Source of the DNA: Hahella chejuensis KCTC 2396
GTDB lineage: Bacteria; Pseudomonadota; Gammaproteobacteria; Pseudomonadales; Oleiphilaceae
Length of the DNA stretch: 32,000 nucleotides
Assembly: GCF_000012985.1 (NCBI RefSeq)
Contig: NC_007645.1
Location: forward strand, 3,896,581 to 3,928,580
Direction: 5' to 3'
Positions 1-32,000 of the stretch are shown here, piece after piece. Position 1 is the first letter of the stretch. Every line of letters begins with the position of its first letter. The notes beneath the pieces are model-generated. The model made no database searches. It was not told where the DNA came from and saw nothing but the letters and a program-made list of their open reading frames with translations. Both the position numbers and the translations under genes were made by a program.

Positions 1-2
1 AC

Positions 3-1295
3 TCGGGATTCGCCCTGGTGGCGCTGAGTCCCTGGGGAGAACGCCGCTCCGCCTGGGACATCATGGACGATGTGCGCAAATCTCTATCGGACTTGCCGGG
101 CGTACGCGCCTTCCCAGTCATGCGGCAGGGGTTCGGCGGCGGCATCTCCAAGCCGGTGCAGTTTGTCATCGGCGGCGGCACTTATGAGGAACTGGCGGAA
201 TGGCGCGATATTCTGTCCAAGGAAATCGACGCCTCCAATCCCGGCCTCGCCGGCGTGGACTTCGATTACAAGGAAACCCGCCCTTACCTGTCCGTGCAGA
301 TCAACTATGATCGCGCCGCCGATCTGGGGGTAAAAGTGCAGGATATCGGCCGCACGCTGGAGTCTGTTCTCGGCGGCCGCACCGTCACCACCTATCTGGA
401 TAACGGTCAGGAATACGACGTCATTGTGGAGGGCGAACGCGACGCCCAGCGCACCCCCGCCAGCATCCAGAACATCTATGTGCGATCACAGCGCAGCGGC
501 GAGTTGATCCCTCTTTCCAGCGTGGTGACCCTGCGCGAATTCGCCGACTCCAGCAATCTCAATCGCTTCAATCGACTGCGCGCCATCACTCTGGAAGCCA
601 ATCTGGAGGACTCCCTTACCCTGGGCAAAGCGCTGAGCTATCTGGAAAATCTGGTGGAAACCCAGCTTCCCGCTCACGCCCAGATTGACTACAAAGGCCA
701 GTCAGCCGATTTCCGCGAAGCGGGAACCGCGCTGGCGACCACATTGGTATTGGGCATACTGATTGTATTCCTGGTATTGGCGGCGCAATTCGAAAGCTAC
801 GTGCACCCGTTCGTGATCATGCTGACCGTGCCGTTGGCGGTAGCGGGCGGCATGCTCGGACTCTACATTACCGGCAATTCGCTTAACCTGTACACGCAGA
901 TAGGCTTGATCATGCTGGTGGGTCTCGCGGCGAAAAACGGCATTTTAATCGTAGAGTTCACCAACCAGCTACGCGATCAGGGGCTCACTTTCGATAACGC
1001 CCTGGTGGAAGCGTCCATGGCCCGTCTCAGGCCGATTCTGATGACAGCGGTGACCACCATCGCCGGCGCTGTGCCGTTAATGCTGTCCGACGGTCCCGGC
1101 TCGGAAACCCGCTCAGTCATCGGCATCGTCATCCTCTGGGGCGTCTCCGCCGCCACCCTGTTTACGGTGTTCATCGTTCCTGTGGCGTACAGCCTGCTGG
1201 CCCGCAAAACCCGTTCGCCCAAAGCGGTGGAAAAACAGCTGGAGGAAGAACTCAAGCTGCATGAAGACCACGCCATAGAGCATCTGGCGGATTAG
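3..1295 (+). CDS. RND (AcrB/HAE1-type) efflux permease, C-terminal ~430 aa; 5' end lies outside the window
   Basis: The frame is open from the window edge. The C-terminal TM bundle carries RND hallmarks: AAQFESYVHPFVIMLTVPLA, GLAAKNGILIVEF, RLRPILMTAVTTIAG. Codon usage is high-GC like the other core genes. Confidence 0.9.
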   Translation, partial: SGFALVALSPWGERRSAWDIMDDVRKSLSDLPGVRAFPVMRQGFGGGISKPVQFVIGGGTYEELAEWRDILSKEIDASNPGLAGVDFDYKETRPYLSVQINYDRAADLGVKVQDIGRTLESVLGGRTVTTYLDNGQEYDVIVEGERDAQRTPASIQNIYVRSQRSGELIPLSSVVTLREFADSSNLNRFNRLRAITLEANLEDSLTLGKALSYLENLVETQLPAHAQIDYKGQSADFREAGTALATTLVLGILIVFLVLAAQFESYVHPFVIMLTVPLAVAGGMLGLYITGNSLNLYTQIGLIMLVGLAAKNGILIVEFTNQLRDQGLTFDNALVEASMARLRPILMTAVTTIAGAVPLMLSDGPGSETRSVIGIVILWGVSAATLFTVFIVPVAYSLLARKTRSPKAVEKQLEEELKLHEDHAIEHLAD

Positions 1296-1309
1296 ATTCA
1301 CTCCTCATA

Positions 1310-1338
1310 GCCCGTCGGGAAGGCGATTGCCGACGGGC
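1310..1338. terminator. Stem-loop between convergent genes (possible bidirectional terminator or REP-like element)
   Basis: Perfect 9-bp inverted repeat GCCCGTCGG (1310-1318) / CCGACGGGC (1330-1338) with an 11-nt loop, 15 nt after the RND stop codon. There is no strong U-tract. Confidence 0.45.
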
Positions 1339-1363
1339 CATATCCTTTAGCGCCCCCTTGTCA

Positions 1364-1630
1364 TCAATGAGACGGCGCGTTTGGAGTTTGCTTTGGGTGG
1401 ATAGCAGGAGTAATTCTTCGTCCCTGATACAGCGCGCTATCCCGCAAAAACTCCCTTGCCAACTGCGCCGCTGCAACTTGGTTATCCCTCACACTGGCGA
1501 TTTCCTGCTCATTCAATTTAACGCTGATATCCTGAACAAAAGGCCCTCCAGTCAGAAAAGTCAGATACCAATCCTCACCTTCTTGCATCAGTAAATAGGA
1601 ATACGCCTCTTGAAAAATAACTTTCAACAA
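1364..1630 (-). CDS. Small hypothetical protein (88 aa), putative orphan immunity-type protein; paralog of 2510..2767
   Basis: About three quarters of residues match ORF 2510..2767 (MLKVIFQEAYSYLLMQ.. vs MLKLIFQEAYFYMLMQ..; ..VKLNEQEIA.VRDNQVAA.QLAREFL.DS.LYQGRRITP). Both start at TTG-TTG preceded by GAGG. It sits in the toxin/immunity island. Confidence 0.6.
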   Translation of the reverse strand: MLKVIFQEAYSYLLMQEGEDWYLTFLTGGPFVQDISVKLNEQEIASVRDNQVAAAQLAREFLRDSALYQGRRITPAIHPKQTPNAPSH

Positions 1631-1744
1631 GCCGCCTCAAAAGAAAAAGTAAATCTGTGGCGGTTGACCGACGCGCTGATTTTTTGATAATTGATTATTA
1701 TCGTAATTATAAATAATCTATCTATTACCATTTTCGTCATTATA

Positions 1745-2209
1745 TTAAGAAAGCTTCCTGCTGACGACACGCACCCAGTCTTCAACATCTATTTGATCAT
1801 CGGTTTCAACAGAAAGAAGCTGAGTAAACATCTGAGTTGAAGTTACTATTGCCCAGATAGAAAAAAGACAGGCCTCATAGTCGTCTTGTGTTAAATCTGG
1901 AAATTCAGACAGTATCATCCTTCTAATATTTTCGTTAGCCCAGATACTGTCTAATAAATCAGCAACAAAAACATTTCCATTTATCGTAGCTATGCCTTGA
2001 CGTATAACCTCTCCCTCTTTCTCTGTGCTTGCCCAATGCAGCTTACTCACAAGATTAAGTGATTCATCAGAGGTAGAGCCATGAAGAAGCATCCCCGCCC
2101 TTATACGATCAGTGGCCCTAGGCAGTTCCTCATTAGGCGTTAACCTAGTCGACAGCTCCTTAATAATGCAATTAAGAACTTGCTTTCCACTGCCTTTTCT
2201 CATAGTCAT
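1745..2209 (-). CDS. Hypothetical protein (154 aa; the start may be the ATG at 2203), paralog of the immunity-position ORF 13018..13500; no cognate toxin next to it
   Basis: Colinear similarity to 13018..13500 along the whole length: MRKGSGKQ, ATDRIRAG.LLHGSTS, LVSKLHW, GEV.RQG, NGNVFV.D.L.SIW, DYEACLFSIWA, DDW VRVV. AT-rich codon usage. Confidence 0.65.
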   Translation of the reverse strand: MTMRKGSGKQVLNCIIKELSTRLTPNEELPRATDRIRAGMLLHGSTSDESLNLVSKLHWASTEKEGEVIRQGIATINGNVFVADLLDSIWANENIRRMILSEFPDLTQDDYEACLFSIWAIVTSTQMFTQLLSVETDDQIDVEDWVRVVSRKLS

Positions 2210-2509
2210 GCCTTATGCTTTTATTTAAAATTCCGCCAATTTTCGTTTTGGAAAATCAGTCTGATAATCCATGAAAAAATCACAGATAGGAGAGCATACT
2301 TAAAAAAGCGCCTATTTTTAATCTCAATAATTAACGATAAACTTCTACAGCCACTCCCACCCACGCAGGAAATAACGCTGCCTTCTGATGTCACTTCAAT
2401 ATAAAATATGAGGTATACAGCTGAGCCAATTTAGTCTTTGGTCTAAACAGCAGTACAGGCCATTTTGCGATTACCTGACCCGATCCTACCTATCGATGGT
2501 AGAACCGAT

Positions 2510-2767
2510 TTAGTTCTTTGGAGTTTGTTTTGGATAGATGGACGGCGTAATTCTTCGCCCTTGATACAGCGTGCTATCCTGCAAAAACTCCCTTGCTAAT
2601 TGCCCTGCTGCGACTTGATTATCCCTTACCCTGGCAATTTCCTGCTCATTTAGCTTCACGCTGATATCATATATCCCGCCCCCTCCCGAAAGAAAAGTCA
2701 GATACCAATTTTCTTCGTCTTGCATCAGCATATAAAAATATGCCTCTTGAAAAATAAGCTTCAACAA
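2510..2767 (-). CDS. Small hypothetical protein (85 aa), immunity-position ORF downstream of 2761..3246; paralog of 1364..1630
   Basis: It overlaps the 3' end of the upstream ORF by 7 nt, which suggests coupling. TTG start with GAGG upstream. Paralogy as described for 1364..1630. Confidence 0.6.
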   Translation of the reverse strand: MLKLIFQEAYFYMLMQDEENWYLTFLSGGGGIYDISVKLNEQEIARVRDNQVAAGQLAREFLQDSTLYQGRRITPSIYPKQTPKN

Positions 2768-3246
2768 GCCTCTTCAACCTCTCTCATACAGGCAAAAACC
2801 ACATCGCTTCCAAGCTTTTCGATATAACTCGCATGAATCTCCAGTTCAGGCTTCACTGCGTCATATAGGCCTGCGTGATGCAGTAAAGCCAAATAACGCC
2901 GTAAGAGTAGCGCCGCCGGGCTGTCATGACTCGAAAAGAGGTTAACCCCCGCCATCCGTCCCCGGTTCTTTTCCGCAAAATAAGAAGATAGGTTCGCTAG
3001 TAGATGAGAAAGTTCCTCACCCGTCATGTCAAGCCCTGCCATATAGGCCAAAAAAGCCTCTTCGAATTTCTCGCCACTCTCTTCAGATTCCGCTACAAAA
3101 CGGCAGACTTGACCACTGATATTAGCCCCGTGCACATGTCCAAAATAATCTGGACTACGCACGAAATACCGATCTTTACCACGGAAAAAGTCATCAATTT
3201 CATTGTGATTGGGGGCGTACTCAAACGTGTTGGGGTTAGAGACCAA
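2761..3246 (-). CDS. Hypothetical protein (161 aa), possibly a free-standing or decayed toxin C-terminal domain
   Basis: TTG start preceded by AAGAGG at a 6-nt spacing. The N-terminus NTFEYAPNHNEIDDFF weakly echoes the Rhs core-end motif NNYQYAPNPTGWVDPFGL. It is followed by an overlapping small ORF in toxin/immunity layout. Confidence 0.45.
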   Translation of the reverse strand: MVSNPNTFEYAPNHNEIDDFFRGKDRYFVRSPDYFGHVHGANISGQVCRFVAESEESGEKFEEAFLAYMAGLDMTGEELSHLLANLSSYFAEKNRGRMAGVNLFSSHDSPAALLLRRYLALLHHAGLYDAVKPELEIHASYIEKLGSDVVFACMREVEEAC

Positions 3247-3293
3247 GATTTACCTCTTATGCCTTCAGTTTAGTAGTGAAGCGACTGCTGTCA

Positions 3294-3600
3294 TCACACT
3301 GTATTGTGGGCTTTAATGTATTCCAAAGTCAGATGCTCAGGATTCCCCGTCCAGCCTTTTTCTAAATCAAAAACGTAACCAGTATTTTGATTGTTATAGC
3401 AGTAGAAGGTGGAGCCTTCCTCTCTGATAGCTAAGCCAGTTCTCTTTCCAAAAAAGTCACTTCCACAAACTGCTCAAAATTATCGCCATAGTAAATCAAC
3501 TCATCTCCGGCAAGATAAAAGCGGCCATATTTATCCAATCTCTGGATTTATCAGGAAAGATATGTCAAAACTCAATACGGCTAAAGCAGGAGTTCATAAA
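3294..3600 (-). pseudogene. Decayed gene (immunity-like) broken across at least two frames
   Basis: My manual minus-strand translation gives protein-like segments in different frames separated by stops: DKYGRFYLAGDELIYYGDNFEQFVEVTFLERELA*, then AIREEGSTFYCYNNQNTGYVFDLEKGWTGNPEHLTLEYIKAHNTV*. There is no intact ORF. Confidence 0.35.
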
Positions 3601-3715
3601 CACCTTATAAAACAGATCATGAAGCCAACAAGCCTTTGTAGGGGTAAGGCAGCAAACTAACTAATCTCTAAGTTACTGATGACTGAGCCTTCAGCCATTC
3701 ACAAGCAGCGCTATC

Positions 3716-4432
3716 TCAATTTATATTTGCCCCAATAATCTTCGCATATCTCTGTGCCGCCTTATTAGCTCCATAACCACCAAAGTACAGCATTAGTCCT
3801 CCTTGCTCAGTAATCTCAGCGAAATACTTTATATTTCCCCCTTCTCCAACAATCCTAATCTGATCACACAAATCATCTACAGGAGGACCAAACTCCTTCA
3901 ACATTCTGCTAATTTCTTTATATGTTTCATTTTTATTAGAACATTTCAGGCACTCTTCAACAGATTTAACCGGAGATGATATATGCGCGCTTTCTGCATC
4001 ACTTAATATTTCGTATTTCACATAGGCTTTTTGACACACTAACTTTTTAAAACTATCAGCATAGAACTGCCCAATATCACCACAACTACTATAATGAACA
4101 AGACCATTAGATACGTTCATTGCAAGATCAATTCCTGCATGTCCTGCACCAACAATCATCCAATCACCTTCAGGGAAATCCTCAGGAAATTCGTCAATTT
4201 CCTCATAAGTTAGAATTAGGTTTTTCACATCCGTAAATGCTGGAATACTACTTAACAGCCCGCCATCGTTTACTCCAAAAACTTCAAGAAAACTTACATA
4301 ATCCTCCGGGAGTTTCTTCCCGACAGCATCTTGTAGTTCATTAATTTCTTTATCGCTAGCACCTAGCACCGAATTATCTAGATTTTCGTCAATACAGCGA
4401 TACTTTTCTTTTATTTCATGCGCCCAGCTCAT
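3716..4432 (-). CDS. SUKH/SMI1-KNR4 family immunity protein (238 aa)
   Basis: The N-terminal pattern is typical of SMI1/KNR4: ..ASDKEINELQDAVGKKLPEDYVSFLEVFGVNDGG... The start lies 4 nt after the stop of the upstream toxin-like ORF. Confidence 0.75.
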   Translation of the reverse strand: MSWAHEIKEKYRCIDENLDNSVLGASDKEINELQDAVGKKLPEDYVSFLEVFGVNDGGLLSSIPAFTDVKNLILTYEEIDEFPEDFPEGDWMIVGAGHAGIDLAMNVSNGLVHYSSCGDIGQFYADSFKKLVCQKAYVKYEILSDAESAHISSPVKSVEECLKCSNKNETYKEISRMLKEFGPPVDDLCDQIRIVGEGGNIKYFAEITEQGGLMLYFGGYGANKAAQRYAKIIGANIN

Positions 4433-4436
4433 ATAT

Positions 4437-5108
4437 TCACCCCTTCATCGCCTTCATCGCCTTCATCGCCTTCATCGCCTTCTTCATATATACTTCTTCA
4501 TTATATTTATCAGAGCATGTATCGCAAGGATTCATTTCCGTACTAATATATTCTTTTATTTCATCCTTATTAGGTCCAGAATACGCATGAGGATTAGCCG
4601 TCTTTCCTCTCCACTGAGTTGACATTCCAGTTATCGGGCTATCTATTTCACTGGCAGATACAGCACATTTTGGCTCTGCACAAGCTCCCGGCATATTTCC
4701 TCCGTCTATTTGAGCAACACCATCCTCTTCGCCTAGTGTTTTATCACATACACTGTACTTCCCATAGCCGTATTTCTTATCCAATACCTGCTGTAACTTT
4801 TCTCTATTATTCTGAAATTTTTCTGAGGCCACATTTCCTGACAAACCTACACTGATACGCCCATCTTGATGTGTAAAGACATTAACTGCGGGGCTGCTTT
4901 TCTTACTTATCACCCCTTCCATCGACTCTATAACCTTTCTTGCTTCCTCTTGAGCCTCACGTGTTCTTGGGGGGTATTTATATGCTGTGTCTGGTCTCTG
5001 GTTAATTTCAGTTTCAGATTTATTGTTTGGACAGTAGCTTCCCGCCACCTCATTAAGGTTAGCCTCACTCTCCAAGCCTTCCTTTTCGAATTCACTTTCA
5101 TCCATCAT
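4437..5108 (-). CDS. Putative deaminase-fold toxin (223 aa), likely T6SS cargo effector
   Basis: Candidate zinc/catalytic motifs of the deaminase fold: G-A-CAE-PKC (C/H-x-E) and, about 50 aa later, NPCDTC (PCxxC). The start overlaps the stop of the upstream DUF4123 gene (ATGA at 5105-5108). A SUKH immunity gene follows. The C-terminus is an (AMK)4 repeat. Confidence 0.6.
   Translation of the reverse strand: MMDESEFEKEGLESEANLNEVAGSYCPNNKSETEINQRPDTAYKYPPRTREAQEEARKVIESMEGVISKKSSPAVNVFTHQDGRISVGLSGNVASEKFQNNREKLQQVLDKKYGYGKYSVCDKTLGEEDGVAQIDGGNMPGACAEPKCAVSASEIDSPITGMSTQWRGKTANPHAYSGPNKDEIKEYISTEMNPCDTCSDKYNEEVYMKKAMKAMKAMKAMKG
4442..4482. repeat. 9-bp tandem repeat, 4 full copies plus a partial (CCTTCATCG)n
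   Basis: CCTTCATCG occurs at 4442, 4451, 4460 and 4469, with a partial copy at 4478-4482. It encodes KAMKAMKAMKAMKG at the C-terminus of ORF 4437..5108 and ends about 10 nt before the immunity gene start. Confidence 0.95.
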
Positions 5109-6082
5109 GCTAGTACTTCTTCCATTATTGGCTGACTTCTACAGTAGTAATAAAGCGCTTCCAGGCGGCGGCTCAAGGAGCCAAAGTTTCTATTCTCAAG
5201 ATAATCAGAGCGAATCCAGGACAAGGACTTGTTATCCATAAAATCCCAACCATAAAGCACGCAGATATTGAGAAAGAAGAAGGCATCTTGGCGAATAGTG
5301 GCGCCGATACTTTGGGCCTGCTTGATTGCAGCCTCAAAACGCACAAAAAGCTCATTGTCATTCAAAGGCTGTAGCTTTTTCGTATAACGCCTCTTGAACA
5401 GTTTTACCATTCGCCGAACATATGCGTCCGCACTAACTTTGGCCAAAAGATCCCGTTGATCTGGTCTAATTTTCATTCCCAGACCACTAGATTCGGGATG
5501 TTTGCTAAGGTCAGTTATGTATAAATCGACCTCTGCTCCTGTGTCATTACTAGTACGCACTTCAAGCTCAATACCCCTGCGCCGATACCGACGAGAAAAC
5601 GAAGGCTCGTCACCCTCCATCCAGAAAGCGCCAATATCTCCCATAATTTTGTTTATCTGCGTCAAATCGCAGCTTGGCAGTAGTGCACCGAGAAAGCGTG
5701 GATCACAATACCTAAAGTACCAGTTCTCATTATTGGGACCGCGAACTTTAGCAATTCGCCGAAAATGTCGCACCAGATCAGGCATGGGCTTATTGCTTGC
5801 TAAAAAAATCCCCCAACTTTTTCCCCACGTTTCTTCAAACAACCAGTTGCTGAAGCTGCCTTCCTTCAGCTCGACTATATGAGGAGATGCAGCTTTTAAT
5901 TCCTCACCAACCTTTGGCCAAAAAAGAGTAGAACTATCGCAGGAGCTCTGGGTAATCGCAGGATATAGTCCATCATTACTGGCACAATCAATCAGCGCAT
6001 AATAATGTCGATAACCAGGACAACACCCTTTGAAGGTTTTTAGTGTCGGCTTTTCGTATAAACTCGCATCATTAGTGGGCAT
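5105..6082 (-). CDS. DUF4123-domain protein (T6SS effector adaptor/chaperone, Tap/TEC family) with a C-terminal extension
   Basis: DUF4123-like pattern: YYALIDCASNDGLY ... LFW....EL..ASPHIVEL....F..WL.E..WG.SWGIFL.S......LVRHFRR...V...N...WYFRYCDPRFLGALLP. It is translationally coupled to the downstream toxin-like ORF. Confidence 0.75.
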   Translation of the reverse strand: MPTNDASLYEKPTLKTFKGCCPGYRHYYALIDCASNDGLYPAITQSSCDSSTLFWPKVGEELKAASPHIVELKEGSFSNWLFEETWGKSWGIFLASNKPMPDLVRHFRRIAKVRGPNNENWYFRYCDPRFLGALLPSCDLTQINKIMGDIGAFWMEGDEPSFSRRYRRRGIELEVRTSNDTGAEVDLYITDLSKHPESSGLGMKIRPDQRDLLAKVSADAYVRRMVKLFKRRYTKKLQPLNDNELFVRFEAAIKQAQSIGATIRQDAFFFLNICVLYGWDFMDNKSLSWIRSDYLENRNFGSLSRRLEALYYYCRSQPIMEEVLA

Positions 6083-6150
6083 AAATTATGCGTTTCACTC
6101 CTTTAAACTCCTTAACAGCTCTTTCTAGACAGACCAGCATGGGCCTACGT

Positions 6151-6420
6151 TTAGCTTTCTAACTCCAAATCAAATGCAATATTCTGACACTTCTTTAAAA
6201 TTTGCGACAACTCTGGATCAGACTCTTCAAACTCTCTAACAGCAAAATGCCCAAGAATTATCTTATCTAGCTTACTTTCATCTTTTTCCTTTCCATCAAC
6301 TATCGCAAGCAAATAATTAAGTTGCCTAGCTATACTATGGTAAATTTCAAAATCCGGCGTTAGCTTAAGCCTTTCTTCATTTATTGCTATAGCTTCGCAT
6401 AGTGTTTCTTTTTTATTCAT
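6151..6420 (-). CDS. Small helical hypothetical protein (89 aa), second immunity-position ORF of orphan cassette O1
   Basis: Intact ATG ORF with AT-rich codon usage. The motif LGHFAVREFEESDPELSQILKK is reminiscent of small helical T6SS immunity proteins. This is an unverified recollection of the Tsi6 family. Confidence 0.5.
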   Translation of the reverse strand: MNKKETLCEAIAINEERLKLTPDFEIYHSIARQLNYLLAIVDGKEKDESKLDKIILGHFAVREFEESDPELSQILKKCQNIAFDLELES

Positions 6421-6527
6421 CCAACCACCGCTTTATAGCTCCCTTTATTAGCGCTAGCGGAGATTAGCTTTGTTCGCCTACTGCTATGGCCCAGCGCATA
6501 CTGCATAATGGTCTAATCACTGACAAT

Positions 6528-6926
6528 TCAGTAATTATCTGTCACAAGCTTTTTATCTACATATCTGATCCTGTTCTGCGGCCCATGGCCTGCATATTCG
6601 GTATAGGTTAAAAATACCGCCTTACAAATCATGCAAACATTTATATATGACTCATGGTAAGGGTAAAAATGAATGGCTATTGGAGCATCCTTGCTCCAAT
6701 AATTTGTACCGTCTACGTGATACTCGGTATAACCATTCTTTTTTATTGACTCTTCTGCGCCTTCAAACTCTGCTATAGGTTTGATATTTTTACTAGTATC
6801 TGGAGTGATATTTGACCATCCCCTTAAGTCTTGCTTTCTACAGAATTCACAGGCATCAGTATTTTCTTCCTCTATTAGTTTTAGAAGTGACTCAAAATCC
6901 ATTTTAACCAGCTTTTCTTGACTCAT
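6528..6926 (-). CDS. Hypothetical Cys-pair protein (~132 aa), cognate-position immunity ORF of orphan cassette O1
   Basis: The ATG at 6926 is preceded by AGGTG. An alternative GTG at 6935 abuts the O1 stop codon. It contains CEFC and CMIC pairs, which could form a zinc ribbon. Confidence 0.6.
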   Translation of the reverse strand: MSQEKLVKMDFESLLKLIEEENTDACEFCRKQDLRGWSNITPDTSKNIKPIAEFEGAEESIKKNGYTEYHVDGTNYWSKDAPIAIHFYPYHESYINVCMICKAVFLTYTEYAGHGPQNRIRYVDKKLVTDNY

Positions 6927-6935
6927 TATTTGCAC

Positions 6936-7823
6936 CTACTTATCTTTAATTATCCTTGCATTTTCAAATGCCTTTTCATATCCATCTAAACTCTTTCCAT
7001 GATCAACTTTCTCTGCACCAATAAGAGCAGCCTCTGTAGTTCCTGATTTAGTTTTCCCTCCTGGGACCCATTCACCAGGAATAGCACCAAATTCATTCCC
7101 TGTAGGCATTTCATAAGAAAATCTAGAGTCTCCTGGCTTTATTTGCACATACATTATTCTATCTTTCTCCAGTCCTTTTAAATCCATATCGCTTAGTCCG
7201 AGATTTAGCTCATCATTTAAAACATTTAAGTCACCAGTTGATTCAAATTTCTGAATAACCTGATCCATTTCTGACTTTAATCCTACAAACTTTCTTGGAG
7301 GGAGTGTCGAATGTCGGCTACCAATAGTCCAGCTTTCAACCACTATAAAAGCGCCGCCTTCAGAGGCAAATTTTTGCTTATAACTATCTATATAGGATTG
7401 AGGTAGGTAAGAAGCTGGATCATCAGGCTTACTACCTCTAGGCATACCTTCAACTTCCTTCATCTTCTGATAACTTTTTGCCGCCTCAGTACTGTTCGCA
7501 AAGTGTCCCTTAGTGTCTTTTTGGAACTGGTTCCAAGAGTTTTCCTTACAAGTCAACCCATACGGATCGACCCACCCCGTGGGATTCGGCGCATATTGAT
7601 AGTTGTTGTCTCCCCCCAACAGCCCAACTGGGTCCTGGTTGATGAACCGTGCGGCGCTGGGGTCATAATAACGGCGCCGGTTGTAATGCAGGCCGGTTTC
7701 TTCGTCGTAGTATTGGCCCTGGAAGCGCAGTGGGTTCTGTACGTCTTCGACGTCTTGCAGCGCCAGATTGCCGTAGGCTTTGTAGCGGGCGGACCAGACG
7801 ACTTCGCCTTCCGCGTTGGTCAT
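6936..7823 (-). CDS. Orphan Rhs cassette O1: core-end fragment plus unique C-terminal toxin domain (295 aa from an internal ATG)
   Basis: The sequence MTNAEGEVVWSARYKAYGNLAL...RFINQDPVGLLGGDNNYQYAPNPTGWVDPYGL is near-identical to the end of the main Rhs, followed by a unique ~210 aa tail. Two codons upstream of the ATG a TAG replaces the CAG of the main gene (P*EM vs PQEM). Homology decays further upstream, to about 7935. Confidence 0.8.
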   Translation of the reverse strand: MTNAEGEVVWSARYKAYGNLALQDVEDVQNPLRFQGQYYDEETGLHYNRRRYYDPSAARFINQDPVGLLGGDNNYQYAPNPTGWVDPYGLTCKENSWNQFQKDTKGHFANSTEAAKSYQKMKEVEGMPRGSKPDDPASYLPQSYIDSYKQKFASEGGAFIVVESWTIGSRHSTLPPRKFVGLKSEMDQVIQKFESTGDLNVLNDELNLGLSDMDLKGLEKDRIMYVQIKPGDSRFSYEMPTGNEFGAIPGEWVPGGKTKSGTTEAALIGAEKVDHGKSLDGYEKAFENARIIKDK

Positions 7824-7935
7824 TTCCTATGGCTTGTCCTGGTGGTAGTAATAGACCTGTGTATTCTGGATGAACGCCAACCGATGGAAGGAGCTTGTTC
7901 TTATAGACGTAGAGTTTGTTCAGAAATAGCTAGAG
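7554..7935 (-). repeat. Rhs core-end repeat, copy O1 (5' part eroded)
   Basis: Aligns by eye with 16323..16700 of the main rhs. It is near-identical over 7554-7823 and progressively mutated over 7824-7935. Confidence 0.85.
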
Positions 7936-8052
7936 GGGCTCTGAAGAGAGAGTAGTCATTCACGCCAATCTGTACCTTCCCCCTCCTAGGGCTCAAAACA
8001 TAAAGTCTCCCACCTTTAAATCATAAACTTCAACTCACTAGCCATCAAAAGT

Positions 8053-8505
8053 TTAATCAGCACTCATTCCCTTCAGGTGCTCCCTCAGCTTTAGTAAGTG
8101 CTTGCGATAATTTTCAACCACATACACTTCATCTCTATCAAGTTTATTTGTATAAAAGTCCCTCAAATCTACTTCGCATGCATCGATCAATTCTTGATCC
8201 ATTCCTTTGTTTCGGTAATTCTCTATTTTATCTTCAGAAAACGGAAAAAATTTTATATATTCAGACCTTTTTTCGAGAATATCACTCAACGCTAATTCTG
8301 AAAAATTTTTCAGACATTCTTCTAACGCACTTATATATGCATCAGTCACAAATAAACACAGATCTATATTTTCCGAATAATATTTAACATACTCCTCACA
8401 CCCTTTCTCATCTTCATCAAAGTCATATATATACGGGGGAAGATATGAAAGCCTAGAATCCCTTATCTTAACAATCATTTTTTTCACAATATTTTTCAAA
8501 AACAT
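8053..8505 (-). CDS. Hypothetical protein (150 aa), second immunity-position ORF of cassette O2
   Basis: Intact ATG ORF, very AT-rich, same strand as the cassette. I recognise no motif. Confidence 0.5.
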   Translation of the reverse strand: MFLKNIVKKMIVKIRDSRLSYLPPYIYDFDEDEKGCEEYVKYYSENIDLCLFVTDAYISALEECLKNFSELALSDILEKRSEYIKFFPFSEDKIENYRNKGMDQELIDACEVDLRDFYTNKLDRDEVYVVENYRKHLLKLREHLKGMSAD

Positions 8506-8663
8506 AATTTTCCGGAAGAATTTTTTCCAAAATCAACTTATCAGAGACAGGCGAAGTAGTTTTATCCCTCACTTGATCATTTTTACTAAGTAACCAAATA
8601 AAAAACTCCCAATAAAACAGGCTACTTAATAACTGCCATCTAAAGTTACCAAGGGTAAAAAAA

Positions 8664-9503
8664 CTAGCCGCCCATGATCATACGGTTAAGCTCACAGATA
8701 GCACCTTCAACACTAGAGGCTATCTGAAATTTATTCACCGCCCCCCTGAGTGCTTCCTTATTTTCATCTGCGAAAACAAATTTTATTGGACTATCAGGCT
8801 CTATAAACCCCGAAGGATAAAGGCTAATATCATCTCCCCACACATAATCCAGCAATGTCAAATCTACAACGACCATATCCGGTTCAAGTAGAGTACAAAC
8901 CTCTCTAAGGGCCCACTTTATTTTTAATGCATCCTCCTCTCCACCAGAACCATGTCGATACTTTCCGACAATTTTAATGCACACTCCTCTTATTTCCTCC
9001 CCCCAGGACGAGGCCTCATAACTTATATCCGAAATATCAAACGAAACACTCTTAGAATTATTCACTATGTAATCATGCGAAGCACAGTCCACATATATAT
9101 TTTTGAAATATTTTTCAAAAGAAACAGGCAAGTCCTTTACTGCAGCCTCAATAGAATCAGAAACAATTACATTATCGATATTTCCAACCTCTTTACCTGT
9201 AACAATATAGCAGTTTCTTCTCCTCCTTATAAAGCGAGAAAACACATAATCAAATACAATTTCATTGACTTGACTTACTTTACTAACATCAAAAATCATC
9301 ACCTTGCTCTTCATAAGCTCAAAAACCATACATGAAAGCAAGTACAGCATCTTATCAATTATAACTGAGTCATATTTGTCAAAGCGAACTTCTGATATAT
9401 TAACAATTGCCACATCAGCAGTTGATCGAGGCAATTTAAGACACACTATTTCCAGCTCAAAAAAATCTGAAAAGGGTGGAATTGTAATTTTTTTCAGCTT
9501 CAT
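8664..9503 (-). CDS. Hypothetical protein (279 aa), cognate-position immunity ORF of cassette O2
   Basis: ATG start 3 nt after the stop of the O2 toxin reading frame. AT-rich, with no recognisable motif. Confidence 0.6.
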   Translation of the reverse strand: MKLKKITIPPFSDFFELEIVCLKLPRSTADVAIVNISEVRFDKYDSVIIDKMLYLLSCMVFELMKSKVMIFDVSKVSQVNEIVFDYVFSRFIRRRRNCYIVTGKEVGNIDNVIVSDSIEAAVKDLPVSFEKYFKNIYVDCASHDYIVNNSKSVSFDISDISYEASSWGEEIRGVCIKIVGKYRHGSGGEEDALKIKWALREVCTLLEPDMVVVDLTLLDYVWGDDISLYPSGFIEPDSPIKFVFADENKEALRGAVNKFQIASSVEGAICELNRMIMGG

Positions 9504-9506
9504 CTA

Positions 9507-10515
9507 TTATGATTTCCTCGTAATGACATAGTCGCTTTCTTTTTCTCTTTCAATAACTGACTTATTTAGCAATACCGCATCTGCTTTTCGACCGAGTTGA
9601 TTGCTAGTTGTCTCGCTAAATTCGTCTAAAACCTCTTGCAAAACTGGATCTAACTCTTCCATTTTGTCTGGTTTTAAACGTCCATCATCTGTAAAGTATC
9701 TTGCATATCGTCTTTGTAATTTGTCACTGGTAAAAAAGAAGTCTACGTCACTTGCTTTTAGCTCACCACGATCAACCCGATATGCGCCGCCTTTTGAAGA
9801 TACCCCCGTTAACTGCGCTCCCTCTGATTCCAATTTCCACATCATCAATCCCGAGTAAAGCAAGTTTATTTTTAAGATACCCTGATCTTTCCATAAGTTC
9901 GCCAGCATTCCTAAATCCACGAACTTTTTTCCCAGAGACAATGGTTTTTGATTCCCGATACGCTCTTCGCCTTCTTTGCCTATCACAATCTTTAGCCTGA
10001 AGTCCAAACGGATCGACCCACCCCGTGGGGTTCGGCGCATATTGATAGTTGTTGTCTCCCCCCAACAGTCCGACAGGGTCCTGATTGATGAACCGTGCGG
10101 CGCGGGGGTCATAATAACGGCGCCGGTTGTAATGCAGGCCGGTTTCTTCGTCGTAGTATTGGCCCTGGAAGCGCAGTGGGTTTTGTACGTCTTCGACGTC
10201 TTTAAGCGCCAGGTTTCCGTAGGCTTTGTAGCGGGCGGACCAGACGACTTCGCCTTCCGCGTTGGTCATTTCCTGCGGCGTGCCCAGGTGATCCAGATGG
10301 TAGTGGTAGACCTGTTTGTCCTGGATGAACGCCAGCGGGCGGAAGCTGTTGGGTTCGTAGACGTAGACTTTGTTGAGGTGGTTGCGCTGTTCCGAGAGCA
10401 ATACGTCGCCGTTCCACAGGAACTCGGTCTTGCCGAAGGCGTCCTGTTTGGCGATGCGGCGTCCCAGGGCGTCGTAGTCGTAGCAGGATTCCGACGCGCC
10501 CAGGCTCTCTCGCAG
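9507..10515 (-). pseudogene. Orphan Rhs cassette O2: core-end plus nucleotidyltransferase-like toxin, split by a frameshift in a G5/C5 run
   Basis: Track ORFs 9772..10401 and 9507..10112 are two halves of one gene. Removing one C from the C5 run at 9803-9807 joins ..DPFGLQAKDC...IGIRGSAVNG to VSSKGGAYRVDRGELKASDVDFFFTSDKL... This gives a G-S ... D-x-D pattern like Pol-beta-type nucleotidyltransferases, though the spacing is longer than the classic motif. The frame is open upstream to the TAG at 10516-10518. Confidence 0.7.
10000..10515 (-). repeat. Rhs core-end repeat, copy O2
   Basis: Encodes ESCYDYDALGRRIAKQDAFGKTEFLWNGDVLLSEQRNHLNKVYVYEPNSFRPLAFIQDKQVYHYHLDHLGTPQEM...WVDPFGL, almost identical to the main rhs at 16323..16800. 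Confidence 0.9.
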
Positions 10516-10670
10516 CTATCGACCCACTTTGAGGGGTTGCTAGACGCTCAAGTGGAACTGTAACGGGATTGACATAGAGCCTCTGCTTTAATACCGCCTC
10601 TTTCTTTTTTAAAAAGGAAGTGCTAGATAAGACTGAAATATTCACTCTTTTTATACGAAAGATATTTTTT

Positions 10671-12164
10671 CTACATTTCATCAAGCATATTTAGCGCATC
10701 GCAAACTTCTTCCCTTATAACTCTATTGTTAATATTTTTCGCCGCAATCAACCCTTCTTTTGCTATCCTTCCTGCCGGTCTGTCAAGCGTTGCTATCCAG
10801 TGCAGGCAGTCAATACATTTTATATTTATATTAAAATTAAAGTCTCCATTTAATTCATATGGAATATAATTCAAAAGAGAAGTTGTCGCCTGCACCAATA
10901 ATTCGTCATTTATTGGCTCCTCGACAAGATCGGAAATCAGATCAACAACCGCTTCAGGATGAAACTCCTCTTTATAATTATCCAAAATATCGCAGAAATA
11001 TTTCATGTAAATTTGTTTTGGATTCTCTCTGCAAAAATAAAAGAGTCTAGCAACTAGCCCCCAATTCCTGTCGTGAATGGCACTATCAATAAGAGAAGAA
11101 ATTACTTCCTGTGGAGGTGAAGAGATGTCTCTTAGATCATCGAAAGAGCAGCTGGCAATCTGATTCTTAAATTCGAGTTTGTTCATGTTTTTTTTCTTGG
11201 AGTCTATTTTTGTCATTTTAATCGGTTTAAATAATTCCTTTGTTTCTGGGCTCAGGCCATAATTCAAGCTCCCTCTCTCGCTTTTCAGGTGAATATATTT
11301 TTCTTTTTCAGATAATGCATTAGTAAATTCCGGCAAACTGGAAAATTTGCTTAACTCAGGTTGGTTGGGAGCACGAGCGCCATGTTCTTCCAACAGACTT
11401 CTCGTGCCAGCTGGCACTTCCAATTTAATAAGATGGTCGTATTTTTTCTGTGTTTTGGGTTTACTTTTATACATCAGATATAAAGGATAGCTTTTATCTT
11501 GGGTAACAAAGTAGTCTACGCCTCGGGGAACAATATTATTTTCTTTCTGCATTCTTTCCCACTCTTTATCACAAACAGCTCTATAAAAAATTTCGACATC
11601 TGCACACTGCCCTCCGGGCAGACTACTCTCTGCCGTAGGTTGCACTGCTTCAGCCTTAGGACAATCCCCAGGTTTGGCAGTCAACCCATACGGATCGACC
11701 CATCCCGTGGGGTTAAGCGCATATTGATAGTTGTTGTCTCCCCCCAACAGTCCGACAGGGTCCTGGTTGATGAACCGTGCGGCGCTGGGGTCATAATAAC
11801 GGCGCCGGTTGTAATGCAGGCCGGTTTCTTCGTCGTAGTATTGGCCCTGGAAGCGCAGTGGGTTCTGCACGTCTTCGACGTCTTTAAGCGCCAGGTTGCC
11901 GTAAGCTTTGTAGCGGGCGGACCAGACGACTTCGCCTTCCGCGTTGGTCATTTCCTGCGGCGTGCCTAGGTGGTCCAGATGGAAGTGATAGACCTGTTTG
12001 TCCTGGATGAACGCCAGCGGGCGGAAGCTGCTGGGTTCGTAGACGTAGACTTTGTTGAGGTGGTTGCGCTGTTCCGAGAGCAGCACGTCGCCGTTCCACA
12101 GGAACTCGGTCTTGCCGATGCGGCGCCCTAAAGCGCCGTATTGTAAATAAGCCGCTTGATCCAG
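10671..12164 (-). CDS. Orphan Rhs cassette O3: core-end plus unique toxin domain fused in frame to an immunity-like domain
   Basis: The frame is open from the TAA at 12165-12167 to 10671. The core-end ..WVDPYGL is followed by a ~165 aa unique domain (EIFYRAVCDKEWERM...), then ..KIDSKKKN-MNKLEFKNQ... continues into a ~160 aa helical domain with no stop codon. The junction sits on a T8/A8 run at 11188-11195. Relative to the other copies, 18 nt of the core-end are missing near 12110 (..GRRI-GKTEFLW..). Confidence 0.75.
   Translation of the reverse strand: MDQAAYLQYGALGRRIGKTEFLWNGDVLLSEQRNHLNKVYVYEPSSFRPLAFIQDKQVYHFHLDHLGTPQEMTNAEGEVVWSARYKAYGNLALKDVEDVQNPLRFQGQYYDEETGLHYNRRRYYDPSAARFINQDPVGLLGGDNNYQYALNPTGWVDPYGLTAKPGDCPKAEAVQPTAESSLPGGQCADVEIFYRAVCDKEWERMQKENNIVPRGVDYFVTQDKSYPLYLMYKSKPKTQKKYDHLIKLEVPAGTRSLLEEHGARAPNQPELSKFSSLPEFTNALSEKEKYIHLKSERGSLNYGLSPETKELFKPIKMTKIDSKKKNMNKLEFKNQIASCSFDDLRDISSPPQEVISSLIDSAIHDRNWGLVARLFYFCRENPKQIYMKYFCDILDNYKEEFHPEAVVDLISDLVEEPINDELLVQATTSLLNYIPYELNGDFNFNINIKCIDCLHWIATLDRPAGRIAKEGLIAAKNINNRVIREEVCDALNMLDEM
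11683..12164 (-). repeat. Rhs core-end repeat, copy O3
   Basis: Near-identical to 16323..16790 apart from scattered SNPs and an 18-nt internal deletion. Confidence 0.9.
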
Positions 12165-12196
12165 TTATTCGCTACTTCAGCGTCAAGCTCCTAAAC

Positions 12197-12509
12197 CTGC
12201 GGGTCGATGATATCAACCGCGTTACAACCTAGTCAGATCTCGTTTGTGTAGCGTTCATTGTGTGTGTTTTCTAGTGCTATAACGTAGGTAAGGCGTGTAC
12301 TCAAAAGTCTGCGCCTTATAGCCACATTGTGGGCGTGTGGAAAGCCCAAGAGGCTTACTCATCACAGTGATCACGACAGGGTAAAGTACACTGAGCGTTT
12401 GGATGAGGCAGGAATTAGGACCTCTCCTTCTGGTAGCGTAGAAGACTTCTACGACAACGCCTTGCCAGAAATAGTCAACGACTTGTACAAGACAGAAGTC
12501 ATCTACTAA
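12197..12509 (+). pseudogene. IS3-family transposase (OrfB integrase core) remnant
   Basis: Fragments lie in two frames with stops. LRVDDINRVTT*SDLVCVAFIVCVF* resembles W.aDiTYv.T..G..YvAfviDvF. ..LTHHSDHDRVKYTERLDEAGIRTSPSGSVEDFYDNALPEIVNDLYKTEVIY resembles HSDrG.QY.s..YterL.eaGi..S.GsvGdsYDNAlaE..ng.yK.Evi. I saw no inverted repeats. Confidence 0.7.
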
Positions 12510-12593
12510 AACACCACCTGAAAAGGGCTGGATAAACTTCGATCAGCCCTTCTCACTTATGTGAGTGGTTCAACATTTGTCAAAATATTGACA

Positions 12594-12914
12594 TCAATAT
12601 ATATCCTTCCTCTCAATATTTTCTATATCAATCTTCAATAACTCTAAAAAATCAGGCCCATACTGCTCTCCATTAACATGCAATTCTATCTCAACCCCAC
12701 TTTCTTTAAGTTCATTTACCATCTCATAAACCAATCTCAAACCACAGTAAAACTCTGAGGCTTTCAGCCGGACATTACATATAGAGATTTTTCTTTTTAT
12801 TGTTTCCGCGACAGATGAAACAGGGACATCAATATATTTTATAATTATTTTTATGGTTGAAGCCAGATCGTCTTCACTAACGACAAAAACCTCAACATTC
12901 AAATCTTTTTTCAT
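12594..12914 (-). CDS. Hypothetical protein (106 aa), second immunity-position ORF of cassette O4
   Basis: Intact ATG ORF, AT-rich, same strand. No motif recognised. Confidence 0.5.
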   Translation of the reverse strand: MKKDLNVEVFVVSEDDLASTIKIIIKYIDVPVSSVAETIKRKISICNVRLKASEFYCGLRLVYEMVNELKESGVEIELHVNGEQYGPDFLELLKIDIENIERKDIY

Positions 12915-13017
12915 TTAGCTATATGTCCTGCTTTTGCAACCACACCATCTTTTTTCTTCGTATCACAAATTTCCCTGTATAGTTACCTACAATACCTCAG
13001 AAGCACTTTGATTAAAC

Positions 13018-13500
13018 TCAATCTTCATGAGCATCATGGTGCTTATTGTATGCATTAATCACCACACGAACCCAATCATCTATATTGATATCATCCTGAG
13101 TTTCAACTGAACGCAAATATGAGAACATTTGAGAGGATGACGTCATAGCCCAAATTGAAAAAAGACAAGCTTCGTAATCGCCCTCTGTCAAAGAAGGATA
13201 TTCATCTAATATTAGTGACTTAACCTTATCGTTACACCATATACTTTCTAGTATATCTGAAACAAACACATTCCCATTTAAAGCAGCCAGTCCTTGGCGC
13301 ACCACTTCTCCATCTTTCTCTGAGCTTGACCAGTGAAGCTTACTAACCAAGTCGAAGTTAGTTTCTGATGTAGAGCCATGAAGCAAAAGACCCGCTCTTA
13401 TTCTATCTGTTGCTGCCGGCAGCTCCTCTTTATCGATCAGTTTTGTCGAGAGTTCATATAAAATTTTAAGAAGAATTTGTTTCCCGCTACCCTTTCTCAT
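13018..13500 (-). CDS. Hypothetical protein (160 aa), cognate-position immunity ORF of cassette O4; paralog of 1745..2209
   Basis: Its ATG overlaps the toxin stop in a 4-nt ATGA (13497-13500). Full-length similarity to 1745..2209. Confidence 0.7.
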   Translation of the reverse strand: MRKGSGKQILLKILYELSTKLIDKEELPAATDRIRAGLLLHGSTSETNFDLVSKLHWSSSEKDGEVVRQGLAALNGNVFVSDILESIWCNDKVKSLILDEYPSLTEGDYEACLFSIWAMTSSSQMFSYLRSVETQDDINIDDWVRVVINAYNKHHDAHED

Positions 13501-13890
13501 TCTACAGTTACCTTTTTAACTTTTTCATTAAACTCATCCAATAAGTTTATGCCAATACCGAATGCTCCCGGTTCATTATCTTTCGTAAATACTCCGTCAG
13601 GAAAGCCGGCTTCTCCCACATCCATATCCCAATAGTCTTCGGATAGGCTTTCGAGCCACTGAATGGTACCTGGCTCTACAAACATAGTTACTGTTTTCTC
13701 ATGTCCTTTCTTGCTTAAGCTTTCTTGCTTATTCTTGACAGATACCCATTTTGCGCCTCTGCTGCCATGTTTTGGAACTAAACCTTTAGCTTCCATCATC
13801 TGAGCTGCTTCATCCTGATTTGTGCGCCTTACAATAGTCTCATACGAGTCTTTATCTTTCTTTTTCTTCTTCGGGCAATCTTTCGACTTA
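13497..13890 (-). pseudogene. 3' part of the cassette O4 toxin domain, separated from its Rhs core-end by the IS insertion
   Basis: The frame is open from the IS boundary: SKDCPKKKKKDKDSYETIVRRTNQDEAAQMMEAKGLVPKHGSRGAKWVSV...KVTVE*. It lies in the same frame as ..DPLGLMAK at 14856-14880 once the IS and one TTA copy are removed. Confidence 0.8.
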
Positions 13891-14856
13891 GTAACTATCT
13901 CATAACCTCATTGACGCCCCTGTAGCCGCCACATCCGCCGAAACCATAACAGACCACATGCCAATTGCAGCAATCCCAGATAGTTGCTGTCCTTTTTGTC
14001 ATAGCGAATCAGTAACGCACGGCACTTAGACAGCCAACCAAACGTGCGCTCCACTACCCAACGCCGGGGCTTTCCACTTGGATGACGGTCCGCTGGCTGC
14101 GCCTCCTCGCCAATTCGGCAGATATGCGGTATGTAGTCATGCCGGGCTGCCACGTCTTCGCTCGCCACATTGTCATACCCCTTATCCAGGCATAAATGCT
14201 GCCGCGCCTCCACCGTTGGAGCCGGACGCTCTACCACAATCGACTCCAGCGTCGCTTCCAGCAGCTTATGGTCGTTGACATTGGCTCCGGCGATGACGAG
14301 TCCCAAGGGGCCTCCCTCGGCTTCCACCAGCAGGCTTTTCTTGGTTCCCTTCTTGCCTCGGTCTGTCGGGTTCGGCCCCACATTCTCCCCCCCCAAAGCG
14401 GGCTTTCCCCAGCCAGCCGTCCGCACTTTGCCATTCCCAGTCCACCCCTTCCAGTTCCTGGCAGTCTCGCAATAGACTCGCCCAGATCTTCTCCATCACG
14501 CCGTTTTTACTCCAGCGCTGAAACCAGCGATGGACCGTGGCGTCATCCCCAAATCGGCGGGGCAACTGGTTCCACTGACAGCCTGAACGCATCCGAAAAA
14601 TAATCCCGTTCAAATAGCCCCTCCAGTTGCCGATGGGGCGGCCACCCTTGGCGCTGGGTTGCCAGTCTTCTTTTAAAATGGGTTCGATTCGTAGCCATAG
14701 CTCGTCCGGTACTTCCCATAGAGTGTCCAGGGGTTTCGATTTACTGGACGGGGCGCTTGAGTCCTTTTGTGACATGACGTTTCCTTATCAGAGAAGTGGC
14801 GCCTCAGTGAACCGGCAAAGGTTAAAAAATTCAAGTGGGGGTTATGAGATAGTTAC
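13891..14856 (-). mobile_element. IS5-family insertion sequence (IS1031/IS427-like), 966 bp, with 17-bp terminal inverted repeats and a 3-bp TTA target duplication
   Basis: The left end GTAACTATCTCATAACC (13891-13907) is the exact reverse complement of GGTTATGAGATAGTTAC (14840-14856). TTA flanks both ends (13888-13890 and 14857-14859). The element carries a two-frame DDE transposase. Confidence 0.9.
13908..14775 (-). CDS. IS5-family DDE transposase in two overlapping frames (orfA 14266..14775, orfB 13908..14426)
   Basis: orfA contains ..CQWNQLPRRFGDDATVHRWFQRW... orfB contains ..GPNPTDRGKKGTK...LDKGYD...WVVERTFGWLSKCRALLIRYDKK. The frames meet at a C8/G8 run (14387-14394). One G fewer would give a continuous ..GKARFGGENVGPNPTDRGK.. 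protein. Confidence 0.85.
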
Positions 14857-15374
14857 TTAGCCATTAGACCCAAAGGATCCACCCACTCTATGGGATTCAG
14901 CACATATTCGTAGTTGCTCTCACCTCCCAGTAACCCTGCAGGGTCCTGGTTGATGAACCGTGCGGCGCTGGGGTCATAATAACGGTGCCGGTTGTAATGC
15001 AGGCCGGTTTCTTCGTCGTAGTATTGGCCCTGGAAGCGCAGTGGGTTCTGTACGTCTTCGACGTCTTTCAGCGCCAGGTTGCCGTAGGCTTTGTAGCGGG
15101 CGGACCAGACGACTTCGCCTTCCGCGTTTGTCATTTCCTGCGGCGTGCCCAGGTGATCCAGATGGTAGTGGTAGACCTGTTTGTCCTGGATGAACGCCAG
15201 CGGACGGAAACTGTTGGGTTCGTAGACGTAGACTTTGTTGAGGTGGTTGCGCTGTTCCGAGAGCAGCACGTCGCCGTTCCAGAGGATCTCGGTCTTGCCG
15301 AAGGCGTCCTGTTTGGCGATGCGGCGTCCCAGGGCGTCATAGTCGTAGCAGGATTCCGACGCGCCCAGGCTCTC
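14853..15374 (-). pseudogene. Orphan Rhs cassette O4, 5' part: core-end truncated by the IS insertion (the stop codon is supplied by the IS terminus)
   Basis: ..ESCYDYDALGRRIAKQDAFGKTEILWNGDVLLSEQRNHL...GGESNYEYVLNPIEWVDPLGLMAK*. The TAA at 14853-14855 lies inside the IS inverted repeat. The frame is closed upstream by the TGA at 15375-15377. Confidence 0.85.
14865..15374 (-). repeat. Rhs core-end repeat, copy O4
   Basis: Near-identical to 16323..16800, except that the last ~60 nt before DPLGL have diverged. Confidence 0.9.
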
Positions 15375-15469
15375 TCACAGCTATCAACTCACTTTGAAGG
15401 ACAACTAGACGCACACATTGATCTGTTACTTAAATGACCCAGAGCTTCCCCCTCCCTGCCCTATTAGAG

Positions 15470-15793
15470 TTAAATCTTCTTAATAAGAGAGTTAATTTCT
15501 TTTTTTAAACTTTCAAGAAGTTTCTTTTTCTCTTCACCATCTACATTCAATGAACATATTTCATACACTATACTTCTTGCTTTAGAGTATACATGACTGG
15601 GAGTAATAGGTTTTTTAAAATTTTTAAAAACCTCTCGCTCCTCTTCAGTAAGGCTAATTTGGACGCTTGTCGGCATCATCACGAGATTGTTTTCTTTAAT
15701 ATCTATCTGATGCGCAAAGAATGTGATGCGAGCACGACCAACTTCTGTGTAAAGAGCTCCACCATGTTCTTGGAAAATGCACAACTGTTTCAT
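15470..15793 (-). CDS. Hypothetical protein (107 aa), cognate-position immunity protein of the main Rhs toxin
   Basis: ATG start 10 nt after the rhs stop codon, same strand, AT-rich. No motif recognised. Confidence 0.65.
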   Translation of the reverse strand: MKQLCIFQEHGGALYTEVGRARITFFAHQIDIKENNLVMMPTSVQISLTEEEREVFKNFKKPITPSHVYSKARSIVYEICSLNVDGEEKKKLLESLKKEINSLIKKI

Positions 15794-15803
15794 ATAGTTT
15801 TGT

Positions 15804-18800
15804 CTAACCTTTTTTATATGGTTCTACTTTATGCTTTTGTATATTGGTGACTTTAGGATTTTTATTTAAAGCGGGCTCTTCGTACTCTTTCCATATAGCG
15901 CCTTCATAAGCCTGAACTACATTTACATCTCCTGAAGCACGCTCAGCATAATCCTCTGATATCGCGGACCATAACCGCCTTCCGTCTGTTGGCTTTCCTG
16001 ATCCCCAGTCTTCGTAGATGAAGAACTCGTCCAGATATTTCCAATTATTAAATATATTTCCTCCAGGAGTCATCTCCAGAGTGGTCGCCCCTGGAATACT
16101 TTCTCTCAAATTTAACGCAAACTCTTCTGCTTTAGGGTAATTTCCTGACCAGAATACTGCGCCATTATTTGGGCTACTTAAATCGAGAAGCTCAGCCATT
16201 TTATCAAAGTCTCTGGCTTGAAAAAGCTTCCATGCAGCAGATGCCTCCGTAGAATTTTTAAACTGCCCTTTGGAACGCTGCTGGAACTCGTTCCACCTAT
16301 TTGGTTTGGACTCCTTACAAGTTAACCCAAACGGATCCACCCACCCCGTGGGATTCGGCGCATATTGATAGTTGTTGTCTCCCCCCAACAGTCCAACGGG
16401 GTCCTGGTTGATAAATCGTGCGGCGCTGGGGTCATAATAACGGTGCCGGTTGTAATGCAGGCCGGTTTCTTCGTCGTAGTATTGCCCCTGGAAGCGCAGT
16501 GGGTTCTGTACGTCTTCGACGTCTTGCAGCGCCAGATTGCCGTAGGCTTTGTAGCGGGCGGACCAGACGACTTCGCCTTCCGCATTGGTCATTTCCTGCG
16601 GCGTGCCCAGGTGGTCCAGATGGTAGTGGTAGACCTGTTTGTCCTGAATGAACGCCAGCGGACGGAAGCTGTTGGGTTCGTAGACGTAGACTTTGTTGAG
16701 GTGGTTGCGCTGTTCCGAGAGCAATACGTCGCCGTTCCACAGGAACTCGGTCTTGCCGAAGGCGTCCTGTTTGGCGATGCGGCGTCCCAGGGCGTCGTAT
16801 TGGTATTCGGTCTTTTGCCCGTCTTTTTCGATGGCGATCAGCTGGTTCTGCTTGTTGTACTGGTAACGGGTCTCCAGCTTGCCGCCTTTGCCGCGTTTTT
16901 CACGAATCAGGTTGCCGGCGGCGTCGTATTCGAAGTGGCGGTCGCCATGGAAATTCAGGCGGTTGCCCTTGGCCTGATTCTGACCATCGAGAATATTGCC
17001 CGCCGGGTCGAAGGCGAATTCTTCGTTGCAATAGCCTTCGACGGTTTTCAGGCGATCCAGGGCGTCGTAACGGTAATGAGTGGTCCCTTTTCTCAGGTCG
17101 TCGATGAGCGCCAGATTGCCGCTGGCGTCATAACCGTAGCTGCGCTCGATGATGCGCGCTTTGCTCTGACGATGACTGACCCGATGACGGATCAGGCGTC
17201 CCATGACGTCGTAGTCGTAGCGGGATTCCGCCGCGCCTTGGCGGCGACGTAATTCGCGTCCGTCCTCATCCCGTTCGATGCTGGCCAATACGTCGCCATT
17301 GAAACTGGCCTGGGTGAACAGGCCATGGCGGTCATAGCCGAAGCCGAGGACGCCGCCATCCGGCAACAGGGATTGGATGCGGGCGCCCAGTGGATTGTAT
17401 TCATGACGCAGTCGCTGCCCGTCCTGGATTTCCTCCGCCAGACGTCCTGTCGGCGTATAGGCGAATTCCAGGGTGCGGTAAGGGTTGCTGGCCTGCGTCA
17501 ATTGACCGTTGGCGTTGTAGGCGAAGCGGCTGATGTCGCCGTCCGGGCTGTGCTTTTCACGCAGGCGCCCCATGGGGTCGCGCTTGAACAGCGTGGTGTG
17601 TTGCGCGCGAATGCGTTCGTCGTCATGTACGCCTTCAATATGCGCTTTCAGATGGCCCGCCGGGTCATACTGATATTGCTGCACCCGGCCGTCGAAGCCG
17701 ATTTCCTGAATCAGACGCTCATTGCGGTCATAGGCCAGTTCATAGCGCTCGCCCTTTTCGTTGATCAGGCCGATCAGGTTGCGTTCTTTATCGTACAGAT
17801 ACTCAAATGTGTGGCCGGCCGGGTCGATGCGTTTGCGCACCTGGGCCAGGCCGTCATACACGTATTCGGTGCAGCGGCCGGCGGCGTCGATAAAGTGCGT
17901 CAGCTGGTCGTTGGCGTTGTAACGCATTTTCAGGACGGAGCCGTCCGGGCGTTTGACTTCGGTGACGTTGCCGTTGCGGTCGTACTGATAGGCCGTGGTT
18001 TGTCCCTGATGATCGGTGGCGGCGCGGACCTGTCCCTGCGCGTTGTAGGCGTAACGGGTGGTGTGCTGGTTGTCCGTTTCGCTGACCAGTTGGCCTTCCC
18101 GGTTCCACTGCAGCTCCCGGGCCTGTCCCAGGGCGTCGATGATCTTTTGCGGCAGCCCCTGGGCGTTGTATTCGTACTGGGTCTGCGCGCCTTCTGGATC
18201 AGTGATGCGGGCCAGCAGGCCCTGTTCGTTGTACTCGCGACGCCAGACATGGCCGAGGGCGTTGGTGATCGCCACCGGCATGCCGTCGTCGTTGTAGTCG
18301 ATTTTGTAATGGCCGCCGTTGGCGTCGATCAGGGCGGTTAACTGGCCGTTGTCATTGTAGGCGTAGTGGGTGCTGTGGCCGTTGGGATCGGTCTGCTCCA
18401 CCAGATTACCGGCGTTGTCGTACGCGCGTCGGGTGATTCCGCCTTCCGGATCGATTTCTTTAACGATCTGGCCGCGATCGTCATAGTGGAAAGTGGTTCT
18501 GCCGCCGTTGCTGTCGATGGCGTGGGAGGTCTTGTTGGCCGGGTCCCATTCGAAGCGGTAGTCATAGACGCCCTGGTCGCCCCACTGACGCACACAGCGG
18601 GCGGCTTTGTCGTAGCGGCTCCACTCGAAATAAAAGCTGAAGCCGGTCTTCAGGGTGCGGCGGGTGATGACGTGGTTGCGATAGGCGTAGGATTCACCCG
18701 CGCCGGCCGGGTCCCGCACCTGCGCCAGATCCTGGGCGTCGTCGTATTCGTACCTGACCAGGGTGTCCACATCGCCGTCCGCGCGCAGCGACTGGATCTC

Positions 18801-20042
18801 GCAGATCAGTCCCTGGGCGTTATGCAGCACGTACAGACGTTTGCCCCAGCTGGTCTGAATAAGAGTGACCGGTCGCTCGTAGCCGTCCAGGTCCTGCCAG
18901 TATTGAATGCGCACGCCATTGCCGACGCCATCCAGCAATCCTTCCAGACGGTAGACGCCGCCGGCGCCCACAAACAGGCGGATGGGCTCGCCGCGTTGTT
19001 TAAGTACGTAATGGGTGTCGTCAATCCGGCGCAGTTCCAGATGTTCAGCGGCGTTGCGGACGGTCTGGCCGGGTTCCGCCAAAGGAAAATCAATATAGCG
19101 GCCTTCGTCCGTGGTGAAGACCAAACGTCCTTCCTGCTCCTCCAGCTGCTGACACAGCATGTGGGTCCAGCCCACGCCCAGACCGCGTTGATGGGGATTG
19201 GAGGATTTGTAGGTGCGCTTCCAGATAATCGGCAGAGGGCCGGCGACGGTGAAATCGGTCAGATCCAGCAATTCCTCGCCGGTGACCATGCTGATAGGTT
19301 CGCCGCTGGTGCAGACCTTTTTGTTATCCGGCGTGGTCGCGCCATTGTCATTGCCGCCGGATTTTTCGCTGACGCTGCTGTCGCTCGAGGGTGACGCGGA
19401 GCCAGCTCCGCCGGATTTTTCGCACTCCTCGCAGAAAGGTAACTCATCTTTGGCGGTGTTCTTAAGAGCCTGTGCTTGCGCCTGCTCATCCACCGCGCTT
19501 TCCGGCGCTGCGGGAGCCGCCTGGGCGGGAGGAGCGGAATAGGTCTTGGGTGGAGCCTGATGACTGGTGGACTCTCTGGGTTTGCTTTCCCAACCTGGGT
19601 TGCCATTTAGCGCAGTGACATCCATGACTTCGCCGGTAATCGCCGGCGGTGGTGGTGGTGCGGGGTTGGCGCGATTAATCAGACGCACGGCCAAAGTCAG
19701 TTCAGACACATTGGGCTTGAGGCCGTCTTCGCTCTCGCTCACAACAGAGCAAAACGGCTTTTTCTTGTCGGTAAAGACCAACAGGATTTCGCCTCGTTCG
19801 AGCCCTTTAACAAAGTCTTCTTTCCACTTACGCAGATGCCGTGAACCTCGGCCGGGAAACCCGCCAAACGATGAGCGAAAGTGACTCCCCTTTAAGTGAT
19901 TAACGACATCGCCGACTTTGGCGTCTATGTTCAGACAACGCTCGGCATAGCTGGAAGCGAAAAAGGGGGATTCTACAAACGGCAGGTCCGCAACGGTGAT
20001 GTCAGACCAATGCTTAAATACATAACTGCGAGTGGAATACAT
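15804..20042 (-). CDS. Full-length Rhs/YD-repeat polymorphic toxin (~1412 aa from the ATG at 20042) with an ADP-ribosyl cyclase/CD38-like C-terminal toxin domain
   Basis: Rhs N-terminal plug motif CTSGEPISMVTGEELLDLTDF..IWKRTYKS. Dozens of YD repeats (..YDxxGxL..) follow. The core-end motif is ..YYDPSAARFINQDPVGLLGG..PTGWVDPFGL, and a ~170 aa AT-rich tail comes after it. The ATG at 20042 has AAGGA ~12 nt upstream. The track start at 20075 is a TTG. Confidence 0.9.
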   Translation of the reverse strand: MYSTRSYVFKHWSDITVADLPFVESPFFASSYAERCLNIDAKVGDVVNHLKGSHFRSSFGGFPGRGSRHLRKWKEDFVKGLERGEILLVFTDKKKPFCSVVSESEDGLKPNVSELTLAVRLINRANPAPPPPPAITGEVMDVTALNGNPGWESKPRESTSHQAPPKTYSAPPAQAAPAAPESAVDEQAQAQALKNTAKDELPFCEECEKSGGAGSASPSSDSSVSEKSGGNDNGATTPDNKKVCTSGEPISMVTGEELLDLTDFTVAGPLPIIWKRTYKSSNPHQRGLGVGWTHMLCQQLEEQEGRLVFTTDEGRYIDFPLAEPGQTVRNAAEHLELRRIDDTHYVLKQRGEPIRLFVGAGGVYRLEGLLDGVGNGVRIQYWQDLDGYERPVTLIQTSWGKRLYVLHNAQGLICEIQSLRADGDVDTLVRYEYDDAQDLAQVRDPAGAGESYAYRNHVITRRTLKTGFSFYFEWSRYDKAARCVRQWGDQGVYDYRFEWDPANKTSHAIDSNGGRTTFHYDDRGQIVKEIDPEGGITRRAYDNAGNLVEQTDPNGHSTHYAYNDNGQLTALIDANGGHYKIDYNDDGMPVAITNALGHVWRREYNEQGLLARITDPEGAQTQYEYNAQGLPQKIIDALGQARELQWNREGQLVSETDNQHTTRYAYNAQGQVRAATDHQGQTTAYQYDRNGNVTEVKRPDGSVLKMRYNANDQLTHFIDAAGRCTEYVYDGLAQVRKRIDPAGHTFEYLYDKERNLIGLINEKGERYELAYDRNERLIQEIGFDGRVQQYQYDPAGHLKAHIEGVHDDERIRAQHTTLFKRDPMGRLREKHSPDGDISRFAYNANGQLTQASNPYRTLEFAYTPTGRLAEEIQDGQRLRHEYNPLGARIQSLLPDGGVLGFGYDRHGLFTQASFNGDVLASIERDEDGRELRRRQGAAESRYDYDVMGRLIRHRVSHRQSKARIIERSYGYDASGNLALIDDLRKGTTHYRYDALDRLKTVEGYCNEEFAFDPAGNILDGQNQAKGNRLNFHGDRHFEYDAAGNLIREKRGKGGKLETRYQYNKQNQLIAIEKDGQKTEYQYDALGRRIAKQDAFGKTEFLWNGDVLLSEQRNHLNKVYVYEPNSFRPLAFIQDKQVYHYHLDHLGTPQEMTNAEGEVVWSARYKAYGNLALQDVEDVQNPLRFQGQYYDEETGLHYNRHRYYDPSAARFINQDPVGLLGGDNNYQYAPNPTGWVDPFGLTCKESKPNRWNEFQQRSKGQFKNSTEASAAWKLFQARDFDKMAELLDLSSPNNGAVFWSGNYPKAEEFALNLRESIPGATTLEMTPGGNIFNNWKYLDEFFIYEDWGSGKPTDGRRLWSAISEDYAERASGDVNVVQAYEGAIWKEYEEPALNKNPKVTNIQKHKVEPYKKG
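16323..16800 (-). repeat. Rhs core-end repeat, master copy inside the main rhs
   Basis: This segment (..YDALGRRIAKQDAFGKTEFLWNGDVLLSEQRNH... to ..WVDPFGL) recurs at four downstream loci. Confidence 0.9.
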
Positions 20043-20308
20043 TCGGAGTACGTCCTTTGTAAAGCGACACAGCAAGCCAAACGGGCCATGGCGTCATGAA
20101 AACGGTTACTGGTAACTGGGGGCGATCAGCGAATACCTTAAAACTAACAACGACACATACCGCCCACTTGCCTTACGACACGTCGCGCCAATCTCCATGA
20201 GCTTGATTTACGCGCATACGTAGCCAGTTAAGCGTTAATACTGGGAATTTTCCTTCATTATTCAGGTGGTTATTTCGTGATGTAAGCAACGTTTTTGTGA
20301 TGATGGCG

Positions 20309-21286
20309 TCAATTATCTTCTGACTTGCTCTTAAACATCTTCAAGGGATCAGCTAAAGCTTCTGCAATTAGACTCTTAACCCTCCGGTTGCAAAAGCGAC
20401 TTTTCACCGGTCCCGCGAATTTCGGATCATGCATAACAATACTGATCAACGCAATGTCCGGCGCCCAACCTGCGTAGTTCAATGCCTGGCGGAGTCCGTT
20501 AACATGCGCGCCATGCTCTTCCGTCTCGCAACCATTCACCCAGGATTTATAGCAAGGTGGAGAGCCTCCATCGCCGATAGCGGCCACTTCAAACCCAACA
20601 TCTTCTGTTTGGCCTTTGAACCGGAACATTTTAGGGTTAAAAGCCCATTTTGGTCCGCTCCACATCAGATAAGCCAGTTCCATCAGCCCCTGTTTAGAGA
20701 CATAGCGTTCTCCATCAAACTCTACAATCAGTCCAGAGTATAAGTGAGCTAACTCAAACATCGCTTTTCTGAGCTGAAAGAAGTCAGGCAAACGATTATG
20801 AAACACTGACGGATCAAGAGTGAATTTAATGGAACTGCCGCTCGGTCCGTCGTATCTGAAACTTTCCAACGGCGCTAATACATCGCCTTTTCCGAAGACC
20901 TGCCTCCATCGCCATGCGCCATTGGAGCTTTCGATAGTCAGCTTTTCTGAAACTGCGTTTACCGCCGCCAGCCCAAGTCCGCCTCCCAGCACATGTATAT
21001 GAGGAGCATGGTCATCCGCCGTTGGTTTATCGTGATGATGGGTGAGATAGCGTTCGACAAGATTGTGGGCGCTATCTTCTACTGGAAATGGAAAGCCCGG
21101 GCCGTCATCAATGACTATAATTTCACACTCACTGACATCCACCTTCAATGTCGTCGCCCTACCCGCCAAAAATAAATCCACAACATTTGCGACTAGCTCG
21201 TAGATAACATGATTGACGGCATTGTGGTCGATATCGCCAAAGTACATGCCAGGACGTTTTCTCACTGCGTCTTTAAAGGACAACAT
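20309..21286 (-). CDS. GyrB/ParE N-terminal-like GHKL ATPase plus transducer domain protein (325 aa) lacking TOPRIM and tail
   Basis: It aligns with the E. coli GyrB N-terminal 43-kDa region. DAVRKRPGMYFGD matches DAVRKRPGMYIGD. HVIYELVANVVDLFLAG matches HMVFEVVDNAIDEALAG. VIDDGPGFP matches VQDDGRGIP. GGGLGLAAVNAVSEKL matches GGLHGVGVSVVNALSQKL. DVGFEVAA...EEHGAHVNGLRQAL matches GIGVEVAL...GGTHLAGFRAAM. HDPKFAGPVKSRF matches PDPKFSSQTKDKL. The ATG is preceded by AGGAG. Confidence 0.8.
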   Translation of the reverse strand: MLSFKDAVRKRPGMYFGDIDHNAVNHVIYELVANVVDLFLAGRATTLKVDVSECEIIVIDDGPGFPFPVEDSAHNLVERYLTHHHDKPTADDHAPHIHVLGGGLGLAAVNAVSEKLTIESSNGAWRWRQVFGKGDVLAPLESFRYDGPSGSSIKFTLDPSVFHNRLPDFFQLRKAMFELAHLYSGLIVEFDGERYVSKQGLMELAYLMWSGPKWAFNPKMFRFKGQTEDVGFEVAAIGDGGSPPCYKSWVNGCETEEHGAHVNGLRQALNYAGWAPDIALISIVMHDPKFAGPVKSRFCNRRVKSLIAEALADPLKMFKSKSEDN

Positions 21287-21666
21287 GCTTCATTCTCCTG
21301 CGCTGAATTATCCCTCTTCGCCCAATACATCTGCTTATGGCCTCTATCCTCGTAATCTTTCACCAGCTTCAAAGCTTCGGATTGAGTCATGTCGCCCTGG
21401 ATGAAGAAGGTATTGTTGTTATCGTCCTGACGCCAGACTGACCAGTTTGGGGTTGCCGTTTCAGCAAGGTCTGACGGTTCGAATGCCGTTTGATCCAAAG
21501 GACACTCTTTAATGACGAAATGCTCCGTCAGGCCCTGAAATGGCGTTTGTTGAGAAAAATCTGCAATGGCTTGATCGGCTTTGGCTCGGGAGGTGAACAC
21601 GCCGATAAAACCAGAAGGGGTCGAGTGATGGGAGGGGGAGAAAAATAACGCGTAGACGAGTTGCAT
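21262..21666 (-). CDS. Hypothetical protein (134 aa), overlaps the start of the GyrB-like gene by 25 nt
   Basis: Intact ATG ORF. The C-terminal segment WSVWRQDDNNNTFFIQGDMTQSEALKLVKDYEDRGHKQMYWAK resembles a widespread small domain of unknown function (..RQDDNGN.f.v.......A..l...fE.rGHKQ.YW). That similarity is recalled from memory. Confidence 0.6.
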   Translation of the reverse strand: MQLVYALFFSPSHHSTPSGFIGVFTSRAKADQAIADFSQQTPFQGLTEHFVIKECPLDQTAFEPSDLAETATPNWSVWRQDDNNNTFFIQGDMTQSEALKLVKDYEDRGHKQMYWAKRDNSAQENEACCPLKTQ

Positions 21667-21825
21667 GGCTAACGATCACCTGTCTGAGTGGAGCGTTTCA
21701 ACGGGCGATAATTATACCTGAAGTTGTCGTTAGAAGCCTTTTAAATCTGAGGGTTAAAGCTAACTGGGCATCCCTGCCCTTGGCGCATATTCCTTATCTG
21801 CAATCCTGCTTGGCGCCCGTTTTTA

Positions 21826-22977
21826 TCACGCCGCGCGCTGCAAAATTTCCCGACTGACATCCAAGGTGATTGCGCGATTTTCACCCAGTGCGGTCATGCC
21901 GTGTTTTTCCAGCGCGTCCACCAGGGCCGGAACGGCTGTGTCGCCTTCGATGCCAGCATGAGAGAGTCTGATGGGGATCTCCAAACTGCTGTAAAGGCGT
22001 TCGATGGCTTCGATCGTGGTTTCCGCCAGGTTGTCGTCCTGAGGCAGATTGAACACATTGCGTCCCATTTGCTCCAGCTTGGCGCGTTTGTCCGCGATCT
22101 GCACGCGCAGCAACGAGGGCTGTACGATAGCCAAAGTGCGAGCATGGTCAACGCCATAGAGGGCGGTGATTTCATGGCCGATCATGTGAGTCGCCCAATC
22201 CTGCGCCACCCCGGCGCCGATCAATCCGTTCAACGCCTGGTTGGCGGTCCACATCAGGTTGTTGCGCCAGACATCGTTGTCACGCTGCGGAAACTCTTCC
22301 GCCAGACGCACCAGGTTACGCAACAGCGCTTCCGCGTAGCCATCCTGCACCCAGGCGTCGCTGTTATGGGACAAGTACTGCTCACAAATATGCACGAATG
22401 CATCGACGACGCCATTGGCGACCTGACGCTCCGGCAGAGATTTGATCACATCCGGGTCCAGCACCGCGACGCGAGGCAACACCAGTGGAGAGCCGAAGGA
22501 CAGCTTTTCTTTGGTCGCGGCTTTGGTGACCACAGAGCCGCCGTTTGATTCCGAGCCGGTAGCCGGCAGCGTCAGCACCACGCCCAAAGGCAGCGCGCGG
22601 GCGACGGTGTATTTGCGGGTGAGAATATCCCAGCCATCGCCGTCATACAGCGTGGCGGCGGCGATATATTTGCAGCCGTCAATGACAGAGCCGCCGCCGA
22701 CCGCCAGGATGTAATCCACCTTCTCTTTGCGCGCCAGCTCCACGGCTTTATCCAGCGTTTCCACCGTGGGATTGGCTTCCACGCCGGAAAACTCCAGCCA
22801 GGAATGATCTTTCAGGGCGTCTTTGATTTGATCGTAAACGCCGTTCTTCTTGATGGAGCCGCCGCCGTACACCACTAACACCTTTTGATCTGCGTCGATC
22901 AATGAGGCTAATTTGGCGATGCGGCCTTGTCCAAACTCAATACGGGTGCTGTTGGAAAAAGAAAAATTCATACTCAC
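21826..22977 (-). CDS. yqhD: Iron-containing (group III) NADPH-dependent alcohol dehydrogenase, YqhD-like
   Basis: Colinear with E. coli YqhD: ..TRIEFGQGRIAKL...VLVVYGGGSIKKNGVYDQIKDALK...LEFSGVEANP..ETL..AVELAR.EKVDYILAVGGGSVIDGCKYIAAA.. The metal-binding His region ..DWATHMIGHEITALYGVDHA.. is present. Confidence 0.85.
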   Translation of the reverse strand: MSMNFSFSNSTRIEFGQGRIAKLASLIDADQKVLVVYGGGSIKKNGVYDQIKDALKDHSWLEFSGVEANPTVETLDKAVELARKEKVDYILAVGGGSVIDGCKYIAAATLYDGDGWDILTRKYTVARALPLGVVLTLPATGSESNGGSVVTKAATKEKLSFGSPLVLPRVAVLDPDVIKSLPERQVANGVVDAFVHICEQYLSHNSDAWVQDGYAEALLRNLVRLAEEFPQRDNDVWRNNLMWTANQALNGLIGAGVAQDWATHMIGHEITALYGVDHARTLAIVQPSLLRVQIADKRAKLEQMGRNVFNLPQDDNLAETTIEAIERLYSSLEIPIRLSHAGIEGDTAVPALVDALEKHGMTALGENRAITLDVSREILQRAA

Positions 22978-23210
22978 TTCCTTTAAATCGCAATATCTTT
23001 GCAGGCGCGTCGACGCAGAGCGGCGCTGGACTAATTGCGCATACTCGTAGAGGGCCTTTCACTACGAGAAACAGGAAAACATCCGCGTCGAATATGGGAC
23101 AGGAACATACTCCTATCGCGAGAGGAAACAAAGCGCTCCCCCTGCCTCGGAAGGAAGTTAGATAGAAATAGGCAAGGATTCGACAGAATCGGGATAAATA
23201 CAAATGATCG

Positions 23211-23244
23211 ACGCTGCGCCGGCGACAGTGCGACGCAGCGTTTT
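23211..23244 (+). terminator. Hairpin plus T-run in the yqhD-RND intergenic region
   Basis: ACGCTGCG (23211-23218) pairs with CGCAGCGT (23234-23241) and is followed by TTTTAT on the plus strand. No plus-strand gene lies upstream, so it may instead act bidirectionally for the minus-strand RND operon. Confidence 0.35.
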
Positions 23245-23281
23245 ATGAAAAGAATAGATCAGGTTGGCGCATCCACCTGGA

Positions 23282-26200
23282 TTACGCCACCGCCCCGGAC
23301 TTTTTCACTGTTGCGAACGCCCTGCGCCGCCCCGTGAAAAACACGCCCTTCACCCACAGATAAAACAGCGGCACGAAGAAAATCGCCAGCGCTGTCGCCG
23401 CCAGAACGCCGCCCAGGACACTGGTTCCAATAGCGTTTTGACTCGCTGAACCGGGTCCGGTGGAGAGCGCCAGAGGGGCGACGCCGGCGCCGAACGCCAG
23501 TGAAGTCATCAGGATAGGACGCAAACGCAAGCGCGCGCCTTCCACCACCGCGGTCATCGGCGCCATGCCCTGGCGCACCGCCGCTTCCGCAAACTCTACG
23601 ATCAGAATCGCATTCTTGGCGGAGAGCCCGATCGTCGTCAGCAGACCTACCTGGAAGTAAATGTCGTTGGGCAGTCCGCGCCAATACACCGCCAGCAACG
23701 CGCCCAGTACGCCAAGAGGTATCGCAGGCGCCACGGCGCAAGGAATCGTCCAGCTTTCGTACAACGCCGCCAGACACAGAAAAACAAACAGGATAGACGC
23801 CAGATACAATAACGGCGCCTGTCCGCTGGACAGTTTGTCCTGATAAGACAGGCCACTCCATTCGAAGTTAGTCCCAGGCAGGCTCGCCGCCTGTTTCTCC
23901 ACCTGCGCCATCGCTTCGCCGGAACTGACGCCCTGGGCCGCCGCGCCGAACAGAGGGACCGCCTGCAGTCCGTTATATCGGCTCAATTCTGTCGGCCCAT
24001 TGCGCCATTGCGTCGCGCTGAAGGCGGTGAAAGGCGTCATGGCGTCTCCGGCGCCGCGCACAAACCAGTGACGCAAATCCTCCGGCGCCGCGCGATAAGG
24101 CGCATCCGCCTGTACGATCACCTTTTTCACCCTGCCCTGATGCACGAAATCATTCACATAAGAACCACCCCAGGCCACGCTCAGGGTCTCATTGACGTCC
24201 TCCAGCGCCAATCCCAGGGCGGAGGCTTTCTCACGGTCGATATCCACGCGCAGTTGCTGCACGTTGCGGTCGGCGCCGGCGCGCACGTAGGAAAACGCCT
24301 CGCCGCCCTGCAGACGTTGTTCCAGTTCCGCAGCGGCGGCGGCCAGTCCTTCCGTCCCCAGTCCGCCCAGGTCCTGCAACCATAACTCGAAGCCGTTGCT
24401 GCGCCCCAGGCCTTCAATGGGGGGCAACACCATGCTGTAAGCCTGGGCGTCGCGCAGACGACTGAACGCCTCAGTGGCGCGATCGGCGATCGCCTGCGCG
24501 CTGTTTTCAGGGCCTTCCCGCTGCGACCAGTCCTTCAGCGCCACAAACCCCATGCCGGCGTTTTGCCCGGCGCCGTCAAAGCTAAAGCCGGACAGGATAT
24601 ACACCGTCTCCACATTCGCCTTTTCCTGTTCCAGGAAGTAGCGTTCAATTTCTTGCGCCACTTTCGCCGCGCGGTCATAGGTGGCGCCTGCCGGCAGATT
24701 GAATTGAACCAACACGGTTCCCTGGTCTTCGTCCGGAATAAAGGCGGTGGGCAGACGCCAGTACACCAGCGCCATCAATCCAACCGCCAAAATATACGCG
24801 GCGCTGAAACGAACCGGCCGGGACAGCATAAATCTCAGCCCGCCGACATAGCGCTGCTGAAACCTGGCGAAACCGCGATTGAATGCGTTGAAGCCGCCTG
24901 CGGACGCTTCGCCGTGGCGCAGGAACTTGACGCAAAGCGCAGGCGTCAGACAAATCGCCGCCACGGCCGACAGCGCCATCGCCGCGACCAAAGTCACGGA
25001 GAACTGTCGATAGATCACGCCCACAGAGCCCGAAAAAAACGCCATGGGCAAGAAAACAGCGGCCAGCGCCGCCGCCACGCCAATCAGCACTCCGGTAATC
25101 CGGTCCATGGATTTCAGGGTCGCCGCGCGGGCGTCCAGACCTTCCTCGCGCATGATGCGCTCAACGTTCTCCACCACGACAATAGCGTCGTCCACCAGCA
25201 GACCAATCGCCAGCACCATGGCGAACAGACTGAGCGTGTTGACGGAATAGCCGGCTGCGGCGAGAACGCCAAAGGTTCCCAATAACACAACAGGCACGGT
25301 TATCGCCGGGATCAAGGTCGCGCGCCAGTTCTGCAGAAATGCGAACATAACCAGCACCACCAGCGCCACCGCCTCCAACAAGGTCTGCAGCACCGAGTGG
25401 ATAGACAACTTTACGAAACGCGTCGTGTCTTCCGGGAAGGCGACTTTCACTCCTGGCGGAAAGACGCCCCGTAACTGCGCCACTTTCTGCTTAACCGCCT
25501 CCGCCACTTGCAGAGCGTTGGCGCCGGGCGCCAGCATCACCGCCAACCCGGAGGCGGGATGTCCGTTCAGTTTGGTCGTCCCGCCATAATCCTCCGCGCC
25601 CAGCTCCACCCGCGCCACGTCTCCCAATCGCACCACGGCGCCGTCCGCATCAGTCTTGATGATGATGTCGCGGAACTGCTGCGGCGACGTCAAACGAGAC
25701 ATGGAGGTAACCGTCACATTCAATTGCTGGCCCGGTCTGGCGGGCAGCGCCCCCAACTCCCCTACCGAGACTTCCGTGTTCTGCGCGGCGATGGCGTCGG
25801 TCACATCTTTGGGCATCAAGCGAAAGCTGTTGAGTTTGTGCGGGTCCAGCCAGATCCTCATGGCGTAGGGGGAACCAAAGTTCTGCACCGCGCCCACGCC
25901 GTCGACCCGACTCAAAGGATCTTGCAGGCTGCCGGCGAGCCAGTCGGAAATGTCCGTGTCGCTGAGGCGATCGCTGGCGTCGTAGAACCCCAGAATCATG
26001 AGAAAGTTATTCTGCGACTTGTTAACCGTCAGCCCTTGTTGCTGCACTGGCGCAGGTAATCTTCCAGCCGCCTGGGCCGCTTTGTTCTGCACTTGCACCT
26101 GGGCGATGTCCGCGTCGGTTCCATGCTGAAAAGTCAGCATGACTTCCGAGGCGCCGGAGCTGCTGCTGCGGGAACTGAAATACATCAGGTTATCCAGCCC

Positions 26201-26452
26201 CTTCAACTCCTGCTCCAGAATCTGCGTAACGCTGTTTTCCACCACCTCAGCGGACGCGCCCGGATAGCTGGCGGAAATCATGATCGTCGGCGGCGCAATA
26301 TCCGGATACTGCGATACCGGCATGGACATCAGCCCCAGCGCGCCGGCCAACATCACCACTATCGCCGCCACCCAGGAAAATACGGGACGATTGACGAAGA
26401 ATGCGGCCAGTCGTCGCTGACTCAGGGCGTCACCCTGTATGGAGTCTCGCAT
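23282..26452 (-). CDS. RND multidrug/HAE1-family efflux permease (AcrB-like, 1056 aa)
   Basis: The N-terminus ..FFVNRPVFSWVAAIVVMLAG.. matches the AcrB FFIDRPIFAWV motif. The length is typical for 12 TM helices with two large periplasmic loops. The C-terminal ..GLSAKNAILIVEFA.. and ..RLRPILMTSLAF.. motifs are present. Confidence 0.92.
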   Translation of the reverse strand: MRDSIQGDALSQRRLAAFFVNRPVFSWVAAIVVMLAGALGLMSMPVSQYPDIAPPTIMISASYPGASAEVVENSVTQILEQELKGLDNLMYFSSRSSSSGASEVMLTFQHGTDADIAQVQVQNKAAQAAGRLPAPVQQQGLTVNKSQNNFLMILGFYDASDRLSDTDISDWLAGSLQDPLSRVDGVGAVQNFGSPYAMRIWLDPHKLNSFRLMPKDVTDAIAAQNTEVSVGELGALPARPGQQLNVTVTSMSRLTSPQQFRDIIIKTDADGAVVRLGDVARVELGAEDYGGTTKLNGHPASGLAVMLAPGANALQVAEAVKQKVAQLRGVFPPGVKVAFPEDTTRFVKLSIHSVLQTLLEAVALVVLVMFAFLQNWRATLIPAITVPVVLLGTFGVLAAAGYSVNTLSLFAMVLAIGLLVDDAIVVVENVERIMREEGLDARAATLKSMDRITGVLIGVAAALAAVFLPMAFFSGSVGVIYRQFSVTLVAAMALSAVAAICLTPALCVKFLRHGEASAGGFNAFNRGFARFQQRYVGGLRFMLSRPVRFSAAYILAVGLMALVYWRLPTAFIPDEDQGTVLVQFNLPAGATYDRAAKVAQEIERYFLEQEKANVETVYILSGFSFDGAGQNAGMGFVALKDWSQREGPENSAQAIADRATEAFSRLRDAQAYSMVLPPIEGLGRSNGFELWLQDLGGLGTEGLAAAAAELEQRLQGGEAFSYVRAGADRNVQQLRVDIDREKASALGLALEDVNETLSVAWGGSYVNDFVHQGRVKKVIVQADAPYRAAPEDLRHWFVRGAGDAMTPFTAFSATQWRNGPTELSRYNGLQAVPLFGAAAQGVSSGEAMAQVEKQAASLPGTNFEWSGLSYQDKLSSGQAPLLYLASILFVFLCLAALYESWTIPCAVAPAIPLGVLGALLAVYWRGLPNDIYFQVGLLTTIGLSAKNAILIVEFAEAAVRQGMAPMTAVVEGARLRLRPILMTSLAFGAGVAPLALSTGPGSASQNAIGTSVLGGVLAATALAIFFVPLFYLWVKGVFFTGRRRAFATVKKSGAVA

Positions 26453-26461
26453 CGCCGCCGC

Positions 26462-27601
26462 CTATTGTTTCAGCGCCGCCGCGGCGACATCGAAGTTGAG
26501 TTCCGTCGCCAGCGCCGGTTCGCCGGGAGTGGCGTTCAGCAGCCCTTCCACAATCACCCGGTCTCCGGCCTGCAGACCATCGCCGACAATCCAGTGATTG
26601 TCCTGCGCGCCCAGAATATGCAGTCGCCGCTCTTCGACAACCCCCTCAGCGCTGACCACCAGCGCTGTGGCTTGGCCACGGGCGTTGTGGGTCACCGCCT
26701 GCTGCGGGGTCAGATAGACGCCGGAGCGTACGCCTCCCGACAATTCCGCCCGTACGAACATCCCTGGCAGCAGGAGTCCGTCAGGATTGGGGAATTCCGC
26801 CCGCAACGTCACTGATCCGGTCGCCTCATTGACGCTGACTTCAGTGAAACGAAGCACGCCGGGATGAGGGTAGTCGGAGCCGTCTTCCAGCGTCAGTCTG
26901 ACGTCTTTGGCCTCCTGTGAGTCAGGCTTCTCCGACAGGGACTGACGCAGCGCAAGCAGTTCACGGCTGGACTGCGCCAGGTCCACATAAATCGGGTCCA
27001 GTTGCTGGATCAACGCCAGAGGCGCGCTTTGCCCTTCCGTGACCAACGCCCCTTCACTGACAGCCGAGCGCCCGATACGACCGGGAATAGGCGCGTCAAT
27101 GCGGGTGCGCTGTAAATCCACCGCCGCCAGTTGCAGCGCCGCCTGTGCGGCCTGCACAGCGGCTTGCGCCTGGCGGTGATCGCTCTGAATGTCTTCATGG
27201 TCCTGCCGGCTGACGCTTTTGTTGGCGGCCAGCTCCGCATAACGCCGACTCTTGCCGCCGAGACTGTCCAGGCGCGCCTGCGCCGTCGCCAAACTGGCCT
27301 GCGCCTGGTCGTACATTGCCTGGTAACGGTCGGATTCGATGCGATACAGCGCCTGCCCCTGCTCCACCACAGCGCCCTCTACAAACAAACGACGGTCGAT
27401 AATGCCGTTCACCTGGGGACGCACCTCGGCGGAGCGGTACGCTACCGTCCGCCCCGACAATTGCACCCGTATTGGCGCATCCTGCGGCGTTAGCGTCACC
27501 ACGCCGACCTCTGGAGGCGGCGGAGGGGTGGGCGCAGGCGCTTTCTGCTCGCCGCATCCGGTCAATAACAGGGGGAATAGCAAATAGCGAATTTTTTCCA
27601 T
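26462..27601 (-). CDS. RND efflux membrane-fusion (periplasmic adaptor) lipoprotein
   Basis: The ATG at 27601 gives MEKIRYLLFPLLLTGCGEQ with a lipobox LTGC. The HlyD/AcrA-like layout includes coiled-coil ..QAALQLAAVDLQRTRIDAPIPGRIG.. The stop lies 9 nt before the RND permease start. Confidence 0.9.
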   Translation of the reverse strand: MEKIRYLLFPLLLTGCGEQKAPAPTPPPPPEVGVVTLTPQDAPIRVQLSGRTVAYRSAEVRPQVNGIIDRRLFVEGAVVEQGQALYRIESDRYQAMYDQAQASLATAQARLDSLGGKSRRYAELAANKSVSRQDHEDIQSDHRQAQAAVQAAQAALQLAAVDLQRTRIDAPIPGRIGRSAVSEGALVTEGQSAPLALIQQLDPIYVDLAQSSRELLALRQSLSEKPDSQEAKDVRLTLEDGSDYPHPGVLRFTEVSVNEATGSVTLRAEFPNPDGLLLPGMFVRAELSGGVRSGVYLTPQQAVTHNARGQATALVVSAEGVVEERRLHILGAQDNHWIVGDGLQAGDRVIVEGLLNATPGEPALATELNFDVAAAALKQ

Positions 27602-27685
27602 GATGACTGCGTTCGATACTTCCTGAGTAAGAAGAGACGCCAACGAACGACGCGCTTCCAATTTATTGATTGTGGACAAGAATTA

Positions 27686-27713
27686 CATAATGATAATAGT
27701 TATCATTTGCATT
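27686..27713. promoter_or_regulatory. Fur box in the divergent promoter region between the RND operon and fepB
   Basis: CATAATGATAATAGTTATC (27686-27704) matches the 19-bp consensus GATAATGATAATCATTATC at 16 of 19 positions. It is followed by ATTTGCATT, which recurs in the entS-fepD operator. Confidence 0.7.
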
Positions 27714-27867
27714 AGCATTATATGAGTCCTGACCGGCGACCTGTCAACGCGTTAGCGCGGCTTTTTACCTGTCGACACTCGATAAGCCCGCGCCTGCAGC
27801 GATTCAGGCGCCTTCGTTGCACACGGGCAGGACGCCAACAACCAATCAAAGGGGTAGAGATTTCACG

Positions 27868-28932
27868 ATGTTGCGTAACCGCTTTTTACTTCTTCTCATA
27901 TCGTTTTGCGCCTGCCTGCTAATCGCCTGTAGTGGAGATCGCGATGGCCCTCCTGACGCCTCGGCGCAATCATCCCCCTCCCTGACCATCCAGAATGCGT
28001 CGACCTGGCCAAGAACGCTGGTGACGTCACAGGGCGAACTCACCCTTGAGCAGGCGCCGCAACGGATCGTCTCCACCAGCGTGACCTTGACCGGCGTTCT
28101 GCTGGCTATTGACGCCCCGGTGGTGGCCAGCGGCGCCTCTTCGGCCAATACAGAGGTCGCGGATGAACAGGGCTTTTTCCGCCAATGGGGGGATGTCGCC
28201 CGTCAGCGCGGCGTACGTCCGATTTATCAGGGAGCGCCCGACGCGGAAGCCATCATCGCCGAACAGCCGGACCTGATTGTCATGGCGAGAACCGGCGGCG
28301 ACTCCGCCCTCGCCCTTTATGAGCAACTCAGTCTTTTCGCGCCGGTGTTAGTCCTCAACTACGACGACAAAAGCTGGCAGGAACTGGCCTCAGCGCTGGG
28401 AGCCGCGACGGGGCGCGAGCAGCAGGCGCAAGCGGTCATAGAGGAATTCAACGCCCAGGTCGCCAGCGTCAAAACGCGCTTGCAACTGCCGCCGCAACCG
28501 GTCTCTGCGCTGGTGTATTACGAAGATGGCTCCGGCGCCAATCTGTGGACGCCGGATTCCGCACAAGGTCAGCTGCTGCAGGCGCTGGGCTTTGAAATTG
28601 CGACGCCGCCCTCCCACGTCCAGGGAGGAACCCTGCAGGGCGAGCGCAAAGATATTGTCCAACTCGCAGGGGAGAATCTCTCCGACGGACTCCAGGGCCG
28701 CACCATGCTGCTGTTCTCCGCTGACGAGAGCAGCGTCCGGCGCATCAATCAAGACAAGTTTCTCGCGCATACACCCGCCATTCTGAGCAACCGGGTGTAC
28801 GCCGTGGGGTTGGACACCTTTCGTCTGGACTACTACAGCGCCAGCAATCTTCTGCAGCGACTGGCCAGTCTGTTTCCTGAAACGCCCACCGCTGTCGCCG
28901 ACGCTAACTCGTCATTCATGAACCGCCCTTAA
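27868..28932 (+). CDS. fepB: Ferric-catecholate siderophore periplasmic binding protein (FepB-like lipoprotein)
   Basis: Strong colinearity with E. coli FepB: RIVSTSVTLTGVLLAIDAPVVASGA, VADEQGFFRQW, TGGDSALALYEQLS, NYDDKSWQ, LPPQPVSALVY, ANLWTPDSAQGQLL..LGF, IVQLAGENL, FRLDYYSA. The ATG at 27868 gives the signal/lipobox LLIACSG. Confidence 0.88.
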   Translation: MLRNRFLLLLISFCACLLIACSGDRDGPPDASAQSSPSLTIQNASTWPRTLVTSQGELTLEQAPQRIVSTSVTLTGVLLAIDAPVVASGASSANTEVADEQGFFRQWGDVARQRGVRPIYQGAPDAEAIIAEQPDLIVMARTGGDSALALYEQLSLFAPVLVLNYDDKSWQELASALGAATGREQQAQAVIEEFNAQVASVKTRLQLPPQPVSALVYYEDGSGANLWTPDSAQGQLLQALGFEIATPPSHVQGGTLQGERKDIVQLAGENLSDGLQGRTMLLFSADESSVRRINQDKFLAHTPAILSNRVYAVGLDTFRLDYYSASNLLQRLASLFPETPTAVADANSSFMNRP

Positions 28933-28980
28933 AACCTGTTACGCCTCCTAACCGGCGGACTCTGACTGTCTTTGACCCTT

Positions 28981-29007
28981 TACCCACTGCGCTGAGCGCA
29001 GCGGGTA
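28981..29007. terminator. Stem-loop between convergent fepB and entS (bidirectional terminator candidate)
   Basis: TACCCACTGCGC (28981-28992) pairs with GCGCAGCGGGTA (28996-29007), with one mismatch and a 3-nt loop. Confidence 0.5.
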
Positions 29008-29016
29008 AACTCAACA

Positions 29017-30303
29017 TCAGGCGGGTTCTTCACTTTCCGCGACGTAGCCCGCCATGGTTTCAGTTTCATTGGGAGCCGCGCCGGATTGCAGTCTGCGCAG
29101 CGAACCAAATCCTACCGACATAAGCGTCCCCGCCGCGGCGATCGCAACGCCGAATGAGAAAACGCCCAGCACTGAGGTCACCGCCTTGGCCAATGCGCCC
29201 AACCCTACCGCGCCGACGCCGTCGCCGACCACATCCTGCGCACTCCACAGGCTGTTCACCCGGCCCAACAGTCGATCCGGCGTGTGGCCCTGCACCAGCG
29301 TAAACTGCAACAGAGAGGTGATGGAGCCAAGGTAACCGATCAGCGCCAGCGCCGCCAAAGCAGGCCAGATATGCCCGACCACGCCCAGAGAGGCCACCGC
29401 CAATGCGGACGCGATCAGCGTACTCAGCATTAAGGCGCCGGGGCGTCGCCAGCCTCCCACCCAGCCACTGGTGAAAGCGCCCAGCATGGCGCCCAGGGGT
29501 ACGGCGGAAAACATCAACCCCACTTCAAAAGCGCCGCCGCCATAGCCCTCCTCGGCCAACGCCGGAAACAGTACGCGAATGGCGCTCAGCGCCGTTTGCG
29601 CCGTGCCCACCAGAATGACCGCGCCAACGATTTTATGGCCGAACAAAAACTGGAACCCTTCCTTCAGTGCTTGCAAGGGATGCCCCGGAGGACCGTCGCC
29701 AGGCTTCAGCGACGGCAAACGCACCAGCGGCAGCAAGGTTGCGACGGTGCCAACGCCCGCCAGAAGGTAGTTCCAGCTCACATCGGCGGTGACGATAATC
29801 AGACCGCCCACCGCCGGCGACATCACCGCGCCCAAGCGCACGGTAAGCATGCTCAAAGCCCCCGCGGCGGCCAGATTTTCCCGGCCGACCAAGGTGGGAA
29901 TCGACGCCATTAAAGCGGTGATTCCCATGGCCCCGAAAAAGCCGTCCCAGGCGGAAACGACATAAAGCGCCAGCAGCGACGGCGCCGCCACGAAGCTATT
30001 CAACGCCAGGGCGAGAAAGCCCGCTCCGCAAAGGAACCGCGCCGTCAGAATGAGCTTGCGGCGATCGAACCGATCCGCCAGTACGCCGCCGCACATGAGC
30101 CCGACGAACATGCCGACGCTGTCCAGCGCCATGGCGAAACCGACCTGCAGCGTGGAGCCGGTCAGCTCGTGTATCTGAACCGGAACGGCGACAGTGAGAA
30201 TGCCGAGCGCGAATACCGACATCATTCGCGCCACAAAAACAGCGCGAAAGTGTGAGTTGTTTTTGAGCAGACTGAAGTCCACAAAGATAGATGATTTGCT
30301 CAT
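29017..30303 (-). CDS. entS: MFS enterobactin/catecholate siderophore exporter EntS
   Basis: Colinear with E. coli EntS: ..LLKNNSHFRAVFVARMMSVFALGILTVAVPVQI.., GGVLADRFDRRKLIL, ALVGRENL.AAGA..MLTVRLG.V.SP..GG. It is divergent from fepD, as in E. coli. I prefer the ATG at 30303 over the TTG at 30315. Confidence 0.88.
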   Translation of the reverse strand: MSKSSIFVDFSLLKNNSHFRAVFVARMMSVFALGILTVAVPVQIHELTGSTLQVGFAMALDSVGMFVGLMCGGVLADRFDRRKLILTARFLCGAGFLALALNSFVAAPSLLALYVVSAWDGFFGAMGITALMASIPTLVGRENLAAAGALSMLTVRLGAVMSPAVGGLIIVTADVSWNYLLAGVGTVATLLPLVRLPSLKPGDGPPGHPLQALKEGFQFLFGHKIVGAVILVGTAQTALSAIRVLFPALAEEGYGGGAFEVGLMFSAVPLGAMLGAFTSGWVGGWRRPGALMLSTLIASALAVASLGVVGHIWPALAALALIGYLGSITSLLQFTLVQGHTPDRLLGRVNSLWSAQDVVGDGVGAVGLGALAKAVTSVLGVFSFGVAIAAAGTLMSVGFGSLRRLQSGAAPNETETMAGYVAESEEPA

Positions 30304-30412
30304 TACACCAGCCAAAGAATTGATGAATAGAAGTGATTTCCCTGCCTCTATTCGCAGGATCGCGCAGGAGTGGTTTTACCCGCAGGCGCAGCATGATAGT
30401 ATACCAACCGTT

Positions 30413-30437
30413 AATACAAATCATTCTCATTTGCATT
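30413..30437. promoter_or_regulatory. Fur-box-like operator in the entS-fepD divergent intergenic region
   Basis: AATACAAATCATTCTCATTTGCATT contains phased ..ATCAT/..CTCAT/..GCAT hexamers. It shares the 11-mer TCATTTGCATT with the 27686-27713 site. The match to the 19-bp consensus is only moderate. Confidence 0.5.
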
Positions 30438-30449
30438 TGAGTCAGATAT

Positions 30450-31487
30450 TTGAACGACGCCACCCTCTCCGCTTCCGCCCCCTCTTCAGCGCCTCGTTAC
30501 CGCGCGCGGTGGGCGATATTCACAACAAGTCTGCTGTTGTTGGCCTTCATCAGCGCCCTTAGCTTAATGCTGGGAGCGAAGGCGATTCCTTTCCCCATCG
30601 TTGTGGATAGCCTGCTCGGGGTGACTGGCGGCGCAGACGCCATCATCGTTCTGGACAGCCGCTTACCCCGTACGCTATTAGGTCTGTTGGCCGGGGCCGC
30701 CCTGGGCGCCTCCGGCGCTCTGATCCAGGCATTGACCCGCAACCCTCTGGCTGAACCGGGCATACTTGGCGTCAACGCAGGCGCCGGGCTCGCGATGGTG
30801 CTGGGGGTGGCGTTCTTCGGCGTTCACTCGCAGCCAGGGTATCTTGGACTGGCGGCGCTGGGCGCGCTGCTTACGACGCTGCTGGTGTTTTTCGCCGGTT
30901 ATTACGGGGCCACGCGCATGGACCCGTTGCGCTTTGTGCTGGCGGGGGTCGCCATTGGCGCGGTGATGTCCGGAGCCGCATCCGGCGTCACCCTGCTGCA
31001 TCCCACAGCTTTCGACACCATGCGTTACTGGAGCGCCGGTTCACTGAACGTGCGTAGTCTGGAGCCGGTGCTGTGGGTCGCTCCCGTCATCGTCGCAGGC
31101 GTTATACTGGCGCTGATCCTGGCGCGTCCCCTTAACGCCATCGCCATGGGAGAAGAACTATCGGTAGCCTTGGGCGCCAGACCGCAATGGACGCAGGGGC
31201 TGTCCATCCTGGCGATCACGCTGCTGTGCGGAGGGGCCACCGCCGCGGCGGGCCCTATCGCCTTCATTGGTCTGATGATTCCCCATATCGCCCGCTGGCT
31301 GATGGGTGCGGATCAACGCTGGATCATCCTGCTTACATTGACGCTTTCTCCCTGTCTTTTGCTGTCCGCAGATATCCTGGGACGTTTTCTCACGCCAGGA
31401 GAACTGCGCGTCTCTATCGTCACCGCGTTCCTCGGCGCGCCAATGTTGATCTGGCTGGCGCGGCGTCAGCATGGAGAGTCGAGATGA
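30450..31487 (+). CDS. fepD: Ferric-siderophore ABC transporter permease FepD
   Basis: Colinear with E. coli FepD: LDSRLPRTLLGLLAGAALGASGALIQALTRNPLAEPGILGVNAGA.., GPIAFIGLMIPHIARWLMGADQRW, GELRVSIVTAFLGAPMLIWL. The track start is a TTG, so the exact start is uncertain. Confidence 0.88.
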   Translation: MNDATLSASAPSSAPRYRARWAIFTTSLLLLAFISALSLMLGAKAIPFPIVVDSLLGVTGGADAIIVLDSRLPRTLLGLLAGAALGASGALIQALTRNPLAEPGILGVNAGAGLAMVLGVAFFGVHSQPGYLGLAALGALLTTLLVFFAGYYGATRMDPLRFVLAGVAIGAVMSGAASGVTLLHPTAFDTMRYWSAGSLNVRSLEPVLWVAPVIVAGVILALILARPLNAIAMGEELSVALGARPQWTQGLSILAITLLCGGATAAAGPIAFIGLMIPHIARWLMGADQRWIILLTLTLSPCLLLSADILGRFLTPGELRVSIVTAFLGAPMLIWLARRQHGESR

Positions 31488-32000
31488 ACCGCGCCGACCA
31501 CTTTCTGATTGGCGGGCTGGACAGCGCCGTCAGCCTGCCCCTCGATAAGCGCGCGCTGCGCCTGGGGGTCATCTTATGCGCCGCCTGTCTGGGATTGAGC
31601 CTGTTCGCGCTGGGTTGGGGAACGTTGACGCTCACATTCAACGATGTCGTGCAGGCGTTATTCGGAAATGCCCAAGGGCAAATACAGGTTGTGGTGACGC
31701 AATGGCGGCTACCCCGGATTACCGCAGCGGTCATACTGGGGGCGGCGCTGGGCGTCAGCGGCGCCATTTTCCAGTCGTTACTCCGTAACCCTTTGGGCAG
31801 CCCGGATGTAGTCGGTTTCAATACCGGCGCATACAGCGGCGCGCTCCTGGTCATCGCGGTATTTCAAGGCGGCTACTACGAGACCGCCGCCGGCGCGCTG
31901 TCAGGCGGTTTGGCGACGGCGTTGGTCGTCTATGCGCTGGCCTGGCGCAAGGGCTCCGCGCCGGGGTTCCGACTGATTATTGTCGGCATCGCCGTCAGCG
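31484..32000 (+). CDS. fepG: Ferric-siderophore ABC transporter permease FepG, N-terminal part; 3' end outside the window
   Basis: This ORF is not in the supplied track because it is open at the window edge. The ATG at 31484 overlaps the fepD stop (ATGA). My translation contains ..VVTQWRLPRITAAVILGAALGVSGAIFQSLLRNPLGSPDVVGFNTGAYSG..FRLIIVGIAV, which matches E. coli FepG. Confidence 0.85.
   Translation, partial: MNRADHFLIGGLDSAVSLPLDKRALRLGVILCAACLGLSLFALGWGTLTLTFNDVVQALFGNAQGQIQVVVTQWRLPRITAAVILGAALGVSGAIFQSLLRNPLGSPDVVGFNTGAYSGALLVIAVFQGGYYETAAGALSGGLATALVVYALAWRKGSAPGFRLIIVGIAVS

Follow-up and report, generated by a model that had tools for sequence, protein, structure and literature searches.

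Probable origin by serial C-terminal displacement of the Rhs polymorphic-toxin locus of Hahella chejuensis KCTC 2396, in which toxins decay and immunity genes are kept

Introduction

C-terminal displacement of Rhs toxins has been described by Jackson (2009, PMC2935791), Poole (2011, PMC3150448) and Koskiniemi (2014, PMC3967940). In the clade II rhs locus of Serratia marcescens Db11 (SMA1610 with SMA1612/1614/1616), a full-length rhs is followed by direct repeats that each consist of a partial core plus a tip; the core is high-GC, the tips are low-GC and mutually dissimilar, two fragments are frameshifted or prematurely stopped, and the same tip can be attached in one genome but dissociated in another (Jackson, 2009, PMC2935791). 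The orphan rhs of Salmonella Typhimurium LT2 lacks initiation and export signals, has its own immunity gene and retains core homology that permits recombination (Poole, 2011, PMC3150448; Koskiniemi, 2014, PMC3967940). In the Rhs loci of Snodgrassella alvi (Steele, 2017, PMC5727410) and the immunity-gene loci that sequential effector displacement has produced in Vibrio cholerae (Kirchberger, 2017, PMC5361080), displaced toxin fragments and immunity genes form long arrays, orphan immunity genes outlast the toxin, and some rhs are pseudogenised.

We analyzed a 32,000-nucleotide stretch of the H. chejuensis KCTC 2396 chromosome (NC_007645.1:3896581-3928580; the window). Its Rhs array shares the Serratia features listed above, the orphan anatomy of Salmonella and the long-array character of the S. 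alvi and V. cholerae loci; it fits C-terminal displacement and is a well-documented instance of a process already known rather than a system of a new kind. The array differs from that of Db11 in its host (Oceanospirillales), in having four orphans rather than three, and in lesions that include one insertion sequence (IS) and one toxin-immunity fusion and are each traceable against an intact orthologue. Since orphans with frameshifts or stop codons are known from Serratia (Jackson, 2009, PMC2935791), the Hahella lesions are not unusual in themselves. In Salmonella LT2 the orphan toxin is intact and main-orphan recombination was shown experimentally (PMC3967940), whereas three of the four Hahella toxins are damaged and the array is known from sequence alone. 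In S. alvi, transcription and active toxin products are known for many of the orphans (PMC5727410), and the V. cholerae arrays are non-Rhs (PMC5361080).

Results

Architecture of the array

One full-length rhs is followed downstream by four displaced tips, O4 to O1, each on a 5'-truncated core fragment in the same orientation (Table 1). Each fragment carries its own tip after DPxGL and its own small downstream ORF, and stop codons in the Rhs frame lie upstream of each of the four handles, leaving no continuous upstream ORF. The five tips are mutually unrelated, apart from the linkers of the main gene and O1, which resemble each other over about 35 aa. Three of the four displaced toxins are broken, and each of the four adjoins an intact immunity gene.

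Table 1. Coordinates of the features in the window.
Feature	Position	Strand	Description
Main full-length rhs	15804..20042	-	1412 aa from ATG 20042
Main C-terminal toxin	15804-16322	-	ADP-ribosyl-cyclase fold (predicted)
Main immunity candidate (imm107)	15470..15793	-	107 aa, directly downstream of toxin
O4 handle + leader	14865..15448	-	handle 14865-15347; shared ~100-nt leader 15348-15448
O4 repeat	14868-15347	-	92.5% to main over 481 nt (BLASTN)
IS5-family insertion sequence	13891..14856	-	966 bp
O4 toxin domain	13497..13890	-	parted from handle by IS
O4 immunity candidate	13018..13500	-	160 aa; start overlaps toxin stop
Small ORF after O4 immunity candidate	12594..12914	-	106 aa, no family
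IS3-family transposase fragment	12327..12509	+	between O4 and O3 modules
O3 handle	11682..12146	-	
O3 repeat	11679-12118	-	93.9% to main over 440 nt (BLASTN)
O3 toxin	11187..11681	-	ART fold, RhsP2-CT-like (predicted)
O3 immunity gene (imm171)	10671..11186	-	171 aa, intact, own ATG
O2 handle + leader	10000..10583	-	handle 10000-10482; leader 10483-10583 same as O4's
O2 repeat	10004-10482	-	95.6% to main over 479 nt (BLASTN)
O2 toxin	9507..9999	-	GS...DVD nucleotidyltransferase-like motif; broken by +1 T at 9811-9812
O2 immunity candidate (imm279)	8664..9503	-	279 aa; 97.8% aa to NBU794
O2 second small ORF	8053..8505	-	150 aa; 97.3% aa to NBU794
O1 handle	7554..7935	-	3' 285 nt 95% identical to main; 5' part ~63%
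O1 repeat	7543-7923	-	89.0% to main over 390 nt, 2 gaps (BLASTN)
O1 toxin	6936-7553	-	ORF open, no family
O1 immunity gene (imm135)	6528..6935	-	135 aa
Tsi6-family orphan immunity gene	6151..6420	-	Pfam Tsi6 1.5e-22; 92% aa to NBU794
DUF4123 adaptor	5105..6082	-	Pfam DUF4123 1.7e-33
223-aa effector candidate	4437..5108	-	in DUF4123 module
SUKH immunity gene	3716..4432	-	Pfam SMI1_KNR4 4.8e-7

The 3' end of the rhs core (0.39-0.48 kb) is present in five direct copies on the minus strand that are 89-96% identical by BLASTN, with the main copy (16312-16805) as reference. The five copies had been predicted from the sequence, at coordinates that prove right within about 10-50 nt, and the identities lie above the floor of about 85% named for them. 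The DPxGL codons end at 16323 (main), 14865 (O4), 11682 (O3), 10000 (O2) and 7554 (O1); homology stops there, with identity to the paralogues of 32-50% directly past them. This collapse, together with the ORFs, agrees with the expectation of a different C-terminal domain plus small ORFs after each boundary. GC falls there from 0.56-0.60 to 0.32-0.40; the abrupt switch to AT-rich sequence proposed for every DPxGL thus holds at the main gene and O1-O3 and fails at O4, where the GC-rich IS comes next.

The main gene, its tip and its neighbors

The main Rhs protein begins with a domain of about 130 aa without an assigned family, followed by a P/A/S-rich linker, DUF6531, YD repeats and an RHS-associated core closed by DPFGL (16337-16323). 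Profile searches returned Pfam RHS_repeat (5.6e-88, 11 stretches), DUF6531 and RHS, and NCBIfam YD_repeat_2x (TIGR01643, 8.1e-74) and Rhs_assc_core (TIGR03696, residues 1164-1240). The gene thus has the multiple YD/RHS repeats, the core ending in DPxGL and the variable C-terminal domain of Rhs / YD-repeat toxins; it is colinear, without gaps, with the rhs of strain CP132203 over 3724 nt. Scanned alone, the C-terminal domain scores 31.1 bits with PF02267 (Rib_hydrolayse), for which the cutoff is 25 (24.4 bits within the full-length protein), and it matches PDB 9ro8, 'ADP-ribosylcyclase toxin', at E 3.4e-4. The current tip is predicted to be an ADP-ribosyl-cyclase-fold toxin hydrolysing NAD(P)+. 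In exceeding the Rib_hydrolayse gathering score it resembles the ADP-ribosyl cyclase toxins of the Tac1 family (Colautti, 2025, PMC12356396) and the CD38-fold toxins (PMC12605009); unlike the T7SS-associated Tac1 (PMC12356396) it is an Rhs tip, and the likeness is one of profile and structure-database matches. A 107-aa homologue of imm107 follows the same toxin type in CP132203, so that toxin and ORF travel together, and further homologues occur in Hahella sp. NBU794 (49% aa) and at locus L012. Position and co-occurrence make imm107 a candidate for neutralising the main toxin.

A putative T6SS cargo module (3716..6082, minus strand) adjoins the array outside the rhs repeats and provides context for the secretion route. 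The order of a toxin followed by a DUF4123 module is found twice in locus L002, where the N-terminal domain of the Rhs recurs on a non-Rhs toxin. Residues 1-246 of the main protein gave no PAAR match even at E <= 1, and profile searches of the window turned up neither PAAR nor VgrG nor Eag genes; the main rhs has neither the N-terminal PAAR/prePAAR nor the adjacent VgrG/EagR of T6SS effectors. Because no such gene lies in the window, we can only infer the route: T6SS loci have been reported in H. chejuensis (Boyer, 2009), and delivery is probably by T6SS via an adaptor, not a PAAR domain. RhsP2 of Pseudomonas aeruginosa is likewise a PAAR-less Rhs with an adjoining DUF4123 gene, that of the adaptor Tap14 (Colautti, 2024, PMC11582642; PDB 7RT7); unlike there, the Hahella DUF4123 gene lies downstream, beside its own 223-aa effector candidate, with no VgrG nearby. 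The Tsi6-family gene has no cognate toxin in the window. Other neighbors encode a GyrB-like ATPase, Fe-ADH and an RND efflux system.

Tips exchanged between genomes

The syntenic NBU794 locus (L003) and the CP132203 locus (L026) served as sister-genome controls. The NBU794 locus is 83-91% identical to the window in its flanks and 93.8% in the core, and its main rhs is an intact 1375-aa ORF that carries the O2 tip. CP132203 has an intact 1405-aa rhs with the O3 tip, followed through an ATGA stop/start overlap by a separate 171-aa immunity gene; next comes a degenerate orphan with the toxin type of the main gene in the window; this orphan is frameshifted and lacks DPxGL, and its imm107 is intact. 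The strain comparison called for in the original prediction therefore finds the O2 and O3 tips on full-length genes elsewhere and the main tip type as an orphan, which decouples core from tip; this evidence covers the O2, O3 and main tips, not O1 or O4.

Lesions of the displaced modules

All four lesions proposed for the orphans are real, although two had been mis-described. Where the intact NBU794 gene reads GCAGTAACGG, O2 reads GCAGTTAACGG, and one extra T shifts the frame. That indel aside, the O2 tip is 98-99.8% identical to the tip of the NBU794 main rhs; its match to Pfam NTP_transf_2 is weak (E 0.061). The lesion had been called a homopolymer frameshift: the frameshift holds against the NBU794 reference, the homopolymer does not, a single T having been inserted in TT. 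In the second O2 ORF, a T5-versus-T4 difference at 8502 relative to NBU794 alters its possible start.

The homopolymer slip belongs to O3. Its A8 tract (11188-11195) is A7 in the intact CP132203 gene, and in the alignment CP132203 reads ...AAGAAAAAAACATGA (S K K K T *) where the window reads AAGAAAAAAAACATGAAC; the stop codon is lost and the toxin is fused in frame to the immunity ORF. The predicted fusion and 18-nt handle deletion are thus both present, the homopolymer having been assigned to O2. The deletion (AKQDAF, at 12118/12119) is in frame and confined to the handle, leaving the toxin domain unharmed. The O3 tip is about 96% identical to that of the full-length CP132203 rhs. Relatives of the fusion split cleanly: homologues of the toxin part form the C-terminal ends of Rhs and other toxins, and those of the immunity part, distant ones included, stand alone as proteins of roughly 170 aa, with the 171-aa P0002 being 92% identical. 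An AF2 model of the toxin (pLDDT 88) matches the ART-fold toxin of RhsP2 in Foldseek (7RT7, E 2.4e-8, TM 0.62-0.69), and near-invariant FYR, VTQ and KxE columns can be mapped by eye to the ART catalytic R / S-T / E; the tip is predicted to be an ART-fold, RhsP2-like toxin. Its dN/dS of 0.08 indicates that inactivation was recent.

Both 1-nt indels come from a single assembly, the only one of the strain, so sequencing error is conceivable, and O2 and O3 would then be intact modules. We regard this as improbable: although both are 1-nt length differences and one falls in an A7/A8 homopolymer, it would be remarkable for two errors in 13 kb both to hit displaced toxin genes, and the IS insertion, the O1 lesions and the degenerate CP132203 orphan would stay unexplained. 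The architecture and its interpretation would be the same even if the errors were real.

The O4 frame stays open as far as DPLGL-MAK, after which the predicted IS, inserted five codons past DPLGL, brings it to a stop. The element has 17-nt perfect inverted repeats, a 3-nt TAA target duplication (14857-14859 and 13888-13890) and a DDE transposase divided between overlapping frames at 14266..14775 and 13908..14426 that match Pfam DUF4096 and DDE_Tnp_1 and NCBIfam transpos_IS5_3 (NF033580, positions 3-103 + 105-258), which together confirm an IS5-family insertion. By sequence reading, precise excision would rebuild one open frame, DPLGLMAK-SKDCPKKKKKDKDSYETIVRR...VTVE; the homologues P0037 and P0038 align over 'ETIVRR...GLVP.HGSRGAK', upstream of the annotated ATG. 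The O4 immunity candidate has full-length paralogues at 1745..2209 (62-66% aa) and in NBU794. Searched by tblastn against plasmids, the IS3 fragment gave 4149 records, annotated 'IS3 family transposase'.

The O1 handle carries the nonsense codon and the erosion that had been proposed: a TAG at 7827-7829, a 9-nt deletion and a degraded 5' part. The TAG sits in the handle and the toxin domain is undamaged. The toxin and immunity pair recurs in the Ketobacter MAG L004 (37% and 50% aa).

The O1 ORF 6936..7823 begins right after the TAG at an ATG (MTNAEGE), the Met at which public annotation also starts the O3 protein (P0001, 426 aa), and AGGA lies close upstream. Such internal starts could make the orphans stand-alone, toxin-antitoxin-like modules translated from a conserved Met and acting inside the cell, as reported for Salmonella orphan Rhs (Starsta, 2020, PMC7043789). 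This seems to us very improbable, because promoter-like sites are no commoner than in shuffled sequence (32 vs 26 +/- 5.6), AGGA precedes the ATG by only about 1-2 nt, the O3 product is a toxin-immunity fusion, and no toxin can be obtained from the internal start in O2 or O4.

Immunity genes

The cognate immunity ORFs are, as predicted, intact throughout: all are full length relative to their homologues, with dN/dS of 0.10-0.53, each value, like that of the O3 toxin, being based on 9-43 substitutions. Individual values are 0.29 for O1, 0.46 for O3, 0.13 for imm107 against CP132203 and 0.10 for the Tsi6-family gene. NBU794 keeps homologues of the O1 immunity gene (78% aa), Tsi6 and imm107, and lacks the O1 handle and toxin.

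Discussion

Taken together, the anatomy and the sister genomes make it highly probable that the locus arose by serial C-terminal displacement, with toxins decaying and immunity genes kept, and they support the core of the original prediction: a full-length rhs and four rhs-CT/immunity modules with a recombinogenic handle. As anatomy and cross-genome comparison suggest, incoming tip/immunity cassettes would have entered by recombination at the conserved 3' part of the rhs core, each event pushing the old tip downstream along with its immunity gene and a stretch of core, the handle. The full-length gene would be the expressed copy; the displaced modules lack an N-terminal delivery region and would be free of selection on the toxin, so that their toxins decay, through a +1 frameshift (O2), an A7-to-A8 fusion (O3), an IS5-family insertion (O4) and erosion of the handle (O1). 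Decay is not universal, as both orphans of the related MAG L006 have uninterrupted ORFs. The handles differ from the main copy mostly at synonymous sites (18:3, 20:6, 22:11), which indicates that they evolved within functional genes. A history of one crossover per displacement is too simple, since handle identity is not monotonic with position (O4 92.5, O3 93.9, O2 95.6, O1 89.0%) and one peculiar handle structure is common to O2, O4 and the CP132203 orphan.

The handles share exact tracts of 51-137 nt with the main gene (those of at least 25 nt total 218-323 nt per handle), and with 89-96% identity this suggests that RecA-dependent swapping or deletion is still possible. On such grounds the orphans might be a functional reserve of toxins activated by recombination with the main rhs, the lesions being incidental or else safety catches that could be undone if the homopolymer slipped back, if the IS were excised or if crossing-over took place downstream of the O1 stop. 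The intact O1 toxin and its imm135 pairing, the O3 lesion of a single A in an A7/A8 tract, the O4 ORF restorable by clean excision, the active use of the same tips on main genes in sister strains and the Salmonella precedent all accord with a reserve. We nevertheless consider it unlikely: three of the four toxins require a second rare event besides recombination, the extra T of O2 lies outside any slippery tract, displaced copies of the same toxin types decay in CP132203 too, and NBU794 lacks the O1 toxin yet retains its immunity gene. Orphan decay in the window and in CP132203, together with this absence, argues for selection on immunity, not on stored toxins.

Only O1 could yield a functional chimera by simple recombination with the main gene, and the word arsenal in the original prediction is therefore overstated. 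Under serial displacement, the immunity genes would be kept because related Hahella strains still fire the same toxins from their main rhs, and the array is better named an immunity archive with toxin relics.

A five-copy repeat with a sharp edge

The 3' end of the rhs core is present as five direct copies on the minus strand, found both as a 300-nt seed family and by gapped BLASTN: one in the full-length gene (main rhs) and one in each of four orphan modules, O1 to O4, in which a retained core fragment (the handle) precedes a C-terminal toxin domain (the tip) and an immunity ORF. All of the relevant genes lie on this strand. The copies had been proposed by eye; BLASTN confirms them at 89.0-95.6% identity to main, and the lower coordinates first assigned to them match the DPxGL ends. 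Such long and similar repeats within 32 kb cannot have arisen by chance. In a seven-way alignment the W-V-D-P-x-G-L codons are the limit of homology, identity falling from 90-98% before this boundary to 32-50% across the following 55 columns, and the abrupt switch from high-GC to AT-rich sequence expected after DPxGL shows in the GC content, 0.56-0.60 for the handles and 0.32-0.40 for the tips.

Differences between the handles and main are mostly synonymous (18:3 for O2, 20:6 for O3 and 22:11 for O4), which argues that the handles diverged inside working genes and not as neutral duplicates formed in situ. Position in the array was considered as a measure of age and rejected, since the identity of the handles to main neither rises nor falls steadily from one end of the array to the other. 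No tRNA genes were found flanking the island. The number of candidates in a promoter and terminator scan was not above the shuffled expectation, so the scan is uninformative on independent expression of the orphans. RND-type efflux gene sets bracket the island (18-1295, plus strand, and 23282-27679, minus strand), AcrB-family genes lie at both ends of the window, and the island site is conserved in Hahella sp. NBU794.

Coordinates of the repeat copies and associated features (window positions unless another locus is named)
Feature	Position	Strand	Remarks
Main rhs	15804..20042	(-)	1412 aa from the ATG used in a homologue's gene call
Main copy of repeat	16312-16805	(-)	BLASTN reference
O4 repeat copy	14868-15347	(-)	92.5% to main over 481 nt
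O3 repeat copy	11679-12118	(-)	93.9% to main over 440 nt
O2 repeat copy	10004-10482	(-)	95.6% to main over 479 nt
O1 repeat copy	7543-7923	(-)	89.0% to main over 390 nt, two gaps
DPxGL codon ends	16323, 14865, 11682, 10000, 7554	(-)	main, O4, O3, O2, O1
imm107, 107-aa ORF	15470..15793	(-)	directly after main rhs; candidate by position
IS5-family element in O4	13891-14856		966 bp, five codons after DPLGL
Shared leader and YD-repeat deletion	10483-10583, 15348-15448; CP132203 locus (L026) 6517-6874
DUF4123 adaptor gene	5105..6082	(-)	just downstream of array
223-aa ORF	4437..5108	(-)	effector candidate, no family match
SUKH/SMI1_KNR4 immunity gene	3716..4432	(-)	in DUF4123 module

The full-length rhs and the toxin tips

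The main rhs product has eleven RHS-repeat matches, a DUF6531 domain and an RHS core domain in Pfam, and NCBIfam matches to YD_repeat_2x and, at residues 1164-1240, to Rhs_assc_core. The gene aligns colinearly, with no gap in 3724 nt, to the 1405-aa rhs of strain CP132203 and is therefore intact. Scanned alone, its tip reaches 31.1 bits for Pfam Rib_hydrolayse, where the cutoff is 25, and matches PDB entry 9ro8, an 'ADP-ribosylcyclase toxin'; it is, as judged from sequence, a predicted ADP-ribosyl-cyclase (ARC) fold, and depletion of NAD(P)+ by this toxin family has recently been demonstrated (PMC12356396). An AlphaFold model of the O3 tip (pLDDT 88) matches the ART-fold toxin RhsP2 (7RT7) at E 2.4e-8, and this tip is thus a putative RhsP2-like ART-fold toxin. 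The O2 tip gave only a weak nucleotidyltransferase-like signal (E 0.061), and sequence searches of PDB with the 223-aa effector candidate and the toxins of O1, O2 and O4 yielded no useful match.

Directly upstream of rhs lie a stand-alone 325-aa protein resembling the GyrB N-terminal ATPase and an overlapping 134-aa ORF (20309-21666, minus strand), whose NBU794 counterparts are 91% and 89% identical in amino acids; the match of the 325-aa protein covers only GyrB positions 22-295 of 641 and stays well under the cutoffs for the family.

Exchange of tips among Hahella genomes

Two annotated proteins (HCH_03779) assign the window to Hahella chejuensis KCTC 2396. A scan of species-representative genomes with its Rhs protein as query yielded 25 loci. 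One locus of NBU794 (L003) is syntenic with the window, at 83.4% identity over 10.5 kb of upstream flank, 91.3% in the downstream flank and 93.8% in the core. The rhs of CP132203.1, located via a homologue of the O3 immunity gene, occupies a different chromosomal site, syntenic with a second NBU794 locus (L001). Comparison across these three Hahella genomes shows tips changing status. Two tip types that are orphaned in the window are armed, that is, attached to a full-length rhs, elsewhere: O2 in NBU794 and O3 in CP132203. The main tip type of the window is in turn an orphan in CP132203, where the handle has lost its DPxGL end and there is a frameshift, with the 107-aa immunity gene intact. 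The original prediction had read the locus as a main rhs with orphan cassettes whose tips could be swapped onto it by homologous recombination, and tips armed in one genome and orphaned in another are evidence of displacement and exchange. NBU794 is without the O1 handle and toxin and keeps homologues of the O1 immunity gene and of a Tsi6-family gene; it also carries a relative of imm107, 49% identical.

Differences between the window and NBU794 are dense up to position 10034 and nearly absent past it. Identity is 99.8% in the O2 tip, against 93.9% in the handle and 83% in the flanks, so that the common ancestor of the tip is much more recent; the pattern indicates recent horizontal exchange of the O2 tip and puts the breakpoint no more than about 20 nt from DPxGL.

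Lesions in the orphan modules

The prediction of an Rhs toxin arsenal in which every orphan carries its own lesion holds as to architecture, whereas the emphasis on an arsenal and the descriptions of the lesions needed correction. In NBU794 the O2 tip is continuous with the main rhs in one 1375-aa ORF, and identity between the genomes is 98-99.8% from the tip through the 279-aa ORF to the ORF after it (window 10034-7992). At 9811-9812 the window has an extra T (GCAGTTAACGG, as read in one assembly, versus GCAGTAACGG in NBU794), which splits the toxin into ORFs 9772..10401 and 9507..10112; a frameshift is thus present, and it is a single extra T relative to the intact ORF, not the homopolymer event that had been proposed.

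The toxin-immunity fusion claimed for O3 is real. The CP132203 rhs with the O3-type tip ends ...S K K K T *, its stop overlapping the immunity ATG (ACATGA), and the tract at 11188-11195, A8 in the one window assembly versus A7 in CP132203, brings the toxin in frame with the immunity ORF. In an exhaustive HMMER scan, fusion residues 4-164 have their relatives in the C-termini of Rhs and other large toxins, and residues 169-339 have theirs in stand-alone proteins of ~170 aa; together with the tract difference, this split identifies the fusion as the product of a homopolymer slip. Exact-sequence look-ups of three window proteins gave no hit, and the O2 and O3 indels are thus read from a single assembly of the strain. 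More speculatively, the A7/A8 tract at the overlap of toxin stop and immunity start could switch the product reversibly from free toxin to self-neutralised toxin-immunity fusion and back. The 18-nt deletion (AKQDAF) is also present, at 12118/12119; it keeps the frame and falls at the 5' margin of the handle. The array bears the trace of a second IS as well, a partial IS3-family transposase (12327-12509, plus strand) that lies between the O3 handle and the O4 module.

The insertion in O4 proved to be an IS5-family element: its inverted repeats match perfectly over 17 nt, the target TAA is duplicated, and two overlapping frames encode the transposase. The stop codon of the O4 reading frame comes from this element, and its removal restores a single ORF through 13497; two distant homologues of the O4 toxin align over the region upstream of the annotated ATG. 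In O1 the nonsense codon (TAG at 7827-7829) and the eroded handle are as described: the 5' 55 codons are degraded, with ~63% nucleotide identity and a 9-nt deletion. Over the 3' 285 nt, identity to main is 95%, and the toxin ORF is uninterrupted. A Ketobacter MAG also contains the O1 toxin paired with its 135-aa ORF, in support of the two being cognate and of the toxin being full length.

In a related gammaproteobacterial MAG (L006, 9059-18389) a main rhs is accompanied by two orphans whose ORFs are both uninterrupted, and decay is therefore common but not obligatory. The first of these orphans has an ARC-like tip, 30% identical in amino acids to the main tip of the window, followed by a 107-aa ORF.

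Immunity genes

The candidate immunity genes imm107 (main), imm160 (O4), imm171 (O3), imm279 (O2) and imm135 (O1), named by length in amino acids, are full length relative to homologues, and the proposal that immunity-position ORFs stay intact is thereby upheld for the cognate ones. Nei-Gojobori comparison with the sister genomes gave dN/dS of 0.10-0.53 for imm107, imm171, imm279, imm135 and the orphan Tsi6 gene, from small counts (9-43 substitutions) that are supportive, not decisive, of purifying selection on the intact immunity genes. The O3 toxin, at 0.08, was by the same method apparently constrained for most of its divergence, which implies recent inactivation. Against Pfam, no immunity candidate except Tsi6 and SUKH had a significant family.

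The Tsi6-family gene (6151-6420, minus strand; 92% identical in amino acids in NBU794, dN/dS 0.10) has no cognate toxin in the window. Among further small candidate immunity genes at 1364-3246 (minus strand), all conserved in NBU794, 2510..2767 and 1364..1630 form a duplicated pair (79% amino acid identity, DNA repeats D3/D4), and 1745..2209 is paralogous to the O4 immunity gene (62-66%). At 8498-8505 a T5 run, versus T4 in NBU794, shifts the possible start of ORF 8053..8505, which is 150 aa from an ATG in the window and 172 aa from an upstream GTG in NBU794.

A possible route of delivery

No PAAR, VgrG or Eag genes are present in the window, the N-terminal ~130-aa domain of the Rhs protein has no family in PDB or Pfam, and a homologue search with its N-terminal 155 aa was empty. 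A RIX/MIX/FIX-type N-terminal marker was considered and dropped, as RIX is reported only in Vibrionaceae and Moritellaceae. T6SS loci have been reported in H. chejuensis (Boyer, 2009); these, the nearby DUF4123 module and the gene order of a further NBU794 locus (L002) suggest that delivery may proceed by T6SS through an adaptor, as for the PAAR-less RhsP2 (PMC11582642). L002 has two runs (4074-6965 and 9998-17866) of toxin, immunity, DUF4123, effector and immunity (Imm49) genes in this order, and in one of them the toxin is a 468-aa non-Rhs protein sharing the N-terminal ~200 aa of Rhs at 60% identity. This suggests an uncharacterised delivery domain common to the two proteins and linked to DUF4123 modules. 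The module of the window (3716-6082) is absent from the syntenic NBU794 locus, where the DUF4123 gene is cut back to its first 43 codons. Its 223-aa ORF has a CAEP...PCDTC motif, deaminase-like by eye.

A possible unit of exchange

A leader of ~100 nt upstream of the handle is common to O2, O4 and the CP132203 orphan, which have three different tips. The leader is degenerate core sequence ('VGR*LRESLGASESCYDYD', against 'GRELRRRQGAAESRYDYD' in main) and joins the handle via an identical internal deletion between two YD repeats, corresponding to main 17194 to 16806. This leader and handle come after the O3 cassette both in the window and in CP132203, at different chromosomal loci. These two observations prompt the idea, which we consider improbable, that the mobile unit is not the bare tip but a tip with its immunity gene, the leader and the internally deleted core fragment as a trailing handle. 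A double crossover between any pair of core or handle copies, whether in one rhs locus or in different loci and strains, could insert or swap such a cassette, in a manner resembling an integron but driven by homologous recombination.

Relation to known systems

The array has exactly the architecture of the rhs locus of Serratia marcescens Db11, in which three fragments of partial core plus tip, without start sites, form direct repeats with a GC trough, two of them bearing frameshifts or premature stops; among E. coli strains the same tip is displaced in some and attached in others (Jackson, 2009, PMC2935791). Recombination between main and orphan rhs has been demonstrated experimentally (Koskiniemi, 2014, PMC3967940), and pseudogenised rhs genes and orphaned immunity genes have been noted (Steele, 2017, PMC5727410). 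The locus is thus an illustration of C-terminal displacement outside the Enterobacteriaceae and adds no new principle. Across three Hahella genomes the same tips occur in two states, attached to a full-length rhs or displaced and in decay, and the locus yields testable predictions on killing relations among Hahella strains: KCTC 2396 is predicted to resist the Rhs of NBU794 through imm279 and that of CP132203 through imm171, and CP132203 to resist the Rhs of KCTC 2396 through imm107.

Follow-up and report, generated by a model that had tools for sequence, protein, structure and literature searches.

A predicted NAD(P)+-depleting ADP-ribosyl cyclase toxin tip and its candidate immunity gene at an Rhs locus of Hahella chejuensis

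Introduction

Toxin domains of the ADP-ribosyl cyclase (ARC) class were catalogued on RHS scaffolds among polymorphic toxins of the T6SS (type VI secretion system) type in gamma-proteobacteria (Tox-ARC; Zhang et al., 2012; PMC3482391), with Imm74 and Imm63 as the primary immunity families. ARC toxins were characterised both biochemically and structurally in 2025. Tac1/Tci1 from Streptococcus parasanguinis comprises an LXG toxin of the T7SSb and its immunity protein (PDB 9OUF; PMC12356396). Tac1 releases no cyclic ADP-ribose (cADPR), and its ‘second’ Glu drives hydrolysis of the cADPR intermediate (PMC12356396). ARCtox/ARCimm from Pantoea ananatis (PANA_2924/2923; PDB 9RO8) is built on a PAAR-fused, contact-dependent T6SS toxin of a Gram-negative bacterium, and ARCimm, roughly 75 aa as calculated from reported masses, cross-protects with a Listeria immunity protein (PMC12605009). 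RHS is among the carriers of ARC domains (PMC12605009), and Rhs-ARC fusions are listed in both 2025 papers (PMC12356396, PMC12605009). The metazoan ADP-ribosyl cyclases, including Aplysia cyclase (1LBE/3ZWM), human CD38, and BST-1/CD157, belong to Pfam PF02267 and are signalling ecto-enzymes.

Here, we compare with these systems an Rhs locus of Hahella chejuensis KCTC 2396. A preliminary description of this locus had presented its toxin and immunity gene as a rarely characterised pair. The pair is less rare than this suggests, since the class was catalogued in 2012 and characterised biochemically in 2025; the Hahella toxin is thus another case of a known class, and the module opens no new class of system.

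Results

The window (the whole 32-kb stretch of DNA that was analysed) encodes on its minus strand an Rhs protein whose architecture comprises a YD/RHS-repeat shell, an RHS core, a PxxxxDPxGL motif, and then a variable tip. The features are as follows.

15804..20042, minus strand: complete gene of the Rhs polymorphic toxin, which has 1412 aa with the ATG at 20042 as start
19086..19304, minus strand: DUF6531, the plug region at the N-terminus of the Rhs shell (Pfam PF20148, E 6.6e-23)
16315..16673, minus strand: conserved 3' end of the Rhs core (Pfam RHS PF03527 at 16524-16634)
16323..16337, minus strand: DPFGL C-terminal self-cleavage motif within PTGWVDPFGL, as read from the sequence
15807..16322, minus strand: 172-aa toxin tip of the ARC type (CD38-like ADP-ribosyl cyclase / NAD(P)+ glycohydrolase), right after DPFGL
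15470..15793, minus strand: candidate cognate immunity gene, 107 aa, HCH_03783, starting 10 nt after the Rhs stop

The Rhs protein corresponds to ABC30516.1 / WP_011397583.1 (‘Rhs family protein’, H. chejuensis KCTC 2396). This match is exact only with the ATG start, which has AGGA 10 nt upstream; the longer listed open reading frame (ORF) begins with TTG at 20075 and yields a 1423-aa protein. Pfam profiles identified 14 RHS_repeat stretches, DUF6531, the RHS core PF03527, and TEN_YD-shell. The DUF6531 region contains ‘EPISMVTGE’, which we take to resemble the motif for N-terminal autocleavage in T6SS Rhs proteins, a motif reportedly described by Jurenas et al. in 2021. By analogy with characterised Rhs and Tc toxins, cleavage at DPFGL would release the tip inside the shell. 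The preliminary description had placed the tip after DPFGL at 15804-16322, and these coordinates are exact, comprising 172 tip codons and a TAG stop.

The 3' end of the Rhs core was found in five direct copies with 75-94% identity to the reference copies; four of the five are located downstream, at the orphan tips. This repeated segment is the substrate for tip exchange. GC content is ~0.60 across the Rhs core but falls to 0.40-0.45 over the tip and to 0.35 over the immunity gene, and in H. aquimaris a different tip is carried on the same Rhs N-terminus (95% identity). Genes for VgrG, PAAR, or Eag chaperones were not detected in the window when the Rhs protein and the ORFs around it were scanned with Pfam and NCBIfam, nor did these databases recognise a targeting domain in the 245-aa N-terminal region of the Rhs protein. 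The carrier of ARCtox, in contrast, combines PAAR and a transmembrane domain with an EagR chaperone, whereas the Hahella Rhs lacks PAAR and has no Eag gene nearby. A DUF4123 adaptor cassette is located ~10 kb from the Rhs gene. Delivery is presumably via the T6SS.

The preliminary description had recognised in the tip a likeness to CD38 and Aplysia ADP-ribosyl cyclase and had proposed profile and structure searches as checks. Both bear out this likeness. When searched in isolation, the tip matched Pfam PF02267 (ADP-ribosyl cyclase) with 31.2 bits (E 1.8e-7), above the curated gathering score (GA) of 25 bits; within the whole 1423-aa protein the score was 24.4 bits, just below GA. The Pfam match places the ARC domain at tip residues 20-167, and residues 1 to ~25 form a junction module common to unrelated tips. 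A phmmer search with the tip recovered Tac1 (9OUF, 5.8e-5) and ARCtox (9RO8, 3e-4), and a profile of nine sequences searched against the PDB recovered ARCtox (2.2e-12), Tac1 (1e-9), and Aplysia cyclase/CD38 (~2e-6). The likeness is thus far beyond chance (1.8e-7 for PF02267; 2e-12 to 2e-6 for profile against PDB). An AlphaFold2 model of the tip (pLDDT 84.5, pTM 0.81) has the two-lobed alpha/beta ARC fold, and the 50 PDB matches listed by Foldseek were without exception ARC, CD38, BST-1, Tac1, or ARCtox (probability 1.00). We identified 1212 representative relatives of the tip; those listed are C-termini of polymorphic toxins on Rhs and LXG scaffolds, with ARC nearly always at the C-terminus of the protein.

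Comparison with the described enzymes reveals a common core with different carriers. The ARC core fold is common to Tac1 and the Hahella tip, each of which forms the C-terminal toxin domain of its carrier and has an immunity gene downstream; however, the two are only ~28% identical and differ in carrier (LXG/T7SS versus an Rhs shell in a gamma-proteobacterium), and the Hahella immunity protein is not Imm74. The Hahella tip is also ~8 residues longer after the TLE motif and has the extra N-terminal junction module. ARCtox, the best profile match, is ~26% identical to the tip. The top structural matches are the metazoan cyclases (E ~1e-6, TMq 0.64-0.69), which have the four signature motifs in the same order and a common ‘TLE(D/M)T-PG’ segment. 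The tip covers only positions 34-181 of the 241 in the PF02267 profile and is without the C-terminal third of the metazoan cyclases. It also lacks their five or six disulfides, as it has a single Cys, and it is predicted to be a cytoplasmic toxin rather than an ecto-enzyme.

The four motifs quoted in the preliminary description are located at tip residues 57 (FWSG), 81 (TLEMT), 117 (LWSA), and 144 (WKEYEE), and the Aplysia and CD38 strings that it set beside them agree with the PDB sequences. The active-site residues are as follows.

16149..16151, minus strand: W58 (GAVFWSG), aligned with CD38 W125, ARCtox W273, and Tac1 chain position 47 (residue 490 by our own offset)
16074..16076, minus strand: E83 (TTLEMT), the ‘second’ Glu, aligned with CD38 E146, ARCtox E299, and Tac1 E516
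15969..15971, minus strand: W118 (RLWSAIS), aligned with CD38 W189, ARCtox W323, and Tac1 W540
15879..15881, minus strand: E148 (WKEY-E-E), the essential catalytic Glu by alignment, equivalent to CD38 E226, Aplysia E179, ARCtox E356, and Tac1 E573

The tetrad is intact in the tip. Among the aligned relatives, E83 and W118 are invariant, W58 is kept in every sequence that covers its position, and E148 is kept in all those of full length. The catalytic Glu had been sought in the KEYEE motif; E148 fits this role by alignment and conservation, whereas the other two glutamates, E146 and E149, vary. W58, E83, W118, and E148 correspond to all four residues of ARCtox that were mutated experimentally, and three of them are also named in Tac1; in ARCtox and Tac1, activity was lost or much diminished when the equivalents were mutated (PMC12605009, PMC12356396). 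The pair I-W at positions -5/-4 before the catalytic Glu is also common to the tip and Tac1. Profile, fold, and active-site evidence thus support assignment of the tip to the ADP-ribosyl cyclase/CD38 (Tox-ARC) family.

By analogy with these toxins, the Hahella tip most likely kills rival cells through destruction of NAD(P)+. As in Tac1, NAD(P)+ would be converted to nicotinamide and ADP-ribose through a cADPR intermediate, with linear ADP-ribose rather than released cADPR as the product expected from Tac1 and ARCtox. Of the two activities that the preliminary description had left side by side, consumption of NAD is therefore the one to be expected, and formation of released cADPR is not. A true cyclase or base-exchange enzyme, acting through released cADPR, 2'-phospho-cADPR, or NAADP and not through simple depletion of NAD(P)+, seems quite unlikely. 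Such an enzyme would be in keeping with the ‘TLEMTPGGxIFNxW’ segment that the sub-clade of the tip retains, which aligns with the eukaryotic ‘TLEDTLPGYMLNSLVW’ and is shortened in Tac1 and ARCtox, and with the superposition of the tip model, which extends further over Aplysia cyclase (TMq 0.64-0.69) than over Tac1 or ARCtox (0.45-0.49). Release of cADPR is known from bacterial Nac1 (PMC12356396), and Zhang et al. (2012) raised the possibility of a true cyclase (PMC3482391). However, E83 is invariant, and loss of its counterpart E516 is needed for Tac1 to release cADPR; ADP-ribose is the only product of both characterised toxins (PMC12356396, PMC12605009); and cyclases of the Nac type are without immunity genes, whereas the Hahella tip has one. 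E83 alone does not fix the product, because Aplysia cyclase also has the ‘second’ Glu and yet mostly releases cADPR.

The ORF at 15470-15793 is identical to HCH_03783 (100%), and no other ORF separates the Rhs stop from the next orphan core. The preliminary description had considered its product an unrecognisable immunity protein, and the ORF is indeed real and without a recognisable family: no match above noise was found in Pfam or NCBIfam, and a profile search of the PDB with its family yielded nothing but designed helical proteins, none with an E-value better than 0.03. The family has nine members with a conserved N-terminal (I/V)F(Q/E)EHGG motif. None of the nine matched the Pfam profiles of Imm74 or Imm63, even at E up to 10, and the 107-aa protein is therefore not filed under these families. 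The primary immunity families of Tox-ARC are thus absent with the Hahella tip, and the sequence of the 107-aa protein does not link it to any known ARC immunity family.

Toxin and immunity gene are co-inherited. In each of three other loci (L007, L009, and L011), a member of the 107-aa family lies directly downstream of a tip with at least 74% identity, and the family accompanies the closest tips of Teredinibacter waterburyi and of two metagenome contigs. A scan of GTDB genomes with the tip profile recovered two loci, and the Teredinibacter contig revealed an immunity homologue. A dN/dS of 0.13 against H. aquimaris shows purifying selection on the ORF, and in H. aquimaris an intact immunity gene is retained beside a pseudogenised toxin, the remnant of which carries a nonsense codon and a frameshift as well as a deletion at the junction. 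Adjacency, co-occurrence, dN/dS, and this retention support the 107-aa ORF behaving as the cognate immunity gene.

That the ORF is instead an unrelated hitch-hiker, with another locus providing protection (through an Imm74 or Imm63 gene, for instance), we consider very improbable. Its product falls into no known immunity family and gave no usable structure prediction (pLDDT 45 for AF2 on the protein alone, from a 2-sequence alignment), and one family member (L010) is without an ARC tip upstream. Yet the ORF starts 10 nt after the Rhs stop with no other ORF before the next orphan core, occupies this position behind the closest tips of four further loci as well (two genera and metagenomes), and, under purifying selection, persists in H. 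aquimaris where the toxin has decayed; an orphan immunity gene like that of L010 is typical of polymorphic toxin systems.

The 107-aa protein belongs to what looks like an undescribed immunity family. Tips of a sister sub-clade, only 50-56% identical, pair with an unrelated and likewise uncatalogued family of ~170-210 aa. Homology between the 107-aa and ~200-aa families was rejected (hhalign probabilities 0.2-0.6%).

Discussion

Collectively, these observations suggest, with a probability of about 0.8, that the locus encodes an Rhs toxin-immunity module with a NAD(P)+-depleting ARC tip and a 107-aa immunity protein. The family of the tip and its predicted fold are established, as are the intact tetrad, the Rhs architecture, and the co-inheritance of toxin and immunity gene; we infer an enzymatic activity and its products, together with a mode of immunity and a secretion route, as follows. 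The Rhs YD-repeat shell would enclose the 172-aa C-terminal tip, which the shell's own protease would free at DPFGL and which would enter a neighbouring cell upon contact, presumably by a type VI secretion spike. There, the tip would act as a minimal, disulfide-free ADP-ribosyl cyclase/hydrolase of the CD38 type, with W58 and W118 positioning the substrate and E148 attacking the nicotinamide-ribosyl bond of NAD+ and NADP+. E83 would help to hydrolyse the cyclic intermediate, so that the net products would be nicotinamide and linear ADP-ribose(-phosphate), and growth of the target cell would stop because its NAD(P)+ pool collapses. The 107-aa protein would protect the producer, most likely by 1:1 binding over the catalytic cleft, although this mode is conjecture given that the protein matches no known ARC immunity family.

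A specific predicted function, depletion of NAD(P)+, can thereby be assigned to a gene whose sole annotation is ‘Rhs family protein’, and a remote enzyme family (~25% identity) was correctly recognised from raw sequence alone. For a marine algicidal bacterium, the tip provides a first candidate Rhs-borne ARC toxin, in which the residues for mutagenesis are already defined. Novelty is limited to the immunity partner, as only the 107-aa protein looks undescribed. Candidate immunity families for ARC toxins would then exceed the Imm74/Imm63 pair described so far, and such diversity bears on the evolution of immunity specificity, and also on cross-protection between ARC toxins.

A more speculative proposal, which we regard as rather unlikely, is that the 107-aa protein founds an ARC-immunity family that plugs the catalytic cleft with its (I/V)F(Q/E)EHGG loop, that the ~50%-identical sub-clade tips switched between two unrelated immunity folds, and that the sub-clade might release cADPR or carry out base exchange because it retains the eukaryote-like TLExTPGGxIFxxW segment. 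An ARC fold that has been retargeted to another N-glycosidic substrate (e.g., a nucleotide or NAD-capped RNA), or that has lost catalysis and is toxic through binding, might be read from the low identity of the tip to characterised enzymes and the molecule name ‘Ribonuclease’ on PDB entry 9OUF, but it is exceedingly improbable, because conservation of all four NAD-site residues in the tip and its relatives argues against loss or change of function. The ‘Ribonuclease’ label is a deposition name, and Tac1 was shown to be an NAD(P)+ hydrolase (PMC12356396).

Assignment of the Rhs Tip to the ADP-Ribosyl Cyclase Family

The 172-residue C-terminal tip of the Rhs protein ABC30516.1 probably acts as an NAD(P)+ glycohydrolase that is neutralized by the product of the adjacent gene HCH_03783 (estimated probability roughly 0.8). 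By every test available, the tip is very probably a toxin domain of the ADP-ribosyl cyclase (ARC; CD38-type) family. When isolated, it matched PF02267 (E = 1.8e-7; 31.2 bits, above the Pfam gathering score of 25), with profile positions 34-181 of 241 aligned to tip residues 20-167. Within the whole Rhs protein the score was 24.4, just below threshold, which may explain why the domain is absent from the public annotation.

A search of PDB sequences with the tip alone recovered 9OUF (5.8e-5), 9RO8 (3e-4), and then Aplysia cyclase (0.14), whereas a profile built from the tip and eight relatives (A2) recovered 9RO8 (2.2e-12), 9OUF (1e-9), and Aplysia cyclase together with mouse and bovine CD38 (~2e-6). 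9OUF is Tac1, a T7SS ARC toxin of Streptococcus parasanguinis (PMC12356396), and 9RO8 is the PAAR-fused ARCtox of Pantoea ananatis (PMC12605009). At an E-value limit of 1e-3, the same profile matched 1212 cluster representatives in a set of 1.84 billion proteins, and the ARC domain formed the C-terminal end in nearly all proteins among the matches listed. An AlphaFold2 model of the tip (mean pLDDT 84.5, pTM 0.81) was submitted to Foldseek, and all 50 PDB matches listed were Aplysia cyclase, CD38, BST-1, Tac1, or ARCtox, with a probability of 1.00. The preliminary description had proposed a CD38/ARC-family tip from four motif strings, all of which occur in the tip (residues 57, 81, 117, and 144); the profile and structure searches confirm that observation and support its interpretation.

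The molecule name of the 9OUF chain, 'Ribonuclease', could mislead automated annotation. We rejected it, since the entry title and PMC12356396 describe an ADP-ribosyl hydrolase.

Tox-ARC domains on RHS, T5SS, T6SS, and T7SS carriers were described computationally in 2012 (PMC3482391), and two papers of 2025 solved structures of LXG- and PAAR-borne members, identified their catalytic residues, and demonstrated NAD(P)+ hydrolysis and immunity; Rhs appears in both carrier lists (PMC12356396; PMC12605009). Accordingly, the Hahella tip belongs to a known kind of toxin, although it has diverged from Tac1 and ARCtox (~26-28% identity). The pair had been put forward as rarely characterized, but is less rare than this suggests.

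Active Site and Predicted Products

Residue correspondences were counted along HMMER profile alignments, with numbering anchored on the residues named in PMC12356396 and PMC12605009; the former also gives the CD38 equivalents of Tac1 E516 and E573.

Predicted active-site residues of the tip and their equivalents
W58, codon 16149-16151: ARCtox W273; Tac1 chain position 47 (residue 490 by our offset); CD38 W125
E83, codon 16074-16076: ARCtox E299; Tac1 E516; CD38 E146
W118, codon 15969-15971: ARCtox W323; Tac1 W540; CD38 W189
E148, codon 15879-15881: ARCtox E356; Tac1 E573; CD38 E226; Aplysia E179

We take CD38 W125 and W189 and Aplysia E179 as the other metazoan equivalents. Alanine at any one of the four ARCtox positions abolishes toxicity (PMC12605009), while in Tac1 only E573A causes full loss of activity and E516A releases cADPR (PMC12356396). 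The earlier placement of the catalytic glutamate in KEYEE stands for E148, which aligns and is conserved, but not for its neighbors, as E146 is replaced by N/D and E149 by A/K in close relatives. With its single cysteine, the tip has none of the disulfides seen in the metazoan ecto-enzymes, which fits an enzyme working in a reducing cytoplasm.

Modeled on Tac1 and ARCtox, the closest characterized enzymes, cleavage at DPFGL inside the Rhs shell would free the tip, which would then be received by a neighboring cell. There NAD+ and NADP+ would be hydrolyzed via a cyclic intermediate, yielding nicotinamide and ADP-ribose(-phosphate), and the dinucleotide pool would collapse. Because E83 is invariant among aligned relatives and the I-W pair before the catalytic glutamate is identical in the tip and Tac1, we expect no net release of cADPR. 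The Aplysia enzyme has the same glutamate as E83 and is nevertheless a cyclase. The tip sub-clade keeps a "TLEMTPGGxIFNxW" segment that aligns with the eukaryotic "TLEDTLPGYMLNSLVW"; in profile alignments, Tac1 and ARCtox have ~8 fewer residues after the TLE motif. Superposition of the tip model also extends over more of Aplysia cyclase (TMq 0.64-0.69) than of Tac1/ARCtox (0.45-0.49). The product spectrum may thus differ from that of Tac1.

The Rhs Carrier Gene and the Presumed Delivery of the Tip

In the window, which stems from Hahella chejuensis KCTC 2396, the large minus-strand ORF with its ATG at 20042 is exactly ABC30516.1/WP_011397583.1, publicly annotated as "Rhs family protein" and nothing more. 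Pfam screening identified 14 RHS-repeat matches, a DUF6531 plug region, and the RHS core PF03527, and the sequence contains the cleavage motif PTGWVDPFGL. Four further copies of the final ~360 nt of the core lie downstream, indicating that the locus consists of one main Rhs gene and, after it, four orphan tips.

Features of the Rhs locus and its surroundings
20309-21286: GyrB-N-like ATPase ORF, 325 aa, similar to DNA gyrase B/ParE in their N-terminal ATPase portion alone
15804-16322, minus strand: tip, 172 codons plus TAG stop, first codon directly after DPFGL (limits exact in the preliminary description)
15470-15793, minus strand: 107-aa ORF, HCH_03783 at 100% identity, starting 10 nt past the Rhs stop
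14857-15215: copy of core 3' end
11674-12032: copy of core 3' end
9992-10350: copy of core 3' end
7546-7895: copy of core 3' end
3716-6082, minus strand: DUF4123 adaptor cassette, the sole T6SS-type marker nearby

GC content is ~0.60 in the Rhs core, lower in the tip (0.40-0.45), and lower still in the 107-aa ORF (0.35), a drop typical of acquired toxin/immunity cassettes. Hahella aquimaris carries a different tip on an Rhs protein with a 95% identical N-terminus. Tip residues 1-25 (16248-16322), directly after DPFGL, read TCKESKPNRWNEFQQRSKGQFK; LXG and Rhs relatives also have this segment, as does an unrelated toxin tip (TCKENSWNTFQSRTKGHF...) borne by Rhs paralogues in Hahella sp. KA22 and H. 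aquimaris. The segment appears to be a shared junction module and not to belong to the ARC domain.

Small ORFs of unknown nature follow each orphan core-end/tip module (6500-15300), and three of the orphan tips, all but the one in ORF 9772-10401, were scanned and had no Pfam match beyond the RHS core. The first orphan tip (14853-15269) is cut short by an IS element at 13908-14775, whose two ORFs (DUF4096 and DDE_Tnp_1) are apparently frameshifted.

No PAAR domain was identified in the Rhs protein, its first ~245 residues matched no family, and the ORFs scanned around its gene encode no VgrG, PAAR, or Eag chaperone. Directly upstream lie the stand-alone GyrB-N-terminal-like ATPase (NCBIfam E = 3e-41 to DNA gyrase B/ParE, yet far under the cut-off) and a 134-aa protein of unknown function. 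T6SS export is suggested by architecture and the literature, and is the weakest link of the model. The cassette at 3716-6082 is an effector cassette separate from the Rhs locus; it combines a gene of the T6SS adaptor type (DUF4123), one for a 223-aa protein of unknown family, and a gene of the SUKH-1 (SMI1/KNR4) immunity type.

Two Candidate Immunity Families Within One ARC Sub-Clade

A first search with the 107-aa protein recovered only the H. aquimaris orthologue (85% identity). In that genome (L001, CP132203.1, 7400-8324) the displaced ARC tip is an orphan pseudogene remnant, 93% identical in DNA to the H. chejuensis tip, with the core/junction deleted, a CAA-to-TAG nonsense codon, and a 1-nt frameshift; the adjoining 107-aa gene is intact, and the locus clearly exemplifies the retention of an orphan immunity gene. 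Between the two species dN/dS of the gene is 0.13 (18 non-synonymous and 25 synonymous differences).

Searching with the tip uncovered a 971-nt contig of Teredinibacter waterburyi on which a tip fragment (78% identity) is followed after 8 nt by a 109-aa homologue of the 107-aa protein (45% identity). A search with the resulting three-sequence alignment brought the family to nine members, all with an invariant F-x-E-H-G-G motif near the N-terminus. Members directly follow ARC tips in L009, a metagenome contig encoding a 1354-aa Rhs protein (tip 74% identical), and in L011 (75%), while no ARC tip precedes the orphan member in L010. The family had no match in NCBIfam, among PDB sequences, or in Pfam, where the profiles covered included Imm74 and Imm63, which Zhang et al. 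(2012; PMC3482391) list as Tox-ARC immunities; its structure prediction was unusable (pLDDT 45).

Tips just 50-56% identical to the Hahella tip are instead followed by a mutually related ~167-208-aa family; among the carriers of these tips are an LXG protein as well as Rhs orphans from metagenomes and from a Pseudobacteroides MAG. Judged from profile comparison, the ~167-208-aa family is unrelated to the 107-aa family (hhalign probability 0.2-0.6%), and it had no Pfam match. This agrees with the remark of Colautti et al. that some T6SS-linked ARC toxins have non-Imm74 immunity proteins. Both the 107-aa family and the switch of immunity within one ARC sub-clade appear undescribed, and are incremental findings. 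Metagenome contig SRR12337186_35861 (L002; 1-2456 and 5001-6069) carries two ARC tips, one on a main protein with a Pfam ARC match and one on an orphan, each followed by a member of the second candidate immunity family, the two members differing in size (200 and 167 aa).

Follow-up and report, generated by a model that had tools for sequence, protein, structure and literature searches.

The window analysed here is a stretch of 32,000 nucleotides from Hahella chejuensis KCTC 2396. Two co-oriented genes on its minus strand, a small one and a longer one encoding a GyrB-like protein, lie immediately upstream of an rhs gene, an arrangement found in three Hahella strains. The features of the locus are the following:

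20043..20308, minus strand: spacer of 266 nt between the stop of the GyrB-like gene and the likely rhs start (ATG 20042), placed according to the NBU794 and KA22 gene calls
20309..21286, minus strand: TOPRIM-less GyrB43-like protein of 325 aa, member of the "H-x-P-H-x-H lid" family
20309..20671, minus strand: transducer domain, residues 206-325 plus the stop codon (Pfam DNA_gyraseB), in which the QTK loop reads GPVK
20672..21286, minus strand: GHKL (Bergerat-fold) ATP-binding domain, residues 1-205, with the invariant motif residues and without an N-terminal arm
20993..21034, minus strand: rewritten lid segment HDKPTADDHAPHIH (residues 85-98), which aligns to GyrB H99-S112 and marks the family
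21262..21666, minus strand: small ORF, 134 aa here; the conserved protein, to judge by Hahella orthologues, has 120 aa (21307-21666)
21295..21298, minus strand: GGAG ribosome-binding site of the GyrB-like gene, 8 nt 5' of the ATG and kept in 3/3 Hahella strains
21304..21306, minus strand: TCA codon that is a TAG stop in the other strains (three-strain DNA alignment and translation check)
21313..21453, minus strand: C-terminal mini-domain of ~47 aa, "WSVWRQDDNNN...GHKQMYW", residues 72-118 of the small protein, absent from Pfam and NCBIfam
21487..21666, minus strand: DUF7336-like N-terminal domain, residues 1-60 of the small protein, recognised through the PF24024 matches of its relatives

Both predicted ORFs are present, and both are under purifying selection: comparison of the three Hahella strains gives dN/dS values of 0.10-0.15 (325-aa gene) and 0.16-0.19 (small gene), which set them beyond chance ORFs. 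The original prediction described the longer product as a counterpart of the N-terminal fragment of GyrB (GyrB43) along its whole length, ending before TOPRIM, and this holds on every count. The HATPase_c and DNA_gyraseB families of Pfam both match above their cut-offs, E. coli GyrB43 aligns end to end with the family profile (E=1e-64), and the Foldseek comparison that had been proposed as a check pairs the AF2 model (pLDDT 91, pTM 0.89) with GyrB43 structures at TM 0.83-0.87. The alignment reaches GyrB residue ~360-365. There is no Toprim match in Pfam, and tblastn with full-length GyrB matched residues 36-378 (28.6% identity) and nothing of residues 379-820, that is, no TOPRIM remnant. Since the parts needed for DNA cleavage (TOPRIM) and for GyrA binding are absent, the family is no topoisomerase subunit. 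At the other end, the Hahella protein cannot extend any further N-terminally, since a TGA lies in frame at 21290-21292.

The truncated architecture, and nothing more, speaks for a decaying remnant of a duplicated gyrB or parE accompanied by a spurious small ORF, the caveat that had come with the prediction. Real gyrB and parE genes are 26-31% identical to the 325-aa protein, with no more than 31% among the matches listed; these come from a reference-genome scan with the family alignment, keyed on RKRPGMY, whose listed matches are housekeeping gyrB/parE and contain no family member, so that they serve as an identity baseline only. The NCBIfam models place the protein far below their cut-offs, both for gyrB (TIGR01059, 135.5 bits against 882.4) and for parE (97-98 bits against 723-900). 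Together with the missing TOPRIM remnant, the selection on both genes, the conserved ribosome-binding site and a family of the same length conserved in many phyla, this low identity refutes the pseudogene reading, to which we give practically no chance.

The GyrB-like family and its ATP lid

The 325-aa gene is a member of a distinct, uncharacterised family of GyrB43-module paralogues, and the family is a real one. It is rare and patchily distributed, with ~60 clusters (58 counted) that are mostly 320-345 aa long and 27-50% identical, spread over Gammaproteobacteria, Cyanobacteria, Planctomycetota, Myxococcota and Eremiobacterota/Vulcanimicrobiota. Our literature search turned up no publication about the family, nor any about DUF7336.

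The retention of the Bergerat residues was correctly anticipated. Across 38 family members E30, N34, D37, D60 and G64 (GyrB E42, N46, D49, D73 and G77) are invariant, so that GHKL motifs I (E-x3-N-x2-D) and II (D-x-G-x-G) are both present, with G62 nearly invariant. Motif IV is G150-S151 in the window protein and has T or S across the family, and the adenine pocket keeps the equivalents of D73, N46 and T165. The claim that the GGxxGxG lid is retained stands for part of the motif: in the glycine-rich hinge (motif III), G103-x-G105 matches G117 and G119, G103 being nearly invariant and G105 invariant, whereas the equivalent of G114 is Leu.

Just ahead of this hinge the lid has been rewritten, as had also been predicted. 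The canonical LHAGGKF...YK[VI]SGG is absent from the window protein and HDKPTADDHAPHIH stands in its place; across the family, the GyrB lid LHAGGKFDDNSYKVS has become H-[DN]-x-P-T-A-D-x-H-A-P-H-[IV]-H (H-x7-H-x-P-H-x-H), with H85, H93, P95, H96 and H98 invariant in the 38 members. This segment (85-98) has low pLDDT in the AF2 model. The change replaces Y109/K110 by P95/H96 and is accompanied by another in the QTK loop, where Q335 is a nearly invariant Pro (P293) while K337 is conserved as K295, a position that is K or R in almost every member. Further differences from GyrB are K103 to T, R76/E50 to P/L, and R136, the coumarin contact, to N, S or D. The pattern H.PH.H was found in 58/60 best matches, and 60 true GyrB fragments have YK[VI]SGG there instead. 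At the level of sequence, the lid motif is diagnostic of the family, separating 58 family clusters from 60 true GyrB fragments, and it offers a simple way to split from real gyrase a set of proteins whose public labels read "DNA gyrase subunit B" or "ATP-binding protein".

These residues bear on whether the protein might sequester small molecules, titrating antibiotics of the GyrB ATP site (aminocoumarins, cyclothialidines). The pocket residues equivalent to D73, N46 and T165 would allow it, but the key coumarin contact R136 and the R76-E50 pair are both gone, the lid over the pocket has been replaced and no biosynthetic cluster lies nearby; we regard such a role as very unlikely.

Most family members keep a GyrB-like arm, "EY....IKVL", with the equivalents of Tyr5 and Ile10; one of them, P0023, starts MEEQYDSSSIKVL, to be compared with MSNSYDSSSIKVL in E. 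coli GyrB. The Hahella protein has no such arm. A near-canonical exchanged arm on a GyrB fold is what one would expect of a modulator of gyrase or topo IV, one that forms N-gate heterodimers with the host GyrB or ParE and, through half-dead enzymes, tunes or poisons supercoiling, for example to the benefit of a mobile element. One family member indeed lies two genes downstream of a housekeeping gyrB. However, an identity of 26-31% to GyrB makes conservation of the interface doubtful, the armless Hahella protein does not fit, and the family was not found in our plasmid and phage searches: scanning viral contigs for the motif yielded 0 matches, and in tblastn the phage and plasmid matches stayed at <=~30% identity, being of gyrB/parE type or from a different lineage. 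A modulator of this kind therefore appears improbable.

The small protein and its association with the ATPase

Orthologues of the small protein, 120-121 aa long, exist in Hahella CR1, KA22 and NBU794. Its AF2 model consists of two beta-beta-alpha-beta domains; a duplication of one half into the other was considered and is unsupported (hhalign probability 0.4%). The fold has no significant match in the PDB, and BFVD returned weak matches only, to uncharacterised phage proteins. The N-terminal half is DUF7336-like (Pfam PF24024), and a DUF7336 phage protein shares the beta-beta-alpha-beta fold. Full-length relatives of the small protein match this model clearly (P0123 at 1.8e-13 and 50.6 bits, P0238 at 5e-11 and 42.7 bits), whereas the window protein itself stays below the gathering cut-off (15.4 bits, E=0.017, against 25 bits), and the WRQDDNGN/GHKQxYW mini-domain falls outside the model. 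As to the setting of such full-length relatives, the single contig available, L090, stops directly behind the gene.

The mini-domain matches no Pfam or NCBIfam family. Its pattern, "WRQDDNGN...GHKQxYW", was found at E<1e-3 in 582 cluster representatives of 1.84 billion, either by itself or joined to DHFR, glyoxalase, macro or CbiX domains or to a membrane protein. With 582 clusters and several enzyme fusions, these 47 aa can be considered an unclassified domain in its own right.

In this strain the 134-aa and 325-aa ORFs overlap by 25 nt, as the original prediction pointed out. The overlap is real here and is at the same time a peculiarity of the strain: in NBU794 and KA22 the stop of the small gene is present and an 18-nt spacer precedes the GyrB-like gene, so that the change from TAG to TCA accounts for both the 14-codon read-through and the overlap. 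In the three Hahella strains, which share synteny here, the small gene lies upstream of the GyrB-like gene, and co-transcription of the two is likely.

Whether the genes form a two-gene module, as had been proposed, receives a mixed answer. The small gene was found at none of the ~27 other family loci, and adjacency is thus a feature of Hahella. In a second lineage of phylum rank, though, the mini-domain is part of the ATPase itself: four family members of a Vulcanimicrobiota clade (P0272-P0275) carry it fused to their N-terminus, where the arm would be, and these fusions are conserved down to 42% identity. As they belong to a separate clade, they provide independent evidence of a functional link between the small protein and the ATPase. 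Two independent associations among ~30 lineages are also far beyond what chance would produce, because the mini-domain is so rare. Across genomes the pairing is seen as a fusion in that clade and as an adjacency in Hahella, and so in two lineages only.

The generalisation that armless members always have a mini-domain partner was considered and dropped: P0039 is armless, yet what precedes it is a LysR gene, and a mini-domain is missing. This member also speaks against a dedicated partnership.

Genomic setting and the neighbouring toxin island

The base composition of the pair was expected to be intermediate between island and core, and it is: its GC is 0.48-0.49, compared with 0.43 for the island and 0.58-0.61 for core genes, and its GC3 is 0.49 and 0.57, compared with 0.71-0.75 in core genes. 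The pair was probably acquired horizontally. The scan for tRNAs was negative. The 266-nt spacer before rhs has no Rfam match, and promoter- or terminator-like sites are no commoner in it than by chance.

The location directly upstream of rhs had suggested a connection with it, and a chaperone, adaptor or co-effector for Rhs or the T6SS would be expected in this place and orientation, as seen in the three Hahella strains. Yet these strains are not independent observations, and elsewhere the connection dissolves: rhs is adjacent at 0 of ~27 other family loci, with no RHS domain among 77 flanking proteins. The 266-nt gap and the difference in GC (0.48 versus 0.56-0.60 for rhs) point the same way. 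Neither protein matches the Pfam families of VgrG, PAAR, Eag/DUF1795, DUF4123 or DUF2169, and the island has its own DUF4123 adaptor of the classical type elsewhere (5105-6082). An accessory role for the downstream rhs is thus largely refuted and in our view has only a slim chance of being correct. The best reading is that the pair came to lie beside the rhs island by chance juxtaposition and stands outside the toxin machinery.

A subtler link to toxins would be immunity through target mimicry. Fic toxins adenylylate the lid tyrosine, which in GyrB is Tyr109. A protein mimicking the ATPase domain of GyrB or ParE could bind effectors that attack the lid, with its small partner assisting or reporting, and would itself be left undamaged because the attacked residues are replaced. 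Cpe1-type papain-like proteases cut between LHAG and GKF, and Fic toxins modify the ATPase domain of GyrB/ParE (PMC12136450). The segment rewritten in the family spans both hot spots, G101-G102 being [S/K]-P and Y109 an invariant Pro, while the remainder of the domain is conserved. In Hahella the gene borders an island of interbacterial toxin and immunity genes, and toxin-antitoxin or immunity-like neighbours turn up at other family loci too: PIN, MazEF, AbiEii, Zeta, a weak WapI-like match and HEAT_2.

These observations have to be contrasted with several others. No papain-like or Fic toxin was detected in the island, rhs cassettes included, or near any family member, and the flanks of the ~27 loci show no recurring neighbour domain. 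Immunity genes normally follow their toxin; the pair precedes rhs, neither protein matches an immunity family, and a 107-aa ORF at 15470-15793 probably provides immunity to the Rhs tip. (For the 200-aa N-terminal extension of the family member at L113 and the downstream gene at L115, a SUKH/SMI1 identity was considered and found no Pfam match.) Moreover, a passive decoy would have no reason to keep the catalytic Glu, the Asn that binds Mg and the Lys of the transducer invariant, and the known Cpe1 immunity protein, Cpi1, is described as an unrelated competitive binder (PMC12136450). We consider the decoy unlikely. A more elaborate version, marginally less plausible to us, is that of a toxin-proof structural mimic serving as decoy or guard against effectors directed at the ATP lid (Cpe1-type proteases, Fic AMPylases, gyrase inhibitors of phages), whose retained nucleotide switch, aided in Hahella by the mini-domain partner, would neutralise or signal the attack. 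Because the rewritten lid falls on the sites that Cpe1 cleaves and Fic toxins adenylylate, the family is a concrete candidate for protection of this type; if this were true, immunity would be achieved by mimicking an essential enzyme as the target, which would be new as a class.

A proposed nucleotide-gated clamp and its known relatives

Few antibiotic targets have been studied as thoroughly as the ATPase domain of GyrB, which also serves as a model of a nucleotide-gated clamp. The explanation that we favour, and hold with moderate confidence, is that the pair consists of a horizontally acquired clamp or switch of GyrB43 type and a modulatory partner, found beside rhs by chance. The family retains the base for catalysis, the Asn that binds Mg, the Asp that binds adenine, the G-x-G in the phosphate loop and the Lys of the transducer. 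Nucleotide binding and the dimerisation that it induces most likely persist, which would give an ATP-gated clamp or switch that does not cut DNA. ATP binding, hydrolysis and dimerisation are suggested here by the conserved residues, as well as by the arm that most members possess. Several residues through which GyrB contacts the nucleotide are different here (K103 is T, Y109 is P, K110 is H and Q335 is P), so that the protein may bind something other than ATP. The His-rich lid would also alter the contacts of the closed state: its His residues could reach the phosphates, or the lid could meet a metal ion or a partner protein. As a dedicated partner, the small protein most likely binds or regulates the ATPase, given that the mini-domain is fused at the position of the arm in Vulcanimicrobiota and encoded next door in Hahella. 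The arm aids dimerisation in GyrB, and its absence from the Hahella protein is an observation that goes against a clamp.

The closest reference is E. coli GyrB43 (PDB 1EI1, 4WUB, 4PRV), with which the family shares the two-domain fold, Bergerat motifs I and II, motif IV with T or S, the equivalents of G117, G119 and K337, RKRPGMY and, in most members, the Tyr5/Ile10 arm. It differs from E. coli GyrB in being a complete protein without TOPRIM domain or GyrA-binding tail, in a transducer that lacks a loop of ~20 residues, and in the invariant His-rich motif that replaces LHAGGKFDDNSYKVS, along with the substitutions of Q335 and K103.

Two other free-standing proteins are comparable in architecture. 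PDB 3CWV ("DNA gyrase, B subunit, truncated", 369 aa) is naturally TOPRIM-less and similar in size; it is a structural-genomics entry from Myxococcus xanthus and is not known to have a functional paper. It represents a separate, more divergent lineage, the family profile matching it at 1e-30 and E. coli GyrB at 1e-64; even P0052, a myxobacterial family member, matches 3CWV at 4e-17 and E. coli GyrB at 3e-44. The "ATP-binding protein" WP_331742737.1 (391 aa), from a Streptomyces linear plasmid, where it adjoins a helicase-associated-domain protein, is also TOPRIM-less and GyrB43-like, with the arm EYSASHIQVL and LHAGGKF lost; its lid, unlike that of the window protein, to which it is ~30% identical, is LSFGSKPHAGYAISGG, with no H-x-P-H-x-H.

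More distantly, the N-terminal domain of MutL, Topo VI-B and the prokaryotic MORC/paraMORC proteins (PMC2292703) follow a common principle, a dimerising, nucleotide-gated GHKL clamp joined to an S5-fold transducer with no nuclease domain of its own. They belong to different sequence families, the best non-gyrase matches of the window protein being marginal, and MORC-type proteins occur in restriction-modification or defence operons, whereas the GyrB-like family does not; neither protein of the pair matched a defence-system model of PADLOC-DB 2.0 at E<=1. What the present family would add to this group is a free-standing, conserved paralogue in which the abilities of the GyrB N-gate are uncoupled from DNA cleavage.

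The gene pair and its neighbours in Hahella

Two co-oriented ORFs with a 25-nt overlap had been predicted upstream of rhs, and ORF calling places them in the window as follows, with their flanks:

21262-21666, minus strand: small ORF, 134 aa
20309-21286, minus strand: GyrB-like ORF, 325 aa
21826-22977: Fe-alcohol dehydrogenase gene (Fe-ADH), one flank of the pair
15804-20075: rhs gene, 1423 aa, other flank of the pair

Both ORFs are real genes; a comparison of three Hahella strains yields dN/dS values of 0.10-0.15 for the GyrB-like gene, 0.16-0.19 for the small gene and 0.03-0.05 for the flanking ADH gene. The overlap exists in the window and is strain-specific: the TAG stop found in strains NBU794 and KA22 is replaced here by TCA (three-strain junction alignment), so that the small ORF reads 14 codons further, into the GyrB-like gene, while the other two strains have an 18-nt spacer between the genes. 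The GGAG ribosome-binding site is kept in 3/3 strains. Between the window and KA22 (L091 10381-11355), dS is 0.10 for the GyrB-like gene, 0.46 for the small gene and 0.37 for ADH, and the lower value suggests that the GyrB-like gene underwent recent recombination or gene conversion between strains.

The pair looks horizontally acquired, since its GC (0.48-0.49) and GC3 (0.49 and 0.57) lie below those of core genes (0.58-0.61 and 0.71-0.75). As anticipated, its GC falls between core and downstream island (0.43); that of rhs is 0.56-0.60.

The idea of an rhs accessory-style module found no support in the comparison of loci. The order RND pump, Fe-ADH, small gene, GyrB-like gene, rhs is common to the three Hahella strains, a synteny that counts as one evolutionary observation, not three, and no rhs adjoins the GyrB-like gene at any of the non-Hahella loci examined (six long contexts from Thiofilum, Marinagarivorans, a related gammaproteobacterium, Uabimicrobium, Nostoc and a metagenomic contig; 26 metagenome loci retrieved with a motif-specific DNA pattern; three more contigs). 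A link is unsupported: the likely rhs start lies 266 nt away from the pair, base composition differs and a DUF4123 adaptor is located elsewhere in the island. The pair lies next to rhs by coincidence. The rhs gene and island contain:

15804-16370, minus strand: Rhs C-terminal tip (Rhs residues ~1236-1423), weak ADP-ribosyl cyclase toxin likeness
15470-15793: 107-aa ORF, 34% GC, directly downstream of the tip; likely its immunity gene
~1300-15800: low-GC island (0.43)
14853-15269, 10671-12086, 9772-10401 and 6936-7823: orphan rhs C-terminal cassettes with RHS core-end motif
13908-14426: DDE transposase fragment
6154-6420: Tsi6
5105-6082: DUF4123 adaptor
3716-4432: SUKH/SMI1_KNR4 gene

The Rhs tip scores 24.4 bits against Pfam Rib_hydrolase (cut-off 25), E=4e-4 against PDB 9ro8 ('ADP-ribosylcyclase toxin') and 7e-5 against a 'Ribonuclease' chain of PDB 9ouf. 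Pfam assigned none of the toxin tips of the island cassettes, and gave no PAAR or other match in the N-terminal ~260 aa of Rhs before DUF6531 (19260-20042), a region containing a Pro/Ala/Ser-rich linker.

The GyrB-like family and its lid

The original prediction of a TOPRIM-less protein resembling the GyrB 43-kDa fragment was borne out. Pfam detects HATPase_c and DNA_gyraseB above cut-off in the 325-aa protein and no Toprim domain; residues 1-360 of E. coli GyrB align end to end with a profile built from 38 relatives (E=1e-64); and the AlphaFold2 model (pLDDT 91, pTM 0.89, low confidence only near residues 85-100) matches GyrB 43-kDa structures with TM 0.83-0.87. NCBIfam gyrB/parE models hit it at 1e-28 to 1e-41, far under their cut-offs (e.g. 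135 versus 882 bits). A truncated gyrB/parE pseudogene with TOPRIM remnants, named beforehand as the refuting case, is ruled out: tblastn with full-length GyrB matched residues 36-378 only, at 28.6% identity, and found no TOPRIM counterpart.

Homology search recovered ~58 family clusters, mostly of 320-345 aa and 27-50% identity, from Hahella, Beggiatoa, Thiofilum, Marinagarivorans, Nostocaceae, Candidatus Uabimicrobium, Polyangiaceae and Eremiobacterota, with genuine GyrB fragments ranking below them. The motif H.PH.H occurs in 58/60 top homologues, where 60 real GyrB fragments have YK[VI]SGG instead, and by itself tells the two groups apart.

Over 38 aligned members (E. coli equivalents via HMMER alignment), the Bergerat-fold residues expected to be retained, E30, N34, D37 and D60 (GyrB E42, N46, D49 and D73), are invariant, as are G64, H85 and G105 (G77, H99 and G119). 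Equally invariant, and family-specific, are H93, P95, H96 and H98 (N107, Y109, K110 and S112). GyrB L98-S112 (LHAGGKFDDNSYKVS) thus reads x-H-[DN]-x-P-T-A-D-x-H-A-P-H-[IV]-H: G101-G102 becomes [S/K]-P, K103 becomes T, Y109, the Fic-modified residue of GyrB, becomes P, and K110 becomes H. The changes foreseen at Y109/K110 and Q335 are therefore real; in the transducer, SSQTK becomes AGPVK, with a nearly invariant Pro at Q335 and K337 staying K or R. Conservation of R136 and of the R76/E50 pair is lost. Most members have a GyrB-type N-terminal arm (homologue P0023, MEEQYDSSSIKVL; E. coli GyrB, MSNSYDSSSIKVL); the Hahella proteins lack it, with an in-frame TGA two codons 5' of the ATG. Neither the ~200-aa N-terminal extension of the member at L113 (1951-3486) nor the ~135-aa C-terminal extension of homologue P0010 (residues ~340-478) has a Pfam match.

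The interbacterial protease Cpe1, delivered by T6SS or CDI, cuts GyrB and ParE in the lid sequence LHAGGKF at G101-G102, and a tyrosine close by in the GyrB/ParE ATPase domains, Tyr105 in ParE, is the residue modified by Fic toxins (PMC12136450, 2025). Both hot spots fall inside the lid segment rewritten in the family, which could then be a toxin-proof GyrB/ParE mimic or decoy against lid-attacking toxins. We consider this improbable: neither the island nor the surroundings of other members yielded a Cpe1-like or Fic toxin, immunity genes usually lie downstream of their own toxin, and a passive decoy would have no need of an intact catalytic core.

The mini-domain and its link to the family

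Word-based search for relatives of the small protein returned Hahella orthologues only (120-121 aa). Exhaustive HMMER with a Hahella profile gave 582 cluster representatives, a handful of them full-length (~123 aa), with an N-terminal half corresponding to Pfam DUF7336 (E=1.8e-13). Most match residues 72-119 only, a ~47-aa mini-domain (consensus WSVWRQDDNGNxFLVxxGLTxxEAxxLVxxxExRGHKQxYW) covered by no Pfam or NCBIfam family. It stands alone in proteins of 55-90 aa, or is found C-terminal to DHFR, a glyoxalase/bleomycin-resistance-type protein, CbiX and a membrane protein, and N-terminal to a macro-domain protein (fusions P0136, P0153, P0215, P0277 and P0135). This is a promiscuous, unclassified domain, whose partners are mainly enzymes binding small molecules. 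AlphaFold2 models the small protein as two beta-beta-alpha-beta domains with a disordered linker between them; the fold has no significant match in the PDB, and weak ones to small uncharacterised phage proteins, one annotated DUF7336.

Outside Hahella, no gene of its own for a small-protein relative occurs in the same contexts, metagenome loci and contigs, and when 77 flanking proteins from ~27 independent loci were surveyed with Pfam, no neighbour domain recurred in more than two. In essence the family gene stands by itself, in surroundings that vary, often near toxin-antitoxin or mobile-element genes (PIN, MazEF, AbiEii, Zeta, AlpA, transposases). The genes directly upstream of other family members include:

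L110 4669-4995: AlpA-type prophage regulator (E=1e-18), 1-nt overlap
L004 7359-7760: weak WapI-like immunity match (E=0.024)
L002 7697-8011: small HEAT_2 protein, 20-nt overlap

These hint at mobile-element or immunity contexts, and none recurs. On one metagenomic gammaproteobacterial contig (L089 4493-9077; order recF, housekeeping gyrB, thyA, GyrB-like) the family member is encoded two genes after the true gyrB.

At the metagenomic locus L093, a single protein consists of a family member with the mini-domain fused directly to its N-terminus. Four full-length fusions of this kind (372-377 aa, down to 42% identity) were found, one from a Vulcanimicrobiota MAG, and the mini-domain sits where the missing arm would be. 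Given the rarity of the mini-domain (582 among 1.84 billion representatives), one adjacency and one independent fusion in ~30 lineages are far beyond chance. The predicted two-gene module is thus upheld in part: adjacency and fusion support the two Hahella genes being functionally linked, a link that is not general to the family, whose other examined loci have no separate partner gene.

A putative gate and other TOPRIM-less lineages

This is an uncharacterised family of TOPRIM-less GyrB paralogues, with a His-rich lid as its diagnostic and two lineages tied to a new mini-domain. The analysis shows its fold and domain limits, the conservation of its residues, the selection on it, its distribution and the fusion; beyond these, we propose a GyrB-type N-gate that would work as a clamp or switch without DNA cleavage. 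With its invariant general base, Mg-binding Asn, adenine-binding Asp, G-x-G and transducer Lys, and an arm that is kept in most members, the family most likely still binds nucleotide and would dimerise on binding. With its invariant His cluster, the lid should make different phosphate, metal or partner contacts, and the mini-domain protein of Hahella and of the fusion clade would be a likely partner or regulator at the usual arm-docking place.

Other GyrB-like proteins without TOPRIM are distinct from this family. PDB 3CWV ('gyrase B, truncated') belongs to a separate lineage, as does a 391-aa GyrB43-like protein of the Streptomyces sp. NBC_01006 linear plasmid (WP_331742737.1; L121 4252-5427), which keeps the arm as most family members do but differs in the lid (LSFGSKPHAGYAISGG). 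The latter is annotated 'ATP-binding protein', its gene adjoins that of a helicase-associated-domain protein, and similar copies occur on three further Streptomyces plasmids. Since the family is distinct from 3CWV and from the plasmid protein, TOPRIM-less GyrB paralogues have arisen more than once.
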